Shown here piece after piece: positions 1-64,000 of a stretch of 64,000 nt of DNA. Positions within the stretch are counted from its first letter, which is position 1. Each line of letters starts with the position of its first letter. The stretch comes from Nitrospirales bacterium (GTDB lineage Bacteria > Nitrospirota > Nitrospiria > Nitrospirales > UBA8639): positions 768,001-832,000 of the forward strand of contig OY820905.2 in the NCBI GenBank assembly GCA_963555755.3. Reading direction: 5' to 3'. The translations under genes and the position numbers were made by a program. The notes under the pieces were generated by a model, which ran no database searches, was not told where the DNA came from, and saw only the letters and a list, made by a program, of their open reading frames with translations.

Positions 1-1088
1 AACATCAGGAGCTCCTCTCGATCTTTCTGCAAACAGGCTGTGGCCTTGGGATATTTGAGCTCATAGGTGTTGAGGAATACATCAGCGGCTTGCTCCGCCA
101 ACCCTTTGGTCTCAGACCGCCAGATGTCTTGTAAGGCCTGCTTGGCTTTGGATTGCACACTTTTGGGCAGCGCATTTAAGACATTCTGTGTCTTGTGGCA
201 CCAACACCGTTGATGCCGCGTCACCGGGAAGATTTCTTCCAGGGCCGCCCAGAAGCCGAGGGCGCCATCCCCAACAGCCAAGGCGGGCGCGTTCAGCCCG
301 CGGGCTTTCAGATGCAACAGGACTTCCCGCCAACTTTGGGTGGACTCACGAATCCCGTCTTCCATCGCTAAGAGATGTTTCTCCCCGGAGGCATTCATGC
401 CGATCACGACCAATGCACCTAAGCGCTGCTCTTCAGCTCGTACGCCACGATAGATCCCATCGACCCAGATATAGACCCACTGGTCGGCATCGAATCGACG
501 GTGTCGCCAGAGGGTATACTCCTTCCGCCAGATCTGCTTGAGCCGAGCCACCGTACTGGCGGACAGCCCCTTGGCCTCTGGGCCCACGAGGACTTCCAGC
601 GCCGGTTGCATCTCTCCCGTCGAGATGCCTTTTACGTACAGCCATGGGATCGCCGCTTCTAAGCTAGCCGACTTGCGCACATACGGGGGGACCAGCGCCG
701 AGTGAAACGTGACCGGTTTGCCCTGGCGACTCCGTACTTTTGGGACTTGTACGGGCACCGGCCCAATGCCCGTCTGAATGTCGCGCGTCGGATGATGGCC
801 GCTGAGGACAACCCTCGCATGCCCCTGTTCCGTTGACTGGTCTGCATAGGTCGCCAAGAGCTCGGCCACCTCTGCTTTCAGGGCTTGGGCAAGAAGCTTC
901 TGCGCCCCTGTTCGAATCAACTCCGTCAGCGAATCGGTCCTTCCTCGATCTTCTTCCTCTGATTTGGTACATTCCTGCATCGTGGCGTCTCTCCTTTGTG
1001 GTTGTGGTGGATGTCTCGCAACACCCATTTCAACCCGAGACGCCGCGTGTTTTCAACTGATCCTAGACACTACTTTCAAGTATAACTC
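1..1088 (-). mobile_element. IS256-family element, runs off left edge of window (transposase <1..980)
   Basis: Near-identical reverse complement of the complete copy at 38967-40353; terminal IR AGACACTACTTTCAAGTATAACTC ends at 1088. Confidence 0.9.
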
Positions 1089-1159
1089 AAATACTTGTGA
1101 TATCCCTGATTATATTCTATCCTACATTCCGCACTTGAAAACGTGTATTTTTCTGCCCC

Positions 1160-2809
1160 TCATGTATCGCCTCTTTTTTTTGCGCCAAACTGCGGTTGAG
1201 GGATTTTGAGGAGTTGCAGCACTTGGTGCTGTGGCTCGGACCACTCATCCCAAAAGGTCCTCACCAGCTTGCCGTCACGAAGAATCTCGTACCTGCAGTG
1301 CTGGGCAAAGAGTCGCTGGACTTGTTCCCAGGTCGGGGTCGAGGTGGGTCGTTCCTCGGGGAGGGTTCGCAGGGTTCGAATACCGCTCTTCTCCATCGCA
1401 TGTCTGAGATCGCGCTGAATGAGGGCGGCCACGAGATCGGCGAGGTAGACCACGAGCATGAGGGCCTCGATGCGTTCGTTGTTCTTGAGGAACACCGGCG
1501 CCACCTGGAAGTCGGACTTGAGGCCGCTGAAGCGCTTCTCGATATGGGGCTGATACTTGTACGCCTCGAGGACCGCTTTGGCGGAGAGGGAGGTATTCGT
1601 GACCAGCGGAAAGATCCCATCGATGGCCTTGGCCCGAGCGAGCTGTTCCGGGTCTTGCTGGATCATGAGCTGCGGAATGTGTTTGACGGTGCGATGGTAG
1701 GTTGACGCGGGCGAGGGTTTGCCGCGGGCGGTCTGTGTGAAGGTTTCCTCCACGCGGTGGCTCACGGTCACCGTGAGCCACAGAGCCACCTGATACCTCG
1801 CGATGATCTGGTGGGCCTGCTTGAGTAACGAGCGCTCAGTTCGGCGCCCACGCGCTTTCTTCTCGTTGAGCGCCGCGAGTTTGTGCCGAGCGATCTCCAG
1901 CCGGTCCTTGCGGCGGCTGGCATCGCGATTTCTCTTCTCGGAGGAGCGATACCAATAGAGTCGAAACCCCTCCGCCAGCTGATACGCCTCGCTCGCGACC
2001 GAAAACACGTCAGACATCCCCCGCCTTCGAGTCGAGCGCTGGCGTAGGAGCGGGTCCCAGCGGACGGTCGCCTCGTAGCAGTCGGTGGCAAACGCGTGGG
2101 TTTCGGCCCGGGTCCGAGGGACGATGGTGACAAACCGACCGTGTTCCTGGTCAATGCGCCGCATGTTCGCGGTCGTGCATAATTTGGAGTCGGCGACGTA
2201 GAGGAACCCGGCCCCGCCCACCAAGCGGCGCAACGTCAGCCAATTCTCGATATGCAGGGTATCGTCGGTCTGATGGCCCGCATGGGTCTTGAAGTGAATC
2301 GGCACGGCTCCATCGCGAGCCATCGACAAGTTGTAGAGGAGCTGTTTCAGATCGGGACGATGATCCTTGCTGTGGCCCCGCGTGAGGTGGACCCCTTTGC
2401 GCGATTGCGCCGTGTACGCCCCCGAGAACTTGACGGAGGTGGAATCACTATGGATCTGGGAGACATCAATCGCGAACCGGGCAATGGCCACCAGCGTGAG
2501 GGTGGGCTGCACGGTCGCGCGATCTGCCTGGAACAACCGGTCGAGGGCCCGTCCCAGCCCAGCATCGGTGAGCGGCGCGGCTCCTCGCTCAATAGGGTCG
2601 AACTGCTGGGCCCAGGCTGGGACGCGGTAGAGCGCTGCCGGTTCGATCAGCAGGCTTTTGATGAGGAGCTCAATCGCCGCAGCGTACCGCGCCGAACAAA
2701 GAATGTCCTCCAGGCGGTGGCGCACCCCAAGCGTCGCGAAACAGCGATTGATGAGTGGGAGGGTCGCGATCCGTACCTTCCGATGCTGCAAATCTTTGGC
2801 TTGCATCAC
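1160..2809 (-). CDS. IS1634-family DDE transposase
   Basis: Motifs DSTSVKFSG, GHSKDHRPDLKQ, YVADSK, YKYQPHIEKRF. Confidence 0.9.
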   Translation of the reverse strand: MMQAKDLQHRKVRIATLPLINRCFATLGVRHRLEDILCSARYAAAIELLIKSLLIEPAALYRVPAWAQQFDPIERGAAPLTDAGLGRALDRLFQADRATVQPTLTLVAIARFAIDVSQIHSDSTSVKFSGAYTAQSRKGVHLTRGHSKDHRPDLKQLLYNLSMARDGAVPIHFKTHAGHQTDDTLHIENWLTLRRLVGGAGFLYVADSKLCTTANMRRIDQEHGRFVTIVPRTRAETHAFATDCYEATVRWDPLLRQRSTRRRGMSDVFSVASEAYQLAEGFRLYWYRSSEKRNRDASRRKDRLEIARHKLAALNEKKARGRRTERSLLKQAHQIIARYQVALWLTVTVSHRVEETFTQTARGKPSPASTYHRTVKHIPQLMIQQDPEQLARAKAIDGIFPLVTNTSLSAKAVLEAYKYQPHIEKRFSGLKSDFQVAPVFLKNNERIEALMLVVYLADLVAALIQRDLRHAMEKSGIRTLRTLPEERPTSTPTWEQVQRLFAQHCRYEILRDGKLVRTFWDEWSEPQHQVLQLLKIPQPQFGAKKRGDT

Positions 2810-2838
2810 GCCCTATCTTAATGCATAATAGCATTAAG

Positions 2839-3138
2839 ATGTCACGCGCAAAGATGATCCACCTCCGGGCGCCCGGACCCGTTCTGCCCGGGAGTGTGTC
2901 GACAGCAAGGGCGCGATGCGGCAAACAGACGTGCAAGTGTCGGGACGACCCGGCCCACCGACACGGGCCCTATTATCGCTGGACAGGCCTCATCGACGAA
3001 AAGAAGACCACGGTCACGCTCACGCAGGAGGAAGCCAGGGAGTGCGTACGACGGATTAAGAACTTCAAGAAACTGCAGGCGAAGCTGGCGACAGTGAGCA
3101 AGGAGGCGCTTGAAACCGCTCCGTGGACCCGGCGGTAA
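2839..3138 (+). CDS. DUF6788-like small Zn-binding protein inside IS1634
   Basis: GSVS..RCGKQTCKC..HGPYYRWT motif plus basic coiled C-terminus; start chosen at ATG 2839. Confidence 0.75.
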   Translation: MSRAKMIHLRAPGPVLPGSVSTARARCGKQTCKCRDDPAHRHGPYYRWTGLIDEKKTTVTLTQEEARECVRRIKNFKKLQAKLATVSKEALETAPWTRR

Positions 3139-3516
3139 GAGCTAGGCGCTGGACACCACTGGTGGGTTCCAGGTTAAATGCACGTTCTCAAGTGCGGAAT
3201 GTAGGTTCTATACATCCGGCTTCATTTATTTCGTGAAAATTTTTGTTATTCCTTAAATTAATAAATAATCAGATATCAGCCATCAGCGTTTTGGCTTTGG
3301 TAGCTATTGGAACCTTCGCCACCTGCGTTTATGCGGACGACTTCACTGTCAAGAGTGGCGAGACTGTGTCTACACAGATTCTCGACGGTGATGACAAAGG
3401 CGTGGTAGAAAAAGGCGGCGCTATAAAACCAACCAATAGTGGTGATAATGGCATTAACATAACCGGTAATGATAACACTGCGATCAACAACGGTTCTATC
3501 GAGACGGTGGGAGGCG

Positions 3517-5419
3517 CAGGGCCATTTCATTCTTTTTATAAGCAAGGGATTCCATGAGGTTTTTTGTGCCCTCTTTTTCAGGGCAGGGCCATGCGGATGG
3601 CTAAATGGGGCTTGCCCCAGAGCAGTCTACACGCCTGCGCGATATTGGTGTAGCCTTTCAGGCGTAAGAGACTGATGGCATAGCGTCTCAGACAGGTCAT
3701 GACCATTGGGCCATTGAGACTTCGTATCTGACTCCTGTCTTCATCAAAGGTGACGTCCAACACATAATGCTGCTTATTCTCCACACTCCAATGCTTTCGG
3801 TTTTGCGAGAGGATGGTCTTCGGCCCCGCCTTGTCTTTGGACTGACTCGTGACACCGCAGACCGCTTCGACGGTCGTGAGGCCCTGCTTGAGATGCGTCA
3901 CTTCCCTCTCAATGCAGAAGACTTGCTGGACATGAGGAAAGTTGACATAGGCATTCAGGGAGTCATCGCACCAGATCCTGCGGGTCGTGATCTGCCCATG
4001 GCCTTTCTCGGTGGTGGCATAATCGCACCGGCGTGCTCGCAACGCTAAGGCCTCAATGTCGTGCTTCAAGGTGGGCTGGTTTCCCTTGACGGTGAAGACG
4101 AAGTCGGCGCCGCGTTCGTGCACCAGGTACTCGGCAATCTCTTTCTGGGTGAGGAGCGCATCCGCCGTGATCACCTTCCCTGCGATCTCGAGCGCATCTA
4201 ACAGGGGCCGCACGCAGGGGATCTCATTGGTCTTGGAGTGAACTTTTTTTGGGTGAGGTGGCGCCCGGCTTGATGGGTGACGGCGCTGAGGACGTGGGCT
4301 GTTCGCTTGGGACCTTCGACGTCCCCCGCATGGTCTTCCCATCAATGGCAATGCCCTGATCCTCCCCGCCGAAGGTGTCCAGCCACCGGCCGAGCAGGGT
4401 ATCGACTTCACAGGGGTCGACGGCCGTGATAAAGCGGTAAAGAGTGCTGCGGCTCGGGACGAGGTAGCGCCCCCCTCGCTGAGTACAGCCTAGCCGCTTG
4501 CGCATCGGCTGCGATAACTGCTGGGCCCAGTCCGAGATCGCTTCATAGCCGCGCGCGCCGCACAAGGTGGCACAGAACATGATCGCCGTGAGGGCGCGTC
4601 GGGTGTGCCGTTGCCCTTGCAAATGGCGGGGATCGGTCAGCTGCACCACATACGTAAAGAGGGAGTCCGTCTGTTTTGTATTCAATCTCATCTGAGGCGC
4701 TTCTCCTTTCTGATAGGGCTGATCAAGCATCGGGCGTGCAAGGATCTCTCGGGCTTGGGGATGCAGCCGCACGACTAGGATGCGCTTCGGTCTCTCATGC
4801 TGAACATAACACGTGTTCGACTTGCGAAACCCTCGTGTCAGACCGAGCTCGTGCCACCCGGCGGCCCGATAGCAGGTCCCGGTGAAGCGGGCAGGATCGA
4901 CGAAGGTCTCTAAGAGGAGCAAGGGGTAGCCGTGGTACAGTTGCCAATCGGACGAGATCCGTTTCGCGCAGAGCGACAGGACTTTCGAGGCGAGGTTCTT
5001 TTGCGAACAGCCCGGCAGCATGAGAAACCGGGTGTTGTTGGCCAGTAAATGGAGTCGTTGCCATTGAAAACAGGGGGGCCAGCCGATCCAGTGGTCTCGC
5101 GGTCTCGATTTGAGGGCCGCCGCCGCAAACACCAGCAAGGCCAGCCAGCGATCCTGCACACAGGCGAGATATTGTATCGATTGGCCAATCAGCGGGGCAT
5201 GACCGAGGTAGTGGTGTCTGTCGAGAAGGGTCTTGAAGGCGTCCTTTTCGTCTCGGACAATTGGGCGAACCACGACTTGCCTCAGATCAATGTCCGGCTG
5301 TCCGCTTGGCGATTCGTCTGGCATGCAAAAGAGTATGCCGTAAACGAAAAGAAAAAGCCAGCCTAAATCGATTATTCCTTATTATCTATAAAGTTACACT
5401 TTAATATGAAATAGCCCTG
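3517..5419 (-). mobile_element. ISAs1-family element
   Basis: TIR CAGGGC(C/T)ATTTCAT; 10-bp TSD GTGGGAGGCG (3507-3516 / 5420-5429). Confidence 0.92.
3578..5324 (-). pseudogene. DUF4338 (DruA-like)-ISAs1 transposase fusion, frameshifted near 4240-4300
   Basis: N-term HHYLG..LANNTRFL..LETFVDP..GTCYRAAGW; ISAs1 motifs AIDGKT, KTNEIP, TADALLTQ, VKGNQ, HWSVEN split over frames. Confidence 0.8.
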
Positions 5420-5429
5420 GTGGGAGGCG

Positions 5430-6070
5430 ATGCCTATGGTATTAACTTATTCGAATCCGACAACAATACCATCAACAACGACGGTTCTATATCGACGACG
5501 GGTGCAAAAGCCCATGGTATTTACCTGACCGGCAACGACCCTAACGGCTCCGATGCCAATACAATTAACAACGACGGTTCTATATCGACGAAGGGTTTAG
5601 ATGCCAATGGTATTGGCTTATCTGAATCCGACAACAATACCATCAACAACGACGGTTCTATATCGACGAAGAATGAATTTTCCCTTGGTATTATATTGGT
5701 CAATTCCCACAACAATACCATCAACAACGACGGTTCTATATCGACGGATAATATAAATGTCACGATGAGAAATAGCGATGGTATTGGCTTATTCATTTCC
5801 AACTTCAATACCATCAACAACGACGGTTCTATATCGACGAAGGGTACAGCTTCCTATGGTATTTACTTATTCGATTCCGACTTCAATACCATCAACAACG
5901 ACGGTTCTATATCGACGAAGGGTATAGATGCCGTGGGTATTGGCTTAGACGAATCCAACAACAATACCATCAACAACAACGGTTCTATATTGCCGAAGGG
6001 TAAAGGTGCCTTTGGTATTGACTTACTCGATTCCCACAACAATACCATCAACAACGACGGAGATATCTTC
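5430..6070 (+). repeat. ~78-bp intragenic tandem repeats (8 units) of autotransporter copy 1
   Basis: Recurrent AATACCATCAACAACGACGGTTCTATATCGACG. Confidence 0.9.
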
Positions 6071-7407
6071 GTTAGTGGCGCTGGAATCTTTGCGCTTCGG
6101 GATAGGGGATCCGGTGACAATAATACCCTGAACCTGTATTCCCGTTCACGAATCATTGGCCGAATTGATTTTGGCGATGGAGTAGAGACGGTCAATTTCC
6201 ATTTCAAGAAAGCGGGTTTTTCTTCCACGTTGAGTTTTGAGAATACGGAGTCTATCAACCTGCATGACGATAATATGGTGAATGTGGGAGGCCTGACAGG
6301 AGTTTATTCGGTGGTTGATCCCACCGGTCAGTCAGTGAACGGAGCTGTTCTTGGTTCGATCACAAAAGATATCCATGGAATCCTGACCCGCCGTACGAGT
6401 CGGATGTCGAACACGAATCCCTCGCAACTGGCTTCGACCCGTGTGGAACCGGGAATGATGTCCTCTTCCCAAAAATCACAAGTCTGGGCGAGCGGTTTCG
6501 GCGCCCACCGTTCACGCGATGAAGATGGCCGTGTTCTCGCTTATGACCACGTTTATTACGGCGGCGTCGCCGGTTATGAAACGGCAACCCGTCAAGCGAG
6601 TATCGGCTTCATGGCGGGCTACGCTCAATCTGATGTAAGAACAGATTTAACCTCGATCAACACCGATAGCGAAAGTTATTTTGTCGGCGCTTATGGTCAG
6701 AAAAGATTCGCGAGCTTCAACCTGGACGCCTCTTTGCTCGCCGGTTACGAGCGCTATGACAACGACCGTATTGTGGTCGATAACCTGAATAAGTTTGAAA
6801 CTGCCGAGGCGGCTTATGACTCTTTTTTTCTAAGTCCGTCAGTCACTTTGAGTAGCGAAATCAGGGTATTCGACAAGATAGCGCTTCGTCCTTCAGTAAC
6901 CGGGATTTACAGCGTCGCATGGTATGACGATTACACCGAATCGGGCACAACCCGATCTAACCTGTCCATCGACGACCGATTCTCGCATGCCCTGATCGGA
7001 AAACTGCAAATTGCGGCGGCGTATGTGTTCAGCAATGGCAGCGAAATAGGGATTAGAGGAGGCGGCAGGTATCGCTATACGATCAATGATGATGTTGACG
7101 CCACATTAGCGGGAACGTCTTTTCGATATGCCGCGGCCGGAGACGACACTTACTTTGCAGCCATAGCGGGCGCCAATGCGCGCGTTGCGTTAATGGACAG
7201 TATCAACCTGACCGCCAATGCGGAATATGCATTCGACGATGGCATTGAAACCACCCTGTCAGGCCAACTCGTCCTTGAATTTATTGGCTCTTTAGCAGAA
7301 TCTTCGGCCTTGAATTTATTGGCTCTTCAGCAGAATCTGTGGGTGACTTGGTTCAAATAGAATAGAATAGGAATAGGGGTCAAATCTTTGAATTGAAATA
7401 GAATAGG

Positions 7408-7531
7408 GTAGAGTAGAACACTGGTGCTCACCTGGAGCTACTCTCGAACGCTTCGACGCACGCGTCTACAACGGACCACAGCAGTCAGCAATTCCCAGCG
7501 TCCCCTCATCAATCCGTGCATACAGTTTTCC
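7408..7531 (-). ncRNA. 3' remnant (half of domain V plus domain VI) of group II intron A
   Basis: Near-identical to 28872-28975 joined to 30970-30989; ends ...TTCTACTCTAC on minus strand. Confidence 0.85.
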
Positions 7532-9392
7532 CAAGCCGTTCACTTAATCTGTTGACACAAACCAGCAAACAGACATAAACAGCGCTTGTTTGCTGGCTTT
7601 CTTGTTTTGGATCATGCAGAAAAAATCTTCCGCAACTTCTACGCTGAAGCACCCTCGGATACCGCTCGAGTACGGTGGCTTCCAGATCAACCACTGCAAG
7701 TCTCCGGTCTGCTCGAACTACGGCGTTCCGCCAGAACACACATCGGTGCGTGGAAAAAATAGCTACACTCTGGATTCACGCAACCAAGGCATTTCATCCT
7801 GTATCTGCACGTCCTGCGGCGAAGGATTCCCTCTCAAGAGCAACCTCGGCATCGCAGAAGAAGTCGAGCGCATGTCGGCCTACCTGTCGCCTCGTGAGGT
7901 GGCGTTCTGCCGTAACGATGCCTGTACCAACCATACCGGTCAGGTGCCCGTAGGTACCGCCGGGGCATATGCCTCGTTCGGCAAGACCGCGATTGGCAGC
8001 CCCCGCTGGCGCTGTAGCGTCTGCGGTAAGACGTTCTCACAGAACACCAAGGCCACCGCCCGGCAGCGGGAACATCACAAGAACAAGACCATTTTCAAAC
8101 TGCTGGTCAACAAGCTGCCCGTGCGCCGAATCATCGAAGTCGCCGACATCCACCCCAAGACCTTCTACCACCGCCTCGACTTCCTCCATCGCCAGTGCCA
8201 ATCATTTGCCGCCCACCGCGAGCACGCCCTATCCACCCTCCCCATTCGGCGACTGTCCCTCGGCGTGGACCGGCAGGACTACCTTGTGAACTGGATGGTT
8301 CGCAAGGACAAGCGCAACATTCAGCTATCGGCCATTGCATCAGTGGACAACGAACACGGTTACGGCTTCGGTGTCCACCTTCACTTCGACCCTTCTCTGG
8401 ACAGCGAAGCTGTCCAAGCCGAAGTCGAGAAGAGCGGCGACCTTGGCATGCCCTATCCGCATCGTCGCGTTGCACGTCTGTGGCTCAATGCAGACCATGA
8501 GCGAGCCAGTGCCAAATCCCTACGCACTTCGCGGCGCAAACCCGGACTGCCAACGCAGATCGATGAAGCCTATGCCGCAGCATTGATGCGTGACGATATC
8601 GAAAGCCCCGATGCGCCGTCGCCCGTAGAACGACTTCCTGAATACGGGATGCAAACCCATGGCGAGTACACCATGTCTGGGCATTTTTTCTTCCTCAAAC
8701 GCCTGCTGGGCAATGTCCAAAAGTGGCGCTTCTTTATCGACCAAGACCCTGGACTGCGAGCCGCGTGCCTATCGGCGTTCCACGACGAGATCCGAGGCCG
8801 CACGGCGGAGGCCTTCTCTGTTCGCATCACCAAAGATCTGACGGTGGACGAAACGCGTCAAAAATACAACGAAGCGACGATGCTGTTCGTGCACGCAGAG
8901 CTCGCGCACCCAAAGATGAAGCCGCAGGAGGTCAAGTTGCTGCTGATCAAAGAGCGTCTGGCCTGTATGACGCCGCACGGGAAGTGGCAGGATCGGTGGC
9001 TTGACCATCCTTTCCCGACCATGAGCGAGCCAGAGAAGACAGTGGCCTCCCTCACCAATCTGGGCGACTACGACGAAGACCACAAAGCTTGGCTCTACAA
9101 CAAAGCGAGCGTGCATGGTGTCGATTCGTTCTTCAACCAAGTGCGTCGACGGCTCTCCCTGCTGGAGCGTCCGATCCATTCCAAATCCAACAATGGTCGG
9201 ATATGGAACGGATATTCTCCATATAACCCGGGTAATGTTGCAAAAGTACTCGACATCATGCGCACGGTGCATAACTACATCCTGACCGGCAAGGATGGCA
9301 AGACGCCAGCTGTGCGACTTGGATTGGCCCAAGCGCCGCTGGACTACGAAGCCATTATTTATTTTGCATCAACAGATTAAGTGAACGGCTTG
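7532..9392 (+). mobile_element. Unclassified IS (IS1/IS1595-like architecture) inserted in group II intron domain V
   Basis: Perfect 24-bp TIR CAAGCCGTTCACTTAATCTGTTGA; 9-bp flanks CAGTTTTCC / CAGTTCTCC. Confidence 0.88.
7614..9380 (+). CDS. Putative transposase with Zn-ribbon Cys pairs, HTH and RNase H-like region
   Basis: CKSPVC/CTSC/CRNDAC/CSVC; DRQD, FIDQD, C-terminal GKTPAVRLGLA; ORF fills the TIR-bounded unit and its stop lies in the right TIR. Confidence 0.75.
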   Translation: MQKKSSATSTLKHPRIPLEYGGFQINHCKSPVCSNYGVPPEHTSVRGKNSYTLDSRNQGISSCICTSCGEGFPLKSNLGIAEEVERMSAYLSPREVAFCRNDACTNHTGQVPVGTAGAYASFGKTAIGSPRWRCSVCGKTFSQNTKATARQREHHKNKTIFKLLVNKLPVRRIIEVADIHPKTFYHRLDFLHRQCQSFAAHREHALSTLPIRRLSLGVDRQDYLVNWMVRKDKRNIQLSAIASVDNEHGYGFGVHLHFDPSLDSEAVQAEVEKSGDLGMPYPHRRVARLWLNADHERASAKSLRTSRRKPGLPTQIDEAYAAALMRDDIESPDAPSPVERLPEYGMQTHGEYTMSGHFFFLKRLLGNVQKWRFFIDQDPGLRAACLSAFHDEIRGRTAEAFSVRITKDLTVDETRQKYNEATMLFVHAELAHPKMKPQEVKLLLIKERLACMTPHGKWQDRWLDHPFPTMSEPEKTVASLTNLGDYDEDHKAWLYNKASVHGVDSFFNQVRRRLSLLERPIHSKSNNGRIWNGYSPYNPGNVAKVLDIMRTVHNYILTGKDGKTPAVRLGLAQAPLDYEAIIYFASTD

Positions 9393-9512
9393 CAGTTCTC
9401 CCGCATACGGCTCTCCGGTCAGTAGGTTCCTATGGAGTGGACGAAACGAATATGGGCATCATTCAGGCTCGTGAACCCATGATCCGCAAAGAAGGCGGTC
9501 GGCCACCGTTCA
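9393..9512 (-). pseudogene. Remnant of a different group II intron: last codons of its RT/maturase plus 5' half of domain V
   Basis: Minus strand encodes ERWPTAFFADHGFTSLNDAHIRFVHSIGTY* followed by GGAGAGCCGTATGCGGGAGAACTG. Confidence 0.75.
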
Positions 9513-10378
9513 TGTGAGATTTCCTCGTGTTGTTTACAGTTTAAAGAAAAATGTTCGTAACTTTTCGTACGGCGTCATGTTGTCGATTCCCGCATGTGGT
9601 TTGACCGTATTATAGAAATTGACGAATCGGGCAAGGCCGAGTTTCCGGTCTTGTCGTGAAGGAAAAATCGTGGCGGCATGCCACATTTCCAAAAGCGTTT
9701 TGATCACACGCTCCGCCTTGCCAGTGGTCTGAGGGCGCCGGACCCGGGTAAAGTTCTGCCCCGTGCCGTTAGCCTTACACCTGGCCACGAACGCATGATC
9801 CGGGGTGCCTTTATATTCTGTGCCATTATCTGAATAGGCACATTCGATCGTGTAGGGGCATTCCTCGAGCACTTGCTCCAGGAACGTCGCCGCAGACGTT
9901 TGCGTTTTATCGGGCAGGATCGCCGCGTACAGCTCTCGTGAGAAATCGTCAATGGCCACGAACAGATGCTCCCGCGGGAGGGTTTGCTTCTCGCCTGCGA
10001 GCAACGGTAAACGTTTGGTGTCAAAGTGGAGCATCTCCCCGGGATAGCTTTTGTTGTAGCGCCGCGCGGCAAGTTTTAGCTTGCGCTCAAGAGCCTGCTC
10101 CACCTTGGCCAGGCGTTTCATCCCGTACTGTGCCTGCAAAAAGCGCTTGTTGGTGGATGGTCGAGGCGCAAATTCCTGTTTTCGCGCTCGGTCGATCACC
10201 TTGTAAATGGTCGGCCGAGAGACGCGGAATTGCTGCGCGAGCGCTACAACCGTCCACTGCCTCGTGCCATACAGTTGCCAGATCTCTTGTCGATCAAGCG
10301 GCGTTAACCGGGTTCTTTTGTGTATTGTCATGTCTACATCCTCGCAAAAAGATGTAAACAACGCTAGAAAAATTCACA
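9513..10378 (-). mobile_element. IS481-family element (transposase 9534-10361)
   Basis: TGT..ACA ends with ~26-bp imperfect TIR; HFDTK, AIDDFSR, SDNGTEY, GKAERVIKTL; no TSD. Confidence 0.9.
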
Positions 10379-11402
10379 GCTTAACCCGCCACGGCGCGCT
10401 AATGGAAGAAGACACCGAGATTCCGTACCTGACCGACCCCGATGCCGATCCCGCCTTGGCACCGCTGCAGGCAGCCGCCTGCACCTACCGCATTGCCCTT
10501 GGCCCCCAAGCCGGTCAAAAAGTGCTGACGTGGAAAGACCCATCATTGCGCCTCACCAGTCAAGAGACGCCGCAACCAAAGGGCTGTGTCAGTGCGCAAG
10601 GGTTCAGTCTGCATGCCGACACCCATTGCGGCCCCCAGCAGCGACAACAACTCGAACAGCTCTGTCGCGACATCACGCGCCCGGCCTTGAGCCACAAACG
10701 CCTGCGCCGTACACCAGCCGGCGAGGTCGTCCTCCAACTCAAAACCCCGTACCGCGATGGCACCACCCATCTGGTGATGACCCCGCTGGAATTCCTGCAA
10801 CGCCTGGCCGCCCTCGTCCCACGTCCCCGGCTCCATCTCATTCGCTTCCATGGCGTGCTGGCGCCCAACGCGGCGCTACGCTCCCAGATCGTGCCCGGCG
10901 AGGCCGACCCGGCAACGGACACCGCCCATGAGGATGGCGAGGCCCTCGCTCCTTCAACACGAGCCCGCCTGAGTTGGGCGCAATGACTCAAACGCGTCTT
11001 CGCCATCGACCTCACCACCTGCCCGCAGTGCGGCGGGGCATTGACGCTCCTGGCGGCTATCGAAGATCCCGCGGTGATCTTCAAGATTTTGAGCCACCTG
11101 GGTTTGCCCACCCGCGCCCCACCACGAGCCCCGGCCCGCCTCGCCGCGTTCATGCAGCCAGCCTAATCCCAGTCTGGATTCCGGTTCAGTGCCTGAGCCG
11201 ACGCTCTCCTTTTGTCCAGGCGCCAACTCACTCCCCCCCATAATGCGAAAGGGTTGGCCTGATTCACGAAAAATGGCCCCTGCCGCCCCATCTCGCCGTG
11301 GAACTCCCGCCTTTCAGACGGTAACGTCTGCGAATTGACCCGCAACGGGGTCTTTGATACTTTCCGGTTTAGGCAAAAAGGCCTTTTAAAATTCCTATTC
11401 CC
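10379..11402 (+). pseudogene. IS91/ISCR-type transposase 3' fragment with oriIS-like end
   Basis: GFSLHA, RDITRPALS, PLEFLQRLAALVPRPRLHLIRFHGV, CPQCGG; in-frame stop at 10984; end TTTAAAATTCCTATTCCC at ~11385-11402. Confidence 0.8.
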
Positions 11403-11412
11403 AATTTCGTTT

Positions 11413-11472
11413 GTGGGCTAGGGATGAGGATCGAAGTCCAAATCCATAGGAAAGTGTTAATGCAAGATCTGA
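11413..11472 (+). repeat. 60-bp imperfect direct repeat, copy 1 (partner 12425-12484)
   Basis: 48/60 identical, ungapped; ends TAATGCAAGATCTGA. Confidence 0.7.
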
Positions 11473-11521
11473 GGTGGTCCGGAGTTGATAACCTCCGCAG
11501 TGTATTGAGGGCCGCTAGGAT

Positions 11522-11821
11522 TTATTTAGTTTTGGTTCTGGATTCCCAGTAACCAGGTTTGCGTTTGAGGTGCATCACGGCGGCAATGTAAATGGTCTTT
11601 CCCTCGACGGCATAGATGACGCCATAAGGAAATTGATGAACTAAGTAGCGACGAAAGGGTCCTTTTAAAATGCGCCAACGCGTTGGATGTTTGCGAATCT
11701 GATCAAAGGCCGATTCCACCGCATCAAGAAACTCGTGTCCAAGTCCATCACGACAGTCTTCATAAAACAAGGCAGCCTCTCGCATTTCTGCCTTGGCTGC
11801 CGGATCAAGAACCAGTCTCAA
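11522..11821 (-). CDS. RelE/ParE-family toxin
   Basis: LDPAAKAEMREAALFYE...FPYGVIY...IAAVMHLKRKPGYW; TTG start overlaps antitoxin TGA. Confidence 0.88.
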   Translation of the reverse strand: MRLVLDPAAKAEMREAALFYEDCRDGLGHEFLDAVESAFDQIRKHPTRWRILKGPFRRYLVHQFPYGVIYAVEGKTIYIAAVMHLKRKPGYWESRTKTK

Positions 11822-12051
11822 CGACGAAGTTCCTTGCGGATTTCTGCAAGGGCCTTGGTTCCCGCGATGGTCTTGGTCCTCTTTCGTTTCCAGGCTGAAA
11901 AGCGCCGCTCGGCTTCCGCCACCCAAGCTTCATCCACAGCCGTCAATGGCTCATCTTCCGTTTCGGCCAGCAACCGCTCAGCGAGCCTTTCACGTTCGAC
12001 TGCCGGAAGTTTCCGAGCCTTCTTTTCTAGGGCTAAGGCTTGCGTCGTCAT
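11818..12051 (-). CDS. Addiction-module antitoxin (TIGR02574-like)
   Basis: LPAVERERLAERLL..AWVAEAERR; directly upstream of toxin. Confidence 0.85.
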   Translation of the reverse strand: MTTQALALEKKARKLPAVERERLAERLLAETEDEPLTAVDEAWVAEAERRFSAWKRKRTKTIAGTKALAEIRKELRR

Positions 12052-12424
12052 CTGTGATACTCCTTCCTGTTCCGGGGTGCTAAATTCAACCTGTGCTATA
12101 AACATGAAGAATACTGACTTCGTAGGGATGAGACAAGAATTGAGGAAATTATTCTAAAACTATGGAATAATGAAGATCGGAAAAGGTGAGCACGAAGGAT
12201 GGCGGCTTTTTTCAACATTCCCATATCCAACGCACGGTGCAGCAGGTCTTGACGGATTCCCTACGAGATCGTTTGCCTCCCCTCATTGTGGCGAACAGCA
12301 TGGCACTGGAAAAGATCGGGACGTAAGTAATTCCCTTTCGCGAGTCAAAGTGCGGATCAGGTCTTGCAAGGCCATATACCCTATAGTTGTCCTCTCTTAA
12401 TCCCGGCCTTCAAGAATGTGGTGG

Positions 12425-12484
12425 GTGGGTTATGGAGTAGGATCTAAGTTCAAATCAATAGAAATGTGCTAATGCAAGCCCTGA
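12425..12484 (+). repeat. 60-bp imperfect direct repeat, copy 2
   Basis: Matches 11413-11472; continues as TGACCC. Confidence 0.7.
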
Positions 12485-12507
12485 CCCTCAATCGGATGGG
12501 GGAGTAG

Positions 12508-13734
12508 ATGCTTATAACGTATGTTCTTGGTGCTTGTCCTAAATGTCGAAGCGAGAACTGCTTTGGCAATGTATCCGTGCAGGGTGACCGAGTTCTTCGG
12601 GGTTGCGAAAGTTGTAACTACCATATGACCATTTTTCTTCCAGTAATCAGGAAGAAGATCCTGTACCTTGACCAGTTTTTTTTAAGTAATGCCTTTCTGG
12701 GTAAGGATGAGCGGTTCGTCGAAGCAGCACAAGGGATTCGGAAACTTTCGGACTTTCAACTCTTGGTAGTCCCGTTCTCATCCATCCATGAAGATGAGAC
12801 ACATCAATGGAAGGGATTCGGTGGCAAGAACAAAGAAGACCTAATGGAGTTCGTCAAGACTAGCTCGGGAGGGCATGAATTCCAACAGGACTATGAGGTC
12901 GAAGAGAAGCAAATCGTTACGGCGTTCCAGAATTATATGGAAGGAAAATCAGCGGAATTCATGCTTGAAGCAGATGATGCGATTGAGGGCAACATCCATG
13001 AATGGGATGACTACTATCGAATTGATGTTGGTTCTTACCTTGGAGATATCCAAGTAATTCGAGATTTGAAAGGGAAGTCCATACAAACATTGGTCGACGT
13101 CTTCGAGGATTGGCGAAATTCTACTAGTACTTTTGAACAAGATGTGGAGATTGAAATAGCAGATGCCCGAAAAGGGTACATACAATCATATCTGGATTAT
13201 GTGCAACGGATGGTTCTTGGTGATTACGAGGCGATGTTCGATTCGCCCGTTAAGTCCCAGGTTGTTCAGGCGATGCTACACTGCTTTACTAATGAAACCC
13301 CATGGGCGGAACGTCTGCAAAAGGTAGGGGAATTTTTCCGTTCTGATCACTTTGCCCAGGTACCCTATCAATGGGTTTCTGCAAGGATTTATGCAAAGCT
13401 TAAGGATATGGTCAAAAACGAGGGAGCGTATGCAAATCACGAAAAGGCTAAAGAGCGCTTAAGTGGATTCTTCTCTGATGTTAAACATGTCGCCATTTAT
13501 TCTCCGTATTGTGACGCATTCATAATGGATAAGGCGATGGCTCATCTTGTGAATGATCCACGTGTGGGGCTACATAACAGATACGGTGTAAAGGTTTTCA
13601 GTTTGAATAATTGGGACGAATTGTTTTATTGGCTCAACACTCTTGAAGAAGAGATGTCGACCGCGCATAAGGCTGCGTTGTCAGAAGCTTATCCCTGGAC
13701 TTCTTCCCGGCCCCTGGATGGAGGCCGTCATTGA
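12508..13734 (+). CDS. Hypothetical protein: N-terminal Zn ribbon plus PIN-like domain
   Basis: CPKC..C..CESC; ILYLDQ, HEDE, SDVKHVAIYSPYCDAFIMDKAM acidic pattern; lower GC than flanking IS. Confidence 0.65.
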   Translation: MLITYVLGACPKCRSENCFGNVSVQGDRVLRGCESCNYHMTIFLPVIRKKILYLDQFFLSNAFLGKDERFVEAAQGIRKLSDFQLLVVPFSSIHEDETHQWKGFGGKNKEDLMEFVKTSSGGHEFQQDYEVEEKQIVTAFQNYMEGKSAEFMLEADDAIEGNIHEWDDYYRIDVGSYLGDIQVIRDLKGKSIQTLVDVFEDWRNSTSTFEQDVEIEIADARKGYIQSYLDYVQRMVLGDYEAMFDSPVKSQVVQAMLHCFTNETPWAERLQKVGEFFRSDHFAQVPYQWVSARIYAKLKDMVKNEGAYANHEKAKERLSGFFSDVKHVAIYSPYCDAFIMDKAMAHLVNDPRVGLHNRYGVKVFSLNNWDELFYWLNTLEEEMSTAHKAALSEAYPWTSSRPLDGGRH

Positions 13735-13816
13735 TCTGCCTGCGGAACAACTCTTTCAAGTTTTCCAGCTTTTGGCTGTCCATTGCTACGGCGTCGGGCG
13801 TGGTCAGTGTGGCCAT
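13706..13816 (-). pseudogene. N-terminal fragment of a serine hydrolase/beta-lactamase-like gene
   Basis: TPDAVAMDSQKLE..INDGLHPGA, with upstream GGAGG. Confidence 0.5.
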
Positions 13817-13879
13817 GTTGCTTCCTCCAGATGATGCAGTCGAATCTCTGAGTTCCGGAACACGCTTGGAGTCTTTTGC

Positions 13880-14015
13880 TTAGAGCTTTTTTACGGTGTC
13901 GCCGGGTTTTATCTCGCCGCCATGGACCACTTTGGTATTGATGCCTCTTAGCTGGAGCTTGAATTCAAGTAGCAAGTGCAATTCTTTCTCAAATAAGTGG
14001 GACGAAGTGATTGTT
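13880..14015 (-). pseudogene. C-terminal fragment of a MOSC-domain-like gene
   Basis: LRGINTKVVHGGEIKPGDTV. Confidence 0.5.
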
Positions 14016-14512
14016 CCTACATTCCGCACTTGAGAACGTGCATTTAACCTGGAACCCACCAGTGGTGTCCAGCGCCTAGCTCTTACCGCCGGATCCACGG
14101 AGCGGTTTCAAGCGCCTCCTTGCTCACTGTCGCCAGCTTCGCCTGCAGTTTCTTGAAGTTCTTAATCCGTCGTACGCACTCCCTGGCTTCCTCCTGCGTG
14201 AGCGTTACCGTGGTCTTCTTTTCGTCGATGAGGCCTGTCCAGCGATAATAGGGCCCGTGTCGGTGGGCCGGGTCGTCCCGACACTTGCACGTCTGTTTGC
14301 CGCATCGCGCCCTTGCTGTCGACACACTCCCGGGCAGAACGGGTCCGGGCGCCCGGAGGTGGATCATCTTTGCGCGTGACATCTTAATGCTATTATGCAT
14401 TAAGATAGGGCGTGATGCAAGCCAAAGATTTGCAGCATCGGAAGGTACGAATCGCGACCCTCCCACTCATCAATCGCTGTTTCGCGACGCTTGGGGTGCG
14501 CCACCGCCTGGA
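14016..14512 (+). mobile_element. Truncated IS1634 copy 3 (TIR, DUF6788 gene 14083-14382 on minus, transposase 5' end)
   Basis: Near-identical inverted copy of 2710-3205; cut by the IS3 element. Confidence 0.9.
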
Positions 14513-15794
14513 AGAGAAGGACCCGGAAAAATTGACACCGCCTTAAGTGGATAGGTAGACCTGTTTCAAGTATTTTCATGTCATTCACAGGAGCTTATCA
14601 TGAGTCGACGAATCAGACGCAATCACCAACCCGTATTCAAGGCGAAAGTGGCGCTTGCTGCCCTGAAGGGCGATGTAACCACTGCCGAATTAGCGAAGAA
14701 ATTTGAGGTCCACCCGAATCAGATCTCACAATGGAAAACACAGCTGCTCGAGAAGGCCCCCGGCGTCTTCGATGAGAAGGGGCGCGAGACAGTCCCTCCC
14801 GTTGATGTGAAAACACTGCATGCCAAGATCGGGCAATTGACGCTGGAGAATGATTTTTTAGAAGGCGCGCTCGGCAAGGCCGGACTTCTGAGCGCAAGGC
14901 CATGATTGACCGGACCCATGCACTACCCGTATCACACCAAGCCAAGATACTCGGATTATCGAGAGGCTGTCTCTATTATCAACCTGTACCACTCAGTGAG
15001 AGTGAACTCGGGTTGATGCATCGTTTGGATACACTGCATCTGGCACACCCGTTTGCCGGTTCGCGTATGTTGCGAGACTTGCTACGATTGGAGGGCGCCA
15101 CCGTTGGGCGCAAACACGTGAGAACCCTGATGAAACGGATGGGCATCGAAGCCCTCTATCGCCAGCCCAGGACGACGCAGGTGCATCGGGGACACGCCGT
15201 GTATCCGTACTTACTCCGTCATCTGTCTATTACGCGGTCCAATCAGGTGTGGGCCTCGGATGTCAGCTACATTCCGATGTAGCCCATGGATTTGTCTATT
15301 TGACGGTCATTCTCGACTGGTATAGTCGCCGAGTCCTGTCCTGGCGCGTATCGGTGACGATGGATGTGGAATGTATTATGGATGCCTTGGAGGAGGCGAT
15401 TGAGAAATATGGCTGTCCAGAAATCATGAACACTGATCAAGGCAGTCAATATACCAGTGAGCGATTCCTCCAAGCGCTCAAGGATCGAGAGATTCAAATT
15501 AGCATGGACGGCAAAGGAGCCTGGCGTGACAACATTTTCGTCGAACGACTGTGGCGATCAGTCAAATATGAGGATATTTACTTGCATGCCTATGAAACTC
15601 CGAGTGATGTCAAACAAGGCCTGAAACGGTATTTTCAATTCTACAATACCAGTCGTCCACATCAGGCACACCGGGGCCAGACACCCGACACGGCGTATTT
15701 CCACCTGTTGCCTGTAGCCAAGGTAGCATAATTCATTGGGATACTTTCCACTTAAGAATTGGCTTGAGGTGTGCAGTTAAACGGGACCACCTCT
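14513..15794 (+). mobile_element. IS3-family element; orfA 14600-14905, orfB 14902-15731 broken at ~15280
   Basis: orf[22 protein letters not shown]; orfB WASDVSY, NTDQGSQY, DNIFVERLWRSVKYE; imperfect TIRs; ends approximate. Confidence 0.85.
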
Positions 15795-15990
15795 TTCGTC
15801 TGCGGTACCCCGAGCTGAAGCAGACCTACTGGGGCGCGGTGCTGTGGTCTCCCGGGTTTTTCTCGTCGACGGTTGGGTTGAATGAGGCGGTTATCCGGCG
15901 GTACGTGGACCATCAAGAACGAGTGGACAAAGGGCACATGCAGCTCAAGTTTGAATTTTAAGTGCCACGGGGCGTGAGCCCGTGGGTATC
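15795..15990 (+). pseudogene. tnpA: IS200/IS605 TnpA C-terminal fragment with right-end hairpin
   Basis: LWSPGFFSSTVG..IRRYVDHQ; hairpin CCACGGG..CCCGTGG at ~15965-15984. Confidence 0.8.
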
Positions 15991-16826
15991 TACTGACGGG
16001 GGTCGTGGCGATGATCAGCTTGATGGCCAAGAAGGCTCTGATACCTATGTGTTTACGCGCCTTGACGGGCGCGATATCCTGGATGACACTGGCGGAGCTA
16101 GCGACCTGGATGTGTTGGAAATCCGAGGGTATACGCCCGACGATGTGATTGTCACCCGCCCCAACCCCGAACGCAACGATCTGCTGCTGTCTTTTGAGAA
16201 CACACAAGACGAAATTTTGTTGCGTGGGCAATTTAGTGTGACGGCAGGACAGGGTATCGAACAGATTGAATTTGGCGACGGCACCGTGTGGGATCGCACG
16301 ACACTCACGGCCAATATTACCGCTGGTGGAACGTATGCCGACGATACCATAACCGGACAAGTGCGCCTGAATTAATTATCGGTCGTGGTGGGGATGATTT
16401 CCTTTCAGGCGGTGATGGCAGCGATACCTATGTGTTCTCTCGCGGCGATGGCCATGACGTCATCGACGAAAACGGGTATTACGATACCGATGTGGTCCAG
16501 ATCGAAGGCTATGCCCCGAGTGAAGTCATTCTTTCTCGTGCTCTTGATGTGGCAGATGACTTGGTCATTCGATTTACCAATGGCACGGATGAGTTACGTA
16601 TTGTGAATACGCTCGATAGCGACATCCGAGATCAAATTGAACAGATCCAATTTACAGACGGCCCAGATGGTGCCGTGGGTACGGTGTGGGCCATTTCGGA
16701 GGTAATGGAGGCTGTCCTGGCTAATTCTAGCTCAGCTGGTCCGGACATTCTGTATGGTTATCCGACAGCCGACACCCTTGTGGGGGGGCTTGGGAATGAT
16801 CGGCTGCATGGCAATGGCGGGGCTGC
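15991..16826 (+). pseudogene. Internal fragment of an RTX/hemolysin-type Ca-binding repeat protein
   Basis: GGRGDDQL, GRGGDDFLSGGDGSDTYVF, IEQIEFGDGTVWD; frameshift near 16370. Confidence 0.8.
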
Positions 16827-16947
16827 CCCTCGCTCGCGGCGATAGCGGTGCGTGCGGCGCCCAGCGGCTGCCTACCGTAGCGGCTTGCAGCAAGGCGTAG
16901 CGCGTCAACCGGAAAACGCGGCAAGGTTCACCCCAGAATCCGCTATT

Positions 16948-17472
16948 CTAATCATTGCTGAAGCCCTCAAAATCTAACTTGTTGCTTCTAAATCGGAATC
17001 GCGCATCAGGAGCTGTGGCGACACTGAACCACTGGTCCTTGTGGCTACCCTGTGGATTCTCCCACTTGACCTTCCCGTTAGCAGTTGCCGTCACGTGGAG
17101 GCACGTGCATTTGAGTTCCTGGTTGTGGTTGCCCGTACTCTGTATCCGCGTTTGGCGAGCTTTCAGGCGAATCTTGTATGCCGTGCCATTGTTGAGGCCC
17201 GATTCCGTTGCTCGAAGTGCCGCGATGTCGTTATAGGTAAACGATATCTCCCATGGATCCGCAGCATCATTGTCCGCTTTGACAATCCGCGACCAGTGTC
17301 CGCCTCCCATGTATACGGCCGCAGCCAGGGACAGGGGCTTGTAACTATACCCATCGTCGAAATTTTCGTAGACCCTGACGGTCATAGCCGTGTTCAAGTC
17401 AGCCCCTTCAGCTTGTAGGGGAAAAGATACCAGCACAACGGTAGCCACCAGGGCCAATTTGAGACTATTCAT
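16948..17472 (-). CDS. Secreted hypothetical protein
   Basis: Signal peptide [21 protein letters not shown]; 174 aa. Confidence 0.65.
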
Positions 17473-17680
17473 CGTAGTTTAACCTTTTCTGTAGAATTCC
17501 TTGGTGCTCGGGCCTTCGCCGACTGGCGTCGAATTGAATCTCAGTCGAGCAAGGAAGCGCACCTGTCCATAGTGCTGGTGCAACCCCCGCCCGAGGGGAT
17601 TGGATTTGTCCCAATGACCATGTGGCAATAATGACGTTCCGGTAATCGTGAGCGAGGCCAAATTCGACGAATTCGAGTTG

Positions 17681-17773
17681 CCGGGCCAGGATCCAGCGCT
17701 CGACCACCGCCACCGCCACCTCGACCTTCGCCTTGTCGCGGGGTTTTCTCGGACGCGCGGGCAGGATCACCGC
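17681..17773 (-). pseudogene. IS21 IstA fragment
   Basis: [24 protein letters not shown]. Confidence 0.7.
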
Positions 17774-18054
17774 GAGGACCGCTAAGCCGTTCAGGTTTAG
17801 CCGGGTTATTGGACTCGCCACCCATGACTATAAACGACGCCAAGCGGCCTGAAAGGAGAGAATTGAAAATATCAGAAATAGGCAATGCAGCCCTTTCGGA
17901 AATGCCGAAACTAACAACGCGGAATTTCTACCTATTCTTGACGCTATCGACACGTTTAAAGATGCATTTGTTATCTTCTGATGTGCCTTTGATTTCAAAG
18001 ACCACCAGGATCACTTGATCTTTGCTGTCGTCCAGTTTGTCAGTGTAAACATTT

Positions 18055-19143
18055 CTTGAATTCACATAATAAGTGCACCACCTTAACGGTTGGCTAGCTG
18101 GTATATTCTCTGGCCGACCAAAGGAGGCGGTGCCAAGATGACACAACGTTATACTCAGCTGACCGAACCTGAGCGCTACCACTTGTACACGATGCGAAAG
18201 CCAACCACACCCTTTCGAGAGATTGCGAAGGGAATGGGGCGATCCCACACCACCCTGAGTCGGGAGGAAACGCGGAACACCGGCCAGCGGGGCTATCGCG
18301 ACCAACAAGCCCAGCAGAAGGCGGGCCAGCGCCACCAGGACACGCCCAAAGCCGTGAAGCTGACGGAGTCGGTGCTGGCGTATAGTCACGAGAAACTTCA
18401 CGCCTGGTGGAGTCCAGAGCAAATATGTGGACGCGTGGGGCTCGAGCAGGGCGTCTCGTTACGCCCAGAAACGATCGATCGCGTGGGGCTGAAAGACCCG
18501 CAGCAAGGCGGGCAACTCTATCGGCACGTGCGCCACCACGCCACGCCGTACCGCACGCGCTATGGCCGCAAGGAATATCGGGGACGCATCCCGGGCCGAG
18601 TCGATATTGCCGAGCGTCCGACCGTCGGGGACACCCGCGCACGGGTCGGCGATTGGGAAGCCGATTTAGTGATCGGCCGCGGGCATAACGGGGCCATCGT
18701 GACTCTGGCCGAGCGACGGTCTCGGCTCTATCTGGCGCTGCCGATCGTGCGCAAAACCGCGGACTGGACCACACGGGCGATCACCTCACTGTTAGCTGCG
18801 TGTACGGACTGGACCCACACCATCACCTCTGACAATGGCCGAGAGTTCAACGGCCACGCCACCATTGCCAAGGCCTTGGACTGCCAGGGCTTCGTTGCTC
18901 GCCCGTCCCACAGTTGGGAGCGAGGCGTACACGAGAATAGCAACGGGCGGCTCCGACAGTATTTTCCCAAGGAGCTGCCGCTCGACACGGTGTCCACGGA
19001 AGCGGTCACTGCCGCCGGGGAGGCCATGAATCATCGACCCCGGAAATGCTTGGGGTTTTAAACGCCTTGGGAAGTGTTCTCGCGACTCACTCAATCACAT
19101 ATTCAATTGAAAACCTGTGGCGCACTTATGGGTTGAATTCGCC
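18055..19143 (+). mobile_element. IS30-family element, degenerate transposase 18138-19061
   Basis: WSPEQI, GDWEADLVIG, TITSDNGREF, WERGVHENSNG, RPRKCLGF; IR GAATTCA..ATAAGTGC(A/G)CCA. Confidence 0.88.
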
Positions 19144-19392
19144 TATGATAAGAAGACCACATCCTAAAACAAAATTTGGGACATTACTTTTACTTGCAGT
19201 GGGCATTAGTCATCTCCCTTCTTGGACAAAATCACACCTGGATTTTTTGAAACATTTAGGTTGCCTAGCGGATTAGGAGAACCTTATATTAAAAACTCCC
19301 AACCCCTTTAGGTTTTCTTTTGCCTTAGCTCTCGCGTATGAGTTTTTTGACTATGCGGGGTAAATAGGCAGTGTCCCCAATCTTGTTTGCCC

Positions 19393-20886
19393 CTAGTCTT
19401 GAGGTGTCGGCGCTTCGCGGGAAGACCTCGAAATCTCGAAGAGGCGATCGAGCCCACGCGCCGCCGACTGGTATGCTGCTTCACTCCAGGTAGAAAACGC
19501 GGGATTGTAAGACTCTCCAACGAGCGAGACATTCTCATCACCGAGCGGCTTGACCGCCCAATCCGCGATGTCCTCGTTGGAGAAATTCGTCCCTGCAGCG
19601 ATCCAGTACCAGGCTGCAGGCCAGATCTGCACATGAGTATTGATGGGCCTGGGGATCTGCGCTGCGGGAAAGCTCGCTTGCAATAGACTCTGAAGTCGCT
19701 CGACTACTTCTTTCTTCGACTGACGGTAGAGCTCTTCCCATTCTTTTACGCACTTCGGGTCGTCGGAATAGACTGTACGGGTCACTTTCTGCACCCGGGA
19801 ATCCGAGTCAAGCGGAGCTTCCATGTACCCCAAGCAGCTCTCGGTTGTTATCAGCCTATCAAAAGGGCGCCCATCGTTGGCCGCGACGGACCACCAGGCT
19901 TCCGGCCACCATTGCGTGATAGTAACGACGCGTACCCCGACTAGGCTCTCGAACTCTGAGCTATTGGTGATCCTTTCGACAACATCGCCGCCGATTTGTG
20001 AGAGCCCATTCGCGCTAACGGCGAGAATCACACTGCCGGGGTGGACTTTTCGTTTCGCAGTAGTAATCTTGAAGCCCGATGGAACAGATTCGACACGCTC
20101 AACTTTCTCATTTAGAAACAGCCGAACCCCACCACCACTAGCACGCCTTGCCATACGCCGTATGAATTCGCTCATTCCCCCCTTTGGATAGAGCTCCGCC
20201 CCGAGGTCCCAGTCGTAGTCGAGCCAGTCAAGGTAACCTTTGGCATCCATTGGGTACGCGTAGTCGCCACGGAAGCGTGCCGTGTCCCATAGATAGTCGA
20301 ACCCCTCATCGCCGACGGCCTTTCGTACATAGGACGGGAATTCGAGTCCGGCTTCGAGGCGATCCCTAGACCGCAGCTTGGCGAAAAGCGCATCTTCCAC
20401 ATCCGATGTAGTGAACTCGGATGTGTCGTATTTCTTCAGATCTGGGTACCTTTGAGCAATCTCATCCTTACTAAACGAGCGCACCCCGCGAACTATGAAC
20501 AAGTCCCTATGGGATTCGACTTTATCCGTGAACTCGATCCTCAGTTCCTTTGCCAAGTCGGTCACCATCACTTGACCTTCCTTGATCCTTCGTGCCCCCA
20601 CGTCGACTCGGCCCGATCCCATCCCACCCAGGTTCTCAACATCGTAGATCCGTCCACCCAATCGCGACTCCTTCTCGAAGAGGCAAACGCCGGATACATG
20701 CTCCTCGGCTAGGCGATAGGCTGTGTATACACCGGCGGCGCCGCCACCCACAATCACCACGGCGCAATCTTCAGCTGGGGTAGTACTCCACAACCCTCCG
20801 GCTGTGCATGCAGCACCGAACGCTACAAGCGTTAGCCCCAGTAGAATTGATTTTATCGTAGTCTTGCGGTTGGACTCTCGGGTCAT
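19393..20886 (-). CDS. Flavin monoamine/L-amino-acid oxidase family protein, probably exported
   Basis: IVGGGAAG, EKESRLGGRI, YPKGGMS, LVGESY..WSEAA; N-terminal signal/lipobox-like LVAFGAAC. Confidence 0.85.
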   Translation of the reverse strand: MTRESNRKTTIKSILLGLTLVAFGAACTAGGLWSTTPAEDCAVVIVGGGAAGVYTAYRLAEEHVSGVCLFEKESRLGGRIYDVENLGGMGSGRVDVGARRIKEGQVMVTDLAKELRIEFTDKVESHRDLFIVRGVRSFSKDEIAQRYPDLKKYDTSEFTTSDVEDALFAKLRSRDRLEAGLEFPSYVRKAVGDEGFDYLWDTARFRGDYAYPMDAKGYLDWLDYDWDLGAELYPKGGMSEFIRRMARRASGGGVRLFLNEKVERVESVPSGFKITTAKRKVHPGSVILAVSANGLSQIGGDVVERITNSSEFESLVGVRVVTITQWWPEAWWSVAANDGRPFDRLITTESCLGYMEAPLDSDSRVQKVTRTVYSDDPKCVKEWEELYRQSKKEVVERLQSLLQASFPAAQIPRPINTHVQIWPAAWYWIAAGTNFSNEDIADWAVKPLGDENVSLVGESYNPAFSTWSEAAYQSAARGLDRLFEISRSSREAPTPQD

Positions 20887-21285
20887 TTTGTCATCTAAAC
20901 CTTCTTCAGGTGTCTTTGAATTGGCGCAGCGTGACTGGTTGAGTCGCCGTTGTCGAATTCACGCGAGGATGAAAAGGGATCGGGATTCTTTTTATTGAGA
21001 GTTTCACATTATAGCAGACTTTCCACTTATCGCCGATTGCTCCGCGATTGAGCATTCCTCAACATTTTTTTAAGGGCGGAGCTGGCGTAAAGTATTAGTC
21101 AACAAAAATAGGGGTCAAAATAGGGGTCACCTATTAGCAGGCTCCTGTCAAGTGGGCACACGACTCCTCTCATTTTCTCCATGCTTCTAAAATCCTGTCT
21201 GCTTGTTCCTCGCGGTGAGGAAACCAATTCGCGCCTGGGTTTTCATCGGGCGGATCTTCCCCCGAGTTTTGGGCGGATTTTTGGC

Positions 21286-23074
21286 TCTAACCTTTTGATG
21301 TCATTGAAGAAGTCACGGTTTGGGCGAGGCCACGTCTCTGCCTACACATGCACCTTGGCTGGCCGTGTGGTGGTGGCAGGCGGGGTGATCCCCAATGCGG
21401 CAAAGATGGTTGCCTGCCTAGCATCGGGGCGAGCCAGCTGAAGCACCTCCTGCCCGCCGATTGCATGGCGTTGGAAACACAATCGTGACAGGGCCCCCAG
21501 GGCGTCTTGAAGGGTCAGCGCCTGGGCGCTCTGCTCCGTCGTCCCAAACGCCTCCTTCAGGCCTCGCTCGCCTTCCCGGGCCACTTTCAGGGCGAGCATC
21601 GCGGCAAAGACATGGCCACGCGTGCGGCTCTCCTTCCGCACAAAGATGGGGCGCAGTTCGAGCAAGCCCGTCTTCATCGTCCGGAAGTCGCGTTCCACCC
21701 GTTGCAGGTCCCGGTACCGGGCATCCACCGTCGCGGCATCCATCGTGTCCCGAGCCACATCGGTTTCCAGCACCGAACAGCCATCCAACAGGGCCGCCTC
21801 GGCCTGCTTGGCCTCATCAATCTCGACCACAAGCTGGGTCCCCTGCAGGGCGAGGGTGGTGAAGGCGGAGAGCTTGTGCTTCTTGGCCCACTGGGTCAGC
21901 TGCCGCTGTCCCGCCGCCGGGGTGGCCCGCTTGGCCTTCTGGACAAACGCATTGCGCGCCGCGACCTTCTGCTGCAGTGTGGCCACTTTGTCCTGACGTC
22001 GCGTGGCCACCGTGTGGCGCAACGCCTCATTCCGCCGCAGGATCAGCCGACGAGACCCATCCTCCACTTCCTGTATCGTCTCATCAAACAAATTGAGTTG
22101 GAGCACATCTTTCTTCAGCAAGGTGCGAATCTGCGGGTCAGTGAGGGCGGTGAGGTACTTGAGTCCCTGCTCGGTGAGGGCCGCCTTGCCTGCGGCTTTC
22201 ACCATCCCCCGATCCCCCACACACACGACGTCGGTGATCTTGAACTGGGTCTTGATCCGTTCAATCTGCTCGGCGACCGTGCGGGGATCCGCCGTATTCC
22301 CCTTGAACACCGTGACGGCCAGCGGCTCACCATCCGGCCCTGTCAGCAACCCAATCACAATCTGCTTCTTGTGCTTCTTGCCGTCCCGGTTATACCCATA
22401 GGCGGCCAGTTCATTCTTGTCCCCCTCAAAATAGGAGGAGGTCACGTCATAGAGCACCAAGACCGGGGGCTGGCCGGTCCGCTGGACAGAGGCCCGATAC
22501 AGTTTCTTCTCGATGGCTTCTTGTTGGGTGCCCAACCAGTCTAAGGCCTCGTACAGGTCATCCTCGTCAAAGGCGGGCAATCCCAACACCTCAGCGACCG
22601 CATGATCGGTGGCCCACCGCACGGCTGACAGCCGCGAACCCTGATGAGCCACTCGTGCCAGCACCAGGAACAGGGCGAGCTTGGCTACTCGTTTCGGACC
22701 CAAGGCCGACACCACTCCCACCCGTTGGGCCACCGCTTTCAGGGCGAAGAGGACGCCAAAGATCCGATCACTCACGGGGCCCGCCTCGTCTTCCGTTCCA
22801 TCGAAATCCCCACGGAGGCAGCGCTTGAGCGCGTCTACGCGAGCCGGAGGCCACGAGGTCAGATTGGCCAGGGTCCGGGTCTTCACCTTGCCGCCCGCTC
22901 GGTAGCTTTCGCGCAATAAAATGGCGGGCGGGGAGGTGCGGTTAGGAACGGTGGCGATATACATGCTTTATGTATAGCATAAATAAAGCATTATAGTCAA
23001 GATAAAACAACAATTACATGCCTACATTACAGAGAGCAATCCAATCTTTCCCTGAAGAATTCCAACAGCTTAGG
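21286..23074 (-). mobile_element. Second IS1634-family element (transposase 21342-22964)
   Basis: MYIATVPNRTSPPAILLRESYR, LYDVTSSYFEG, GYNRDGK, VGDRGM, VERDFRTMKT; weak (T/C)CTAA TIR with TGGC on both flanks; ends approximate. Confidence 0.85.
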
Positions 23075-23442
23075 TGGCAAACATGGGGGGAAGATCCGTC
23101 GGGATCGATGTCGTCTCGTTCACTGAGACGCACCAGTCACCCATCAGGATCAAGACCCATGAGGGCGGCGGTGTCACCCGCCCTCCGGTCCCTGGCACGA
23201 CGTGCCCCAGAAAACCTTCAGCGCCCGGCCCGTGTCCAGTCGGAAGAAGAACAAATCGTGTGGCTGTTCGCCGGTGTGCATACTCGCGGCTGAACGCCAA
23301 CCCCTTCGTGGCTCACGGTCGAGGCGACGCAGTTCCTCCCACGTGCGGGAGAAGCAGGAGGGGGTGAACGCGGCGAATCAAATCTGCTGGTTGTGAACCA
23401 CCCCCTTGTCCAGCTCACCCCCACCCCCGTGTGTATACAGCC
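23075..23442 (-). ncRNA. Candidate IS110 bridge/seek RNA
   Basis: Structured non-coding region after tnp containing AGATTTGA (target-like) and CTGATGGGTGA (matches own end CTAATAGGTGA). Confidence 0.6.
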
Positions 23443-23981
23443 TTACGCAACGGCACGCTCGACATCAAAGGCCACCTCATCGCGCATGAGGTAAAAACAC
23501 GCCCGGGCCAATTTATGGGCCACGGCCTTCAAGGCAATGAATACATTGGTCTTGGCCAGCTTGCGGTGGTAGTATCGGCGAATCTGTGGGTCGTGCCGCA
23601 TCGCAAAGTGGGCGGCTTCCACAAACGCCCAGGCTAAATATTTATTCCCATTCTTGGTGTTGCCCTTCCCCTTGCGTTTCCCCTTGCTGAGTGTGGTGCT
23701 GCTCACACACCGGCAGTACGAGGCAAACTGGCCCACCGTGGAGAACCGCCGCCTATCGCCCGTCTCTACCATGATGGTGCAGGCCAGGGGTTGGCCAAGT
23801 CCGGGGACGGTCTGCAAAAACCGAAACGCGGGCCGGAGGCGAACACGGGCTTTCACCGCCCGCTCGATCAGGGTAATCTGCTCGGCAAGGTGGTGCATCA
23901 CGGCCAGAGTCGCTTGCACGGCCATCGCATGTTCCGGCAGGGACACCCATTCGCTGATCGTCTCAGGCCGAAGTTGCTTGA

Positions 23982-24559
23982 AGGGTATACTCCTTCCGCC
24001 AGATCTGCTTGAGCCGAGCCACCGTACTGGCGGACAGCCCCTTGGCCTCTGGGCCCACGAGGACTTCCAGCGCCGGTTGCATCTCTCCCGTCGAGATGCC
24101 TTGTAAGTACAGCCATGGGATCGCCGCTTCCAAGCTAGCCGACTTGCGCACATACGGGGGGACCAGCGCCGAGTGAAACGTGACCGGTTTGCCCTGGCGA
24201 CTCCGTACTTTTGGGACTTGTACGGGCACCGGCCCAATGCCCGTCTGAATGTCGCGCGTCGGCTGATGGCCGCTGAGGACAACCCTCGCATGCCCCTGTT
24301 CCGTTGACTGGTCTGCATAGGTCGCCAAGAGCTCGGCCACCTCCGCTTTCAGGGCTTGGGCAAGAAGCTTCTGCGCCCCTGTTCGAATCAACTCCGTCAG
24401 CGAATCGGTCCTTCCTCGATCTTCTTCCTCTGATTTGGTACATTCCTGCATCGTGGCGTCTCTCCTTTGTGGTTGTGGTGGATGTCTCGCAACACCCATT
24501 TCAACCCGAGACGCCGCGTGTTTTCAACTGATCCTAGACACTACTTTCAAGTATAACTC
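23982..24559 (-). mobile_element. IS256 5' fragment (start of duplicated block)
   Basis: Matches 511-1088; fused directly to the IS110 fragment. Confidence 0.9.
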
Positions 24560-24591
24560 AAATACTTGTGATATCCCTGATTATATTCTAT

Positions 24592-26676
24592 CCTACATTC
24601 CGCACTTGAAAACGTGTATTTTTCTGCCCCTCATGTATCGCCTCTTTTTTTTGCGCCACACTGCGGTTGAGGGATTTTGAGGAGTTGCAGCACTTGGTGC
24701 TGTGGCTCGGACCACTCATCCCAAAAGGTCCTCACCACCTTGCCGTCACGAAGAATCTCGTACCTGCAGTGCTGGGCAAAGAGTCGCTGGACTTGTTCCC
24801 AGGTCGGGGTCGAGGTGGGTCGTTCCTCGGGGAGGGTTCGCAGGGTTCGAATACCGCTCTTCTCCATCGCATGTCTGAGATCGCGCTGAATGAGGGCGGC
24901 CACGAGATCGGCGAGGTAGACCACGAGCATGAGGGCCTCGATGCGTTCGTTGTTCTTGAGGAACACCGGCGCCACCTGGAAGTCGGACTTGAGGCCGCTG
25001 AAGCGCTTCTCGATATGGGGCTGATACTTGTACGCCTCGAGGACCGCTTTGGCGGAGAGGGAGGTATTCGTGACCAGCGGAAAGATCCCATCGATGGCCT
25101 TGGCCCGAGCGAGCTGTTCCGGGTCTTGCTGGATCATGAGCTGCGGAATGTGTTTGACGGTGCGATGGTAGGTTGACGCGGGCGAGGGTTTGCCGCGGGC
25201 GGTCTGTGTGAAGGTTTCCTCCACGCGGTGGCTCACGGTCACCGTGAGCCACAGAGCCACCTGATACCTCGCGATGATCTGGTGGGCCTGCTTGAGTAAC
25301 GAGCGCTCGGTTCGGCGCCCACGCGCTTTCTTCTCGTTGAGCGCCGCGAGTTTGTGCCGAGCGATCTCCAGCCGGTCCTTGCGGCGGCTGGCATCGCGCT
25401 TTCGCTTCTCGGAGGAGCGATACCAATAGAGTCGAAACCCCTCCGCCAGCTGATACGCCTCGCTCGCGACCGAAAACACGTCAGACATCCCCCGCCTTCG
25501 AGTCGAGCGCTGGCGTAGGAGCGGGTCCCAGCGGACGGTCGCCTCGTAGCAGTCGGTGGCAAACGCGTGGGTTTCGGCCCGGGTCCGAGGGACGATGGTG
25601 ACAAACCGACCGTGTTCCTGGTCAATGCGCCGCATGTTGGCCGTCGTGCATAATTTGGAGTCGGCGACGTAGAGGAACCCGGCCCCGCCCACCAAGCGGC
25701 GCAACGTCAGCCAATTCTCGATATGCAGGGTATCGTCCGTCTGATGGCCCGCATGGGTCTTGAAGTGAATCGGCACGGCTCCATCGCGAGCCATCGACAA
25801 GTGGTAGCGGAGCTGTTTCAGATCGGGACGATGATCCTTGCTGTGGCCCCGCGTGAGGTGGACCCCTTTGCGCGATTGCGCCGCGTACGCCCCCGAGAAC
25901 TTGACGGAGGTGGAATCACTATGGATCTGGGAGACATCAATCGCGAACCGGTCAATGGCCGCCAGCGTGAGGGTGGGCTGCAACGTTGCGCGATCAGCCT
26001 GGAATAACCTGTCGAGGGCCCGTCCCAGCCCAGCATCGGTGAGCGGCGCGGCTCCTCGCTCAATCGGGTCGAACTGCTGGGCCCAGGCTGGGACGCGGTA
26101 GAGCGCTGCCGGTTCGATCAGCAGGCTTTTGATGAGGAGCTCAATCGCCGCAGCGTACCGCGCCGAACGAAGAATGTCCTCCAGGCGGTGGCGCACCCCA
26201 AGCGTCGCGAAACAGCGATTGATGAGTGGGAGGGTCGCGATCCGTACCTTCCGATGCTGCAAATCTTTGGCTTGCATCACGCCCTATCTTAATGCATAAT
26301 AGCATTAAGATGTCACGCGTAAAGATGATCCACCTCAGATCGCCCGGACCCGTTCTGCCCGGGAGTGTGTCGACCGCAAGGGCGCGATGCGGCAAACAGA
26401 CGTGCAAGTGTCGGGACGACCCGGCCCACCGACACGGGCCCTATTATCGCTGGACAGGCCTCATCGACGAAAAGAAGACCACGGTCACGCTCACGCAGGA
26501 GGAAGCCAGGGAGTGCGTACGACGGATTAAGAACTTCAAGAAACTGCAGGCGAAGCTGGCGACAGTGAGCAAGGAGGCGCTTGAAACCGCTCCGTGGACC
26601 CGGCGGTAAGAGCTAGGCGCTGGACACCACTGGTGGGTTCCAGGTTAAATGCACGTTCTCAAGTGCGGAATGTAGG
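24592..26676 (-). mobile_element. IS1634-family element, copy 2 (transposase 24631-26280; DUF6788-like 26310-26609 on +)
   Basis: Same TIRs, same TTCTAT TSD and same flanks as 1121-3205. Confidence 0.92.
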
Positions 26677-26713
26677 TTCTATACATCCGGCTTCATTTAT
26701 TTCGTGAAAATTT

Positions 26714-28823
26714 TTGTTATTCCTTAAATTAATAAATAATCAGGTATCAGCCATCAGCGTTTTGGCTTTGCTTGCTATTGGAACCTTCGCCACCTGCGTT
26801 TATGCGGGCGGCTTCACTGTCAAGAGCGGCGAGACTGTGATGATTACACAGGAACTCGACGGTGATGACAAAGGCGTGGTAGAAAAAGGCGGCGCTATAA
26901 AACCAACCAATAGTGGTGATAATGGCATTAACATAACCGGTAATGATAACACTGCGATCAACAACGGTTCTATCGAGACGGTGGGAGGCGCAGGGCCATG
27001 GTATTCACTTATTCGAATCCGACAACAACACCATCAACAACGACGGTTCTATAGAGACGATGGGTCACAGGGCCTTTGGCATTTACTTAGACGAATCCCT
27101 CAACAATGCCATCAACAACAACGGTTCTATAGAGACGGAGGTACGAGGTGCTTCTGGCATTTACTTAGACAAATCCCTCAACAATACCGTCAACAACAAC
27201 GGTTCTATAGAGACGATGGGAGACTTTGCCTCTGGCATTTCCTTATCCGGTTCCACCACCAATACCATCAACAACAACGGTTCTATAAAGACGGTGGGAA
27301 AAGACTCCTATGGCATTTCCTTATCAGCTTTCACCACTAATACCGTCAACAACAACGGTTCTATAGAGACGATGGGAGAAGGTGCCCATGGCATTTTATT
27401 ATTCGCTTCCGACACCAATAATACCATCAACAACAACGGTTCTATAAAGACGATGGGAGAAGGTGCCCATGGCATTTTCTTATTTTTTTCCGATGCCAAT
27501 ACCATCAATAACGACGGAGATATCTTTGTTACTGGCGTTGACAGCTTTGCTGTTTTGGATGATGGAAACAAGCAGAATAAAAACAATACCCTAAACCTGT
27601 TTTCCCGTTCGCGAATCATTGGCCGAATTGATTTTGGCGATGGAGTAGATACGGTCAATTTCCATTTCAAGAAAGCGGGTTTTTCTTCCACGTTGAGTTT
27701 TGAGAATACGGAGTCTATCAACCTGCATGACGACAATATGGTGAATGTGGGAGGCCTGACAGGAGTTTATTCGGTGGTTGATCCCACCGGTCAGTCAGTG
27801 AACGGAGCTGTTCTTGGTTCGATCACAAAAGATATCCATGGAATCCTGACCCGCCGTACGAGTCGGATGTCGAACACGAATCCCTCGCAACTGGCTTCGA
27901 CCCGTGTGGAACCGGGAATGATGTCCTCTTCCCAAAAATCACAAGTCTGGGCGAGCGGTTTCGGCGCCCACCGTTCACGCGATGAAGATGGCCGTGTTCT
28001 CGCTTATGACCACGTTTATTACGGCGGCGTCGCCGGTTATGAAACGGCAACCCGTCAAGCGAGTATCGGCTTCATGGCGGGCTACGCTCAATCTGATGTA
28101 AGAACAGATTTAACCTCGATCAACACCGATAGCGAAAGTTATTTTGTCGGCGCTTATGGTCAGAAAAGATTCGCGAGCTTCAACCTGGACGCCTCTTTGC
28201 TCGCCGGTTACGAGCGCTATGACAACGACCGTATTGTGGTCGATAACCTGAATAAGTTTGAAACTGCCGAGGCGGCTTATGACTCTTTTTTTCTAAGTCC
28301 GTCAGTCACTTTGAGTAGCGAAATCAGGGTATTCGACAAGATAGCGCTTCGTCCTTCAGTAACCGGGATTTACAGCGTCGCATGGTATGACGATTACACC
28401 GAATCGGGCACAACCCGATCTAACCTGTCCATCGACGACCGATTCTCGCATGCCCTGATCGGAAAACTGCAAATTGCGGCGGCGTATGTGTTCAGCAATG
28501 GCAGCGAAATAGGGATTAGAGGAGGCGGCAGGTATCGCTATACGATCAATGATGATGTTGACACCACATTAGCGGGAACGTCTTTTCGATATGCCGCGGC
28601 CGGAGACGACACTTACTTTGCAGCCATAGCGGGCGCCAATGCGCGCGTTGCGTTAATGGACAGTATCAACCTGACCGCCAATGCGGAATATGCATTCGAC
28701 GATGGCATTGAAACCACCCTGTCAGGCCAACTCGTCCTTGAATTTATTGGCTCTTTAGCAGAATCTTCGGCCTTGAATTTATTGGCTCTTCAGCAGAATC
28801 TGTGGGTGACTTGGTTCAAATAG
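26714..28823 (+). pseudogene. Autotransporter copy 2, +1 frameshift at ~26995
   Basis: Leader in ORF 26714, remainder in ORF 26943; 7 NT(I/V)NNNGSI repeats; barrel near-identical to copy 1. Confidence 0.85.
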
Positions 28824-28975
28824 AATAGAATAGGAATAGGGGTCAAATCTTTGAATTGAAATAGAAATAGGGTAGAGTAGAACACTGGTGCTCACCTGGA
28901 GCTACTCTCGAACGCTTCGACGCACGCGTCTACAACGGACCACAGCAGTCAGCCATTCCCAGCGTCCCCTCATCA

Positions 28976-30969
28976 GTAGGGTCGAGGACTGGCGCGCCAA
29001 CGGTAGGGTTCGGTGGCTCCTCCACCCCTTTCGGAATGGGCCTCAGTCCGACTCCCCTGGTCACGGTTCCAGTCCCCGCCACCTCAAACCCGGCGTGCTG
29101 ATTTCCAGCACCGGGCTTTCCTGGATGCTTCACCTCAAGGGTTATGTGACCTATCAGCCTGGAAGGACTTTCATGCCGACCCGTTGTACCGCACTCGGTA
29201 ATCTCCATATAAGCCAAGTACCGTGTAGAGCCAAACCTTACTCCACCTCTTCCAGCCAAAACCTCGACGGTGGCGCACTCGCATCATGTGCCGCCGGACC
29301 TTCCGCTCCACCCAATCCTTCACGTAGGATAAACACCGACTCGCATGCCCAATCCGGAAGTAGTTCACCCAGCCCCGTACGATCGGATTGATCATGGCGA
29401 TCATCCGTCCCACCGGCTGGGATTGCCCGCGTCGGAACACTTCCTTGAGCTTCCGCAGCAACGCGGTGCGCCGCTTCACCTTCGGTATGTACTGCGGGCG
29501 CCACACTCCACGCCGCGACCGCACACGCCGAAAGTCAAAGCCCAGAAAGCCGAAGCTGCCTCCCTGACTCAGGTCCACGATTCGGCTCTTCTCCTCATTC
29601 ACCTGAAGGTCTAATTGGGCCAACGCCTCTCGCAGCTTCCGCTCCGCAACCTGCGCCAGTTGTGCGTGGCGGCGATAGCCATCCACTAACACGACGAGGT
29701 CATCCGCAAACCGGACATACTCGAGATACGTATACTGGCCCTGCCGGGTTGTCTCCTTCAGCTGCTCCAGCCTCTCATCCACTTCCGTGAGATAGAGGTT
29801 GGCCAGCAGCGGGGAAATCACACCCCCTTGAGGCACCCCACGCGGGCCGGACGCCTTGACGATGAGTTTCACCAGCCGCAGGATCGCGGGATCCTGGATG
29901 CGTCGGGCCACCTTCGCCAGCAGCCGGTCATGCCGCACCGTGTCGAAGAAGGCCGCCAGATCCACATCAATCACTCGCGTCTTGTTCTGCACCATCGCCT
30001 GAGCCACCCGGCCAATCGCCTGGTGGGCTGTCCGTTTCGGTCGATACCCATACGACCCATCACGAAAATCCGCCTCAAAGATCGGTTCCAGCAGGAGCTT
30101 GAGCGCTCCCTGTACCACGCGGTCCCGAATCGCGGGTATCCCTAAGACGCGGACTCGTCCACCGCCTTTCGAAATCTCCACGTGCCGGTTCCGCATCGGT
30201 CGGTAGGTCTGCGTGACCAGTTCGTCCCGTAGTCGTGCAAGAAAGGGCTCCACCCCCGTGGCCTCGATGCCAGCAAACGTCACCCCATCAATGCCGGGGG
30301 CTCCGTTGTTTTTCTTGGCCATCGAATAGGCCGCGCGTAGCGTCGCCTCTTTGCACACGTGGACGTACAGGCCCCACACCCGCCATCGCTTCTCAGCCTT
30401 CGCCTTGACGTAGAGCCGCTGTCGCAGGTCTTGCAGTGTAATGGACGCCGTTGTCATCTCGTCCCTGCCTCCCATGTTGATCACAGCCTACAGCCAGTAG
30501 GGCTCCTTTGCTCCACAGGCATGACCCTGCTTCCTCGCTCCTACGAGCCCCTCCGCCACCCTCTCGTCTTCGGCTCACTTCCCAGAGAGCTGGTTATAGA
30601 GCCGATCTTCCTCCAGGGATTTCTCCCTGGGACGAGGAGGGCTTCTCCAGTTGCGTCGTCTGTCCTTGCTCCCGTGCTGTCGCTCTCACCCCGCCGGAGT
30701 GGCCAGGCGTCTCAGCCTTGGTTCGCCTGTCCATGCCGTCTTCGTCCTACGGACAGGGACTCGACCTCCGAGGTTTCATACTTTCGAGGCTACCTCTGCG
30801 TTCACTTTCGTTACGGCCCGGGAACTCGCTCACCATCCTCTACGATGGCTTTGTCGATGGGCTTCAGCGTCTCGGTTTCTCTCCACGCTGCCATCCAAGC
30901 TACAGGGCTCAGGCTCTTACCCTGGTGGGCTTGCTTCCCACTGAACAGTCTCGCCTTACCTGGACACAC
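28976..30969 (-). mobile_element. Group II intron C, inserted in domain V of intron A
   Basis: 5' GTGTGTCC, 3' ..GACCCTAC; empty site present at 7511/7512; EBS1 GTCCGT (30749-30754) pairs with ACGGAT. Confidence 0.92.
29171..30484 (-). CDS. ltrA: Group II intron RT/maturase of intron C (class E-like)
   Basis: [44 protein letters not shown]; no endonuclease domain. Confidence 0.92.
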   Translation of the reverse strand: MINMGGRDEMTTASITLQDLRQRLYVKAKAEKRWRVWGLYVHVCKEATLRAAYSMAKKNNGAPGIDGVTFAGIEATGVEPFLARLRDELVTQTYRPMRNRHVEISKGGGRVRVLGIPAIRDRVVQGALKLLLEPIFEADFRDGSYGYRPKRTAHQAIGRVAQAMVQNKTRVIDVDLAAFFDTVRHDRLLAKVARRIQDPAILRLVKLIVKASGPRGVPQGGVISPLLANLYLTEVDERLEQLKETTRQGQYTYLEYVRFADDLVVLVDGYRRHAQLAQVAERKLREALAQLDLQVNEEKSRIVDLSQGGSFGFLGFDFRRVRSRRGVWRPQYIPKVKRRTALLRKLKEVFRRGQSQPVGRMIAMINPIVRGWVNYFRIGHASRCLSYVKDWVERKVRRHMMRVRHRRGFGWKRWSKVWLYTVLGLYGDYRVRYNGSA

Positions 30970-31015
30970 ATCCGTGCGTACAGTTTTCCCGTACACGGCT
31001 TTCCGATGTTCTTCG

Positions 31016-34000
31016 TCAGAACGCATGCGCCCGTTTCCAGCCAGCTATCGTGGGAAGCTTGAACAAGCCGTATCGAGCATAGAGCATGGCCGTGGGAAAC
31101 TGCGCATACCCTGCCGCCCGGCTTTTCACCTTGTGCCGTTTGCGGAGGTGCGCGCGCAGTCGCTCTTCCACATGCCATTTCACTCGACCCAAGCCCTTGG
31201 AGCTCTTGCGGTAGTGGAAATAGCCCGCCCACCCGCGCACGTACTGGTTGAGCGTCGCCACCACATCAGGGAGCGGAATCGGGGTCCCACCACGAGCCGT
31301 CATCTGTGTCACTCGTGCTTTCGCCCGCTGGATGGATCGGAGGGACGGCTCCACGTGCGGGTAGACTTTCCCGCTCGTGCGTCCCGTCCGGAGACCAAAG
31401 GAAAACCCGAGAAAGTCAAACCGTTCCTGCCTGGCGTTGACTTCCCTGGTTTTCTCCTCATTGAGGCTCAGCCCCAATCCCTCCAGCAAGTGGTGGAGGA
31501 CCGTCATTGACGGAGCCACCTCCCCCGCACAAAGCACCACCAGTCGAGTCGCCCCGAGGAACCACCCCTCGAGGCGCTCACAGAACCGGACGTGAACGTC
31601 TCCGCTCATCCGGCTCTTCTTATCTAGCCTGTCCATACACCAACCGCCAGTGAGCAAACAGATTGGGCTGCCGACACGCAATGCGTCGCAACCACTGATC
31701 GGCTCGCCGTTTGTGGCCTCGCAGCCGCTTGAACTTGCGAGTGGCCCACAGCACAAGTTTGCGATCGATGTGCCGGAGGGACCGGTACAACGCCGATTGG
31801 TAGAAGGCACTGTAATAGGTCACCCACCCGCGTATCTTCGCATTGAACATCCGCGCCAGATCGTCGAGCGCTTTATCGCTCCGCAGATGGAGCTGCCAGC
31901 TCCGCACGACCTGGCGGATCGCCTTCCCCGCCTTATTACTGATGGCCGGACTGAAGTTGATGAAGTATTTCCCCCACCGGTTCTTCGACCGCCGTGGGCG
32001 AAACGTGTAGCCCAAGAAGTCGAAGGCGGTGATTGGATACCCCAGACGCCGATCGGCATCTTTGCAGTATACAATCTGGGTCTTCTCCGAATGGAGTTCA
32101 AGCCCCCAATCCGCAAAGCGCCGCGCTAACGCCCCTTTCAGATGTTCGGCCTGTTTCCGGGTGCGACAGTGACACACCCCATCGTCGGCATACCGCTCAA
32201 ACGGGATGTGCGGATAGTACCGCCTCATCCACGCATCGAAGACATAATGCAGAAACAGGTTCGCCAGCAACGGACTGACGACACCCCCTTGCGGCGTGCC
32301 TCGGGTCCGCTCCCGCACCGTCCCGTCCAACACTTGCTCCGGAGCTTTCAACCATCGCTCGATATAGAGCAGCACCCACGTAGCTTGGGTATGCCGACGC
32401 ACCATGGCCAGCAGCCGGTCATGGTCGATGGTGTCGAAGAACCCTTTGATGTCAAGGTCCACCACCCAGTCATAGCGCCAACACCGCCTGCGCGCCTGCC
32501 CAATCGCTTGATGCGCTGATTTCCCCGGTCGGTAGCCATAGGAATCCGGGTGAAAGTGGGCTTCCACTTCCGGTTCCAGGGCCTGTTTGACCACTGTTTG
32601 CGCAATCCGGTCTGCCACGGTCGGGATCCCCAACGGACGGCTGCCGCCGCCTGCCTTGGGAATCTCCACCCGCTTGACCGGCAGGGGCCGATAACTCCCA
32701 GAGGCCATCCGGTTCCAGAGCTTATAGAGGTTGTTGTCCAACCTCTGCTCAAAGTCCGCCACCGTCTGGCCATCCACCCCAGCCCCACCCTGATTGGCTT
32801 TCACTCGTTTGTAGGCTTCCCACACCTGACGTTGGGTAATGGGAAATGGCTTGGCCTGAGTCACGAAAGTCCTCCCATCGCTGGTTGCTCTCTTCCCTCA
32901 AGCCCGATAAGGCAACCCCTTCGCTCCAGCTCCATTACAGAACCTTCTTCACTACTACGAGTTGCTCCGCCCCTGTACCCCGCCTCGGTACTCTCACGCT
33001 TGTGGGACCTCCACTTGCGTTTCTCCCTTCGCATCGGGGTGACAGGTTCCCACGTTCTCCACAAGAGCCTGGACCGCCTTCTCGCCGCCTTCATGCCGGA
33101 CGCCATCTGGCCAGTAACCAGGTGCCCGCCAGATTCCTCCCGGAGTAACGATCCCCCCCCGGTTTTGACGTCATCCCTACGCTTTCGACACGTCCTCAGC
33201 GGTTCACTCACGTTCGACTCGACGGTCCATACCTGACAGGGTCTTGCCCTGCCTTTTCCCATTGCGCTCACCACCACCTCTCTTAAAGGCAGCAGCCATG
33301 GGTGGTTTGAAGCCTCCGCCTGTACAGCGACTTCGAGGGGCCTCCCCTCATCTCTTGTGCAGCATGGCTGCACAAAGGACTGACGTCCTTTTGTGCGCCT
33401 TCGTGGCGCACGATCATCGGCATACCGCACGATCTTGGCTCGGAGAGAGCGTCCAACCTCTGGACGGGCCCAGCTCCGATCCACCTCATGCAAGTACACG
33501 TTCGCCAAGAGCGGGGAAATCACGCCGCCCTGGGGTGTACCCTTCCGAGAGCCTTTGCCCCCACTCACGCGCGTCGTTCCGTGTCCAGCTTCCTCAACCA
33601 CTGACACCGTTAGCCATTGCTTGATGAGGCCTAAGACGGCCCCATCCGCAATCCGTTTCGCCACGGTGGCCATCAGTTTGGCATGGGGAATGCTGTCGAA
33701 ATACTGGGACAGGTCGGCATCAAGGACAGAGCCGTACCCCGCGTGCAGCGCTGTGGCCACCGCATCCGCCGCATCATGGGCAGACCGCTGTGGACGAAAC
33801 CCATACGAGGTCTCGCAAAAGTCCGCCTCGAAGATCGGCTCAATGACCAGCTTGACGGCCATCTGCGCCACTCGATCGGTGATGGTCGGAATCCCGAGGG
33901 GCCGGTGACCCCCATCAGGTTTGGGGCGCCACACCCGTCGCACCGCTTGTGCGCGATACCGCTTACTCTTCAGCTCGGCTTGCAGCTTCCTGAGAAATGC

Positions 34001-34216
34001 TTCTCTCCCTTCTTCCGCGTCGATGGCCTCCCACGTGCGCCCGTCTATTCCAGGTGCCCCGTGGTGGGACCGGACCAAGGCATAGGCATGACTCAGAATG
34101 TCCGCCTGGGTGACCTTGTCGTACAACGCATAGAAGCGAAAGCCAGATTCAGACTTGGTCTTCCGATACAGCTTCCTCTGTAGTGTCCTGATCGTACTTG
34201 GGGTTGATAGCGCCAT
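31016..34216 (-). CDS. ltrA: Group II intron RT/maturase of intron A, split by intron B (33412-34216 + 31016-31542)
   Basis: Joined exons are in frame (1332 nt) and read ..[23 protein letters not shown]. Confidence 0.9.
31543..33411 (-). mobile_element. Group II intron B, inserted right after the YADD codons of intron A RT
   Basis: 5' GTGCGCC, 3' ..GACTCGAC; domain V GAGCCGGATGAGCGGAGACGTTCACGTCCGGTTC; EBS1 GATCGTT (33147-33153) pairs with GATGATC. Confidence 0.93.
31620..32864 (-). CDS. ltrA: Group II intron RT/maturase of intron B (class D-like)
   Basis: [41 protein letters not shown]. Confidence 0.93.
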
Positions 34217-34731
34217 GGCAATCCCCGGATCCTCCACTCGTCGAAAGCGTGAACAAAGTAGGGTCCCTTCCCTCGGACCGGGTTATGTTGTCCCAGGCCC
34301 TCTAACGGTACTATGAACCCCTCCGACTCCCACGACGGCCCTCAGCGATTTCGGTCTCCCTTATACGCCTTGGTTGCGGGTTCTGCGCCCGCACCGTCGT
34401 GGGTCTCCCGTCCTGCACGGTGTCTCTTCCGCCACATGCCGCCCCTGCTACCCCGGAAGATCCTGAGGGTGGGTGTTCGTTCTACTCCCTCAGACAGCGG
34501 CCTTCCCCTTCTGACCACAGGGTCGGCATCTCCAAATACGTCACGAGGCGACGTCTAGGTTCGCTTGCGCTACGGCCTGCAGCTTTGCCCATGGGAAACT
34601 TCAACCCCTGATTACTCAGACGCTGCTTCCCGGTACTAGAAAGGTGTACGAACAACTCCTTTCGCGGGACTTTAACCCGCTAGACACACCGCCGATGACG
34701 GCATGCGGTCAAATCTTTGGTTGACTAATTA

Positions 34732-36605
34732 GGGCTTGCTGATAAAAGCTCACCCCATTGATTTGAGTAGCCTTCTGCATGTAAGAACAGGGGGAGACGT
34801 GCACAGAAAGTTCCCCCCTCTTCCCTAAAAGCTTGCACCAGGAGAACCCATCTATCGGACACCTCATGTGAATCAACTGGCCTTTGAAGAGTTCGTCTTG
34901 CCCTTTGGCGGCAAACTCCGCAGTGCCAACCGGTGGGTGATGCTCGCGAAGCACATTCCCTGGGCCGAAGTCGAAACAGCGTACGCGCAGCAGTTTTCCC
35001 CAGACGACATCGGGTCTCCCGCCAAGTCCTCGCGGCTCGCGTTGGGGGCCCTCATCTTACAAGCGCGCCTGGGAGTCACGGATCGTGAACTCGTGGCACA
35101 GATTGCCGAGAACCCCTCTCTGCAATATTTTTTGGGTCTCATGGCGTATCAAGCAGAGGCGCCGTTTCATCATTCTCTGTTGACCACCTTCCGTACACGG
35201 TTTCCTGACGAGAGCCTTGAGAAGATCAACGAAGCCATCGCGCGGCGGATGGCTGACGCCCAGCCAACGAGCGATGAACCAAGAGAAGCGAAAGGAGAAG
35301 GCGAGGCCGCTCCTCCGAAAGGCCAGCTCCTCATTGATGCCACCTGTGTGCCCGCCGATATCAAATATCCCACCGACCTGCACCTCCTGCATGACGCCCG
35401 CGAGAAAACCGAAGAGCTCATCGATCACCTGCCTGCCGCTCGGACCACGGCCCAGAAGAAGCCTCGCACCTATCGGCAGAACGCCCGACAGGATTATTTG
35501 CGCATCGCAAAGAGCAAAAAGCCGAAGAGCCAGAAACTCCGACGAGGGATTGGCAAACAGCTCCGGTTTCTCCGGCGCAAGCTTAGCGCAATGGCCGGCA
35601 TGGCCCAAGACGGATTACTTGTCACCTTACCCAAGACACGCGACCGCCAGCTGCTCGTCATTCAAGAACTGTATCGGCCACAGCGCTGGATGTACACGCA
35701 GCGCTGTCATCGTATCGCCGATCGGTTGGTCAGCCTCCGCCAGCCGCATGTCCGTCCCATCGTGCGTGGCAAAGCCGGGTGCCCGGTCGAATGTGGCGCC
35801 AAAATCTCGGTCAGTCTGGTGGCGGGGGTCAGTTTTGTGGATCGCATCCGGTGGGATGCCTACAACGAATCCCTGGATTTCGTGGGACAGCTCGAAGCCT
35901 ATCGTCGACGGTTTGGCCATGATCCGGCTTCGGTGCACGTGGACCAAATCTACCGCACCCGTGCCAATCGTCAGTTTTGCCACAGCCAAGGCATTCGCCT
36001 GTCGGGACCACCCTTGGGCCATCCCCGGGTGATGAATGAGTCCACCGCCGAGCAGGTGAAGCAAGACCAGCAACAAGGCCGAGACGATGCCACGGCCCGG
36101 ATGGCCATTGAACCTAGAAACGGCAGTTGGGCGCAAAAAAGCCGTGTAAGATATTGGTGTGCATGGTGAAATACAAAAAGTCGTAGTCACCTCGGTGGTG
36201 ATAAGACATTTTTGTATTTTATCAGGTGCGCCAAGAGCTTGCGCGGACTTTTGTGATCCAATTGCTGTTTCTAGGTTGAAGGCAAGTTTGGGCAAGGCAA
36301 ACGGCGGTTTGGGTTAGGACGCATGATGGCCAAGCTTGCCATCACCTCCGAAGCGATGAGTCAGATCTCGTTTCTGGTGATGAACTTGGAGCACCTCCTC
36401 CTCCGAGTCGGGTCTTGTTTGTGTTGGGCTTGCTGCCCGAGCTGGAAGAGTACGGAGAAAGACCTTCTGGGGGCCAGCTGGCTCAAGCTGAAGCCGGATT
36501 GTCGGGCTCGTAGTGGTAGCAGAGTTGAAGCCCGGTGGGTCTGGAGTCCGCAATTGATTGCGGCTTGGTGAGGGGATATTTGAAAAGGCTTTTTTCAGCA
36601 ACCCC
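34732..36605 (+). mobile_element. IS5-family element; transposase 34868-36571 interrupted by a MITE
   Basis: TIR GGG(C/G)TTGCTGA(T/A)AAAAGC; TAATTA on both flanks; IDATCVPADI; removing the MITE restores IEGKFGQGKRRFGL in frame. Confidence 0.88.
36113..36275. mobile_element. MITE-1 (163 bp)
   Basis: TIR CCTAGAAAC(G/A)GCA; 5-bp TSD TTGAA; further copies at 44392 and 51230. Confidence 0.88.
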
Positions 36606-36937
36606 TAATTAACGTCTCCACCTGTTTTTTGCACATAACTGAAAGCGGTGATCGCCGAGGTGTTTCGCTTCGGTCCACTCCCACGCAGGCCATTGCCTTA
36701 GATTGCACAGGTTGCCCAAAAAAGAGGAATGTCCACCTCCCTTTCTCAGCCCTTATCCGACGCCTGCTGGCTGGCCCACAAGGGTCCCCTCAAAAGCGCG
36801 TTTTTAAAACCCGCATTTTCAGGGCTTGCTACTTTTGCGTGACAACCTCTCAATGGGTGTACGCTAACTTATTTTGTTAAAATGTTCATTTGTACATTAT
36901 TACATTTTATGGTAGGCTTAATACCATAGGAAACCTT

Positions 36938-38265
36938 CATGCCTATCAGGAAAGTGCACAAAACCTCACGGGTGGAGCCAGTAAGCATGCCACCACCGCT
37001 CGATGAAACAAGCGCGGCACATCATGGCGACGATTCAACCGATACGTAAACTCTCCCAAGTACCGGCCAAGATGTTTGACCCGTACCCCGTGATGCGTCC
37101 CATTCACCCAGGCTTTCGCATTGGAAATAAACTTATGCACCCACGGGAGCTATCGCTCACATGCTTCCTTATCGCCAGAGACAACTTGATAGTCGAGATC
37201 CACCCCGGCCACATGGCGCAAGCTCGGACTCCCATCGGTATTCACCATGGCGCCTGCTCGAATCCCGGTGTCCACGAGCTGTTGAGCATGCGTCTTGGTT
37301 TCTTTCGCGACCAACACCTTGGCAAAACCAGTGCGACTGCGGGCCCGACCTTTCGCATCCACCCAGGCCTTCGTCTCAATGGCCACCAGCACATCGCATT
37401 GATTCCCACTGGCCCGACGCCCAAACGTCCCGGCATCCAACTCCAGCACGCCATCGCCAACCTGATAGCTGGCATCCCGGTGTTGCAAGGCGGCCCGAAT
37501 CTTTTGCAGCATCCCCCACACACGGCCATAGGACTTCACGCCCAAATGCCGTTGGAGTTCCTGCGCGGACATCCCTCGTTTGCCCTGCATCACATAAAAC
37601 ACCGCCTTGACCCAGAGGAGCAGGGAGGTCTTGGAGGCCTCAAAGATCGTCCCCACCCGCAAACGCACTTGGCGAAGACACACTCGGCACGTGCGGACTT
37701 CGGGGCGAGTCCTGATGGCATAAAAGGGGATCATGCAGAATTTAGGGTTCTGGCAGCACAATACGATCAGGTGCACATAAATTTATGGCACTCCTCGTGG
37801 GTGATGTCGCCTCTCCTTTTGAGCGAATGGCGTCGTCTTGTATTTTTAGGTCGCTGCCGCATCTCATGCTGCCTCTTCCTGGCGTCATAGCCCCTTGGTC
37901 CGTGGGAAGAGGGCACGATACGATCGTGCAGCTACACAAGAAAGAACGCTCACAGGAAGCAACGCCATGGCCAAGAAACTCCATGTGGCCAAAATTGGAT
38001 GGCGGTAGGATAGAACCATATATTCTGGATGATCCATAAAAGGCCTCAGCCTGACCGGTCGGACACTGGAACTCTTTGCCCTGAAAACGACTGCGCCACA
38101 GCAGTGTTCGGGCTTCAGATTCGGTCGTGATCTCGGTAAAGAACCGCTCTGCAGTAAAAGATTCGTAGAACATCAATCACCTCCAACTCAATGGGAAAGA
38201 ACAGGACTGCAATCCGTCACGTTCTACCACACTGAATCATTGTGTGCACTTTCCTGATAGGCATG
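36938..38265 (-). mobile_element. IS1595-family element, pseudogenised transposase (36946-38173)
   Basis: Perfect 23-bp TIR CATGCCTATCAGGAAAGTGCACA; 8-bp TSD GAAACCTT; GTIFEASK, VNTDG, GTHHGV..YLGEFTYRLNRR; TAG at 37150. Confidence 0.9.
37728..38035. mobile_element. 308-bp MITE inside the IS1595 transposase
   Basis: TIR GGATCAT(G/C)CAGAA; 8-bp TSD ATAAAAGG; removal restores EAFYAIRTRPEV. Confidence 0.8.
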
Positions 38266-38289
38266 GAAACCTTAACAAGGAAAACAGAT

Positions 38290-38541
38290 ATGAGTCGTTT
38301 ATCCATTGAACTCACCGCCGAACAACACCAACAGGTAAAGGCCATGGCCGCCCTTTCTGGCACAAGCATTCGTGACTATGTCGTGACCCGTTTATTCCCG
38401 CTATCTTCCGACGAGGAAGCTGCCTTACGTGAATTGGAAGCGCTTCTTGATAAACGCCTGAAGGCTGCCGAAGCCGGGGCAATTAGTTCAAGAACCGTCG
38501 AAAATATCTTTCAGGACGTCTACCGTGAGACTCAATCGTAA
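38290..38541 (+). CDS. RHH antitoxin (ParD/DUF1778-like)
   Basis: MSRLSIELTAEQHQQVKAMAALSG; abuts the toxin. Confidence 0.82.
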   Translation: MSRLSIELTAEQHQQVKAMAALSGTSIRDYVVTRLFPLSSDEEAALRELEALLDKRLKAAEAGAISSRTVENIFQDVYRETQS

Positions 38542-38850
38542 ATGCCAGAGTATGAACTCTCCACCTTCGCCGAGGACGACCTGAAAAGTATTGCCCGTTA
38601 TACGCTTGATACCTGGGGGCTTGAACAGGCTAAGCGCTATGAACGTTTGTTGGTCACTCGATTCCGGCAGATTGCTAAAGGCCATATCAGTCCGAGGGCC
38701 TTCCTTTCACACAGACCGGACCTCCTGTTTACCCATTGTGAACATCACTACATTTTCTATCGTTCCCGTGAGGCGCAGTGCCCCTTAATTCTCGCGGTCT
38801 TTCATGAGCGCATGGATTTAATGCAGCGTCTCAAGGACCGTCTGTCATAA
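38542..38850 (+). CDS. ParE-like toxin
   Basis: AEDDLKSIARYT..WG..QAKRY..HHYIFY..ILAVFHERMD. Confidence 0.88.
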   Translation: MPEYELSTFAEDDLKSIARYTLDTWGLEQAKRYERLLVTRFRQIAKGHISPRAFLSHRPDLLFTHCEHHYIFYRSREAQCPLILAVFHERMDLMQRLKDRLS

Positions 38851-38966
38851 TCGCGATGTAAGGGAATGGGGTATTCAGGTACATTTTGCTGGGAGGTTGA
38901 CCGTAAGCGATAGCTAGAGGTTTGGCTAAAGAATCTGAGAGGTGATTGTTTTACGCACATCAGGGT

Positions 38967-40353
38967 GAGTTATACTTGAAAGTAGTGTCTAGGATCAGTT
39001 GAAAACACGCGGCGTCTCGGGTTGAAATGGGTGTTGCGAGACATCCACCACAACCACAAAGGAGAGACGCCACGATGCAGGAATGTACCAAATCAGAGGA
39101 AGAAGATCGAGGAAGGACCGATTCGCTGACGGAGTTGATTCGAACAGGGGCGCAGAAGCTTCTTGCCCAAGCCCTGAAAGCGGAGGTGGCCGAGCTCTTG
39201 GCGACCTATGCAGACCAGTCAACGGAACAGGGGCATGCGAGGGTTGTCCTCAGCGGCCATCAGCCGACGCGCGACATTCAGACGGGCATTGGGCCGGTGC
39301 CCGTACAAGTCCCAAAAGTACGGAGTCGCCAGGGCAAACCGGTCACGTTTCACTCGGCGCTGGTCCCCCCGTATGTGCGCAAGTCGGCTAGCTTGGAAGC
39401 GGCGATCCCATGGCTGTACGTAAAAGGCATCTCGACGGGAGAGATGCAACCGGCTCTGGAAGTCCTCGTGGGCCCAGAGGCCAAGGGGCTGTCCGCCAGT
39501 ACGGTGGCTCGGCTCAAGCAGATCTGGCGGAAGGAGTATACCCTCTGGCGACACCGTCGATTCGATGCCGACCAGTGGGTCTATATCTGGGTCGATGGGA
39601 TCTATCGTGGCGTACGAGCTGAAGAGCAGCGCTTAGGTGCATTGGTCGTGATCGGCATGAATGCCTCCGGGGAGAAACATCTCTTAGCGATGGAAGACGG
39701 GATTCGTGAGTCCACCCAAAGTTGGCGGGAAGTCCTGTTGCATCTGAAAGCCCGCGGGCTGAACGCGCCCGCCTTGGCTGTTGGGGATGGCGCCCTCGGC
39801 TTCTGGGCGGCCCTGGAAGAAATCTTCCCGGTGACGCGGCATCAACGGTGTTGGTGCCACAAGACACAGAATGTCTTAAATGCGCTGCCCCAAAGTGTGC
39901 AATCCAAAGCCAAGCAGGCCGTACAAGACATCTGGCGGTCTGAGACCAAAGGGTTGGCGGAACAAGCCGTTGATGTATTCCTCAACACCTATGCGCTCAA
40001 ATATCCCAAGGCCACAGCCTGTTTGCAGAAAGATCGAGAGGAGCTCCTGATGTTCTATACGTTTCCGGCTGCCCATTGGCCGAGTCTCCGGACCACCAAT
40101 CCCATCGAATCGACCTTTGGAACGATTCGGCATCGGACGATCCGCACAAAGGGATGTCTCACGCGAGATGGCATATTGCACAGGATGTTCAAGTTAGGTC
40201 AATGCGCAGAGAAAACATGGAGGCGCTTGCGAGGATTCCGAGAGTTGCCCAAAGTCGTTGCGGACATTCAATTTATCGATGGAATCGAACAGACAACCAC
40301 GGACCCGGTCGCCGCGTGAGTAACGCTTCAGACACTAGATTTGACAATAGCTC
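38967..40353 (+). mobile_element. IS256-family element, complete (transposase 39074-40319)
   Basis: 24-bp imperfect TIR; WVDGIY, AVGDGALGF, QRCWCHK, RTTNPIES; flanks do not match. Confidence 0.92.
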
Positions 40354-41194
40354 CTCCTGCAGATGGAGGTGAAATGGGTTGGCCCAAATACCCGCCAAGT
40401 CCCATTGCCGCAACAATGGAAAAGCCAATGACCAGGATCGAGGCGAAGGTTCCCATCAATCCTCCCACCAGTAAGGCCAGGAGGAAGAACATCAATCCAA
40501 AACTTAACGGGATCAATGTTTTTAAATCGTGCTGTGCGGATTCTGTAAACGTCATATTCATCATCACCATGCCTGTAAGGTAGACATTGATACCGTGATA
40601 ATTCGCACGGATTTCATCAGCCAGTTTTCGGACAAATGCCACCACCTCCGGCACTTCCGTGGTTTCATTGATCCGAGGAAGTTGGACAGTGACATTGACC
40701 GCCGTGACATGCCCTTTCGCGGAAACCAGACGATTGACGAGTAACGGCTCCGTAAGAGCAATCTCCCGTACCGCTTGAAGTTCTTCATCACCCAGTGTGG
40801 CTCCATCTTCCACGAGGTCTCGGACAATGAGGTCATCCCCGTTCGCCTCGGTGTATTGAAAGTTGGTAATGGAATCGACACGATTGGAATAAGGGATTTG
40901 CCACGCGTCTTTGGTGAGCTTTTCAACGACGGAAAGCATGGATTGGCTAAAGATGTTGCCATCAGTCGCTTCGAGAACAATAAGAACATTGTCATTTTTC
41001 GCGTAGGTATTTTCCAGTGCCTCGAATGCCAAGAGCTCTGGGTTATCCTCACTAAAAAAAATCTGGTAGTTGTTGGTGAAGTACAGATACCGTCCGCCAC
41101 TGGCTGCCAGGCCTACCACCACCAGGCTGACCACAATTATCCACCAGCGATACCGCAGAACCCATGGACCAAATGCTGTCTCGAATTTCTCCAT
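40354..41194 (-). pseudogene. MMPL/RND-family transporter, 3'-truncated by IS256
   Basis: N-terminal TM, periplasmic domain and first TMs only; ORF runs into the IS end. Confidence 0.85.
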
Positions 41195-41375
41195 GAGGAA
41201 TGGCCTTTTTGAAAAATTAATTTGTCTGGAAATCTCTCGGAGCCGGTCCGAGATGAGCCATCGTCACGAGGATGTGTTGGTTTGAGTCAGATGTTTTGAT
41301 CGTGTGTGGCAAATAGTGGGACTATTCAACGAAAAGGAGATCTGGGCAAAGCCAGCGCACCCACGGTAGATCCGT

Positions 41376-43901
41376 TTAATCTTGGACAGGCTCCTGAGCT
41401 GGCTCAGCTCCCAACGGTTGGAACACCATGATTAGGGCAGCGAGCAGCGTAAGATTGCTCATGAGGGCCACCATCATGGCAAAACCGGTTAACACGCCAA
41501 AGTAGATCGTTGGGATAAAGCTCGAAAAGGCCAGGATGCTAAAGCCCAAGGTAATCGTGATCGCCGTATAATAGATGGCTCGGCCAATACTGCCATGGCA
41601 CGCCAGAATGGTTTCTCGATAGTTTTGATACTTCACAAATTCCACTTGGAACCGGTGAATATAGTGAATGGCATGATCCACGGCAATACCCACCGTAATC
41701 GCCGCAATGGTGATGGTCATAATATCCAAGGGGATCCCCACCCACCCCATCAATCCGAGCACCGAGCAGGCCGCTAACATGTTGGGCAAGATCGCCAAAA
41801 TCGAAAGCGATACACTACGAAAGAGGATGATGAACATCAAAAGAACACTGACAAACACCACACCAAGCGTCAGAATCTGCGACCTAAACAAACTTTGGAG
41901 CAGGTTGTTATAGAGCACCGCCATCCCTGTGGGATGTACCGCTTTTTCGTCAAACTTCAGATCGTCCACTAAATACTTGCGGATTTTTTCAATCAATTCC
42001 TTTCGCTTGAGCGTGGGCGCGGACTCAATCAATCGCATGGTGATACGAATTTGGTTGCCGTCTTCCCGAAGATACGGATCGATGAGCGCTTCCTTGACTT
42101 GCTCCGGAATATGTTTACGAAGTAACGCCAACTCATAGTCTTCAGGCATCTGTCCGTCATTGAGCTGTTTAAACACTTTCATCCCTGTGGCGATGGATAA
42201 AACTTTTCCTACTTCAGGAAGACTGTCCACGTAATCATGAATTTCCTCGACCAGGGTGAGCATATCGCCATTGAACCAATAGGACACGTCTTCGGATGGT
42301 GTGTCTTCGGCAAACGGGTCATCAAGCGAGTCATCAAACGGATCGGCCATCTCTTCAGGGATCTCCTCCGATACCAGGAATCCTTCTTCGGCATCGATCA
42401 CAAAATCCAACGGGACGGTTCCGCCGAGTTTCGTATCGATCAATTCCATCCCCTTGTAAATTTCGGTGGTGCTTTTAAAGTGATCGATAAAACGGTTTTC
42501 GACCTTGAGCATGGTAATGCCAACTCCACCCAGGACCGCAATAAGAAGACCACCCACGAGAATGGCCTTGGAATGTTTCAGCGTGAAAGCCGCCACGGCA
42601 ATGGTGAAGGACCGAGTCGCATCGGAACGCACAGTAGCCTTTTCGGGAGGAAAAATGACCAGCACAGTAGGGAAATAGATAAAGTTGAACACAAAGGCAA
42701 AGGTAATCCCAATCGTCATCATCCACCCAAAATCGATGACGGGACGAATGTCACTGACAATCAGGGAACAAAAGGCCACAATGGTCGTGATGGCCGTATA
42801 CAAGCACGGCTCGAACATGGTGCGCATGGTTTCAAATACCAACGTTTTTCCATCCATGTCGGGATGTTGCTCATTCAGAATTTGATGCCGCACGATGAGA
42901 TGAATGGTGAGCGACATCGTGATGATGAGCAGGAGAGAAATAAAGTTCGAAGAAATGACCGTGACCCGCCAATCCACAAACCCGAGAAACCCGACCATCA
43001 CGCTCACCGTGAGCAAACAGCAAGACATGGGCAAGAGCACCCAGCGCAGTTTTCGAAAAAAATACGTCAAGGCGACAATCAAGAACGCCAGCACACCAAC
43101 CCCGAATACCATGATGTCATGCTCGATAAACCCAATCATGTCCGAGGTAATCATCCTCACGCCACCCAAAAATATTTCAGCACTGTGGCGATGCCGATCC
43201 AGAATCTCTCGTACGACCTGGATATCCTTCCGCCCGGATTCAACAAAGAGTGCATGCCGTGCATTAAACTCCTGAATCACCGATTCCAGTTGCCCCGCTT
43301 CTTCCGCGGTGAGTTCCGAGGCCTCGGATTTTTCACGCAAACGGTTTCGTTTCTGTAACAACGCCTTGTAGACCTTATCCTCTTGAAAGATCACCTGAAT
43401 CGCCGTCGTCTTTCCATCCAGACTCACGAGATTATTTTGATAAATGGGACTTTCTAAAAACTCCTTGCGCGCAAGCTCTATATCCATCCCAGGGGTCTCT
43501 AGTGTTCTGATGCCATTCTCATCAGTCAATTCAGCTAGAGTTACTGTAGGGCTATTCACTAAGGGAGCGTTTAAAATTGACAGGGTCGTTTTGACCTTTT
43601 TCATTTTGGCGAGGTCATCCCGCAAGGCCTTCAGGCCTGCCAGTGATTCTGAAGAAAACACATCGCCCGGAGGTGTGTAGGTAACGATAAGGAAGTCATC
43701 GGAGCCATAGACGTCACGACTGTCCCGGTAGTATTTCAAATCCTGATCATTTTCAAGGACAAGCGACTCGTCCGACGCATCGAGTTTAAAGTTCTGGCTG
43801 TGAATGCCAAAAAACGCCACTAGCAGGACGAGCAGCCCTAAGGAAATGGCAGGCCTGTCAATAACCGCGCGTTTGTAGATCCGGAGAACCCCTGACTCCA
43901 T
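41376..43901 (-). CDS. MMPL/RND-family exporter
   Basis: 841 aa, two TM bundles, GIAVDHAIHYIHRF. Confidence 0.9.
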   Translation of the reverse strand: MESGVLRIYKRAVIDRPAISLGLLVLLVAFFGIHSQNFKLDASDESLVLENDQDLKYYRDSRDVYGSDDFLIVTYTPPGDVFSSESLAGLKALRDDLAKMKKVKTTLSILNAPLVNSPTVTLAELTDENGIRTLETPGMDIELARKEFLESPIYQNNLVSLDGKTTAIQVIFQEDKVYKALLQKRNRLREKSEASELTAEEAGQLESVIQEFNARHALFVESGRKDIQVVREILDRHRHSAEIFLGGVRMITSDMIGFIEHDIMVFGVGVLAFLIVALTYFFRKLRWVLLPMSCCLLTVSVMVGFLGFVDWRVTVISSNFISLLLIITMSLTIHLIVRHQILNEQHPDMDGKTLVFETMRTMFEPCLYTAITTIVAFCSLIVSDIRPVIDFGWMMTIGITFAFVFNFIYFPTVLVIFPPEKATVRSDATRSFTIAVAAFTLKHSKAILVGGLLIAVLGGVGITMLKVENRFIDHFKSTTEIYKGMELIDTKLGGTVPLDFVIDAEEGFLVSEEIPEEMADPFDDSLDDPFAEDTPSEDVSYWFNGDMLTLVEEIHDYVDSLPEVGKVLSIATGMKVFKQLNDGQMPEDYELALLRKHIPEQVKEALIDPYLREDGNQIRITMRLIESAPTLKRKELIEKIRKYLVDDLKFDEKAVHPTGMAVLYNNLLQSLFRSQILTLGVVFVSVLLMFIILFRSVSLSILAILPNMLAACSVLGLMGWVGIPLDIMTITIAAITVGIAVDHAIHYIHRFQVEFVKYQNYRETILACHGSIGRAIYYTAITITLGFSILAFSSFIPTIYFGVLTGFAMMVALMSNLTLLAALIMVFQPLGAEPAQEPVQD

Positions 43902-44391
43902 AGCCTTCCATCACTCCTTTAAAAATGCCCAAATGGGCAAGACCAGCATCATCCCTAGCGGCTGAGGTAAAGTCAATAATGTCTCTATTTTTTCTCTTAT
44001 TGACTGTGGAGCCCATTTCACCTTGTTCAGGCCTTTACCCTTGATATCGTGATCTGTATTGTTGCAGATGATCGGTCAGGTGGTTCTATCCCGACCTCAA
44101 GGAGAAAAAGAACGCATGAATCAGCCAAACTATATTTTCAACAAAAGCGAGGACCAGCCAGAACGTGATCGACTCAAATTGATTGAGCAATACCACGATC
44201 CGCGCACGCGCGAGCGACTACAACAGGTCGGCATGAGTGCAAGAGGGACATGTCTCGAGGTCGGACCGGGCGCGGGGTCCATCATGCGATGGATGGCCCG
44301 AATCGTGGGTCCCCATGGGCATGTGATGGCCATTGAATTGAATCCCCGTTTTCTTTCCCGCAACACACTTCCTCATCTCACCCTCATTCAA

Positions 44392-44820
44392 CCTAGAAAC
44401 GGCAGTTGGGCGCAAAAAGGCCGTGTAAGATATTGGTGTGCATGGTGAAATAAAAAAAGTCGTGGTCACCTCAGTGGTGATGAGACATTTTTTTATTTTG
44501 CCAGGTGCGCTCAGGGTCCGTCACGAAATAACCAGTACAATTGGGAGGCCCAGATTTGTGATCGGGGCAAGGCGCGACGAGGGAGCAGAGCGGGGCTCTG
44601 TGACCGAGGAGCAACGCCGCCCCGGGCCAAAGATGGGCCTCCCCGGAGGGCCGGACGCTTTTGGGCTCCGCCAGCGTCGCTCATCGCTTCCATACTCCCG
44701 GCATACGCGCTCTTCGCTCCTTGGCTCGCTCCAAAATCGTCTCGGCCAATTGTACTGGTTATTTCGTGACGGACCCTAAGAGCTTGCGCGGACTTTTGTG
44801 ATCCAACTGCTGTTTTTAGG
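44392..44820. mobile_element. MITE-1 copy carrying nested MITE-2 (44514-44776)
   Basis: TSD TTCAA; MITE-2 has a perfect 31-bp TIR GGGTCCGTCACGAAATAACCAGTACAATTGG. Confidence 0.88.
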
Positions 44821-44899
44821 TTCAAGGCGATATCAATAAGGTGGCACTCCCATCAAAGACCTTTCAAGTTGCCCACGCTCGGTTTACGTTGATTCATAC

Positions 44900-45114
44900 A
44901 GGGAATGTTGAAAAAAGCCGCCAGCGGCGTTCTCGCCATTTTGCCGTGCTCACGTACTATGAGTACGCTCCGCGCGTCAAAAGGGCTGCGGCCTTGCTGG
45001 ATAGACCCTTCGGAAAGACTCAGGGCATGCTTTTTTGAACATTCCCTCCCACTGACGATGCGTGGCTCATCTGGAGCTTTTATTGGCTGTTGGAGTGCAA
45101 TATTCAACAGGCCC
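44900..45114. mobile_element. MITE-3 (215 bp)
   Basis: GGGAATGTTGAA..TTCAACAGGCCC; ATAC on both flanks; second copy 45662-45876; fragment near 12200. Confidence 0.82.
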
Positions 45115-45584
45115 ATACGCAGAGCTACCGACGCGCATTGAAAAAAATCATTGAAGCCCTTCGACCCGGGGGTTGGCTTGTACTGGAAGAACCAGACTTC
45201 TCCGTCGCACGGATAGTGACGGGACCCAAGGGGTTAGGACGATCCGTTCAGCGAGTGAATGAAGCCATCCAACACATGTTCTCCAACGCGGGGCTGGACC
45301 CAGCGTTCGGGGTCAAACTTCCCGGTCTACTCCAAGAAATGGGCCTCGTGAATCTCGCTGTGGATAATGATACGTCGCTTGTCCAAGGCGGGGCCCCCAT
45401 GGCCACGATTATGAAACTATCTGCTCACCAATTAGCGGTGAAATACCTCGCGACGGGTCGAGTGACCAAGACCGACCTGACCCGCTATGTCCGTTTTTCC
45501 GAAGATCCCGATTCCTGGGCCGTGTATCACGCTACCGTAGCCGTCATGGCCCAAAAACCTCGAGGCGTATCAACCAAGACCAAA

Positions 45585-45961
45585 GGGCTCGCGAAACAAT
45601 AACTTCCAATGTTTGGGCGCCGATCCATCCCGTCTGGCGGCGTTGCTCGTCCTTTCCATACAGGGAATGTTGAAAAAAGCCGCCAGCGGCGTTCTCGCCC
45701 TTTTGCCGTGCTCACGTACTGAGAGTACGCTCCGCGCGTCAAAAGGGCTGCGGCCTTGCTGGATAGACCCTTCGGAAAGACTCAGGGCATGCTTTTTTGA
45801 ACATTCCCTCCCACTGATGCGAGCAGGCTTACCTGGAGCATCTATGGGTCATGAACCTGAAATATTCAACAGACCCATACAGAGGAGTATGCGCAGTCCT
45901 CGCGCCTTGCCAGACAGGTGCCTCAACACCCAAACATAGGAAGTTATTGTTGCGCGAGCCC
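45585..45961. mobile_element. MITE-4 carrying nested MITE-3 (45662-45876)
   Basis: TIR GGGCTCGCG(A/C)AACAATAACTTCC; CAAA flanks; related empty form at 51311-51469. Confidence 0.82.
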
Positions 45962-46225
45962 CAAACGGATGTCGTTCGGATAATCGGGAAAATATTGTTC
46001 GATGACGGGAAGATCAAAAGCACGCAGGATCGATTCCTTCGGTTCACGTTCCAACAGAAACTCAAACGATTTCTCGATCAAGGTTTCAGGCTGAACATCG
46101 CCGCCATATCGCTGGAGGTCGTCAACATTGGCGGTGACGGTATGAATGGTACGTGATGCGCCTTCATGTATTTCCACACGAAATTGTGTGTCATTCAAAC
46201 GTTGGACACGAATATCTGCCATCAT
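45944..46225 (-). CDS. Conserved hypothetical protein
   Basis: SFEFLLEREPKESILRAFDL; 93 aa, downstream of the GGR gene. Confidence 0.75.
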   Translation of the reverse strand: MMADIRVQRLNDTQFRVEIHEGASRTIHTVTANVDDLQRYGGDVQPETLIEKSFEFLLEREPKESILRAFDLPVIEQYFPDYPNDIRLGLAQQ

Positions 46226-46245
46226 TCACCTGTCTGAAGTTCTGA

Positions 46246-47526
46246 CTACCGCACTTCCATTTCGGTGGTGGACCACGGTTTAACTTTCTTCATCGCCCGA
46301 GCCCAAAGGGATTGATAGGTTTCACGACCCTGTAGCAACTCACAATATCGATGGAGCACGCGTTGATAGGGACCAGGAAATGTTCGACCCAACCACCGAT
46401 GCCATAAGCGTGGCAGCCCATAGACCACTCGATTCAATTTCAAGGCAATCCGAAACTCTTCCGCGAATTCTTGCATGATCGCGTCATCATACGCTTCAAG
46501 CGTAAGATGTTCATGTCGCAAAAAATTCGCAATGCTCGCCCCAGCCAGTTGTCCTGACCGCACGGCATAAAAAATACCTTCCCCTAATAACGGATCAACC
46601 AAATGCCCTGCATCTCCAACCAGCACGGCTCGGCCATGAACGAGCCCTCCATTCCATTTATGGCCTTTCAACCCGGGATGGCGATTAAACACCGGAATCG
46701 GGTACCCCACTGGCGTAGGGATCATCAATCCGGCAAGAGAGGGCTCCTCAAGTGAAAATTGCTGAAAACTGCGTTTGGGGCGACTGTCTCCACGCACGAA
46801 TTCCCCGACTCCAATTGAAAGACCATCGCGTTTCGGAAAAATCCACCCATACCCCTTTTTCGCCGTATTAAGACTAATCACCGCTAATTTCAGCCCGCCA
46901 TTCTCGCCACCATTCTCGGAGAAAACTGGTACCTGAACTTCAGAGACGCCAAAAACCTCGCTTTCCAATCCTGGAATATTCCGCAACCCTCGACCAGGAA
47001 ATAATTGCTGCGCGACCACACTCATGGCCCCATCGGCACCAACAACCATGCGACTGCGATACCGTCCTTTCGTCGTTGTTACTTCTACCCCGTCTGGAAG
47101 AGCCTGTAGCGTTTTCACTGCCTCGTCCTCATGAACGTCGGTCCCACTCTGTTGAGCGCGGGTCATGAGCCACGTATCAAACCGCGATCGCATGACCATA
47201 AACGCAAACGGCTCCTTGGACTCGACAAAGAAAGATTCCTTCGGCGCGTAGCTAAACTGCAAACGATACACGGCTTCTTCGACCACCTGTTTAAATTCAG
47301 CAGGTAAAATTTGATCGATCCGCGCAGATAACGCACCACCACAGACTTTGTATCGAGGGTGAGTGTGTTTTTCCAAGCCAAGCACCGACAACCCCGCATG
47401 ACTTAACTCATACGCCGTCGATGCCCCTGCCGGTCCCATCCCCACCACAATCACGTCATACCAGGGTTCACTAGAACCATCACTCACGAGAAAAAACTCC
47501 TTTACGGTGGGAGAGAGTCGAATCAA
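46246..47526 (-). CDS. Geranylgeranyl reductase-family FAD oxidoreductase
   Basis: VVGMGPAG, KVCGGAL, VGADGA, GYGWIFPK, LVGDAGHLVDPLLGEGI. Confidence 0.9.
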   Translation of the reverse strand: MIRLSPTVKEFFLVSDGSSEPWYDVIVVGMGPAGASTAYELSHAGLSVLGLEKHTHPRYKVCGGALSARIDQILPAEFKQVVEEAVYRLQFSYAPKESFFVESKEPFAFMVMRSRFDTWLMTRAQQSGTDVHEDEAVKTLQALPDGVEVTTTKGRYRSRMVVGADGAMSVVAQQLFPGRGLRNIPGLESEVFGVSEVQVPVFSENGGENGGLKLAVISLNTAKKGYGWIFPKRDGLSIGVGEFVRGDSRPKRSFQQFSLEEPSLAGLMIPTPVGYPIPVFNRHPGLKGHKWNGGLVHGRAVLVGDAGHLVDPLLGEGIFYAVRSGQLAGASIANFLRHEHLTLEAYDDAIMQEFAEEFRIALKLNRVVYGLPRLWHRWLGRTFPGPYQRVLHRYCELLQGRETYQSLWARAMKKVKPWSTTEMEVR

Positions 47527-47755
47527 GCTTCAGAATTTCGTCGGACACACTGTATCGTATTTTCGACCTAGCCACCACAGAAAAATCTCTTGACCACCAA
47601 TGGCAAAGGCCTGAATCCCCTCCTGAATCGACAGGCATACATTATCAAATTAGTCGATTGCTATAGCTCCAAATGTGACAGAGATCTCACCGAAGTGTTA
47701 TAACTCGTTTCTCAACCAACCGAAACCCCGTGAAAAGAAAAATTAAGGAGTCTGT

Positions 47756-48319
47756 ATGCCGGATTCATCTTCCCCCCCACCACCGGGAAAAGAAATTGCC
47801 ACGCTGGGTGGCGGGTGTTTTTGGTGTATTGAAGCCGCGTTGAATCAATTGAAGGGTGTGGACTCTGCTGAATCCGGCTACATGGGCGGGAAACAACCGA
47901 ACCCAACGTATGAAGCCGTATGCACCGGGGTCTCAGGGCATGCCGAAGTTGTTCAGATCACATTTGATCCCTCAACCATCACCTTTCGTGAAATTCTTGA
48001 AGTGTTTTTTGCCCTCCACGACCCCACGACGCTCAATCGGCAGGGTAATGACATGGGCACGCAATATCGATCAGTGGTTTTCTATCATTCACCGGATCAA
48101 GAAGCGACAGTCAAGAAAGTCATTGAGACTCTGACCAACGACAAACTCTTTGACTCCCCGATTGTGACGGAAGTCTCACCTGCCCAACCGTTCTACATGG
48201 GAGAGGACTATCATCAGGAATATTTCGCGCGTAATCCTACGCAACCCTATTGCTCCACTCTCATTGGTCCCAAAATCGCCAAATTTCGCAAACAATTTGA
48301 ATCCAAATTAAAAGTATGA
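47756..48319 (+). CDS. msrA: Peptide-methionine (S)-S-oxide reductase
   Basis: GGGCFWC, HDPTTLNRQGND, EDYHQEY. Confidence 0.96.
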   Translation: MPDSSSPPPPGKEIATLGGGCFWCIEAALNQLKGVDSAESGYMGGKQPNPTYEAVCTGVSGHAEVVQITFDPSTITFREILEVFFALHDPTTLNRQGNDMGTQYRSVVFYHSPDQEATVKKVIETLTNDKLFDSPIVTEVSPAQPFYMGEDYHQEYFARNPTQPYCSTLIGPKIAKFRKQFESKLKV

Positions 48320-48373
48320 AGGGGACAATTTTCACATCACCAACCCTGGACAATCCGATAATATTCTAATGTT

Positions 48374-50278
48374 ATGACGGCTCCCTCTACAAACGCATCC
48401 TCTGCCACCACACACCCACAAAAAAAAGATGGCATTTGGATTCTAGGCATCTCAGGATATTATCACGATAGCGCCGCCTGCATTATTCAAGATGGACACA
48501 TTATTGTTGCGGCCCAGGAAGAGCGCTTTTCCCGGAAAAAGCACGACGCCCGGTTCCCGATCCATGCCATCACGTGTTGTCTTCAAGAAGCCAACATCAC
48601 TTTGAGTGATGTGGAGACCATCGCGTTTTATGAAAAACCGTTTCTCAAATTTGAACGACTCCTCGAAACCTATTTATCATTTGCACCCAAGGGGCTTCTA
48701 TCTTTTTGGCAAGCCATGCCCGTGTGGTTAAAGGAAAAACTATTCCTCAAAAATCGGCTTACCAAGGAATTGGGGAAATTTGGCCCCCTGCAAGGGCACG
48801 GCCCCTTGCCACCATTGTCATTTTCTGAACACCATGAGTCACATGCCGCCTCGGCTTTTTATCCGTCCCCCTACGAACGGGCCGCGATTCTCTGCATGGA
48901 TGGTGTTGGCGAATGGGCCACGACATCCGTGTGGACGGGGAACAACCATTCCATCACGCCCTTGTGGGAAATCCCCTTTCCGCATTCTCTCGGCCTGCTG
49001 TACTCGGCATTCACCTACTACACAGGATTCAAAGTCAACTCCGGCGAATATAAAGTCATGGGACTGGCTCCGTATGGCCAACCAAAATACACGAAACACA
49101 TTAAGGACCATTTGATTGACATCAAACCCGATGGCACCTTTCGGCTGAACATGGAGTACTTTAATTTCTGCACCGGCCTGACCATGACCAACCACAAATT
49201 TGATGAACTTTTTGGTGGGCCACCGCGCACACCGGAATCTACCCTCACACAACGAGAAATGGACCTCGCACGATCCGTTCAAGAGGTCACCGAAGAAATC
49301 ATGTTGCAAATAGGAGAAACGATTCATCGCGAAACCGGCATGGATTATTTATGCATGGCAGGAGGGGTCGCGTTGAACTGCGTAGGGAATGGCCGTCTCC
49401 TCCGGGAAGGACCCTTCAAAGGGATCTGGATACAACCGGCTGCCGGCGACGCCGGTGGGGCCGTGGGTGCGGCCTTACAAGCCTATCATCACATGCTCGG
49501 CCATCCACGAACTTGCCACGCTCCACACGATTCCATGCGCGGTTCCTATCTTGGGCCAGCTTTTTCCAATGAGGCCATCGAACAATTCCTGGGCACCGTT
49601 GATGCATCGTACACTCGATATGCAGATGACGACTTTTTCGAAACCGTGGCAAAAGCCTTAGCCGAAGGCAAGATTGTTGGCTGGTTTCAAGGACGGATGG
49701 AATTTGGACCACGCGCCCTGGGCGGAAGAAGTATTTTAGGCGATCCTCGAAACCCCGCGATGCAATCCGTGATGAATCTCAAGATTAAACATCGAGAATC
49801 CTTCCGGCCATTTGCTCCGGCGGTGTTGCGAGAACGTGTAACCGAATATTTTGAACTCGATACCGACAGTCCCTATATGCTCCTCGTCGCACCCGTGGTG
49901 AAAAACCGACGAATCCCCCAAGCCCCACACTCCGAAAACTTGTGGGGCATCGAACTGTTGAATCAGGCCCGGTCAGATATCCCAGCCGTCACGCACCTGG
50001 ACTACTCAGCGCGGGTTCAAACGGTCCACGAAGAAACCAACCCTCGCTACTATAGACTGCTGCAAACATTTGAAAAACACACGGGGTGTGCCGTCCTGGT
50101 CAACACATCCTTTAATGTCCGAGGCGAACCTATTGTCTGTTCGCCCGAAGATGCGTATCGTTGCTTTATGAGGACGGAAATGGACCTTCTGGTTTTGGAA
50201 AATTGCGTACTGATCAAATCCGATCAAAAAGCCTGGGAAGAAGAAACTGATTGGAAGCAGGAATTTACCTTAGACTAA
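48374..50278 (+). CDS. NodU/CmcH-family carbamoyltransferase
   Basis: ILGIS..HDSAA, EERFSRKKHD, HHESHAASAF, GRMEFGPRALG, NTSFNVRGEP. Confidence 0.93.
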   Translation: MTAPSTNASSATTHPQKKDGIWILGISGYYHDSAACIIQDGHIIVAAQEERFSRKKHDARFPIHAITCCLQEANITLSDVETIAFYEKPFLKFERLLETYLSFAPKGLLSFWQAMPVWLKEKLFLKNRLTKELGKFGPLQGHGPLPPLSFSEHHESHAASAFYPSPYERAAILCMDGVGEWATTSVWTGNNHSITPLWEIPFPHSLGLLYSAFTYYTGFKVNSGEYKVMGLAPYGQPKYTKHIKDHLIDIKPDGTFRLNMEYFNFCTGLTMTNHKFDELFGGPPRTPESTLTQREMDLARSVQEVTEEIMLQIGETIHRETGMDYLCMAGGVALNCVGNGRLLREGPFKGIWIQPAAGDAGGAVGAALQAYHHMLGHPRTCHAPHDSMRGSYLGPAFSNEAIEQFLGTVDASYTRYADDDFFETVAKALAEGKIVGWFQGRMEFGPRALGGRSILGDPRNPAMQSVMNLKIKHRESFRPFAPAVLRERVTEYFELDTDSPYMLLVAPVVKNRRIPQAPHSENLWGIELLNQARSDIPAVTHLDYSARVQTVHEETNPRYYRLLQTFEKHTGCAVLVNTSFNVRGEPIVCSPEDAYRCFMRTEMDLLVLENCVLIKSDQKAWEEETDWKQEFTLD

Positions 50279-50296
50279 TGTACCGGAAACCAAGAC

Positions 50297-50716
50297 GTGG
50301 AAACTCACAACCTGAATCCAGAAACAACACAAGTTCAACCCCAACAACTTCGCTCTTTTGGTTTACTAGTTGGTGGAGTGTTTACACTCATTTCCGTTTG
50401 GCCTCTCGTCGTCCACCAAGAACCCCTTCGGACTTGGGCACTACTCCCAGGCTGTCTTTTACTCCTTGGTGCCCTGATCAAACCACTTTGGTTGCGGCCG
50501 CTATTCATGGGCTGGATGAAAGTCGGACATGTGCTCGGATTCGTCAACACTCGGATCATTTTGAGCATTGGATTCTTTTTTGTATTTACGCCCATTGGCC
50601 TCATTCGCCGAATGATGGGCAAAGACTCGCTTCATCGGCAATTTGAACCTGAGCAATCAACCTATCGATCCCTACGCCAAGCCAGACTTGGGGACCATAT
50701 GAAAAAACAACATTGA
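50297..50716 (+). CDS. SxtJ-family membrane protein
   Basis: LRSFGL..WMKVGHVLGFVNTRIIL..TPIG; follows the carbamoyltransferase. Confidence 0.85.
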   Translation: METHNLNPETTQVQPQQLRSFGLLVGGVFTLISVWPLVVHQEPLRTWALLPGCLLLLGALIKPLWLRPLFMGWMKVGHVLGFVNTRIILSIGFFFVFTPIGLIRRMMGKDSLHRQFEPEQSTYRSLRQARLGDHMKKQH

Positions 50717-50788
50717 AACAGTTACACAAGCACGCATGTTCCACGCTACGGTTAAAAACGATTTAGTGCCTATCAAGGAGAAGTGTCC

Positions 50789-50941
50789 ATGATCGAGTTT
50801 GCCAAAGAACTGTGGGAATTTCTCAGAGAACGAAAAAAATTCTGGCTGCTGCCCATCATCGCCTTCTTGGTGCTCTTAGGCAGCCTCATCGTGCTCACCG
50901 AAGGGTCGGCGGTGGCACCATTTATTTACACACTGTTCTAA
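50789..50941 (+). CDS. DUF5989/SxtK-like small membrane protein (not in ORF track)
   Basis: MIEFAKELWEFLRERKKFWLLP..GSAVAPFIYTLF; RBS AAGGAG. Confidence 0.88.
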   Translation: MIEFAKELWEFLRERKKFWLLPIIAFLVLLGSLIVLTEGSAVAPFIYTLF

Positions 50942-50995
50942 AGATAATAAAGAAAAAAGCAAGCTATCCTTTAGGCAGCTTCCCATTTCTAGTCG

Positions 50996-51026
50996 GTCAT
51001 CCCCGACATCCCTAATCGGGAATCCA
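50996..51026. repeat. REP-like palindrome family GTCAT(T/C)CCCGA..TCGGGAATCC (also ~55513-55543, ~56666-56697)
   Basis: Three similar intergenic hairpins. Confidence 0.65.
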
Positions 51027-51229
51027 CCTATTTCCTTTTTTCATTTCGACACCAGGAGAAATCTGTAGTTCGGTACGATGAAGATTTCTAACCTTCGTTC
51101 CAAACAAGGATTTCTCGTGAAGCCTTGGAAATTCCCGTGACTCCCCTGGTTTTCTCCTGATAACCAAATTAAGGACTTTGGTCCGGATATACCAGCCTCA
51201 GATTTTTTTTTGCATCTCTTGTTCATCAT

Positions 51230-51551
51230 CCTAGAAACGGCAGTTGGGCACAAAACAGCTGTGTAAGATATTGGGGTGCATGGTGAAATACAAAAGGTCA
51301 TGGTCACCGTAGGGTTCGCGCAAGAATACCTTCCCCTGTTTGGGCGTCGATCCATCCCGCCTGGCGGCGTTGCTCGTCCTTTCCATACGAGGAGTATGCG
51401 CAGTCCTCGCGCCTTGCCAGACAGGTGGCTCAGCACCCAAACAGGGGAAGGTATTCTTGCGCGAACCCTCCGTGGTGATGAGACATTTTTCTGTTTTGCG
51501 AGGTGCGCCAAGAGTTTGCGAGGACTTTGTGTTCCAAGTGCGGTTTCTAGG
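51230..51551. mobile_element. MITE-1 copy carrying a nested MITE-4 relative (51311-51469)
   Basis: CCTAGAAAC..GTTTCTAGG; inner perfect TIR AGGGTTCGCGCAAGAATACCTTCCCCTGTTTGGG. Confidence 0.85.
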
Positions 51552-51728
51552 TTGAAGATGATGTAAACTCACAACAAAAGCCGCGACCTCCTCTTCACGA
51601 TTTTTTCGTACCATAGCCGGAACCTACAAGAAGATGTACAAATAAGTCAATACTCATGCCTGACCCCATTACTGACCCCATTACCATATTATTCACCCAT
51701 TTCATGATCATCACCCCCTTCCACTTAA

Positions 51729-52253
51729 TTAGTGCTCAGGAACTAGAGGGTGGCGTTCAAGCGCCAAGGTCACCGCAGAAAGAAGCTCGCCTAAATTACA
51801 GGGCTTCGCTAAGGCAGCAACAGCACCTAATTTTAAAACTTTATGTTTCTCCGCTTCGTCTTGGCCCCCGCTCAAAACGATGACTGGCGGATGCTCTCCT
51901 GCTGGTTTTTTGTCAAGGTGTTGAAGCAATTCCAGACCATCCATCACCGGCATCTCAATATCGGTAATCACCAGGGCGAAGGTTTGGGCATCAAGGCATT
52001 GCAACGCCTCAGCACCATTTTCCGCCTCCTCGCAAGCAAAGGATTCCGACTCCAAAATGGAGCGAAGCATCTGCCGAACCTCTGGTTTATCGTCGACCAA
52101 GAGAATTGTTGGCGCTCCCAATTTTTTGGACTTTGGCAATCGCTTTTTTCGAGTGTTCCCAAAACGACCAACTCTCTTCCCCCGCAAAACCTCTTTCTTC
52201 CGAGTACGGGAAAGTGTGATTATGTGAGAACTGTTAAATCGTAACGCCTTCAT
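51729..52253 (-). CDS. CheY-like response regulator receiver protein
   Basis: ILLVDD, ITDIEMPVMDG, LAKP; start uncertain. Confidence 0.85.
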   Translation of the reverse strand: MKALRFNSSHIITLSRTRKKEVLRGKRVGRFGNTRKKRLPKSKKLGAPTILLVDDKPEVRQMLRSILESESFACEEAENGAEALQCLDAQTFALVITDIEMPVMDGLELLQHLDKKPAGEHPPVIVLSGGQDEAEKHKVLKLGAVAALAKPCNLGELLSAVTLALERHPLVPEH

Positions 52254-52770
52254 GATTACACCTCGCTCCACCTGCAACCACCGAAGGTGTGCACCTCTAT
52301 GTATGCAGAAGGTTTGTAGAAGCCAGACTAGACGCTTCATCCTCCAAGAGTCCGGAAACCTAACTGGAAGAGTTTGAACTTTTACCCGTGAATCCAAAAA
52401 GATCGTGTATGCAGCCGGTTTGAGTTTGGTTCGCCTCTTGTGTGGTGGTCTCTGAATAGCACCAGGATGATCAACCGATGGTCGTCTTCCTGGCCTTCTA
52501 TATAGAATATCGATGCTCAGAAGGAAACCAGAAGTAACAGGAGCACTCCGAAAACAATTCCCCAATACACAGCAGACATGGCGCACCTCCTAGGTGAGGG
52601 AAGGCGAAAGCTCGAAAATGATAATACTTTACTATTATCTAATAACATAATAATATTACGCAAGGGGCGGGAGGCAATATTGTCTAAACAGTTGAGAAGG
52701 GCTTTTCAAATTAAGGGCTAGACCGGGTAATCGCCGTGTTGGACCTAGCTGGGGGAATAAGTAGAAGTAT

Positions 52771-52913
52771 AGGGCACCTCTAAAAACCAGGCATTTTTTG
52801 TGAGGGCAAGGAAGCCGCGCGCGGAAAACCGGAGTGTATGGGCGAATACATGAGGATTTGAGCACGCGGCTGACGCCGCCATTACGGAAAAGGACGGTTT
52901 TTAGAGGTGCTCT
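52771..52913. mobile_element. MITE-5 (~143 bp)
   Basis: TIR AG(G/A)GCACCTCTAAAAACC. Confidence 0.7.
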
Positions 52914-53237
52914 TAATCTATTCCCAACTTTTCAAACCTCTGAAACAGGCCCACGACAAGATTAGTCCAAGGCACTGATGCGCAAGTATCTGCGAACGTT
53001 GGACTTTCGTGCGGCTCGGCGTTCCTATGCTCGCACTACATTCTTTTGCTTCGAAATTCCCTTGAAATTCCTGACGATTTACGGATAATAACAAATTCAA
53101 GAGCCACACGTTAACAGCCCCAAGCAGAAGTCTGTCATAATTCTTAAGAAACCTTTAGGGAACCTTCTAAGGACACCGACTGTGATATTATGTGGCGTTT
53201 AGATGCCGTGAGCCCTGCTCACTCCTGAGTTTTTCCT

Positions 53238-54917
53238 ATGCGACTCACTATTCGTTTCGATGATCAAGATCGTACTCTTTTCGCCGACCTGGTTCAGAGT
53301 GAAGAATCGGAAGCGATCACCTTGCATTCTATAAAAGGAATGTTGGAAGAGGCGGGTTATATAAATCTCACCGTTGACTCTAACACAATATCTGAGCTGA
53401 TTGCCTGTGCACAACAGGGAAAAGAATGTACGATTGCGCTCAAAAAGCTGGTCGATGGGACCGTGTCCGTTGCGGTCGCCAGTAATAAACGTCAGGCGTA
53501 TATAACGCTTACGGCTGCCGATGGAGGTCAACCGCTCACATTAGACATGATCACCCAGGCCATTGCCACAGTAGGAGTGCAAGATTCACTTGTGGATCAG
53601 GAGATGGTGAACAATTGCTATCAGCGGCAATCAGTTAAAGAAATTTGCATCGCTCAAGCAAAGTTATCCCTTCAAGGAAAAGACGCTACGTATATTCCGC
53701 TTGTGGAAAGCGAAACGATAGCACCTCCCGATGTGGATGATCATGGCGTGGCAGATTTGATGAATACCCACCAATTCCTATTGGTGGAGGTCGGCACACC
53801 GTTGATGAAACGTGTGCCCGCTACCGATGGTGAGGCGGGGGTGGATGTTACCGGCAAGGAAATTAAACCTGCACCGGGGAAAGATGCCGGCTTTACGACC
53901 AACCTAACCGGTGTCGAGATAGCCCCTGAAGATCCCAACGTGTTGGTAGCGGCAATAAAAGGGCACCCGGTTATTGTTAAAAATGGCGTCAACATTGATC
54001 CAACCATTCATGTGGAAAATGTCGATATCAATTCCGGAAATATCACGTTTGACGGTTCTTTAGAAGTAAAAGGTGATGTGGCCGAGGGAATGACTATTGA
54101 TGTAACCGGGGATGTGTATATTCAAGGGGGTGTTGAACGGGCAGCCGTAAAAGCGGGCCACAACATTAAGGTTGGCGGCGGCATTTTTGGTGTGGAAGAT
54201 GCTGAACGCCCTGAGGAGGAAATTATTGAATACAAAATTAACGCAGGTTCAGATATAGAAGCCAAGTTTGTTCACCTTTCAACGTTGACTTCTCAGAACA
54301 ATATTGTCGTGAAAGAATACATTAGTCATAGCTATGTGAAATCCGGCAATCAATTGTTATTGGGTCAGGAAGGTGGAAAAGGTATAGTGTTTGGTGGACA
54401 ATGTGAAGCTTTACATCGAGTGGTTATAAATCAATTAGGAAACGAAGCCTACATTCCCACCCATGTCACGGCGGGCAAACTGAATGAGTTGACTAGGGTG
54501 TATCACAACTTAGAAAACGACTTGGCAACCTGCTCTCAAGAAGTCGGTCAATTGGAATCCACCCTAGAAAAATTTCAAAAGAGTGCTCTCGGTGTTCTTG
54601 GTACAATGCCTTTAGATAAATCCGAAAAAATTCGTACTACTATCGTTGCGATCAACGAAAAGATTGTAAGAACACAAGAACTATTGAACGCCATGGAACC
54701 TGAACTTGAGTTACAGAAAAAGGCTGCGATTGAGATCACGAAAATGATTTATCCCAACGCCGTGATGACTATTAATGGTACGACCAAACATTTTTCCGAA
54801 CAGACTGGTGGAACGACGTGGGTGCAATGGGGTGACCAACTCGTTGAACAGGGTAAAGTTGAACAAGAGAAAAAGGTTGAACAGGAGAAAAAGGTTGAAC
54901 AGGAGAAAAAGGAATAG
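53238..54917 (+). CDS. FapA/DUF342-family protein
   Basis: VDINSGNITFDGSLEVKGDV beta-helix, C-terminal coiled region; ends in 18-bp VEQEKK repeats. Confidence 0.85.
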   Translation: MRLTIRFDDQDRTLFADLVQSEESEAITLHSIKGMLEEAGYINLTVDSNTISELIACAQQGKECTIALKKLVDGTVSVAVASNKRQAYITLTAADGGQPLTLDMITQAIATVGVQDSLVDQEMVNNCYQRQSVKEICIAQAKLSLQGKDATYIPLVESETIAPPDVDDHGVADLMNTHQFLLVEVGTPLMKRVPATDGEAGVDVTGKEIKPAPGKDAGFTTNLTGVEIAPEDPNVLVAAIKGHPVIVKNGVNIDPTIHVENVDINSGNITFDGSLEVKGDVAEGMTIDVTGDVYIQGGVERAAVKAGHNIKVGGGIFGVEDAERPEEEIIEYKINAGSDIEAKFVHLSTLTSQNNIVVKEYISHSYVKSGNQLLLGQEGGKGIVFGGQCEALHRVVINQLGNEAYIPTHVTAGKLNELTRVYHNLENDLATCSQEVGQLESTLEKFQKSALGVLGTMPLDKSEKIRTTIVAINEKIVRTQELLNAMEPELELQKKAAIEITKMIYPNAVMTINGTTKHFSEQTGGTTWVQWGDQLVEQGKVEQEKKVEQEKKVEQEKKE

Positions 54918-54927
54918 AGCCATTTAT

Positions 54928-55330
54928 GTGGAAAGCATTGCGAGTGAGAACGTTCCTTGTGTATTGCCGGAAGTGACCTTAGCCGATTTGCGCGAGATAT
55001 TCAAAGAGGTACCCTATCATCACCTGCTCGTTGCAGGAGATGGAGATCTGCTGGGTATTATTTCCAACAGAGATGTTTTGCGTATGTCCAGCCCGTTTAT
55101 CGATACCGCCAATGTTACTGTTCAAGATCAATCACTAGTAGAAACCAAGGCTCAAGATTTTATGTCCACACAATTAATCACCTTCAAAAAAGACACCTTA
55201 GTTGATACCGCTGCCATTCTTTTAATGGAGCATAATATTTCATGTTTGCCCGTTGTCTCTTAAGGATGATGCGATCGAAGGCATTCTTACTTGGAAAGAC
55301 ATGCTGAAATACTATGTGTATATTCGCTGA
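54928..55330 (+). pseudogene. CBS-domain pair protein, +1 frameshift near 55260
   Basis: HHLLV..LLGIISNRDV, ISCLPVV, then IEGILTWKDML in the next frame. Confidence 0.75.
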
Positions 55331-55689
55331 ACTTTCTTGTTTTTCTAAAGCTTATTCCCGCCTCGGGCGTGGCTGAACCGCGACACCGAATCCAACTTTT
55401 GGGCGAGGGCTGTCTGAGTCCTTCGACAAGGCTCCGCGAGTTCCACAGACATACTACCCCGAGCCGAGCCAAATACCTCGGCCACCGGAACGAACCACGA
55501 AAAAATACAGATGGATTCCCGATTCAGGATGTCGGGAATAACAGCAAGAGCATTGGTAAGCCACAAGTATGGCTATCTCGTTATGCCTGCTGACCATTGC
55601 GTGGATAACGGCGGGAACATAACAGGCAGATTATTCCGATGAACAGAACCGGGAGAGGGTATCCTGGAATCCGCCTCATACGGTAAAGG

Positions 55690-56660
55690 GTCGAGTCTTT
55701 TGTTGAGAGTTTCAAAGATTGACGATCCCCATGGTGTTTTCTTCTTGAAGTTAACCCGCGTTGGGTGCGGCGGAGCTGGAGGCCCGAATCGACTTTTCGG
55801 CGAGGGCTGTTTGAGTCCTTCGACAAGACTCAGGATAGACTCCGCGAGTTCCCTCGCCATCTTATTCGGGGCGGAGGCGGAGGCACGACGGAGAGACTGC
55901 TTCTGAGCAGCCTCGGAGGGGCCGGGCACGGGCGAAAATCGACATAGGTAGGCGGTCACCCGCTTTCCCTGTCACACCACCGTACGTACGGGTCCGTATA
56001 CGGCGGTTCGGTGGGTTAAGCGATTGGCCACCAGGAGAGACTTCTCTCAACTGGTCACCCCTCGCCGGGCTTTCAACTGGGCGGTTCGCCGCGAGCGATT
56101 CGACACTTCCTCGTCAGTCCTTAGGGCTTCACCCCTATCCTCTGTCGGGAAGGCCAGGGTTAACTGGTTATTCAGCCGCTTGTCGCTCGTGAGTTCCGCT
56201 GCCTACATACCACTCCGTACCGTTCAGGCCTTCATCCCTGTCGGGACTACTATGCCCTCTGCTGACTCCTCCCGCCCGCTCTGAACTGATCACTCAGTTC
56301 TCAGTCTTGCTGCCAAGACAGACGAGAGGTCTCCCGAGGTACGCTCAACCGCTTTCAGCGCACGACCGCCAGATTTACACCCAATGCCCTTGATGGATAT
56401 GGACTTCGTGAAAACCAGCTCACTCGTCCGACACTGACTGCCTCGTATCTGGTTCTTGTTCATCGGCCCGCGCCTTTGCTCTACGCTTCCTTCAGACCCC
56501 GCCTCACGACGACGCCCTTGCGCTTCGCTATGACTTCACCTCCATCAGGTTGTCAAAGGGACTTGCACCCTCAAGCTGTTGAACATGCTCGGCACACTGG
56601 TTTTGGTTCCTTTTGCCGAAACAAAAGGAACTCGTCGCGCGGGGACGAAACCCCGCAATA
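55690..56660. repeat. Degenerate ~250-300-bp repeat element hosting the IIC intron (relatives ~55365-55500, ~57097-57350)
   Basis: Shared TCGAGTCTTTTGTTGAGA..GATTGACGA and TTCGACAAG..CGCGAGTT blocks. Confidence 0.6.
55938..56597 (-). mobile_element. ORF-less class C (IIC) group II intron, 660 bp
   Basis: 5' GTGTGCCG, domain V with CGC triad (GAACCGCCGTATACGGACCCGTACGTACGGTGG), 3' ..GTCGAT; inserted after a hairpin. Confidence 0.88.
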
Positions 56661-56713
56661 AAGATGGATTCCTGATTACAGATGTCGGGAATGACAGCGG
56701 AGGATGGATCACC

Positions 56714-56881
56714 CTAGCTAAGGCGCTCGAGAAGCTCTCGGAGCACGATTTTTCGTTCCTTCAGATCTTGCCGAAACTCAAATTTTTCCGTATGCCCAAT
56801 TTCATCTCCAAGATCTGAAATGGCACCTGCCAGGACCGAACCCAATATCTCTTGTTCTTTGGTATTCAAACTTAGATCCAC
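56714..56881 (-). CDS. Small hypothetical protein, 55 aa (not in ORF track)
   Basis: GTG start after AAGGAGG; MDLSLNTKEQEIL..EIGHTEKFEFRQDLKERK. Confidence 0.7.
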   Translation of the reverse strand: MDLSLNTKEQEILGSVLAGAISDLGDEIGHTEKFEFRQDLKERKIVLRELLERLS

Positions 56882-57373
56882 GGTAGTCCTCCTTTTCTGG
56901 AGTTTGCGGTGAACGGAACCTCATCCTATATTATCCGCGTGACACAGGTCCCCTTATTCCACTAAGAGATTGAATAATCTCAACCTCCATTCACCGAAGT
57001 CAAACACTAGGACGAAAGCCGAACTGCAGAAAGACGGCAGAAAATTTAGGGGCTAGAGGGTTTGCCCGAATTCCTTGGAGGCAACAAATTATTAAAGGAT
57101 CGAGTCTTTTGTTGAGAATTCCACAGATTGACGACCACCTACCGTTCTCCTTTCTGCACTCTCTCCCCGCCTTGGGCGCGGCGGAGCCTCCGTACGGAAT
57201 CGACCACTCTGGCGTGAACTGGCTGAGGCATTCGACAAGGACAGGCTTCGCGAGTTGCGCAGCTATATGATCTATCCCAAGCCAAACACCTTGGCCAACG
57301 GAACGAACCTCAGAACAGCAAAAGCGGATCCCCCCTATTTTTATGGGCCGCTTCACTCACTGATCGAAAACGG

Positions 57374-59527
57374 TCAGGTTGTTTCGCTTGGAACGGCCTT
57401 CATGGACAACGCAATACGCCGGCGTGGGATGTCGACCTCCAACACGGTCACTCTGACTTGTTGGTTGACCTGTACGACGGTATTGGGATCGCTGATAAAT
57501 CGATTGGCGAGCTGACTGATATGGATGAGGCCATCCTGATGCACTCCGATATCGACAAAGGCTCCAAAGGCTGTGACATTGGTGACCACTCCGGTCAGGA
57601 TCATGCCGGGTTTGACCTGCTCAATGGATTGCACCCCTTCCTGAAACCGCACCGCTTCAAATTGCTGACGTGGATCACGGCCAGGCTTAGCCAATTCGGT
57701 GAGAATATCGGTTAACGTTGGTTTTCCCACTTCCTCCGTGATGTATCGATGAAGGTCGATCGTGCGTTGTCGATCAGGGTTGTTCACCAGCTCCTTCACG
57801 GTACATCCCAAGTCTTTGGCCATCGCCTGTACCACGGAGTACCGCTCGGGATGCACCGCGCTGGCATCCAGAGGATGATCGCCATCGGTAATGCGTAAAA
57901 ATCCCGCGGCTTGCTCAAACGCTTTTGCTCCCAAGCGGGGCACTTTCTTCAAGGCCGACCGGCTTCGAAAGGGGCCATGTTCCTTTCGATAGACCACGAT
58001 GTTCGCGGCGAGTTGCGGACCCACACCAGAGACGGCGGTGAGGAGTTGCGGGCTCGCCATATTGACATCCACCCCAATCCGGTTCACGCAACTGATGACA
58101 ATATCATGAAGACGCTGCTTCAAGATCCCTTGATCGACATCATGTTGATACTGCCCGACCCCGATTGCCTTGGGATCGAGCTTCACCAGTTCGGCTAACG
58201 GATCCATGAGCCGCCGACCAATCGAAACCGCCCCACGCACGGTCACATCCTGGTCAGGAAATTCCTCTCGTGCCACCGCGGACGCGGAATACACGGACGC
58301 CCCGCTTTCGTTCACCATCACAAGGAAAATGTCCGATGGCAACGTCAACGTACGAAGAAACGTTTCGGTCTCCCTCCCTGCCGTCCCATTGCCAATGGCA
58401 ATAGCCTCAATCTTGAAACGCTCACACAACGCCACAATCGTATCCCCTGATCTGGAGGCGGACCCTGCTCCTTGATGAGGGTAGATTGTATCCGTATGGA
58501 GAAAATTGCCTTGCCGATCCAGACACACCACTTTACACCCAGTGCGAAACCCCGGATCGATGGCCAGCACCGTCTTCTGGCCCAATGGTGACGCCATGAG
58601 CAACTGCTGCACGTTTTGCGCAAACACCTCAATGGCTGTCTGATCAGCACGGGATTTTGTCAGCAGACGGGTTTCCGTTTCCATTGAGGGGGCCAGGAGC
58701 CGGGCAAAACTGTCCTGGATAGCCATGGTCACCTGAGCCGACGCCGGCCCGCTCCCTTTCAGAAAAAGGCGGTGCAGGAGAGACAGCGCTGCCGGTTCCG
58801 GCACCAACACACGAAAGGTCAGAAAGCCTTCCTGTTCGCCACGGCGCATAGCCAGAATACGATGCGAGGGCGCCGTCGCCACTGGTTCTTCCCATTCGAT
58901 ATAATCCCGAAACTTGCTACCTTGAACATCTTTCCCCCGCATCCCCGTCGTCTTGAATTTCCCGTGTTCCAAAAACAACGAGCGCATGGATGCACGAGCC
59001 TGCCGATCTTCGTTGATCCATTCAGCCATGATATCGCGCGCGCCAGCCAACGCCTCTTCCACCATCTCCACCCCCTGCTCTGGATTGAGAAACTTCCCTG
59101 CTTCGACCATGACATCTAACTGCGGATCTTGATCCCAGAGGCTCTGTGCAAACGGCTCCAGTCCCCGTTCTTTGGCGCTCATGGCGCGTGTGCGGCGTTT
59201 GGGGCGATAGGGTAAATACAGATCCTCCAAATCCGTCATCGACGTGGCAGCTTGCACTTGCTCTTGCAAACTGTCGGTGAGGTTTCCTTGTTCTTCGAGG
59301 GACGTCAAAATGGCGGACCGACGTTTGTCCAATTCTCGAAGTTGGGCCACTCGATCCCGAATGGAGGTAATGACGACTTCATCTAACCCACCCGTCACTT
59401 CTTTTCGATAACGTGCGAGAAATGGCACCGTTGCTCCATCATCCAGAAGATCCACCGTAGCCGTTACCTGCTTGATCGTAACACCCAGCTCCAACGCCAT
59501 CGTTCTGTCATGCAATTCTGATTTCAT
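57374..59527 (-). CDS. tex: Tex-family RNA-binding transcription accessory protein
   Basis: TVPFLARYRKE, AIDPGFRTGCK, ESGASVYSAS, IGVGQYQHD, C-terminal S1. Confidence 0.96.
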   Translation of the reverse strand: MKSELHDRTMALELGVTIKQVTATVDLLDDGATVPFLARYRKEVTGGLDEVVITSIRDRVAQLRELDKRRSAILTSLEEQGNLTDSLQEQVQAATSMTDLEDLYLPYRPKRRTRAMSAKERGLEPFAQSLWDQDPQLDVMVEAGKFLNPEQGVEMVEEALAGARDIMAEWINEDRQARASMRSLFLEHGKFKTTGMRGKDVQGSKFRDYIEWEEPVATAPSHRILAMRRGEQEGFLTFRVLVPEPAALSLLHRLFLKGSGPASAQVTMAIQDSFARLLAPSMETETRLLTKSRADQTAIEVFAQNVQQLLMASPLGQKTVLAIDPGFRTGCKVVCLDRQGNFLHTDTIYPHQGAGSASRSGDTIVALCERFKIEAIAIGNGTAGRETETFLRTLTLPSDIFLVMVNESGASVYSASAVAREEFPDQDVTVRGAVSIGRRLMDPLAELVKLDPKAIGVGQYQHDVDQGILKQRLHDIVISCVNRIGVDVNMASPQLLTAVSGVGPQLAANIVVYRKEHGPFRSRSALKKVPRLGAKAFEQAAGFLRITDGDHPLDASAVHPERYSVVQAMAKDLGCTVKELVNNPDRQRTIDLHRYITEEVGKPTLTDILTELAKPGRDPRQQFEAVRFQEGVQSIEQVKPGMILTGVVTNVTAFGAFVDIGVHQDGLIHISQLANRFISDPNTVVQVNQQVRVTVLEVDIPRRRIALSMKAVPSETT

Positions 59528-59563
59528 CTTCTCAATACATCTTTCACATCAAGAGAAAGGGAT

Positions 59564-60001
59564 TTATTCGGAGGAAAAGAACCGGGAGAGAGTGTCCCCC
59601 AACCCGCCCCACATATCGGGTTTTAGCGTAATTTGGTGCTCATGCAGGAGAACCTTTGATTGGGAAGGACAGGAAGGGAATCCTGTGCTCCTCGTTCCAA
59701 TTTTTTGCGCCAAGTACGTCCCATCCTCTCGCGCCGCTGCACTCTCCAACACGAGCAGCTGCTCCCGAGCCTCAAGCACGCAAAAACCTTGATAGCCCAG
59801 AATGTGAAATTGTGTTTTCTCTGCGAAATACGCACGATGATGGCCAGTGGAAAAGACAACATGGTCTTTTTTAATCGGCCCATGGGGACCAATTGAATAA
59901 ATAAATGTAGGGACAATTAATACGGCTACAATGGCAAGCCCGATGGGAATTAGCGGATTCCGTTTGGGTTCATCAGTATATTTCTCAGAAGATTCAGCCA
60001 T
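59564..60001 (-). CDS. Hypothetical membrane-anchored protein
   Basis: 145 aa, N-terminal TM. Confidence 0.7.
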   Translation of the reverse strand: MAESSEKYTDEPKRNPLIPIGLAIVAVLIVPTFIYSIGPHGPIKKDHVVFSTGHHRAYFAEKTQFHILGYQGFCVLEAREQLLVLESAAAREDGTYLAQKIGTRSTGFPSCPSQSKVLLHEHQITLKPDMWGGLGDTLSRFFSSE

Positions 60002-60139
60002 GGCCTCTACTCTACAATATTTACGCTTTCGGGACTACGGCCATTCTATGGTCAGGATTCCCCTACATCCCTTTTGAGCCATACGAAAACACGTTGATTG
60101 TATTTTCCCCTCCATCTTCGTTAGCATGTTTCTTCCATT

Positions 60140-60901
60140 TTGTCGACGCACATGAATCCGACCATGGCTCTACCCAATTCCTATTCTGTAAAACTTTCCC
60201 ACGTGAAGAGAATCCTGCTCCTCACTCTAATCTTTTTGTCGGGATGTTCCACGACACACAGGCAATATTTATCTGATCATTGGATATCTCAACCTCAGGG
60301 GGTGTCACAACCTCAAGCTCTCCATCTCGTTTCCGCCAATTCAAGGACCTCACGTTTACAAGTTATCATTATGTACGACGGATCGCTCTCTAGCCATTCC
60401 GCGCTTCGACTCGAATCAGAAAATGGGAACGTCACGTTTTGGGATCCAGCGGGGGCGTATGGTCTGGTGGGTCACATCACCGACGCGCACGGCATACCCA
60501 TTAGGCCCTATGGCAAGCGAGTCAAGGACATTGTGATCACCCACATCCCTGACATTCCGACGTACATGAGATTCAGATGGTTGGTAGGCGATTCCTCGGT
60601 CGAGATTTTTGAATGGGATTTACCTCATGAACAAACCAAAGAGCTAAGGAAAGTCTTACGGATGGGAACGGAGGAGAATCATCCCAAGGGTGAATTTCAT
60701 ACAGAAACGGCACCAGCCTTTTGTTCGATAGCCATTTCCAATTTTCTGCAACGCTTTGTGACGCCTACCCTCACATTAGCCGACACGTATCTCTGGCCTC
60801 ACAACCTTGCGGAAGCCTTATTAGACTATTCGCCTTCAAGAGTCCGCGTGTTTGTACGAGGAAAACCAGAGATGGTCTTTTGGCCCCCGGCCAACAATTG
60901 A
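60140..60901 (+). CDS. Hypothetical lipoprotein
   Basis: Lipobox LSGC; start uncertain. Confidence 0.7.
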   Translation: MSTHMNPTMALPNSYSVKLSHVKRILLLTLIFLSGCSTTHRQYLSDHWISQPQGVSQPQALHLVSANSRTSRLQVIIMYDGSLSSHSALRLESENGNVTFWDPAGAYGLVGHITDAHGIPIRPYGKRVKDIVITHIPDIPTYMRFRWLVGDSSVEIFEWDLPHEQTKELRKVLRMGTEENHPKGEFHTETAPAFCSIAISNFLQRFVTPTLTLADTYLWPHNLAEALLDYSPSRVRVFVRGKPEMVFWPPANN

Positions 60902-61033
60902 CTAGGCCCTAACAATGACCAAGGCCACAATCTCAGCTCCTCATTTTAATGAAAAAATGATTTCCCCTGCAGTGCTATTCATATGCACAGGGATAAAAAA
61001 ATTTAATAAGGCTTGAGGCCTTCCCTTAAAAAT

Positions 61034-61438
61034 ATGAGCAAATCTTCATCAGCAACCTCCAAACCCATTTTTGTCGTGTTGAGTCTCGTGTTATTCGGAG
61101 CCTCAGGTTATTGGGTGTGGACTACCCAATACGCTCCAATCACCTGTGACTCCCAGGCCGCTCATGCCGAGTTAAAGACCCTTGGAGATAAGGGCATTCG
61201 AAATACCGGGCATGGCTCAAGCCTGACAAATCTGTTGTGGATTTATGTCGGTCCAAAGTGGCATGCCCTCCCCTTGAAGGAAAAACGATCCATTGACAAA
61301 ATCGTCACCTGCGCTGCCCAAACAATTGATGATCAAGGCCAACCCACATGGCAGGCCGCCTATTATGATTATAAATCTGGAAAAATGGCCGCCTTAACCA
61401 GCAAACGCTATGGCTTCCGCCTGAAGACTCCAGAGTAA
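61034..61438 (+). CDS. Hypothetical membrane-anchored protein
   Basis: N-terminal TM; upstream of the two-component pair. Confidence 0.7.
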   Translation: MSKSSSATSKPIFVVLSLVLFGASGYWVWTTQYAPITCDSQAAHAELKTLGDKGIRNTGHGSSLTNLLWIYVGPKWHALPLKEKRSIDKIVTCAAQTIDDQGQPTWQAAYYDYKSGKMAALTSKRYGFRLKTPE

Positions 61439-61481
61439 TCATCTCCTTGCCTCAACGGTTCCATGCTATAATTATGAAACC

Positions 61482-62159
61482 ATGCGTATTCTGATTGTTG
61501 AAGATGAACCCAAAGTCGCGTCCTTTATTCGACGAGCGTTGGAAGAAGAAAGCTATGCGGTCGATGTGTGCCCCGATGGGGTAGAGGGTCGCGACCTCGC
61601 TTGCGAGGTGAATTACGACCTGATCATTCTCGACCTCATGCTTCCGAACCTTCCTGGGCTGGGAGTCCTCAAAGGCATTCGTGCCGAAAAGGTTAAAACG
61701 CCCGTCCTCATTTTGACGGCACGATCTGAAGTGGATCAACGCGTGAAAGGCCTGGATGCGGGAGCCGACGATTACCTCACCAAACCCTTTGCCATCGAAG
61801 AATTGCTGGCCCGTTCCAGGGCACTGATGCGACGTGCCAGCGGCGAAACCTCCGGCATTCTACAAATCGATGACTTAATTTTGAATCCGATCACCCATGA
61901 GGTCACGAGAGCAGGCCAACGCATAGACCTCACCTCTAAAGAATATGCCCTACTCGAATACATGATGCGGAGTACCGGCCGCGTCTTAACCCGCCCTATG
62001 ATTTCCGAACATGTATGGGACTTGGATTTCGACACGTTCACCAATGTCATCGATGTCTACATCAGTTACCTCCGCAACAAAATTGACAAAGGCCACAAGC
62101 GCAATCTTATTCACACGGTGCGTGGAAGCGGGTACACATTAAAGGCAGCCAATGAGTAA
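61482..62159 (+). CDS. OmpR-family response regulator (CusR/CzcR-like)
   Basis: ILIVEDE, LDLMLP, GADDYLTKPF, IHTVRGSGY. Confidence 0.95.
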   Translation: MRILIVEDEPKVASFIRRALEEESYAVDVCPDGVEGRDLACEVNYDLIILDLMLPNLPGLGVLKGIRAEKVKTPVLILTARSEVDQRVKGLDAGADDYLTKPFAIEELLARSRALMRRASGETSGILQIDDLILNPITHEVTRAGQRIDLTSKEYALLEYMMRSTGRVLTRPMISEHVWDLDFDTFTNVIDVYISYLRNKIDKGHKRNLIHTVRGSGYTLKAANE

Positions 62160-63558
62160 TACCTCGATTCGTGTTCGACTCACCATCTGGTATGGTTGCG
62201 GCTTAGCATTGATCATGATTTTGTTTGCCAGCGCCTTGTATCTCGTCATGTCTCGCGCATTGGAAGATCAAATCGACCGCTCACTCGAAGACGCTGCCAT
62301 GGCCGCGGCGCGCTCATTGGAAGAACATCGATTCGGGCCATTTCTGTTGCTCGACGACCTGGCACAAGCCTTCCCTGAACTCGCACTGCTGGACAAATTT
62401 TTTCAGATATTCGGGCCACAAGGGCAAATCACCCTGCAATCGGCCAACATTTCAACTCGAAATATTCCGTTAAGCGAATCGGCCATGCAAGCGGCCTTAA
62501 AAGGTGAACCCACTTATGAGTCCGTACGCTTGCAAGGTGAAATCTCGATTCGGCTCTTGTCGTATCCCATCAGGCACGGAGAAACCCTCGTCAATATCTT
62601 ACGAGTTGGGACCTCACTTCGGCCTGTTGAAGAAATGCTGAATCGCCTGATATTTGTGCTGCTGATTGGTTCTCCATTAGCTGTGATTGTCTCGATGCTC
62701 GGCGGATGGTTTTTGGCTGGCCGTGCCCTTCGTCCGGTCGATACCATCACCCTCGCGGCTCAGCGCATTGCCGCCGGAGACCTCACGCAACGAATTCACA
62801 CGACCTCTGCCGATGAAATTGGCCGACTGGCCTCAACCTTTAACGACATGATTGCCCGCCTCGAAGCCTCCATTCGGCAAATTCGGCAATTCAGCGCTGA
62901 CGCGTCACATGAATTACGCACACCATTGACCATTACCAAAGGGGAAACGGAACTGGCATTGAGAAAAGAGAGAACCCCGGAAGTCTATCGTGAAGTCTTG
63001 GAAAGTAACCTCGAAGAGATTGATCGCATGAGCCGGATCGTTGACGAACTATTGTTTTTGTCTCGCGCCGATCTGGGAGAAATAAAAATTGCCAAAGAAC
63101 CGGTCCAACTCGACCAATTGGTCCAGGAGATTCAACATCAAGCCATCGTACTGGGAAAGGATAGGGAGGTTGAGACCATCTTAGGAACGCTTGAACCAAC
63201 CGAAGTGGTTGGAGATGAATGGCGCCTTCGCGAGCTCTTCTTGAATATCGTGGATAACGCAGTCAAGTATTCTCAAGAAAAAGGCTCCGTAGAAATCAAC
63301 CTAGAGCACGCCAACGGTATGGCCAAAATATCGGTGCAGGATAATGGGATTGGCATCAGTCCCGATGAGCAAAAATTGGTGTTCGACCGATTCTTTCGTT
63401 CCGATACCGCTCGCGCCCATGCCCAGAAAGGCACAGGATTAGGCTTGGCCATTTGCAAATGGATCGCCGAAACGCACCAAGGCCAAATCCAGGTAGAAAG
63501 CACCCCAGGCCAAGGCTCCCGCTTCACCATATTCCTTCCTCTGCTTGGCCAAGCCTAA
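62152..63558 (+). CDS. HAMP sensor histidine kinase (CusS/CzcS-like)
   Basis: Two TMs, ADASHELRTP, NAVKY, DNGIGI, GTGLGL. Confidence 0.95.
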   Translation: MSNTSIRVRLTIWYGCGLALIMILFASALYLVMSRALEDQIDRSLEDAAMAAARSLEEHRFGPFLLLDDLAQAFPELALLDKFFQIFGPQGQITLQSANISTRNIPLSESAMQAALKGEPTYESVRLQGEISIRLLSYPIRHGETLVNILRVGTSLRPVEEMLNRLIFVLLIGSPLAVIVSMLGGWFLAGRALRPVDTITLAAQRIAAGDLTQRIHTTSADEIGRLASTFNDMIARLEASIRQIRQFSADASHELRTPLTITKGETELALRKERTPEVYREVLESNLEEIDRMSRIVDELLFLSRADLGEIKIAKEPVQLDQLVQEIQHQAIVLGKDREVETILGTLEPTEVVGDEWRLRELFLNIVDNAVKYSQEKGSVEINLEHANGMAKISVQDNGIGISPDEQKLVFDRFFRSDTARAHAQKGTGLGLAICKWIAETHQGQIQVESTPGQGSRFTIFLPLLGQA

Positions 63559-63857
63559 CGCCAAATATTTCCGGTTCCTTCTTCATGAGGATTGGGAAAA
63601 AAATAGCTGACCGTCCTTAGTCCCCACCCTCCACTTATCATTTCGACCCTTGGGAGAAATCTCTGCCTTCCCCTGACCTAGATTTCTCACTCCGTTCGAA
63701 ATGACAAGACAGTCGGCGGGGACGAAATCCCTGAAATCTAATGGATGGCCAATGCCCCCCTCCAAACTTCTGAAGATTACGACTAGGCGAAAGAACTCCT
63801 TTTTGGTATCCTGCTATTCCATGCTTTGCAAACCTTAAAGGCCATAGGTGCAAAAAG

Positions 63858-64000
63858 ATGAAAACGTTGCCAGGTCGCATCATTGTTGACCCAGAACGCT
63901 GTAGCGGAAAACCGGTATTCTCAGGGACCCGTGTGCCAGTGTATGTGGTTTTGGAAATGCTGGCTAACGACGAGAGTCAAGAGGAAATATTAAAGGAATA
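63858..64000 (+). CDS. DUF433-family protein (putative antitoxin), runs off window
   Basis: RIIVDPERCSGKPVFSGTRVPV. Confidence 0.85.
   Translation, partial: MKTLPGRIIVDPERCSGKPVFSGTRVPVYVVLEMLANDESQEEILKE

Follow-up and report, generated by a model that had tools for sequence, protein, structure and literature searches.

Few DNA transposons are target-specific, and the targets known so far are host repeats, recombination sites and the ends of other transposons. The group II intron RmInt1 reportedly homes into the insertion sequence (IS) ISRm2011-2. Group II introns are also found inside other introns, as twintrons (PMC4424553). Among site-preferring ISs, the REP-targeting IS1397, ISKpn1 and ISRm22 insert at a symmetry axis, and the transposase is responsible for this choice in IS1397 and ISKpn1 (PMC1525189). 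The ISAjo2 group of IS1202, which targets dif, illustrates a one-protein IS choosing a dispersed motif in an oriented manner (PMC10132070), and IS110/IS1111 elements are RNA-guided, which is a different chemistry (PMC11187229, PMC11208160). Tn7491 is a dfrG transposon of staphylococci, enterococci and Listeria, with TIRs of about 27 bp and a 9-bp duplication; the accessible part of its description gives it neither a family assignment nor a target preference (PMC10763498).

This work concerns an element found in the window, i.e. the whole stretch of 64,000 nucleotides that was analysed, from a Nitrospirales bacterium. Its TIRs, fixed 9-bp duplication, RNase H-fold transposase and dispersed copies are those of a DDE-type IS. 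This DDE-fold IS, from an unclassified Tn7491-related family, prefers the domain V (DV) loop of group II introns, and we consider it likely that it does so by way of a symmetric target in duplex DNA.

The element in the window and its copies in the genome

The features of the locus, numbered along the window, are the following.

7406..7510, minus strand: domain VI and 3' end of intron A; exon position same as that of the intron at 28872
7511..7522, minus strand: 3' arm of intron A domain V (bulge and lower stem)
7523..7531, minus strand: 9-bp target core of intron A DV (upper stem and loop), left flank, CAGTTTTCC
7532..9392, plus strand: insertion sequence, 1861 bp; four genome copies, 8-18 differences between copies
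7532..7555, plus strand: left TIR, 24 bp
7614..9380, plus strand: transposase, 588 aa, with a Cys-rich N-terminus, an IS1-like Zn finger and HTH, and an RNase H-fold core
9369..9392, minus strand: right TIR, 24 bp, equal to the left TIR
9393..9401, minus strand: 9-bp target core of intron R DV, right flank, CAGTTCTCC, one mismatch versus the left core
9402..9415, minus strand: 5' arm of intron R domain V, with AGC catalytic triad
9416..9512, minus strand: final codons of the intron R maturase, with the stop at 9419-9421; the neighbouring element cuts off the rest
9513..10378, minus strand: IS481-type element (rve core, 26-bp imperfect inverted ends), truncating intron R
28872..31003, minus strand: reference 3' region of intron A, in the duplicated locus

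The preliminary description had placed a 1861-bp element with perfect 24-bp TIRs at the DV loop, and this was confirmed, the element occupying 7532-9392 and the two TIRs being identical over 24 nt with a first mismatch at base 25. ATG 7614 is most likely the start of the transposase, since its homologues measure 584-589 aa. The left flank, read earlier as intron A, indeed differs from the reference at 1 of 104 bases (7408-7511 versus 28872-28975) and at 1 of 20 bases (7512-7531 versus 30970-30989). The reference DV (30970-31003) is free of the IS, and a second intron (28976-30969) is inserted directly behind it. As a continuous stretch, the left flank best matches the uninterrupted end of an intron at C1:228317-228443 (97.6% over 127 nt), and the 3' end of intron A maps to about 7406. 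The right flank (9393-9512) belongs to a different intron, as had been proposed: just 3 of 121 nt separate it from intron family R (C1:1007688, 4586877), and this intron differs from intron A both in its DV 5' arm and in its maturase tail (ending in HSIGTY-stop versus RAHAF-stop). The two 9-bp flanks thus occupy the equivalent position, upper stem and loop, in the DVs of A and R. Contigs from public runs bridge the left junction (X1, possibly the source sample, record 4, 7460-9351) and the right junction (X8, record 30, 8882-9506), and no single contig crosses the whole locus among the public-run pieces listed. In the RNA run X8, the element is covered piecewise at a depth of 3-10, without joints, by contigs that are no readout of expression or splicing.

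The surroundings are themselves rich in mobile DNA. A segment with a DDE transposase, an autotransporter gene and the 3' end of intron A is present twice, at approximately 500-7511 and 23980-28975 of the window, and its left copy holds an extra 1.9-kb multicopy IS at 3512-5419. In the region 28872-34700, three or more group II introns that encode an RT are nested in one another, and one of them splits the RT gene of another directly behind the YADD codons (33409).

The genome contains four copies of the element, 99-100% identical and dispersed over different sites, and all four lie in intron DV, at one register and in both orientations. Copies 3 (C1:1251115) and 4 (3058590), oppositely oriented, each interrupt a different intron family as a simple insertion flanked by a perfect 9-bp duplication; copy 2, at 1024325, lies in intron R, has an 8/9 duplication and carries a nested 754-bp element. 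Intact empty alleles were found above the RF00029 cut-off at C1:4586855 (56.9 bits) and 3676911 (50 bits). When the strongest four DV 5' arms devoid of a 3' arm were located in the genome, this IS followed in 4/4, and the ends of five other multicopy ISs of this genome were at DV in 0/82 cases. A genome-wide scan for orphan 3' arms, at a low threshold, returned mostly noise.

Because the other copies are DV insertions, intact alleles exist and the ends of the five other ISs are absent from DV, the window copy is a secondary junction of two insertions at the same register, which joins the 3' arm of intron A to the 5' arm of intron R. This is in line with the two attacks on one DV register postulated beforehand. 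Copies of ISs that lack matching duplications are usually explained, in the part of the literature available, by inter-copy recombination or adjacent deletion (PMC11708052), and the window hybrid may have arisen through either. SNPs among the four copies violate the four-gamete rule (left part of copy 1 as in copy 2, right part as in copy 4), so that exchange between copies did happen; the SNP pattern names no parents for the window copy. A single insertion with a mutated duplication, placed in DV by chance, would also account for two 9-mers that differ at one base only, and copy 2 is such a case, with 8/9 within intron R. However, the window flanks come from two intron families with different maturase tails and different domain VI, no natural uninterrupted intron with this hybrid DV is present among the 35 RF00029 matches of the genome, and the hybrid DV folds poorly (-2.2 versus about -8 to -10 kcal/mol). 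We give this explanation virtually no credit, and the chance position in DV is refuted by the copies and flanks that share the DV register.

Another parasite was observed in the same region. A group II intron of approximately 15 copies inserts directly behind the DV 3' arm of other introns (window 28976-30969; C1:1022311-1024304; others). IS copies 2 and 3 lie in DVs that also bear this intron about 10 nt downstream, and the two parasites therefore share the DV region.

Insertion sites in other genomes and the target motif

Flanks were then collected elsewhere. A GTDB scan yielded 15 loci, and 7/13 close-clade elements with a visible end were in DV, as read by eye; a metagenome scan by TIR pattern, blind to flanks, yielded at least 137 stretches. 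Flanks shorter than 32 nt (e.g. L006, L020, L036) and exact duplicates were removed before counting (180 ends reduced to 145), which left, among the matches listed, 6 flanks from this genome, 21 from GTDB and 118 from metagenomes. DV halves were scored with our own matrices, derived from 12 intact DVs (99.5% null, 45 offsets), because Rfam cannot see split DVs: Rfam scans of 15 and 20 loci reported D1-D4 families and tRNAs only. Among the matches listed, 57 of the 145 distinct flanks passed the DV-arm score, the junction being exactly 9 nt from the arm in 54, and 55 were accepted as DV. Outside this genome this represents 49/139 flanks of the matches listed, for about 1% expected, or 32/118 after 85% collapse (one borderline); these figures are not event counts, since an insertion can contribute both of its ends and hosts that are related cannot be taken as independent, and the DV share may be inflated by intron-rich hosts and by assembly breaks at repeats, surviving copies being moreover filtered by selection. 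The other 90/139 flanks outside this genome, again among the matches listed, are outside DV.

The targeted DVs are diverse. Among the matches listed, clustering at 80% distinguished 14 5' arms and 19 3' arms; the 3' arms continue into DVI-like hairpins, both orientations occur, and the catalytic-triad position of the 5' arms reads AGC in 19, AAC in 5 and AGA in 1 of 25. An RT match pointing to the junction was present in 7/21 of the listed 5'-arm flanks with 280 or more bases, and in 1/76 of the listed non-DV flanks, this one being itself the partner end of a DV insertion. Exact duplications, all of 9 bp, were found in 21 of the 33 two-ended elements among the matches listed, and none in 12.

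The enrichment test on flanks, set beforehand, thus gave DV at the same register in this genome, in GTDB and in metagenomes, and the insertions considered here do not have unrelated flanks. Of the specialisation for DV claimed initially, a strong preference at one register stands and exclusivity does not. DV is a preference of the transposase, not an obligation; identical transposases within one genome were indeed found in DV (L008) and outside it (L007).

The search for further copies had several other outcomes. No copy was found in those searched of forty related genomes; a phylum sample of 400 gave sister-clade matches (44-50%) and Zn-finger noise only, the TIR pattern of the DV clade had no match in five genomes from this phylum-sample work, and viral contigs gave one sister-clade locus. 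A non-autonomous family of 162-196 bp, with the same TIRs and 9-bp duplication, is represented by L018, L022, L026-L029, L063, L076, L077, L106, L114, L130 and L139. In L024 (72-1966), the outward flank is identical at both ends, at a DV 3' end, with CCG still at -18; it is either an inversion or an assembly artefact and was excluded from the motif set. In L143 (301-500), two elements of the same family lie side by side with one target core between them.

The non-DV flanks, from which borderline DV or other-register flanks had been excluded, share a motif. In the 81 such flanks among the matches listed, A-n-CCG-n-A is followed by a symmetric 9-bp core, with A at -20 in 39/81, C at -18 in 53/81, C at -17 in 55/81 and G at -16 in 47/81, then A at -14, S at -9 and -1, and the core S-G-R-W-W-W-Y-C-S. 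A palindromic 33-position matrix, constructed from non-DV flanks alone and excluding those of this genome, ranked intact DVs 0-6 out of 4.6 million positions in this genome and placed two clean empty sites both at rank 1. It predicts 23% of insertions on the 37 listed DVs, versus 8e-6 under uniformity. Without DV-like and RT-linked flanks (72 left), DV ranked 0-4, and a control matrix taken 40 nt further out gave ranks of 1.5-4.5 million. The 15 copies of the commonest intron of this genome (score about 9, rank 42-83) hold no insertion.

Since non-DV flanks share the motif and their matrix ranks DVs at the top, the transposase likely reads a 33-bp DNA pseudo-palindrome, matched by 5-nt-loop DVs, rather than an RNA hairpin. 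The target would consist of A-n-CCG-n-A-n4, then the duplicated 9-bp core, then the mirror arm, and the preference for the DV loop would be due to the binding of two-fold symmetric duplex DNA, to which the 33-nt, 5-nt-loop DV may offer a better match than almost any other genomic DNA. A transposase dimer would read both CCG/CGG arms directly, without RNA or host factor. All two-sided DV sites indeed have a 9-bp spacer (33-nt DV, 5-nt loop), and 34-nt DVs were rarely targeted (2 cases among the matches listed, L127 and L083), so that the early view of DV in general as the target has to be narrowed mainly to the 33-nt type. By our own reading, 14/15 intact resolved DVs in four other genomes are of 34 nt; a 5-nt DV loop is described, in the part consulted, as a trait of classes IIE and IIF (PMC3753933).

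Could a generic preference for GC-rich palindromes, rather than an adaptation to introns, suffice, with a coincidental DV match and purifying selection against other insertions? Approximately two thirds of the flanks among the matches listed are outside DV, and Tn5 and REP-targeting ISs are reported to prefer palindromic targets in which GC pairs mark the ends of the duplication (PMC1525189). The TIR begins with AAGCCG, resembling the DV arm, a likeness that we dropped as evidence since it is too short to count. However, a motif free of DV reproduces the arm spacing and core of DV and places DV at the top of 4.6 million positions, sister clades are devoid of this motif (half-site scores of -6 to 1.7 versus a mean of 3.5), and selection alone hardly explains a fixed 9-nt register. 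A merely generic preference is therefore improbable.

Recognition of an extruded hairpin or cruciform, at forks, in R-loops or during intron reverse transcription, would make DV and terminators targets by virtue of their structure. DV is itself a hairpin, the sister-clade loci L013 and L152 lie in perfect terminator hairpins, L007 and L014 are hairpin sites, and symmetry in the two-sided non-DV sites slightly exceeds that of randomly paired arms (4.8 versus 3.8 of 12, P ~0.045, n=10), so that a hairpin or cruciform may contribute. Yet non-DV flanks hold CCG at a fixed distance and fold weakly (8/10 of the two-sided sites weaker than -8 kcal/mol), the duplication in DV has its centre on the CCG/CGG axis and is shifted by 1 nt from the centre of the RNA loop, and 34-nt DVs, which are equally good hairpins, are rarely used; the duplication is centred in L013 but off-centre in L152. 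We regard structure recognition as unlikely, although less so than the generic preference.

Guidance by a partner, either the intron RNP or maturase or an RNA encoded by the element, has precedents in the RNA-guided IS110/IS1111 (PMC11187229, PMC11208160) and in the contact with XerC suggested for the ISAjo2 group (PMC10132070). It appears very improbable here: non-coding DNA around the ORF amounts to just 82 bp in 5' and 12 bp in 3', TIRs included (some relatives have longer 3' stretches), derivatives of 162-196 bp with unlike interiors (L029, L106, L130) reach the same DV spot, insertions occur in both orientations, unlike the oriented ones of ISAjo2, and the motif holds at intron-free sites. 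Direct reading of duplex DNA thus remains our preferred explanation.

The transposase family and the fate of invaded introns

No Pfam or NCBIfam family scored above cut-off for the transposase, and sequence searches of Pfam and PDB gave Zn-finger matches only. Homologues numbered 606 among scored candidates, and the family comprises 687 representatives (50%-clusters) at E < 1e-30, which provides a family and a proposed mechanism for the unassigned transposase of Tn7491. An AF2 model (pLDDT 87) matched the folds of ISCth4 (Z 12.4), Tn5 (Z 10.8), Hermes and integrases. D219 is conserved in 118/118 sequences, position 376 is D in 113/118, and position 504 is D in 98/118 and N in 17/118. R511, seven residues after D504, is invariant, and both fit the third catalytic position; a DDD/DDN triad is thus predicted, with D219, D376 and, deduced from this fit, D504. 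As a single-protein transposase with a long palindromic target, this enzyme constitutes a subject for structural study. Some distant family members (P0143, P0169, P0234) have a C-terminal DEDDh/DnaQ-type exonuclease domain fused.

In a quick tree, without bootstrap, all DV insertions fall within one clade (at least 70% identity, SH-aLRT 100), mixed with non-DV sites, and none of eleven rows from the sister clade (ten rows, 44-50%) and Tn7491 is in DV (0/11). Sister-clade rows often lie, as judged by eye, in or beside terminator-like A-run/GC palindromes (L013, L152, L153, L155, L175, L176, L196, L203). In several of them no right TIR lies close to the transposase gene, as would be expected of compound transposons that carry passenger genes; in L153 and L154, AAA-domain and methylase genes follow the transposase. 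The preference for DV would have arisen in one clade, its relatives using other sites, often such palindromes; from these few loci, it is plausible that terminator-like sites were exchanged for DV. The family may thus offer a natural case of target switching.

With regard to the intron, DV contains the catalytic triad (PMC4424553, part consulted). The insertion keeps the triad and the bulge and takes the place of the terminal loop, so that invaded introns have likely lost splicing. It would remove the zeta-prime loop, and splicing and homing would then probably be inactivated. In the window copy, domains I-IV and most of the RT are gone, and the intron therefore cannot splice in cis. In copies 3 and 4, the predicted folds show paired TIRs and a preserved lower stem of DV. 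No sign was found of IS-bearing introns still moving, and a search for any one intron that carries the IS at more than one exon, which would point to co-mobility, gave nothing decisive.

Introns may represent a self-multiplying, mostly non-essential landing pad. One clade may well have evolved a DNA-binding code for a ribozyme DV and become, with a likely DDD triad, a dedicated hyperparasite culling retroelements, a reading to which we give slightly better than even credence. In its boldest version, some invaded introns would splice and carry the IS along, because the paired TIRs would extrude the element while triad, bulge and lower stem still fold. In any event, one genetic parasite uses, and probably disables, another, which offers an explanation, open to testing, of why group II introns of bacteria are found broken. 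Intron surveys based on DV would miss such introns because the motif is split.

Relation to described elements

An IS with a preference for DV had been presumed undescribed, and no report was indeed found in the freely accessible articles searched. The closest named element is Tn7491, whose large ORF is a full-length homologue of the transposase (HHalign 100%, E 1e-39, 530 columns, 24% identity). Its TIRs and 9-bp duplication were confirmed on L156, and the start of its TIR is related to that of the window element. By contrast, Tn7491 is 3.3 kb long with passenger genes, has N at the third catalytic position, and its single site examined is outside DV.

Likeness to IS1/IS1595 resides in the Zn finger and HTH (NF033558 E 1e-7; HHalign 85% to an InsA) and in the 9-bp duplication, and the nearest named Atlas clusters are DDE_Tnp_IS1 (0.88) and IS240 (0.87). 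The profile scores for the IS1 family nevertheless fell short: NF033558 gave 31.8 bits for a cut-off of 100 and Pfam DDE_Tnp_IS1 did not match. HHalign of the core to InsB gave no match with one 93-aa InsB sequence, a single short template. The window transposase differs from those of IS1/IS1595 by being a single 588-aa ORF with large insertions, and the element ends with CAAG, unlike IS1, whose ends are GG. A 9-bp duplication is typical of IS256. The IS256/Mutator-like ISCth4, which also has an RNase H core with insertions, is the best structural match (Foldseek E 9e-4; rmsd 4.0, 246 aligned), but identity is 10-11%, Tn5 follows close behind, and IS256 NCBIfam models remain far below their cut-offs.

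In terms of target choice, the REP- and dif-targeting ISs, as far as the available parts of their descriptions go, resemble the window element as one-protein transposons using a fixed point of a dispersed palindromic motif. Their transposases are unrelated, they target a host repeat or a recombination site, and the window element inserts in both orientations. In the homing of introns into ISs and in twintrons, as partially documented, one mobile element is likewise the renewable landing site of another; here, by contrast, the IS invades the intron, in a DNA-protein based manner, and is not spliceable out. Compared with these systems, DV adds a new class to the targets of DDE insertion sequences that prefer certain sites, and does so in a family that is related to Tn7491 and uncharacterised. 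No part of this ribozyme retroelement is more conserved than DV, which is hit with base-pair precision in many intron families and several bacterial groups.

What the first reader, a model, noticed from the sequence alone, without database searches (positions are those of the whole stretch)
21127..23442. IS110 non-coding end with readable donor and target guides pointing at the AGATTTGACCCC motif
Seen: removing the IS1634 rejoins a hairpin (CGGATCTTCCCCC at 21251 / GGGGGAAGATCCG near 23086) and gives a ~530-nt right end finishing TTGACA..CTAATAGG|TGACCCC. Within it, CTGATGGGTGA (23137-23147) matches the element's own end CTAATAGGTGA (21127-21137) at 9/11, and both mismatches are G:T-compatible. 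AGATTTGA (23378-23385), next to GGGG and a small hairpin, matches AGATTTGACCCC sites at 7376-7387 and ~28840. Established: IS110/IS1111 elements use bridge/seek RNAs with such guides and form junction promoters. Inference: a bridge RNA programmed for this repeat with a TG(A) core. The matches are short and the left end is missing here.
Basis: partly seen in the sequence, partly recalled or inferred. Interest (0 to 1): 0.72.

Follow-up and report, generated by a model that had tools for sequence, protein, structure and literature searches.

The report
Three-loop guide RNA, two target readers
This is the tail of a broken jumping gene that encodes a predicted guide RNA; in its intact relatives one loop tracks the landing site (here likely a repeat present 65 times in the genome), one matches the element's own end, and an extra middle loop tracks the same landing site more loosely, possibly to help the element cut itself out again.

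Summary
Core claim holds; details are wrong. The stretch is the 460-nt right end of a 5'-truncated IS1111-group IS110 element, split by an IS1634.

Wrong: the 'rejoined hairpin' is the IS1634's own terminal inverted repeats; the two window target sites are one duplicated segment; the core is 2 nt (YG), not TGA.

Right: AGATTTGA (23385-23378) is a left-target guide. Across relatives it tracks the insertion flank (4.09 of 5 vs 2.33 shuffled; independent pairs 11:0). CTGATGGGTGAC is the donor guide. The predicted target AGATT-TG-ACCCCTT is a repeat with 65 copies (0.65 expected) that flanks some TIRYT-like tyrosine-transposase genes.

Its guides switch when the target switches (2.91 vs 2.10; pairs 7.5:0 at one of five tests), but it fits the flanks better than loop 1 in only 3 of 95 insertions. 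It is a looser reader of the same site, not a second address. Its role is inferred, not shown.

The scan reported this three-loop layout before on other DNA (e1-8755768, e1-8274008, e1-8707511); I found no paper text describing it.

The parts
23443..23982 (-). C-terminal 179 aa remnant of an IS110-family (IS1111 group) recombinase gene; 5' half and left end lost
   Evidence: PF02371 only. Closest intact relatives are 76% identical, 339 aa, with PF01548+PF02371. Single copy in the genome.
23359..23430 (-). Predicted target-binding loop 1 (stem, right-target guide, small hairpin, left-target guide)
   Evidence: Outer stem with compensatory changes in 65 clusters and in a 12-sequence fold.
23400..23407 (-). 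Right-target guide of loop 1 (AAGGGGGT); predicts CCCCTT after the core; one mismatch (G for the usual T) opposite target +3
   Evidence: Guide-flank complementarity 4.93 vs 4.11 shuffled, 74 clusters, 0 of 1000. The same GGGGGT variant occurs in one relative, L117.
23378..23385 (-). Left-target guide of loop 1 (AGATT-TG-A)
   Evidence: 4.09 of 5 vs 2.33 shuffled; independent pairs 11:0 at -1 and 7.7:0.1 at -3.
23224..23324 (-). Second target-type loop (loop 2): same GAGCC...guide-TGG-hairpin-CCA-guide...TGGAC layout; guides AAGGGGTT (23306-23299) and CGATT-TG-T (23258-23251)
   Evidence: Stem 85-100% paired with many compensatory changes. Tracks flanks more weakly than loop 1.
23136..23147 (-). 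Left-donor guide CTGATGGG-TG-AC; matches the element end, the core and two target bases (the right junction)
   Evidence: Nearly invariant. Its +3/+4 bases equal target +3/+4 in 110 of 121 elements, in four states AC/TC/GC/TG.
23210..23215 (-). 5' strand of a conserved helix predicted to close the donor domain; its partner lies beyond the IS1634
   Evidence: Pairs with 21244-21239 in the consensus fold, 86-100% paired. GTTGTC/GACAAC compensatory variant in 5 elements.
21239..21244 (-). 3' strand (GAAAAC) of that helix: the real pairing that the IS1634 splits
21251..23098 (-).
   Evidence: 10 copies in the genome with identical ends; NF033559; empty-site contig.
21130..21151 (-). Right end: -35 box TTGACA (21151-21146) and sub-terminal inverted repeat GAGCCTGCTAAT, then AGG
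   Evidence: Relatives: left and right repeats match at 10 or more of 14 in 93 of 97. TTGAC lies 14-17 nt before a TGATAAT-like left end at the predicted circle junction.
21121..21129 (-). Core TG (21129-21128) and right half of the target, ACCCCTA, continuing as a TGACCCCTATTT tandem
   Evidence: 25-nt identity to the 3' part of an AGATTTGACCCC array at C1:96830.
7376..7387 (-). Uninterrupted copy of the predicted target repeat AGATTTGACCCC
28839..28850 (-). Second window copy of the repeat, inside a duplicate of the segment holding 7376
23982..24559 (-). IS256-family fragment abutting the truncation point of the recombinase gene
   Evidence: PF00872 and NF033543; further copies in the genome.

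Best explanation
This is the non-coding right end of a broken IS1111-group IS110 element, encoding a predicted three-module guide RNA in which loop 1 likely chooses the insertion site (here predicted to be the 65-copy AGATT-TG-ACCCC repeat), the third module likely reads the element's own end, and a conserved middle loop tracks the same site loosely and would most plausibly help grip the flanks during excision. In an intact relative, circularisation would join TTGACA to a TGATAAT-like -10 box and transcribe the recombinase and RNA (inferred from established IS1111 biology). Loop 1 would pair with both strands of the target around a 2-nt YG core, top-strand guide first. The base after the core in loop 1 matches the donor side, and the two after the core in the donor guide match the target side, so both guides fit the insertion junctions (shown as sequence covariation; a handshake-like role is inferred). 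Loop 2 follows the target only near the core, keeps an invariant TG and usually has a base after the core that fits neither side, so it is unlikely to complete insertion. A tolerant flank-reading role in circle formation is my best guess (about 0.35 on its own). This copy is likely inactive: the recombinase is truncated and an IS1634 splits the RNA.
For: Anatomy: (element median 1551 bp, right end median 448 nt, sub-terminal repeats). Structure. Loop 1 covariation: 54 clusters, 4.07 vs 2.63, 0 of 2000; 66 clusters, 4.09 vs 2.33, 0 of 1000; 21 clusters at 70%, 4.18 vs 2.14; pairs 11:0, p 0.001. Loop 1 core equals left-end core in 126 of 128. Donor guide +3/+4 equals target in 110 of 121; loop 1 +3 is A in 155 of 157; donor +3 is A in 131 of 131. 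Loop 2: 2.91 vs 2.10 (left) and 4.20 vs 3.80 (right), 0 of 1000 each, holding at 70% clustering. Pairs 7.5:0 at -1 (p 0.016); loop 1 vs loop 2 at -1, 10.4:0.2 (p 0.002). Both loops switch together in distant clades with other targets: L108/L123/L258, L256/L257, L263, L267, L227. Target repeat: 65 copies, 50 followed by TT as the AAGGGG guides predict; outward-facing pairs; beside a Y1+DnaA_C transposase gene. ISEc11 needs target-derived flanks on both sides to form circles (PMC11187229).
Against: No RNA, binding or recombination data. The left flank of this copy is lost, so its own target is inferred. Loop 2's tree-aware signal is significant at 1 of 5 tests (p 0.016, uncorrected), absent in the smaller first set (p 0.06; right guide 1.60 vs 1.65), and rests on a FastTree tree. 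Loop 2 did not follow the TGGTC-CG clade (L102, L096). Its +3 base (T 129, A 13, C 9, G 7) does not match the target side either, which an excision handshake would predict. Donor +3 covariation has only 3 informative independent pairs (p 0.25). No right-donor guide could be shown. Only 4 of 17 Y1 transposase loci have the exact repeat within 1.5 kb. Only 27 of 96 family targets fit GGGGWSAS fully. In relatives G111 and G112 matching empty repeats are rare or absent.
Confidence: 0.62

Rival explanations
1. Loop 2 is released or used as a separate target-only RNA, so one transcript supplies two target-bound recombinase dimers for a circle-free direct-transfer route (old left junction to new target).
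For: Target-only RNAs are the most abundant species in ISEc11 and CazIS110-1 and support partial direct transfer (PMC11187229; 10.1101/2025.10.25.684509). Each module folds as a self-contained stem.
Against: Those systems do it with fragments of a single loop. Loop 2's poorer fit is not explained. No small-RNA data here.
Confidence: 0.15
2. Loop 2 is a structural or vestigial duplicate that binds recombinase but not DNA; its resemblance to the target comes from shared ancestry or occasional copying from loop 1.
For: It rarely fits best (3 of 95), changes less often on the tree (26 vs 37 changes), and is tree-independent at one position only. An earlier scan note found a second loop not tracking in another family (e1-8324746, not tested here).
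Against: Guide positions change with the target in several distant clades while neighbouring hairpins differ in length and sequence. Loop 1's TG-to-CG core change (13 of 157) is never copied to loop 2 (158 of 158 TG) and +3 usually differs, so copying would need tracts of 1-3 nt.
Confidence: 0.15
3. Loop 2 is a second, independently programmed address that lets the element insert into another repeat class.
For: Full loop architecture; it differs from loop 1 at distal guide positions; L187 fits loop 2 slightly better.
Against: Loop 1 fits better in 84 of 95 insertions, tie in 8, loop 2 in 3, one of which has a miscalled end. Loop 2 moves with loop 1, not away from it.
Confidence: 0.06
4. The matches are chance short words in a decayed non-coding end.
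For: 8-11 nt matches; window-level motif count at chance with 2 mismatches.
Against: Position-specific covariation in relatives and conserved compensatory stems.
Confidence: 0.02

Closest known systems
IS1111-group seekRNA elements ISEc11, ISKpn4, ISPst6, ISPa11 (Siddiquee et al. 2024, PMC11187229; parts 1-3 of 9 and passages read)
   Same: About 339-aa recombinase, long non-coding region downstream, sub-terminal inverted repeats with a 7-nt left extension, junction promoter, top-strand guide 5' of bottom-strand guide, repeat targets (ISPa11 targets REPs).
   Different: The text read describes one target-matching pair in a 70-100 nt RNA (long form 145-170 nt). Here there are two target-type loops plus a donor module over about 345 nt, and a different target.
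IS621 / IS622 (ISCro4) bridge RNAs (Durrant et al. 2024, PMC11208160, passages; PMC13626964, passages; 10.1101/2025.05.14.653916, passages)
   Same: Target and donor guides around a 2-nt core; wobble tolerance; guide bases next to the core that fit the exchanged product; REP-type targets. IS1111 RNAs are predicted in the right end with donor guides in a multi-loop.
   Different: Two loops, RNA in the left end, reversed guide order. [quoted passage not shown]
ISGsu4-like IS110 elements
   Same: A plasmid relative at 56.5% to L056 is annotated 'IS110-like element ISGsu4 family transposase' and has the same three modules (L260).
   Different: The name is the depositor's label; ISGsu4 itself was not compared. 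One paper mentions it (listing only).
TIRYT / TIRtron terminal repeats (Di Nocera et al. 2013, PMC3733652, passages; 10.1101/279083, passages)
   Same: The target repeat reads GGGGTCAA on one strand (7 of 8 to GGGGWSAS), forms outward-facing pairs and flanks a Y1 transposase with a DnaA_C tail.
   Different: The last position departs from the consensus. IS110 targeting of these repeats was not mentioned in the passages read.

Membership tests
IS110 family | Recombinase with N-terminal DEDD RuvC domain (PF01548) and C-terminal PF02371 | tested here: met
   Both domains and NF033542 above cut-off in intact relatives L056/L133. The window remnant has PF02371 only; its N-terminus is deleted.
IS110 family | Insertion at a specific site around a short core, without target duplication | tested here: met
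   YG core at both ends in 97 complete relatives (ends were called with a YG pattern, so this is partly by construction). Multi-copy elements share flanks. Uninterrupted targets exist.
IS1111 group | Sub-terminal inverted repeats with about 7-nt left and about 3-nt right extensions | tested here: met
   10 or more of 14 matches in 93 of 97 relatives; left repeat starts 7 nt in. Only the right repeat survives in the window.
IS1111 group | Long non-coding region downstream of the gene; recombinase 330-350 aa | tested here: met
   Right end median 448 nt, left end about 90 nt; most intact ORFs 337-352 aa.
IS1111 group | Promoter formed at the circle junction | tested here: inconclusive
   TTGAC 14-17 nt before a TGATAAT-like left end in the 87 relatives scored. 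Circles and transcription not observed.
seekRNA / bridge RNA | Loop with guides to both target strands, top-strand guide first in IS1111 | tested here: met
seekRNA / bridge RNA | Donor loop with left and right donor guides | tested here: inconclusive
   Left-donor guide found and covarying at +3/+4. The right-donor candidate shows no covariation at 70% clustering and also forms an RNA helix.
seekRNA / bridge RNA | RNA is expressed, binds the recombinase and is needed for movement | not testable with these tools
   Only assembled contigs were available.
canonical two-loop bridge RNA | Exactly one target loop and one donor loop | tested here: not met
   Both target-type loops called in 157 of 158 elements (lenient caller, set pre-selected for the donor motif).
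TIRYT terminal repeat (target) | GGGGWSAS motif in inverted repeats flanking a Y1 transposase gene | tested here: inconclusive
   7 of 8 motif match; inverted copies on both sides of the gene at C1:761688 (Y1_Tnp + Bac_DnaA_C); 4 of 17 Y1 loci have the exact repeat within 1.5 kb.

The most novel reading that the evidence does not exclude
A widespread IS1111 clade divides labour between two target-reading loops in one RNA: a strict, fast-reprogramming loop for insertion and a tolerant, slower-changing loop without a product-favouring base for excision from imperfect sites. This would be a natural directionality switch and would explain why IS1111 elements need target flanks to circularise.
Probability: 0.3. 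Interest if true: 0.75.

Novelty: new variant of a known kind. Interest (0 to 1): 0.5.

Why it matters
How IS1111 elements excise, and what their long RNA does beyond the short seekRNA, is stated as open in PMC11187229. This family gives a direct test: about 150 natural alleles with readable guides, several target switches, and a middle loop that can be deleted or reprogrammed separately. If loop 2 serves excision, removing it could make bridge-editor insertions more stable, and reprogramming it could control reversal. The data also show a family that largely lands in TGACCC-type repeats across several phyla and retargets by changing 1-5 guide bases. The window copy itself is a likely dead relic, and RNA-guided repeat targeting by IS110 elements is already established.

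Tried and rejected
1. Hairpin rejoined by IS1634 removal: rejected, these are IS1634 terminal repeats.
2. Full-length or second copy in this genome: none. tblastn finds only the remnant; the other 22 PF02371 hits are unrelated at E 1e-4.
3. Rfam: nothing real, two chance hits below gathering score.
4. Loop 2 as donor loop: 0.34 of 5 matches to the donor end.
5. Right-donor guide at 23217-23210: complementary to the left end at +2, +3, +5, +6 (91-98%) but no covariation at 70% clustering (526-571 of 1000 shuffles reach it; 4 and 135 of 1000 at 90%). It is explained by an RNA helix.
6. First test of loop 2 used a register off by two and was redone.
7. Expression: RNA runs X8 and X19 are contigs. 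X19 covers 23069-23273 at depth 3.6; X8 does not cover the RNA region but covers the IS1634. This shows neither expression nor absence.
8. Viral contigs: no relatives.
9. Single-sequence minimum-energy folding of the window RNA does not recover loop 2 in the whole transcript; it does when the module is folded alone. Local alignment of the two window modules is only modestly above shuffles (58 of 2000), so their likeness rests on the family alignment.
10. Literature search for the target motif by letters returned noise.
11. Searches for a described second target loop: 0 papers; 1 irrelevant paper; also 18, 21. Figures are not held and no supplements were opened, so Durrant Fig. 6d / Ext. Fig. 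10c and Fig. S12 of 10.64898/2026.10.21.760802 may already show such a structure.

Full report
What is at the locus. On the minus strand, 23982-23443 encodes the last 179 residues of an IS110-family recombinase (PF02371). An IS256 fragment abuts the break, and no other copy or left half exists in the 4.6-Mb genome. An 1848-bp IS1634 (NF033559) occupies 21251-23098. One contig of an independent DNA run joins 21245 to 23099. With the IS1634 and one duplication removed, the right end is 460 nt. The IS1634 does split a predicted helix, but a different one: 23215-23210 with 21244-21239.

Relatives. The remnant found matches in 20 of 114 other genomes of the same family, 79 loci in genome contigs and 80 in metagenomes. 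Further loci came from a pattern search, a Burkholderiales sample and 12 of 18 plasmid hits. Intact elements have a median length of 1551 bp, mostly 337-352-aa DEDD recombinases, a short left end, a right end of median 448 nt, and sub-terminal inverted repeats matching at 10 or more of 14 in 93 of 97. These are the IS1111-group features listed in PMC11187229 (parts 1-3 read). The shared core is 2 nt: the third base is A at every left end but varies at right ends.

Loop 1 is the target guide. In the first set (95 insertions, 65 clusters at 90% RNA identity, 79 with a left flank), RNA columns at 23385-23381 matched flank positions -5 to -1 at 4.07 of 5 against 2.63 for shuffled clusters, 0 of 2000 (per-position z 2.6-8.2). 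The larger set began with 203 loci; 171 had a recognisable donor motif, 158 were distinct and 151 entered the tree. Two left flanks (L226, L265) were dropped as miscalled, and right ends not starting with TG or CG were left out. The left guide scored 4.09 vs 2.33 and the right guide 4.93 vs 4.11, 0 of 1000 each, and both held at 70% protein clustering. Tree-independent pairs went 11:0 at -1 and 7.7:0.1 at -3; the other three tests ran the same way without reaching 0.05. The order is top-strand guide first, as reported for IS1111 seekRNAs.

The target. The window guides spell AGATT-TG-ACCCC-TT. AGATTTGACCCC occurs 65 times in the genome against 0.65 expected, in 26 clusters, 13 with both orientations, and 50 of 65 copies continue with TT. 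Inverted copies flank a Y1 tyrosine transposase with a DnaA_C tail, the layout of TIRYT elements whose repeats share GGGGWSAS (PMC3733652; 10.1101/279083; passages read). The match is 7 of 8, and only 4 of 17 Y1 loci have the exact repeat within 1.5 kb, so this label is likely rather than certain. The element's surviving right flank is identical over 25 nt to the 3' part of one such array. The left flank is lost, so insertion at AGATT rather than at a TATTT unit of the tandem is inferred; relatives with the same guide have AGATT in 9, AGACT in 8 and other flanks in 6 of 23. Across the family only 27 of 96 targets fit GGGGWSAS fully, and matching empty repeats are few or absent in some relatives.

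The donor guide. CTGATGGGTGAC (23147-23136) is almost invariant. Its two bases after the core equal the target's two bases after the core in 110 of 121 elements, across four states (AC 98, TC 9, GC 2, TG 1), though only 3 independent pairs are informative. The base after the core in loop 1 is A in 155 of 157, like the donor side (131 of 131). So both guides fit the insertion junctions, reminiscent of the handshake pairing described for IS621 (PMC13626964, passages); the mechanistic equivalence is inference. The window's end CTAATAGG is unique among 121 ends and shared with a relic at C1:1419743. A right-donor guide could not be demonstrated.

The middle loop. Between loop 1 and the donor module lies a second module of the same layout with a strongly compensated stem, called in all 158 elements by a lenient caller. 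In the window its guides spell CGATT-TG and AAGGGGTT, again the same repeat, and its right guide is the better match because loop 1 carries a G opposite target +3. Family-wide it scores 2.91 vs 2.10 (left) and 4.20 vs 3.80 (right), 0 of 1000, also at 70% clustering. Independent pairs go 7.5:0 at -1 (p 0.016, one of five tests, uncorrected) and 10.4:0.2 between the two loops at -1. In distant clades with other targets both loops change together: GAA-TG-TCC in L108/L123/L258, GGCTT with TTGAC in L256/L257, GAAT in L263, AAAGT in L267. Against a strong reading: the first, narrower set gave p 0.06 and no right-guide signal, the TGGTC-CG clade is not followed, and loop 1 fits the flanks better in 84 of 95 insertions, ties in 8 and loses in 3. 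Loop 2 keeps TG in 158 of 158 even where loop 1 and the site have CG, and its +3 base mostly fits neither donor nor target. It is therefore neither a second address nor a simple copy.

Mechanism. Shown by sequence: anatomy, guide-flank covariation for loop 1, weaker covariation for loop 2, donor-guide match to the right junction. Taken from established IS1111/IS110 work: circle formation, junction promoter, RNA-bound recombinase, strand exchange at the core (PMC11208160; PMC11187229). Inferred: loop 2 grips the target-derived flanks of an inserted element during circle formation, where a tolerant guide would suit the imperfect sites these elements often occupy; ISEc11 needs both flanks to circularise. 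The direct-transfer route of CazIS110-1 with target-only RNA (10.1101/2025.10.25.684509; abstract and two sections read) is the main alternative.

Novelty. Guide-directed repeat targeting by IS1111 elements is known. Full-text searches for a second or tandem target loop found no relevant paper. Passages of a 2026 review (PMC13604230), of the bioRxiv version of Durrant et al. and section 2.4 of 10.64898/2026.10.21.760802 describe two loops or 'diverse' structures; passages of 10.1101/119735 added nothing on the target. Figures and supplements were not seen and may show it. Earlier notes of this scan report the same three-loop layout in other genomes; I saw them after reaching this reading (first look-up) and treat them as leads only. 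Verdict: a real, well-supported IS1111 guide-RNA locus in a likely dead copy, a new variant by its extra target-reading loop, whose function is testable but unproven.

Noticed in passing
G000:C1:1419656-1419757 and C1:337489-337570: Two further relics of the same right end (82% identical) without a recombinase gene. One is followed by TGACCCC, the other by TTGCCCCC: independent past insertions at similar sites.
   Followed up: partly
G000:C1, e.g. 88390/88518, 2217844/2217970, 1568764-1569107: The target repeat forms outward-facing pairs about 126-128 bp apart (miniature elements) and tandem arrays with degenerate TGACCCC(T/A)TTT tails. At least two other TGACCC families exist: AGACC (17 copies) and GAGTC (24).
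   Followed up: partly
window 21090-21129: The right flank runs TGACCCCTATTT twice and then directly into the inner part of an opposite-facing repeat that lacks its outer GGGGTCAAATCT end, suggesting a rearranged repeat pair.
   Followed up: no
window 511-3525 vs 23982-26999, and 5549-7511 vs 27018-28975: Two segmental duplications (98.5% and 91%) carrying IS256/IS1634 fragments and an autotransporter gene with internal repeats; the IS110 truncation point coincides with the edge of the first.
   Followed up: partly
L101, L106, L142 (donor guide): Three relatives carry a similar hairpin of about 32 nt inserted in the middle of the donor guide, splitting CCTGATG from its downstream half; in L142 the right end also looks altered.
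   Followed up: no
L059, L103, L131 right ends; L124: Some elements have duplicated or re-used right ends (a second end motif shortly downstream), and L124 has lost loop 1 but kept loop 2.
   Followed up: no
window 29171-30484 (-): Group II intron reverse transcriptase/maturase ORF (RVT_1 + GIIM) just beyond the second target-repeat copy.
   Followed up: no
window 15788-15916: Fragment of a Y1 tyrosine transposase (PF01797 positions 78-121).
   Followed up: no
window 4224-5324 (-) and 12508-13734 (+): ORF with DruA plus DDE_Tnp_1_assoc hits, and a 408-aa ORF with no Pfam or NCBIfam hit.
   Followed up: no
IS1634 copies in G000: Their 5-bp target duplications fit a loose consensus NC(T/C/G/A)G(A/G), suggesting a target preference.
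   Followed up: no

Follow-up and report, generated by a model that had tools for sequence, protein, structure and literature searches.

The window analysed here is a stretch of 64,000 nucleotides from the genome of a Nitrospirales bacterium. On its minus strand it holds a group II intron, A (34706-28872), which starts with GCATG, finishes with CTCTAC and carries two further group II introns. Intron B (33411-31543; GTGCG...CGAC, 1869 nt) is inserted one base past the YADD codons of A's reverse transcriptase (RT), and intron C (30969-28976; GTGTG...CCTAC, 1994 nt) one base short of the end of A's domain V (DV). The original prediction had called all of these junctions correctly, and the nested anatomy is real. 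Both inner introns are inserted precisely and in sense, and the three RT frames are open, as had been stated: 443 aa with YADDL for A after removal of B by script, 414 aa for B and 428 aa for C. The RTs of B and C pass TIGR04416 as profile matches. The boundaries are fixed by empty alleles present elsewhere in the genome. One allele (G000:C1:230290-228319) is without B and C; its RT is 96.8% identical, and its intact DV-DVI matches RF00029 at 42.8 bits (cut-off 40). Another (C1:240690-244655) is without B only and is 99% identical. DNA contigs also contain the joint 31542/33412, which skips the 1869 nt of B. The coordinates are collected in Table 1.

Table 1. Features of the intron nest and its surroundings (positions in the window).
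Feature	Position	Strand	Basis or remark
Insertion sequence in DV	7532..9392	+	28-bp terminal inverted repeats, 596-aa ORF
C-free A fragment: 3' half of DV + DVI	7408..7531	-	
Autotransporter gene, antisense to nest	26943..28823	+	PF03797; stop codon lies 49 bases from the 3' end of A
3' flank of A with empty A target repeat AAAGATTTGACCCC	28839..28871	-	
A 3' part: last DV base + DVI, ends CTCTAC	28872..28975	-	14 like 3' ends in genome
Intron C, class F/g2-like, 1994 nt	28976..30969	-	RF02003 at 30806-30943; 14 5' ends in genome
C's own DV	29086..29118	-	3' strand (CGGGTT) does not match the EBS1 of C
RT/maturase of C, 428 aa, with FADD	29171..30457	-	TIGR04416, 356.9 bits
EBS3 of C (A)	30686	-	pairs with +1 T, the last DV base
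EBS1 of C (GTCCGTA)	30748..30754	-	pairs with exon -1 to -7, 6/7 here; covariation
EBS2 of C (GTAT)	30778..30781	-	pairs with exon -9 to -12, upper 3' strand of DV
Middle part of A: 3' piece of RT, 32/33 nt of DV	30970..31542	-	TIGR04416 positions 229-353; fold
Intron B, class D, 1869 nt, at YADD+1	31543..33411	-	RF01999 and RF00029; empty alleles
B RT/maturase, 414 aa	31620..32864	-	TIGR04416, 443.6 bits
EBS1 of B (GATCGTT)	33147..33153	-	pairs with GATGATC (D, D codons + one base), 7/7
EBS2 of B (GCGTA)	33178..33182	-	pairs with TATGC (Y, A codons), 5/5; covaries in relatives
A 5' part: domains I-III + RT ORF start	33412..34706	-	RF02005 at 34441-34673; non-canonical GCATG start
A RT ORF 5' piece, to YADD + one base	33412..34216	-	TIGR04416 positions 2-215
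Predicted EBS1 of A (GGTCAGA)	34510..34516	-	homology to C's EBS1 hairpin; read from sequence
IS5-family element	34730..36169	+	NF033578 above cut-off; starts 24 bases outside A's 5' end

It is very improbable that the three introns, all of them multi-copy repeats, were misjoined during assembly. Short-read contigs do break at the junctions, and no single read or contig with the whole nest was seen; nevertheless, the genome is one 4.6-Mb contig with a completeness of 99.4%, the junctions are base-exact at GUGYG...AC ends, the EBSs fit their flanks, and insertions at these sites are also seen in other genomes.

The setting of A is intergenic and antisense to the neighbouring gene, with no host gene. 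Twelve A-type 5' ends occur in the genome at distinct sites, each after TGACC, and the predicted EBS1 of A forms 7/7 pairs (one G-U) with its 5' flank TTTGACC. The target repeat has 61 genome copies, compared with 0.03 expected from base composition. The A 5' end is present in 1 of 40 related genomes. Further copies of the adjacent IS5-family element were found in the genome.

Rfam D1-D4 matches were obtained for A, B and C, and RF00029 matched B and the uninterrupted A allele. The ends of B and C conform to GUGYG...AY; A starts with GCAUG and ends with AC. The RT of B shares 58.9% identity with D152 of class D (branch support 100) and 69.5% with an RT from a Shigella plasmid intron. The RT of C is 49% identical to B.th.I3 of pBMB67, with which it forms a clade (SH-aLRT 98) in a quick tree with a long branch and a sole g2 anchor, while that of A is 46.9% identical to Ni.ha.I1 (class F g3 test) with a support of 89 where long branches meet. 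The class labels in this tree, from which 14 of 80 C relatives were omitted, are based on four anchors, and the branches are long. Class F g2 includes Mx.xa.I1, W.e.I5, Ma.sp.I2, Sg.ce.I1 and B.th.I3 of pBMB67, as given in PMC3552965. Intron C resembles these in its length of about 2.0 kb, its RT-X only protein and its FADD motif in RT5, which is also present in 62/80 C relatives.

The site of intron B is of a known kind. Homing to YADD is described in PMC2504315 for M.a.I5, UA.I3, P.l.I2 and the B.th.I3 found in B. thuringiensis ATCC 35646, all of class D (members of the class are tabulated in PMC3552965, Table S1). Likened by description, their IBS2 and IBS1 are formed by the RYADD codons and the base that follows, as in the target of B. 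The length of about 1.8-1.9 kb and the formation of twintrons are shared as well, as is the lack of an endonuclease domain, none being seen in the RT/maturase of B. D152, the class D member with which B groups, is likewise located at YADD+1. All three genome copies of B lie at YADD+1 in three different RT genes, and their RT/maturases are 100% identical. Among 80 related loci, 24 without a usable 5' flank were excluded, and 39 of the remaining 56 were at [YF]ADD+1 (13/13 among those with at least 70% identity), with hosts judged from ten codons only. A 3'-end pattern search among these relatives gave zero matches, so the sites are defined by the 5' junctions alone. EBS1 of the B-type relatives forms a mean of 6.4/7 pairs (n=56). 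The EBS1 loop and EBS2 proposed earlier for B are borne out by covariation. The EBS1 of B, GATCGTT, fits the site in A, and most B relatives have AGTCGTT.

Intron C is aimed at the ribozyme. Covariation agrees with the EBS1 loop GTCCGT (30754-30749) read earlier. EBS2 had been missed by that reading and was found by an unbiased covariation scan of 49 loci; all ten of the strongest signals among C loci are EBS1 or EBS2 pairs. For EBS3, pairing was observed at 0.93, compared with 0.69 expected. In 56 C relatives with 28 distinct EBS1 sequences, EBS1 forms 5.70/6 pairs with its own flank vs 3.37 after shuffling, and the best of 2000 shuffles reached 3.91. The recovery of EBS1, EBS2 and EBS3 excludes recognition of the IIC type, in which a hairpin replaces IBS2. 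A hairpin as a necessity for C was also rejected, on the grounds of this EBS2 and of the sites occupied: in two of the DVs that hold C, the insertion sequence listed in Table 1 has supplanted the 5' half, in whichever order the two arrived, and one further site is not a hairpin. The DV-DVI of C in the window is below the RF00029 cut-off and folds as DV-DVI; of five further copies of C scanned in the genome, two reach the cut-off.

The claim that C cuts the catalytic centre of A has to be corrected. The insertion precedes the last DV nucleotide, so that 32 of 33 nt remain 5' of C, including the AGC triad, the loop and the bulge, and the folding energy of the hairpin, -12.5 kcal/mol, is unaffected by omission of the last base. 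The RT stop of A lies at 31016 and these DV nucleotides at 31001-30970. The effect of C on A is to displace DVI and the 3' splice site by 2 kb. Similarly, the "C-free allele" announced at 7511 is merely the 3' half of a DV with its DVI, and an insertion sequence takes the place of the 5' half. That insertion sequence lies in DV in 4/4 genome copies, in both orientations. Its ORF gives weak IS1 and IS1595 zinc-finger matches below the cut-off, and no Pfam family was found for it. At 12/12 loci of its relatives (35-50% identity), DV was absent.

DV is a recurrent target in the C lineage. C occupies the DV position at 11 of 12 non-tandem genome sites, the exception being C1:1562261; tandem copies also occur. 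The hosts belong to several intron classes and are often relics, and 21 of 25 DV-site genome loci have no RT in the upstream flank. After exclusion of 23 of 80 loci without a usable 5' flank, 29 of 57 relatives were found at the same DV position, in 22 of 47 genomes and 8 named phyla; Bradyrhizobium and Cupriavidus plasmids are also represented. Of these calls, 26 were made by pattern, and L024 and L054 (DV) and L002 (relic) were added by eye. On the C tree, DV targeting requires at least nine changes over 51 labelled rows. About half of the relatives lie elsewhere, so the family as a whole is not DV-bound. The idea that the inner introns specialise on conserved intron motifs is thus supported for both B and C, if not for every member of the C family. 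EBS1 in the C family pairs with the intron's own DV at 3.5/6 and with the host DV at 5.6/6, and the own pairing is lower in 21/23 loci.

EBS pairing alone is not sufficient for the choice of site. The genome has 51 sites whose pairing equals that of the site in the window; of these, 6/7 DV sites and 0/44 non-DV sites are filled (a loose DV pattern over-called and was left out of this analysis). The 44 empty sites call for a distal determinant or for selection. Selection alone would mean that C inserts wherever its EBSs pair and that only the insertions in introns survive. Bacterial genomes are mostly coding, and the empty sites, the non-DV insertion at C1:1562261 and the many relatives at other sites are all in keeping with this; it is nevertheless unlikely, as EBS1 and EBS2 follow the 3' strand of DV base by base across phyla, and in relatives at other sites EBS1 is altered to match. 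Moreover, GAAA or GAGA at -19 to -16 is common to 12/12 C genome sites, the non-DV site included, which points to a distal determinant.

It is considered most probable (roughly 0.8) that three unrelated group II introns became nested through independent EBS-IBS-guided retrohoming of B and C, and that any splicing order is a by-product. In this reading, the repeat occupied by A is dispersed and intergenic, and B and C would each have invaded A on their own, at sequences common to most group II introns. The YADD codons would be the partner of EBS1 and EBS2 in B. In C, all three EBSs would pair with the DV 3' strand, and insertion would take place before the last DV base; the distal GAAA/GAGA in the DV loop, probably read by the protein, likely adds to the specificity of C. 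As other introns are harmless and renewable landing sites, the B and C lineages could persist as intron parasites.

Independent entry is favoured by the comparison of copies, in which C and host variation are discordant. The C of the window differs at 1 position from the C in hosts that differ from its own host at 39-40 positions over the first 560 nt; conversely, two host pairs identical over the first 560 nt hold C copies that differ at 15 and 16 positions. Gene conversion can blur this signal. A different origin would be a "zombie" twintron, in which A[C] would be spliced and mobilised together, C's or A's RT would act on all of it, and folded C would be tolerated as a large insertion between DV and DVI. 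Such a composite would also predict that all of the ORF-less A copies carry C, as 7/7 do, each at its own TGACC|CC site. The DV hairpin of A is nearly whole 5' of C, RNA contigs cross both C junctions unspliced, and plant mitochondrial twintrons splice as composites (PMC7049729). Nevertheless, C and host variants do not co-segregate; C, whose EBS1/2/3, DV, DVI and ORF are intact, also occurs in tandem copies, at a site outside introns and in hosts unrelated to A; and the RNA contigs could stem from DNA or from precursor. Composite mobility is therefore regarded as improbable.

Under independent retrohoming, A is likely disabled until C splices out, and its RT would need the removal of B or a sister copy; B-free A copies could act as a trans source of maturase. 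The splicing of C must unzip the DV hairpin of A, so C splicing and folding of the A core are predicted to be mutually exclusive. The implied order is C before A, with B independent of C, as a by-product and not a host function. B and C lie side by side in A, so neither depends on the other. The need of A to lose both for autonomy, as proposed originally, follows from the anatomy, and its use left no sign in the RNA contigs. Metatranscriptome contigs X8 and X10 contain the B-less joint. The one in X8 was rejected as splicing, because at 29/29 differing positions the contig agrees with C1:230290, the B-free paralog. For the window and one ORF-less A[C] locus, the RNA contigs contained no joint lacking C or A. 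Assembled contigs drop rare forms, so the missing joints say nothing either way.

The original prediction went further and suggested an ordered splicing cascade, in which the nest is kept since the removal of B and C gates the splicing and mobility of A. Such a function is unsupported and even less likely than composite mobility. Sequential splicing was shown for a bacterial twintron of Trichodesmium (PMC4649490), and the insertions are precise, in sense and with three open ORFs. However, A has no host gene, no spliced junction appears in the RNA contigs, promoter-like sites number 2 compared with 2.2 by chance, and just 1 of 3 full-length A copies carries both B and C. The near-identity of the B and C copies between loci marks the nest as recent, and intact frames would be expected in any case. 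A second intact triple nest was not found in the genome. The locus C1:5142-11267 resembles one and was not counted, as an IS256 takes the place of the middle.

The triple nest as such adds little beyond Methanosarcina. In M. acetivorans, repeated homing into group II introns has produced up to five nested introns (PMC4424553); as described there, coding flanks are absent and host genes unaffected, as in the A-B-C nest. In contrast, three classes meet here, and one inner intron targets the ribozyme and not the ORF. In the twintrons TeI3/TeI4 of Thermosynechococcus (PMC2882425) and Tr.e.I7/I8 of Trichodesmium (PMC4649490), the inner intron splices first where tested. Their inner copies are near-identical and their outer ones differ, which has been read as recent independent insertion and is also seen here. 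Their sites are the ORF start and domain I, and the Trichodesmium twintron interrupts a gene, whereas the A-B-C nest does not. The Euglena gracilis psbF twintron has a group II intron within domain V of another (PMC8393795), and B.t.I4 lies in RNA domain 6 of B.t.I3 (PMC3552965, Table S1). These are single cases, whereas the C lineage has a fixed DV position, many phyla and matching EBSs. Table S2 of PMC3552965 places the g2 loci in non-coding sequence, transposase or hypothetical genes and lists none in an intron domain V. The literature searched, from which the Zimmerly database pages and theses were absent, did not mention homing to DV as a characteristic of an intron lineage. Only a weak claim to novelty is made: the trait is apparently undescribed in print, while YADD homing and five-deep nests are already published.

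Among group II introns, DV is the best conserved RNA motif and YADD the best conserved protein motif. Introns of every class are open to invasion by a lineage that targets DV, a point relevant to the question of why bacterial introns are mostly broken and few. Nested introns are missed by annotation pipelines, as noted in PMC8919778 and PMC4028801, and this genome offers empty, single and double alleles of the nest. A tentative interpretation, held at somewhat less than even odds, is that the C lineage consists of widespread parasites of the ribozyme core, which would read DV twice, its 3' strand through EBS1-3 and its loop through the protein. They would spare themselves because their own DV has diverged from EBS1 pairing. 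Splicing, which unzips the host hairpin, would act as a switch. Introns would then form a niche for at least three specialised invaders, and this may limit the spread of introns.

The minus strand of positions 28872-34706 contains three group II introns, with introns B and C inserted in an outer intron A (see the table). The reverse transcriptase (RT) of A is open over 443 aa once B is cut out in a script, and B and C likewise have open RT frames, of 414 and 428 aa, both passing TIGR04416, with a pairwise identity among the three RTs of only 33–39%. The boundaries of the nest are fixed by alleles of A that lack inner introns and are present in the same genome. The three full-length copies of A comprise one without both, one with C, and one with B and C. 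The nest is real, precise, and recent, and the coordinates and empty alleles agree with the original prediction of a triple nest with open RT frames and with B right after the YADD codons of A.

Features of the nest and of its genomic surroundings (positions are those of the window; C1, contig of the genome, in which the window spans 768001-832000)
Feature	Position	Strand	Remarks
Intron A	34706-28872	minus	starts GCATG, ends CTCTAC
Intron B	33411-31543	minus	1869 nt, inserted 1 base past YADD codons of A
Intron C	30969-28976	minus	1994 nt, inserted 1 base short of the end of A's domain V
A allele lacking B and C	C1:230290-228319		domains V-VI score in RF00029
A allele without B only	C1:240690-244655
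ORF-less A	C1:2165998-2160017		three C copies head-to-tail
Insertion sequence	7532-9392; C1:1024326-1026938, 1251116-1252974, 3058591-3060449		four copies
C halves	C1:5142-11267; C1:1251094-1250583		beside IS256 copies, two distant loci
Target-repeat flanks of A	28839-28871 and 34707-34720
Duplicated blocks	5557-7511 vs 27026-28975; 511-3525 vs 23982-26999		identities 91% and 98.5%
ORF-less group II intron	55938-56597	minus	RF02001, RF01998, RF00029; adjoins dispersed repeat

The predicted position of C within domain V (DV) of A was correct, but the catalytic centre is not occupied by it. As many as 32 of the 33 nt of DV stay 5' of C, including the triad, loop, and bulge, and the hairpin energy is the same with or without the last base. 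C separates DV from DVI; DV itself is not destroyed. The supposed C-free allele at 7511 turned out to be only a fragment, its 5' half being replaced by an insertion sequence, and the DV half beyond this element belongs to a different intron family. At position 30971, an A stands across from G in the DV of A, in place of the canonical G-U pair of the triad.

The twelve 5' ends of A in the genome all lie behind TGACC and its fourteen 3' ends all lie ahead of CC, and the motif AAAGATTTGACCCC is present in 61 copies, with 0.03 expected. Read off the sequence, EBS1 of A is predicted to form 7/7 pairs with the target flank. The nearest match to A is the g3 member Ni.ha.I1 (47%). A and its 72% relative A2 target the point between TGACC and CC in a dispersed repeat (61 exact 14-mers), and their 5' ends are non-canonical (GCATG and GTTCG). 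Two C relatives (L052, L077) lie 14–15 bases past the same GGGGTCA motif on the opposite strand. On one side of A lies an autotransporter gene in antisense, on the other an IS5 element; promoter-like sites at its locus show no excess over chance, and its splicing is needed by no host gene. The duplicated blocks of the window carry paralogous autotransporter genes and IS1634 elements, and an A 3' end follows both autotransporter copies.

All three genomic copies of B lie at YADD+1 within three different RT genes, occupying 3 of the 30 RT catalytic sites found by pattern search. Among 80 B relatives from metagenomes, 56 have a usable 5' flank, and 39 of these (including 13/13 of those with at least 70% identity) lie at [YF]ADD+1. 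These counts bear out the specialization of B on a conserved intron motif. Another subset has changed EBSs and targets the coding motif K[YF]xDH, presumably that of IS66 transposases. In the window, EBS1 and EBS2 of B form 7/7 and 5/5 pairs, and its RT groups with class D. The YADD+1 target is already in print for M.a.I5, UA.I3, P.l.I2, and B.th.I3 of ATCC 35646 (PMC2504315), so the homing type of B is known.

For C, 11 of the 14 genomic 5' ends share a single DV position in other introns, one lies at a non-intron site, and two lie head-to-tail in an ORF-less A. The three C copies there are 14–16 positions apart and hence no simple duplication; tandem entry into an occupied site is described for EcKTE56.groEL (PMC12584367). 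Genome assemblies yielded 80 C relatives, 57 of which retain the 5' end together with a 34-base flank. In 28 of these, the flank is an intact DV with its cut at the position found in A, in one it is a relic, and the other 28 lie at non-DV sites. The predicted specialization of C on DV therefore holds for most copies in this genome and for 29/57 relatives, but not for the rest. DV-sited relatives occur in 22 of 47 genomes, and these relatives span eight named phyla and one without assignment. Plasmids of Bradyrhizobium japonicum and Cupriavidus necator carry relatives at the same DV site; the one in Bacillus thuringiensis uses a different site, and the Megaera copy lacks the 5' end. L016 and L022 target other introns at the 5' end of their domain I; with L012 and L015, they are EBS1-changed relatives in or at domain I, a second intron-directed site. 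L066 and L067 lie in a coding motif, presumably that of the IS630 transposase. In a quick tree, most deep branches include DV sites, with at least nine changes on 51 labelled rows, a pattern that fits, but does not prove, an ancient DV preference with repeated retargeting; C shares a clade with B.th.I3 of pBMB67. The nearest relative (93% identical) comes from a Nitrospirales assembly. FADD, the mark of class F group g2 (PMC3552965), is found in C and in 62/80 relatives. The C halves beside IS256 copies suggest rearrangement between these elements.

Between EBS1 of the C relatives and its own flank, 5.70 of 6 positions pair (n=56; shuffled, 3.37). An unbiased covariation scan compared every domain I column with every flank position at 49 loci, after seven same-genome near-duplicates were dropped. 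EBS1 (30754-30748 vs -1 to -7) and EBS2 (30781-30778 vs -9 to -12) were among the top ten signals, and EBS3 (30686 vs +1) ranked thirteenth. In the window, 11/12 pairs of EBS1-3 form, all with the 3' strand of A's DV. This DV reads ACGGAT and other copies ACGGTT, and the EBS1 variants GTCCGT and GACCGT fit the two forms. Pairing was rejected as the sole determinant: among 51 equally pairing genome sites, DVs were filled in 6/7 cases and others in 0/44. At -19 to -16, each of the 12 non-tandem C sites in the genome has GAAA or GAGA, a stretch that the protein of C may read; alternatively, selection could explain the site choice in place of such recognition.

The 3' strand of the C family's own DV differs from that of the host DV. 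EBS1 pairs with its own DV at 3.5/6 positions and with the host DV at 5.6/6, the own-DV value being lower in 21/23 loci, several of them from the same genomes. No C copy of the genome lies inside a C DV; for two relatives, L028 and L163, the host DV is that of a related intron. To splice, C would need its EBS1 and EBS2 to pair with the strand locked in A's DV hairpin. The predicted energies are -12.5 kcal/mol for this hairpin and -7.4 and -2.5 for the two duplexes, and since the target strand is held in the hairpin, C splicing and the hairpin state are predicted to compete.

The window C and C in other hosts are one position apart, while those hosts differ from A at 39–40 of 560. In two host pairs identical across 560 positions, the C copies show 15 and 16 differences. 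The same pattern is taken as independent insertion in Thermosynechococcus (PMC2882425). Independent motif-directed homing of B and C is the probable reading (about 0.8). Spread of A together with C as one composite unit would account for the presence of C in 7/7 ORF-less A copies, but the independent variation of C and host copies argues against it. In other genomes, 21/25 DV hosts have no RT inside the covered flank, which means that C frequently survives its host or settles in hosts lacking an ORF.

A regulated cascade, in which ordered removal of B and C gates A, is very improbable. A joint lacking B is present in assembled contigs of two metatranscriptomes (X8, X10). As a splicing product, it was rejected for X8, where the contig matches a B-free paralog at 29/29 differences; the fragment from X10 is too short for assignment. 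Among the joints listed for these contigs, none lacks C or A, and the contigs run across the junctions of C unspliced; these observations neither show nor exclude splicing.

The insertion sequence has 28-bp inverted repeats starting with CAAGCC, a 9-bp target duplication, and a 596-aa ORF that matches no Pfam family and gives only weak IS1/IS1595 zinc-finger matches. It lies at the DV loop in 4/4 copies, in both orientations and in at least two intron families; among relatives at 35–50% identity, 0/12 are in DV.

In Methanosarcina, as many as five introns are nested, without coding flanks (PMC4424553); YADD homing is known as well. For DV and DVI as insertion sites, isolated examples are published: Euglena psbF (DV; PMC8393795) and B.t.I4 (DVI; PMC3552965). 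In the part of the literature that the searches covered, no account was found of DV homing as the trait of a lineage. The contributions made here are the proof of C's target pairing through three EBSs, the count on self-avoidance, a test against spread as a composite unit, and the insertion sequence located in DV.
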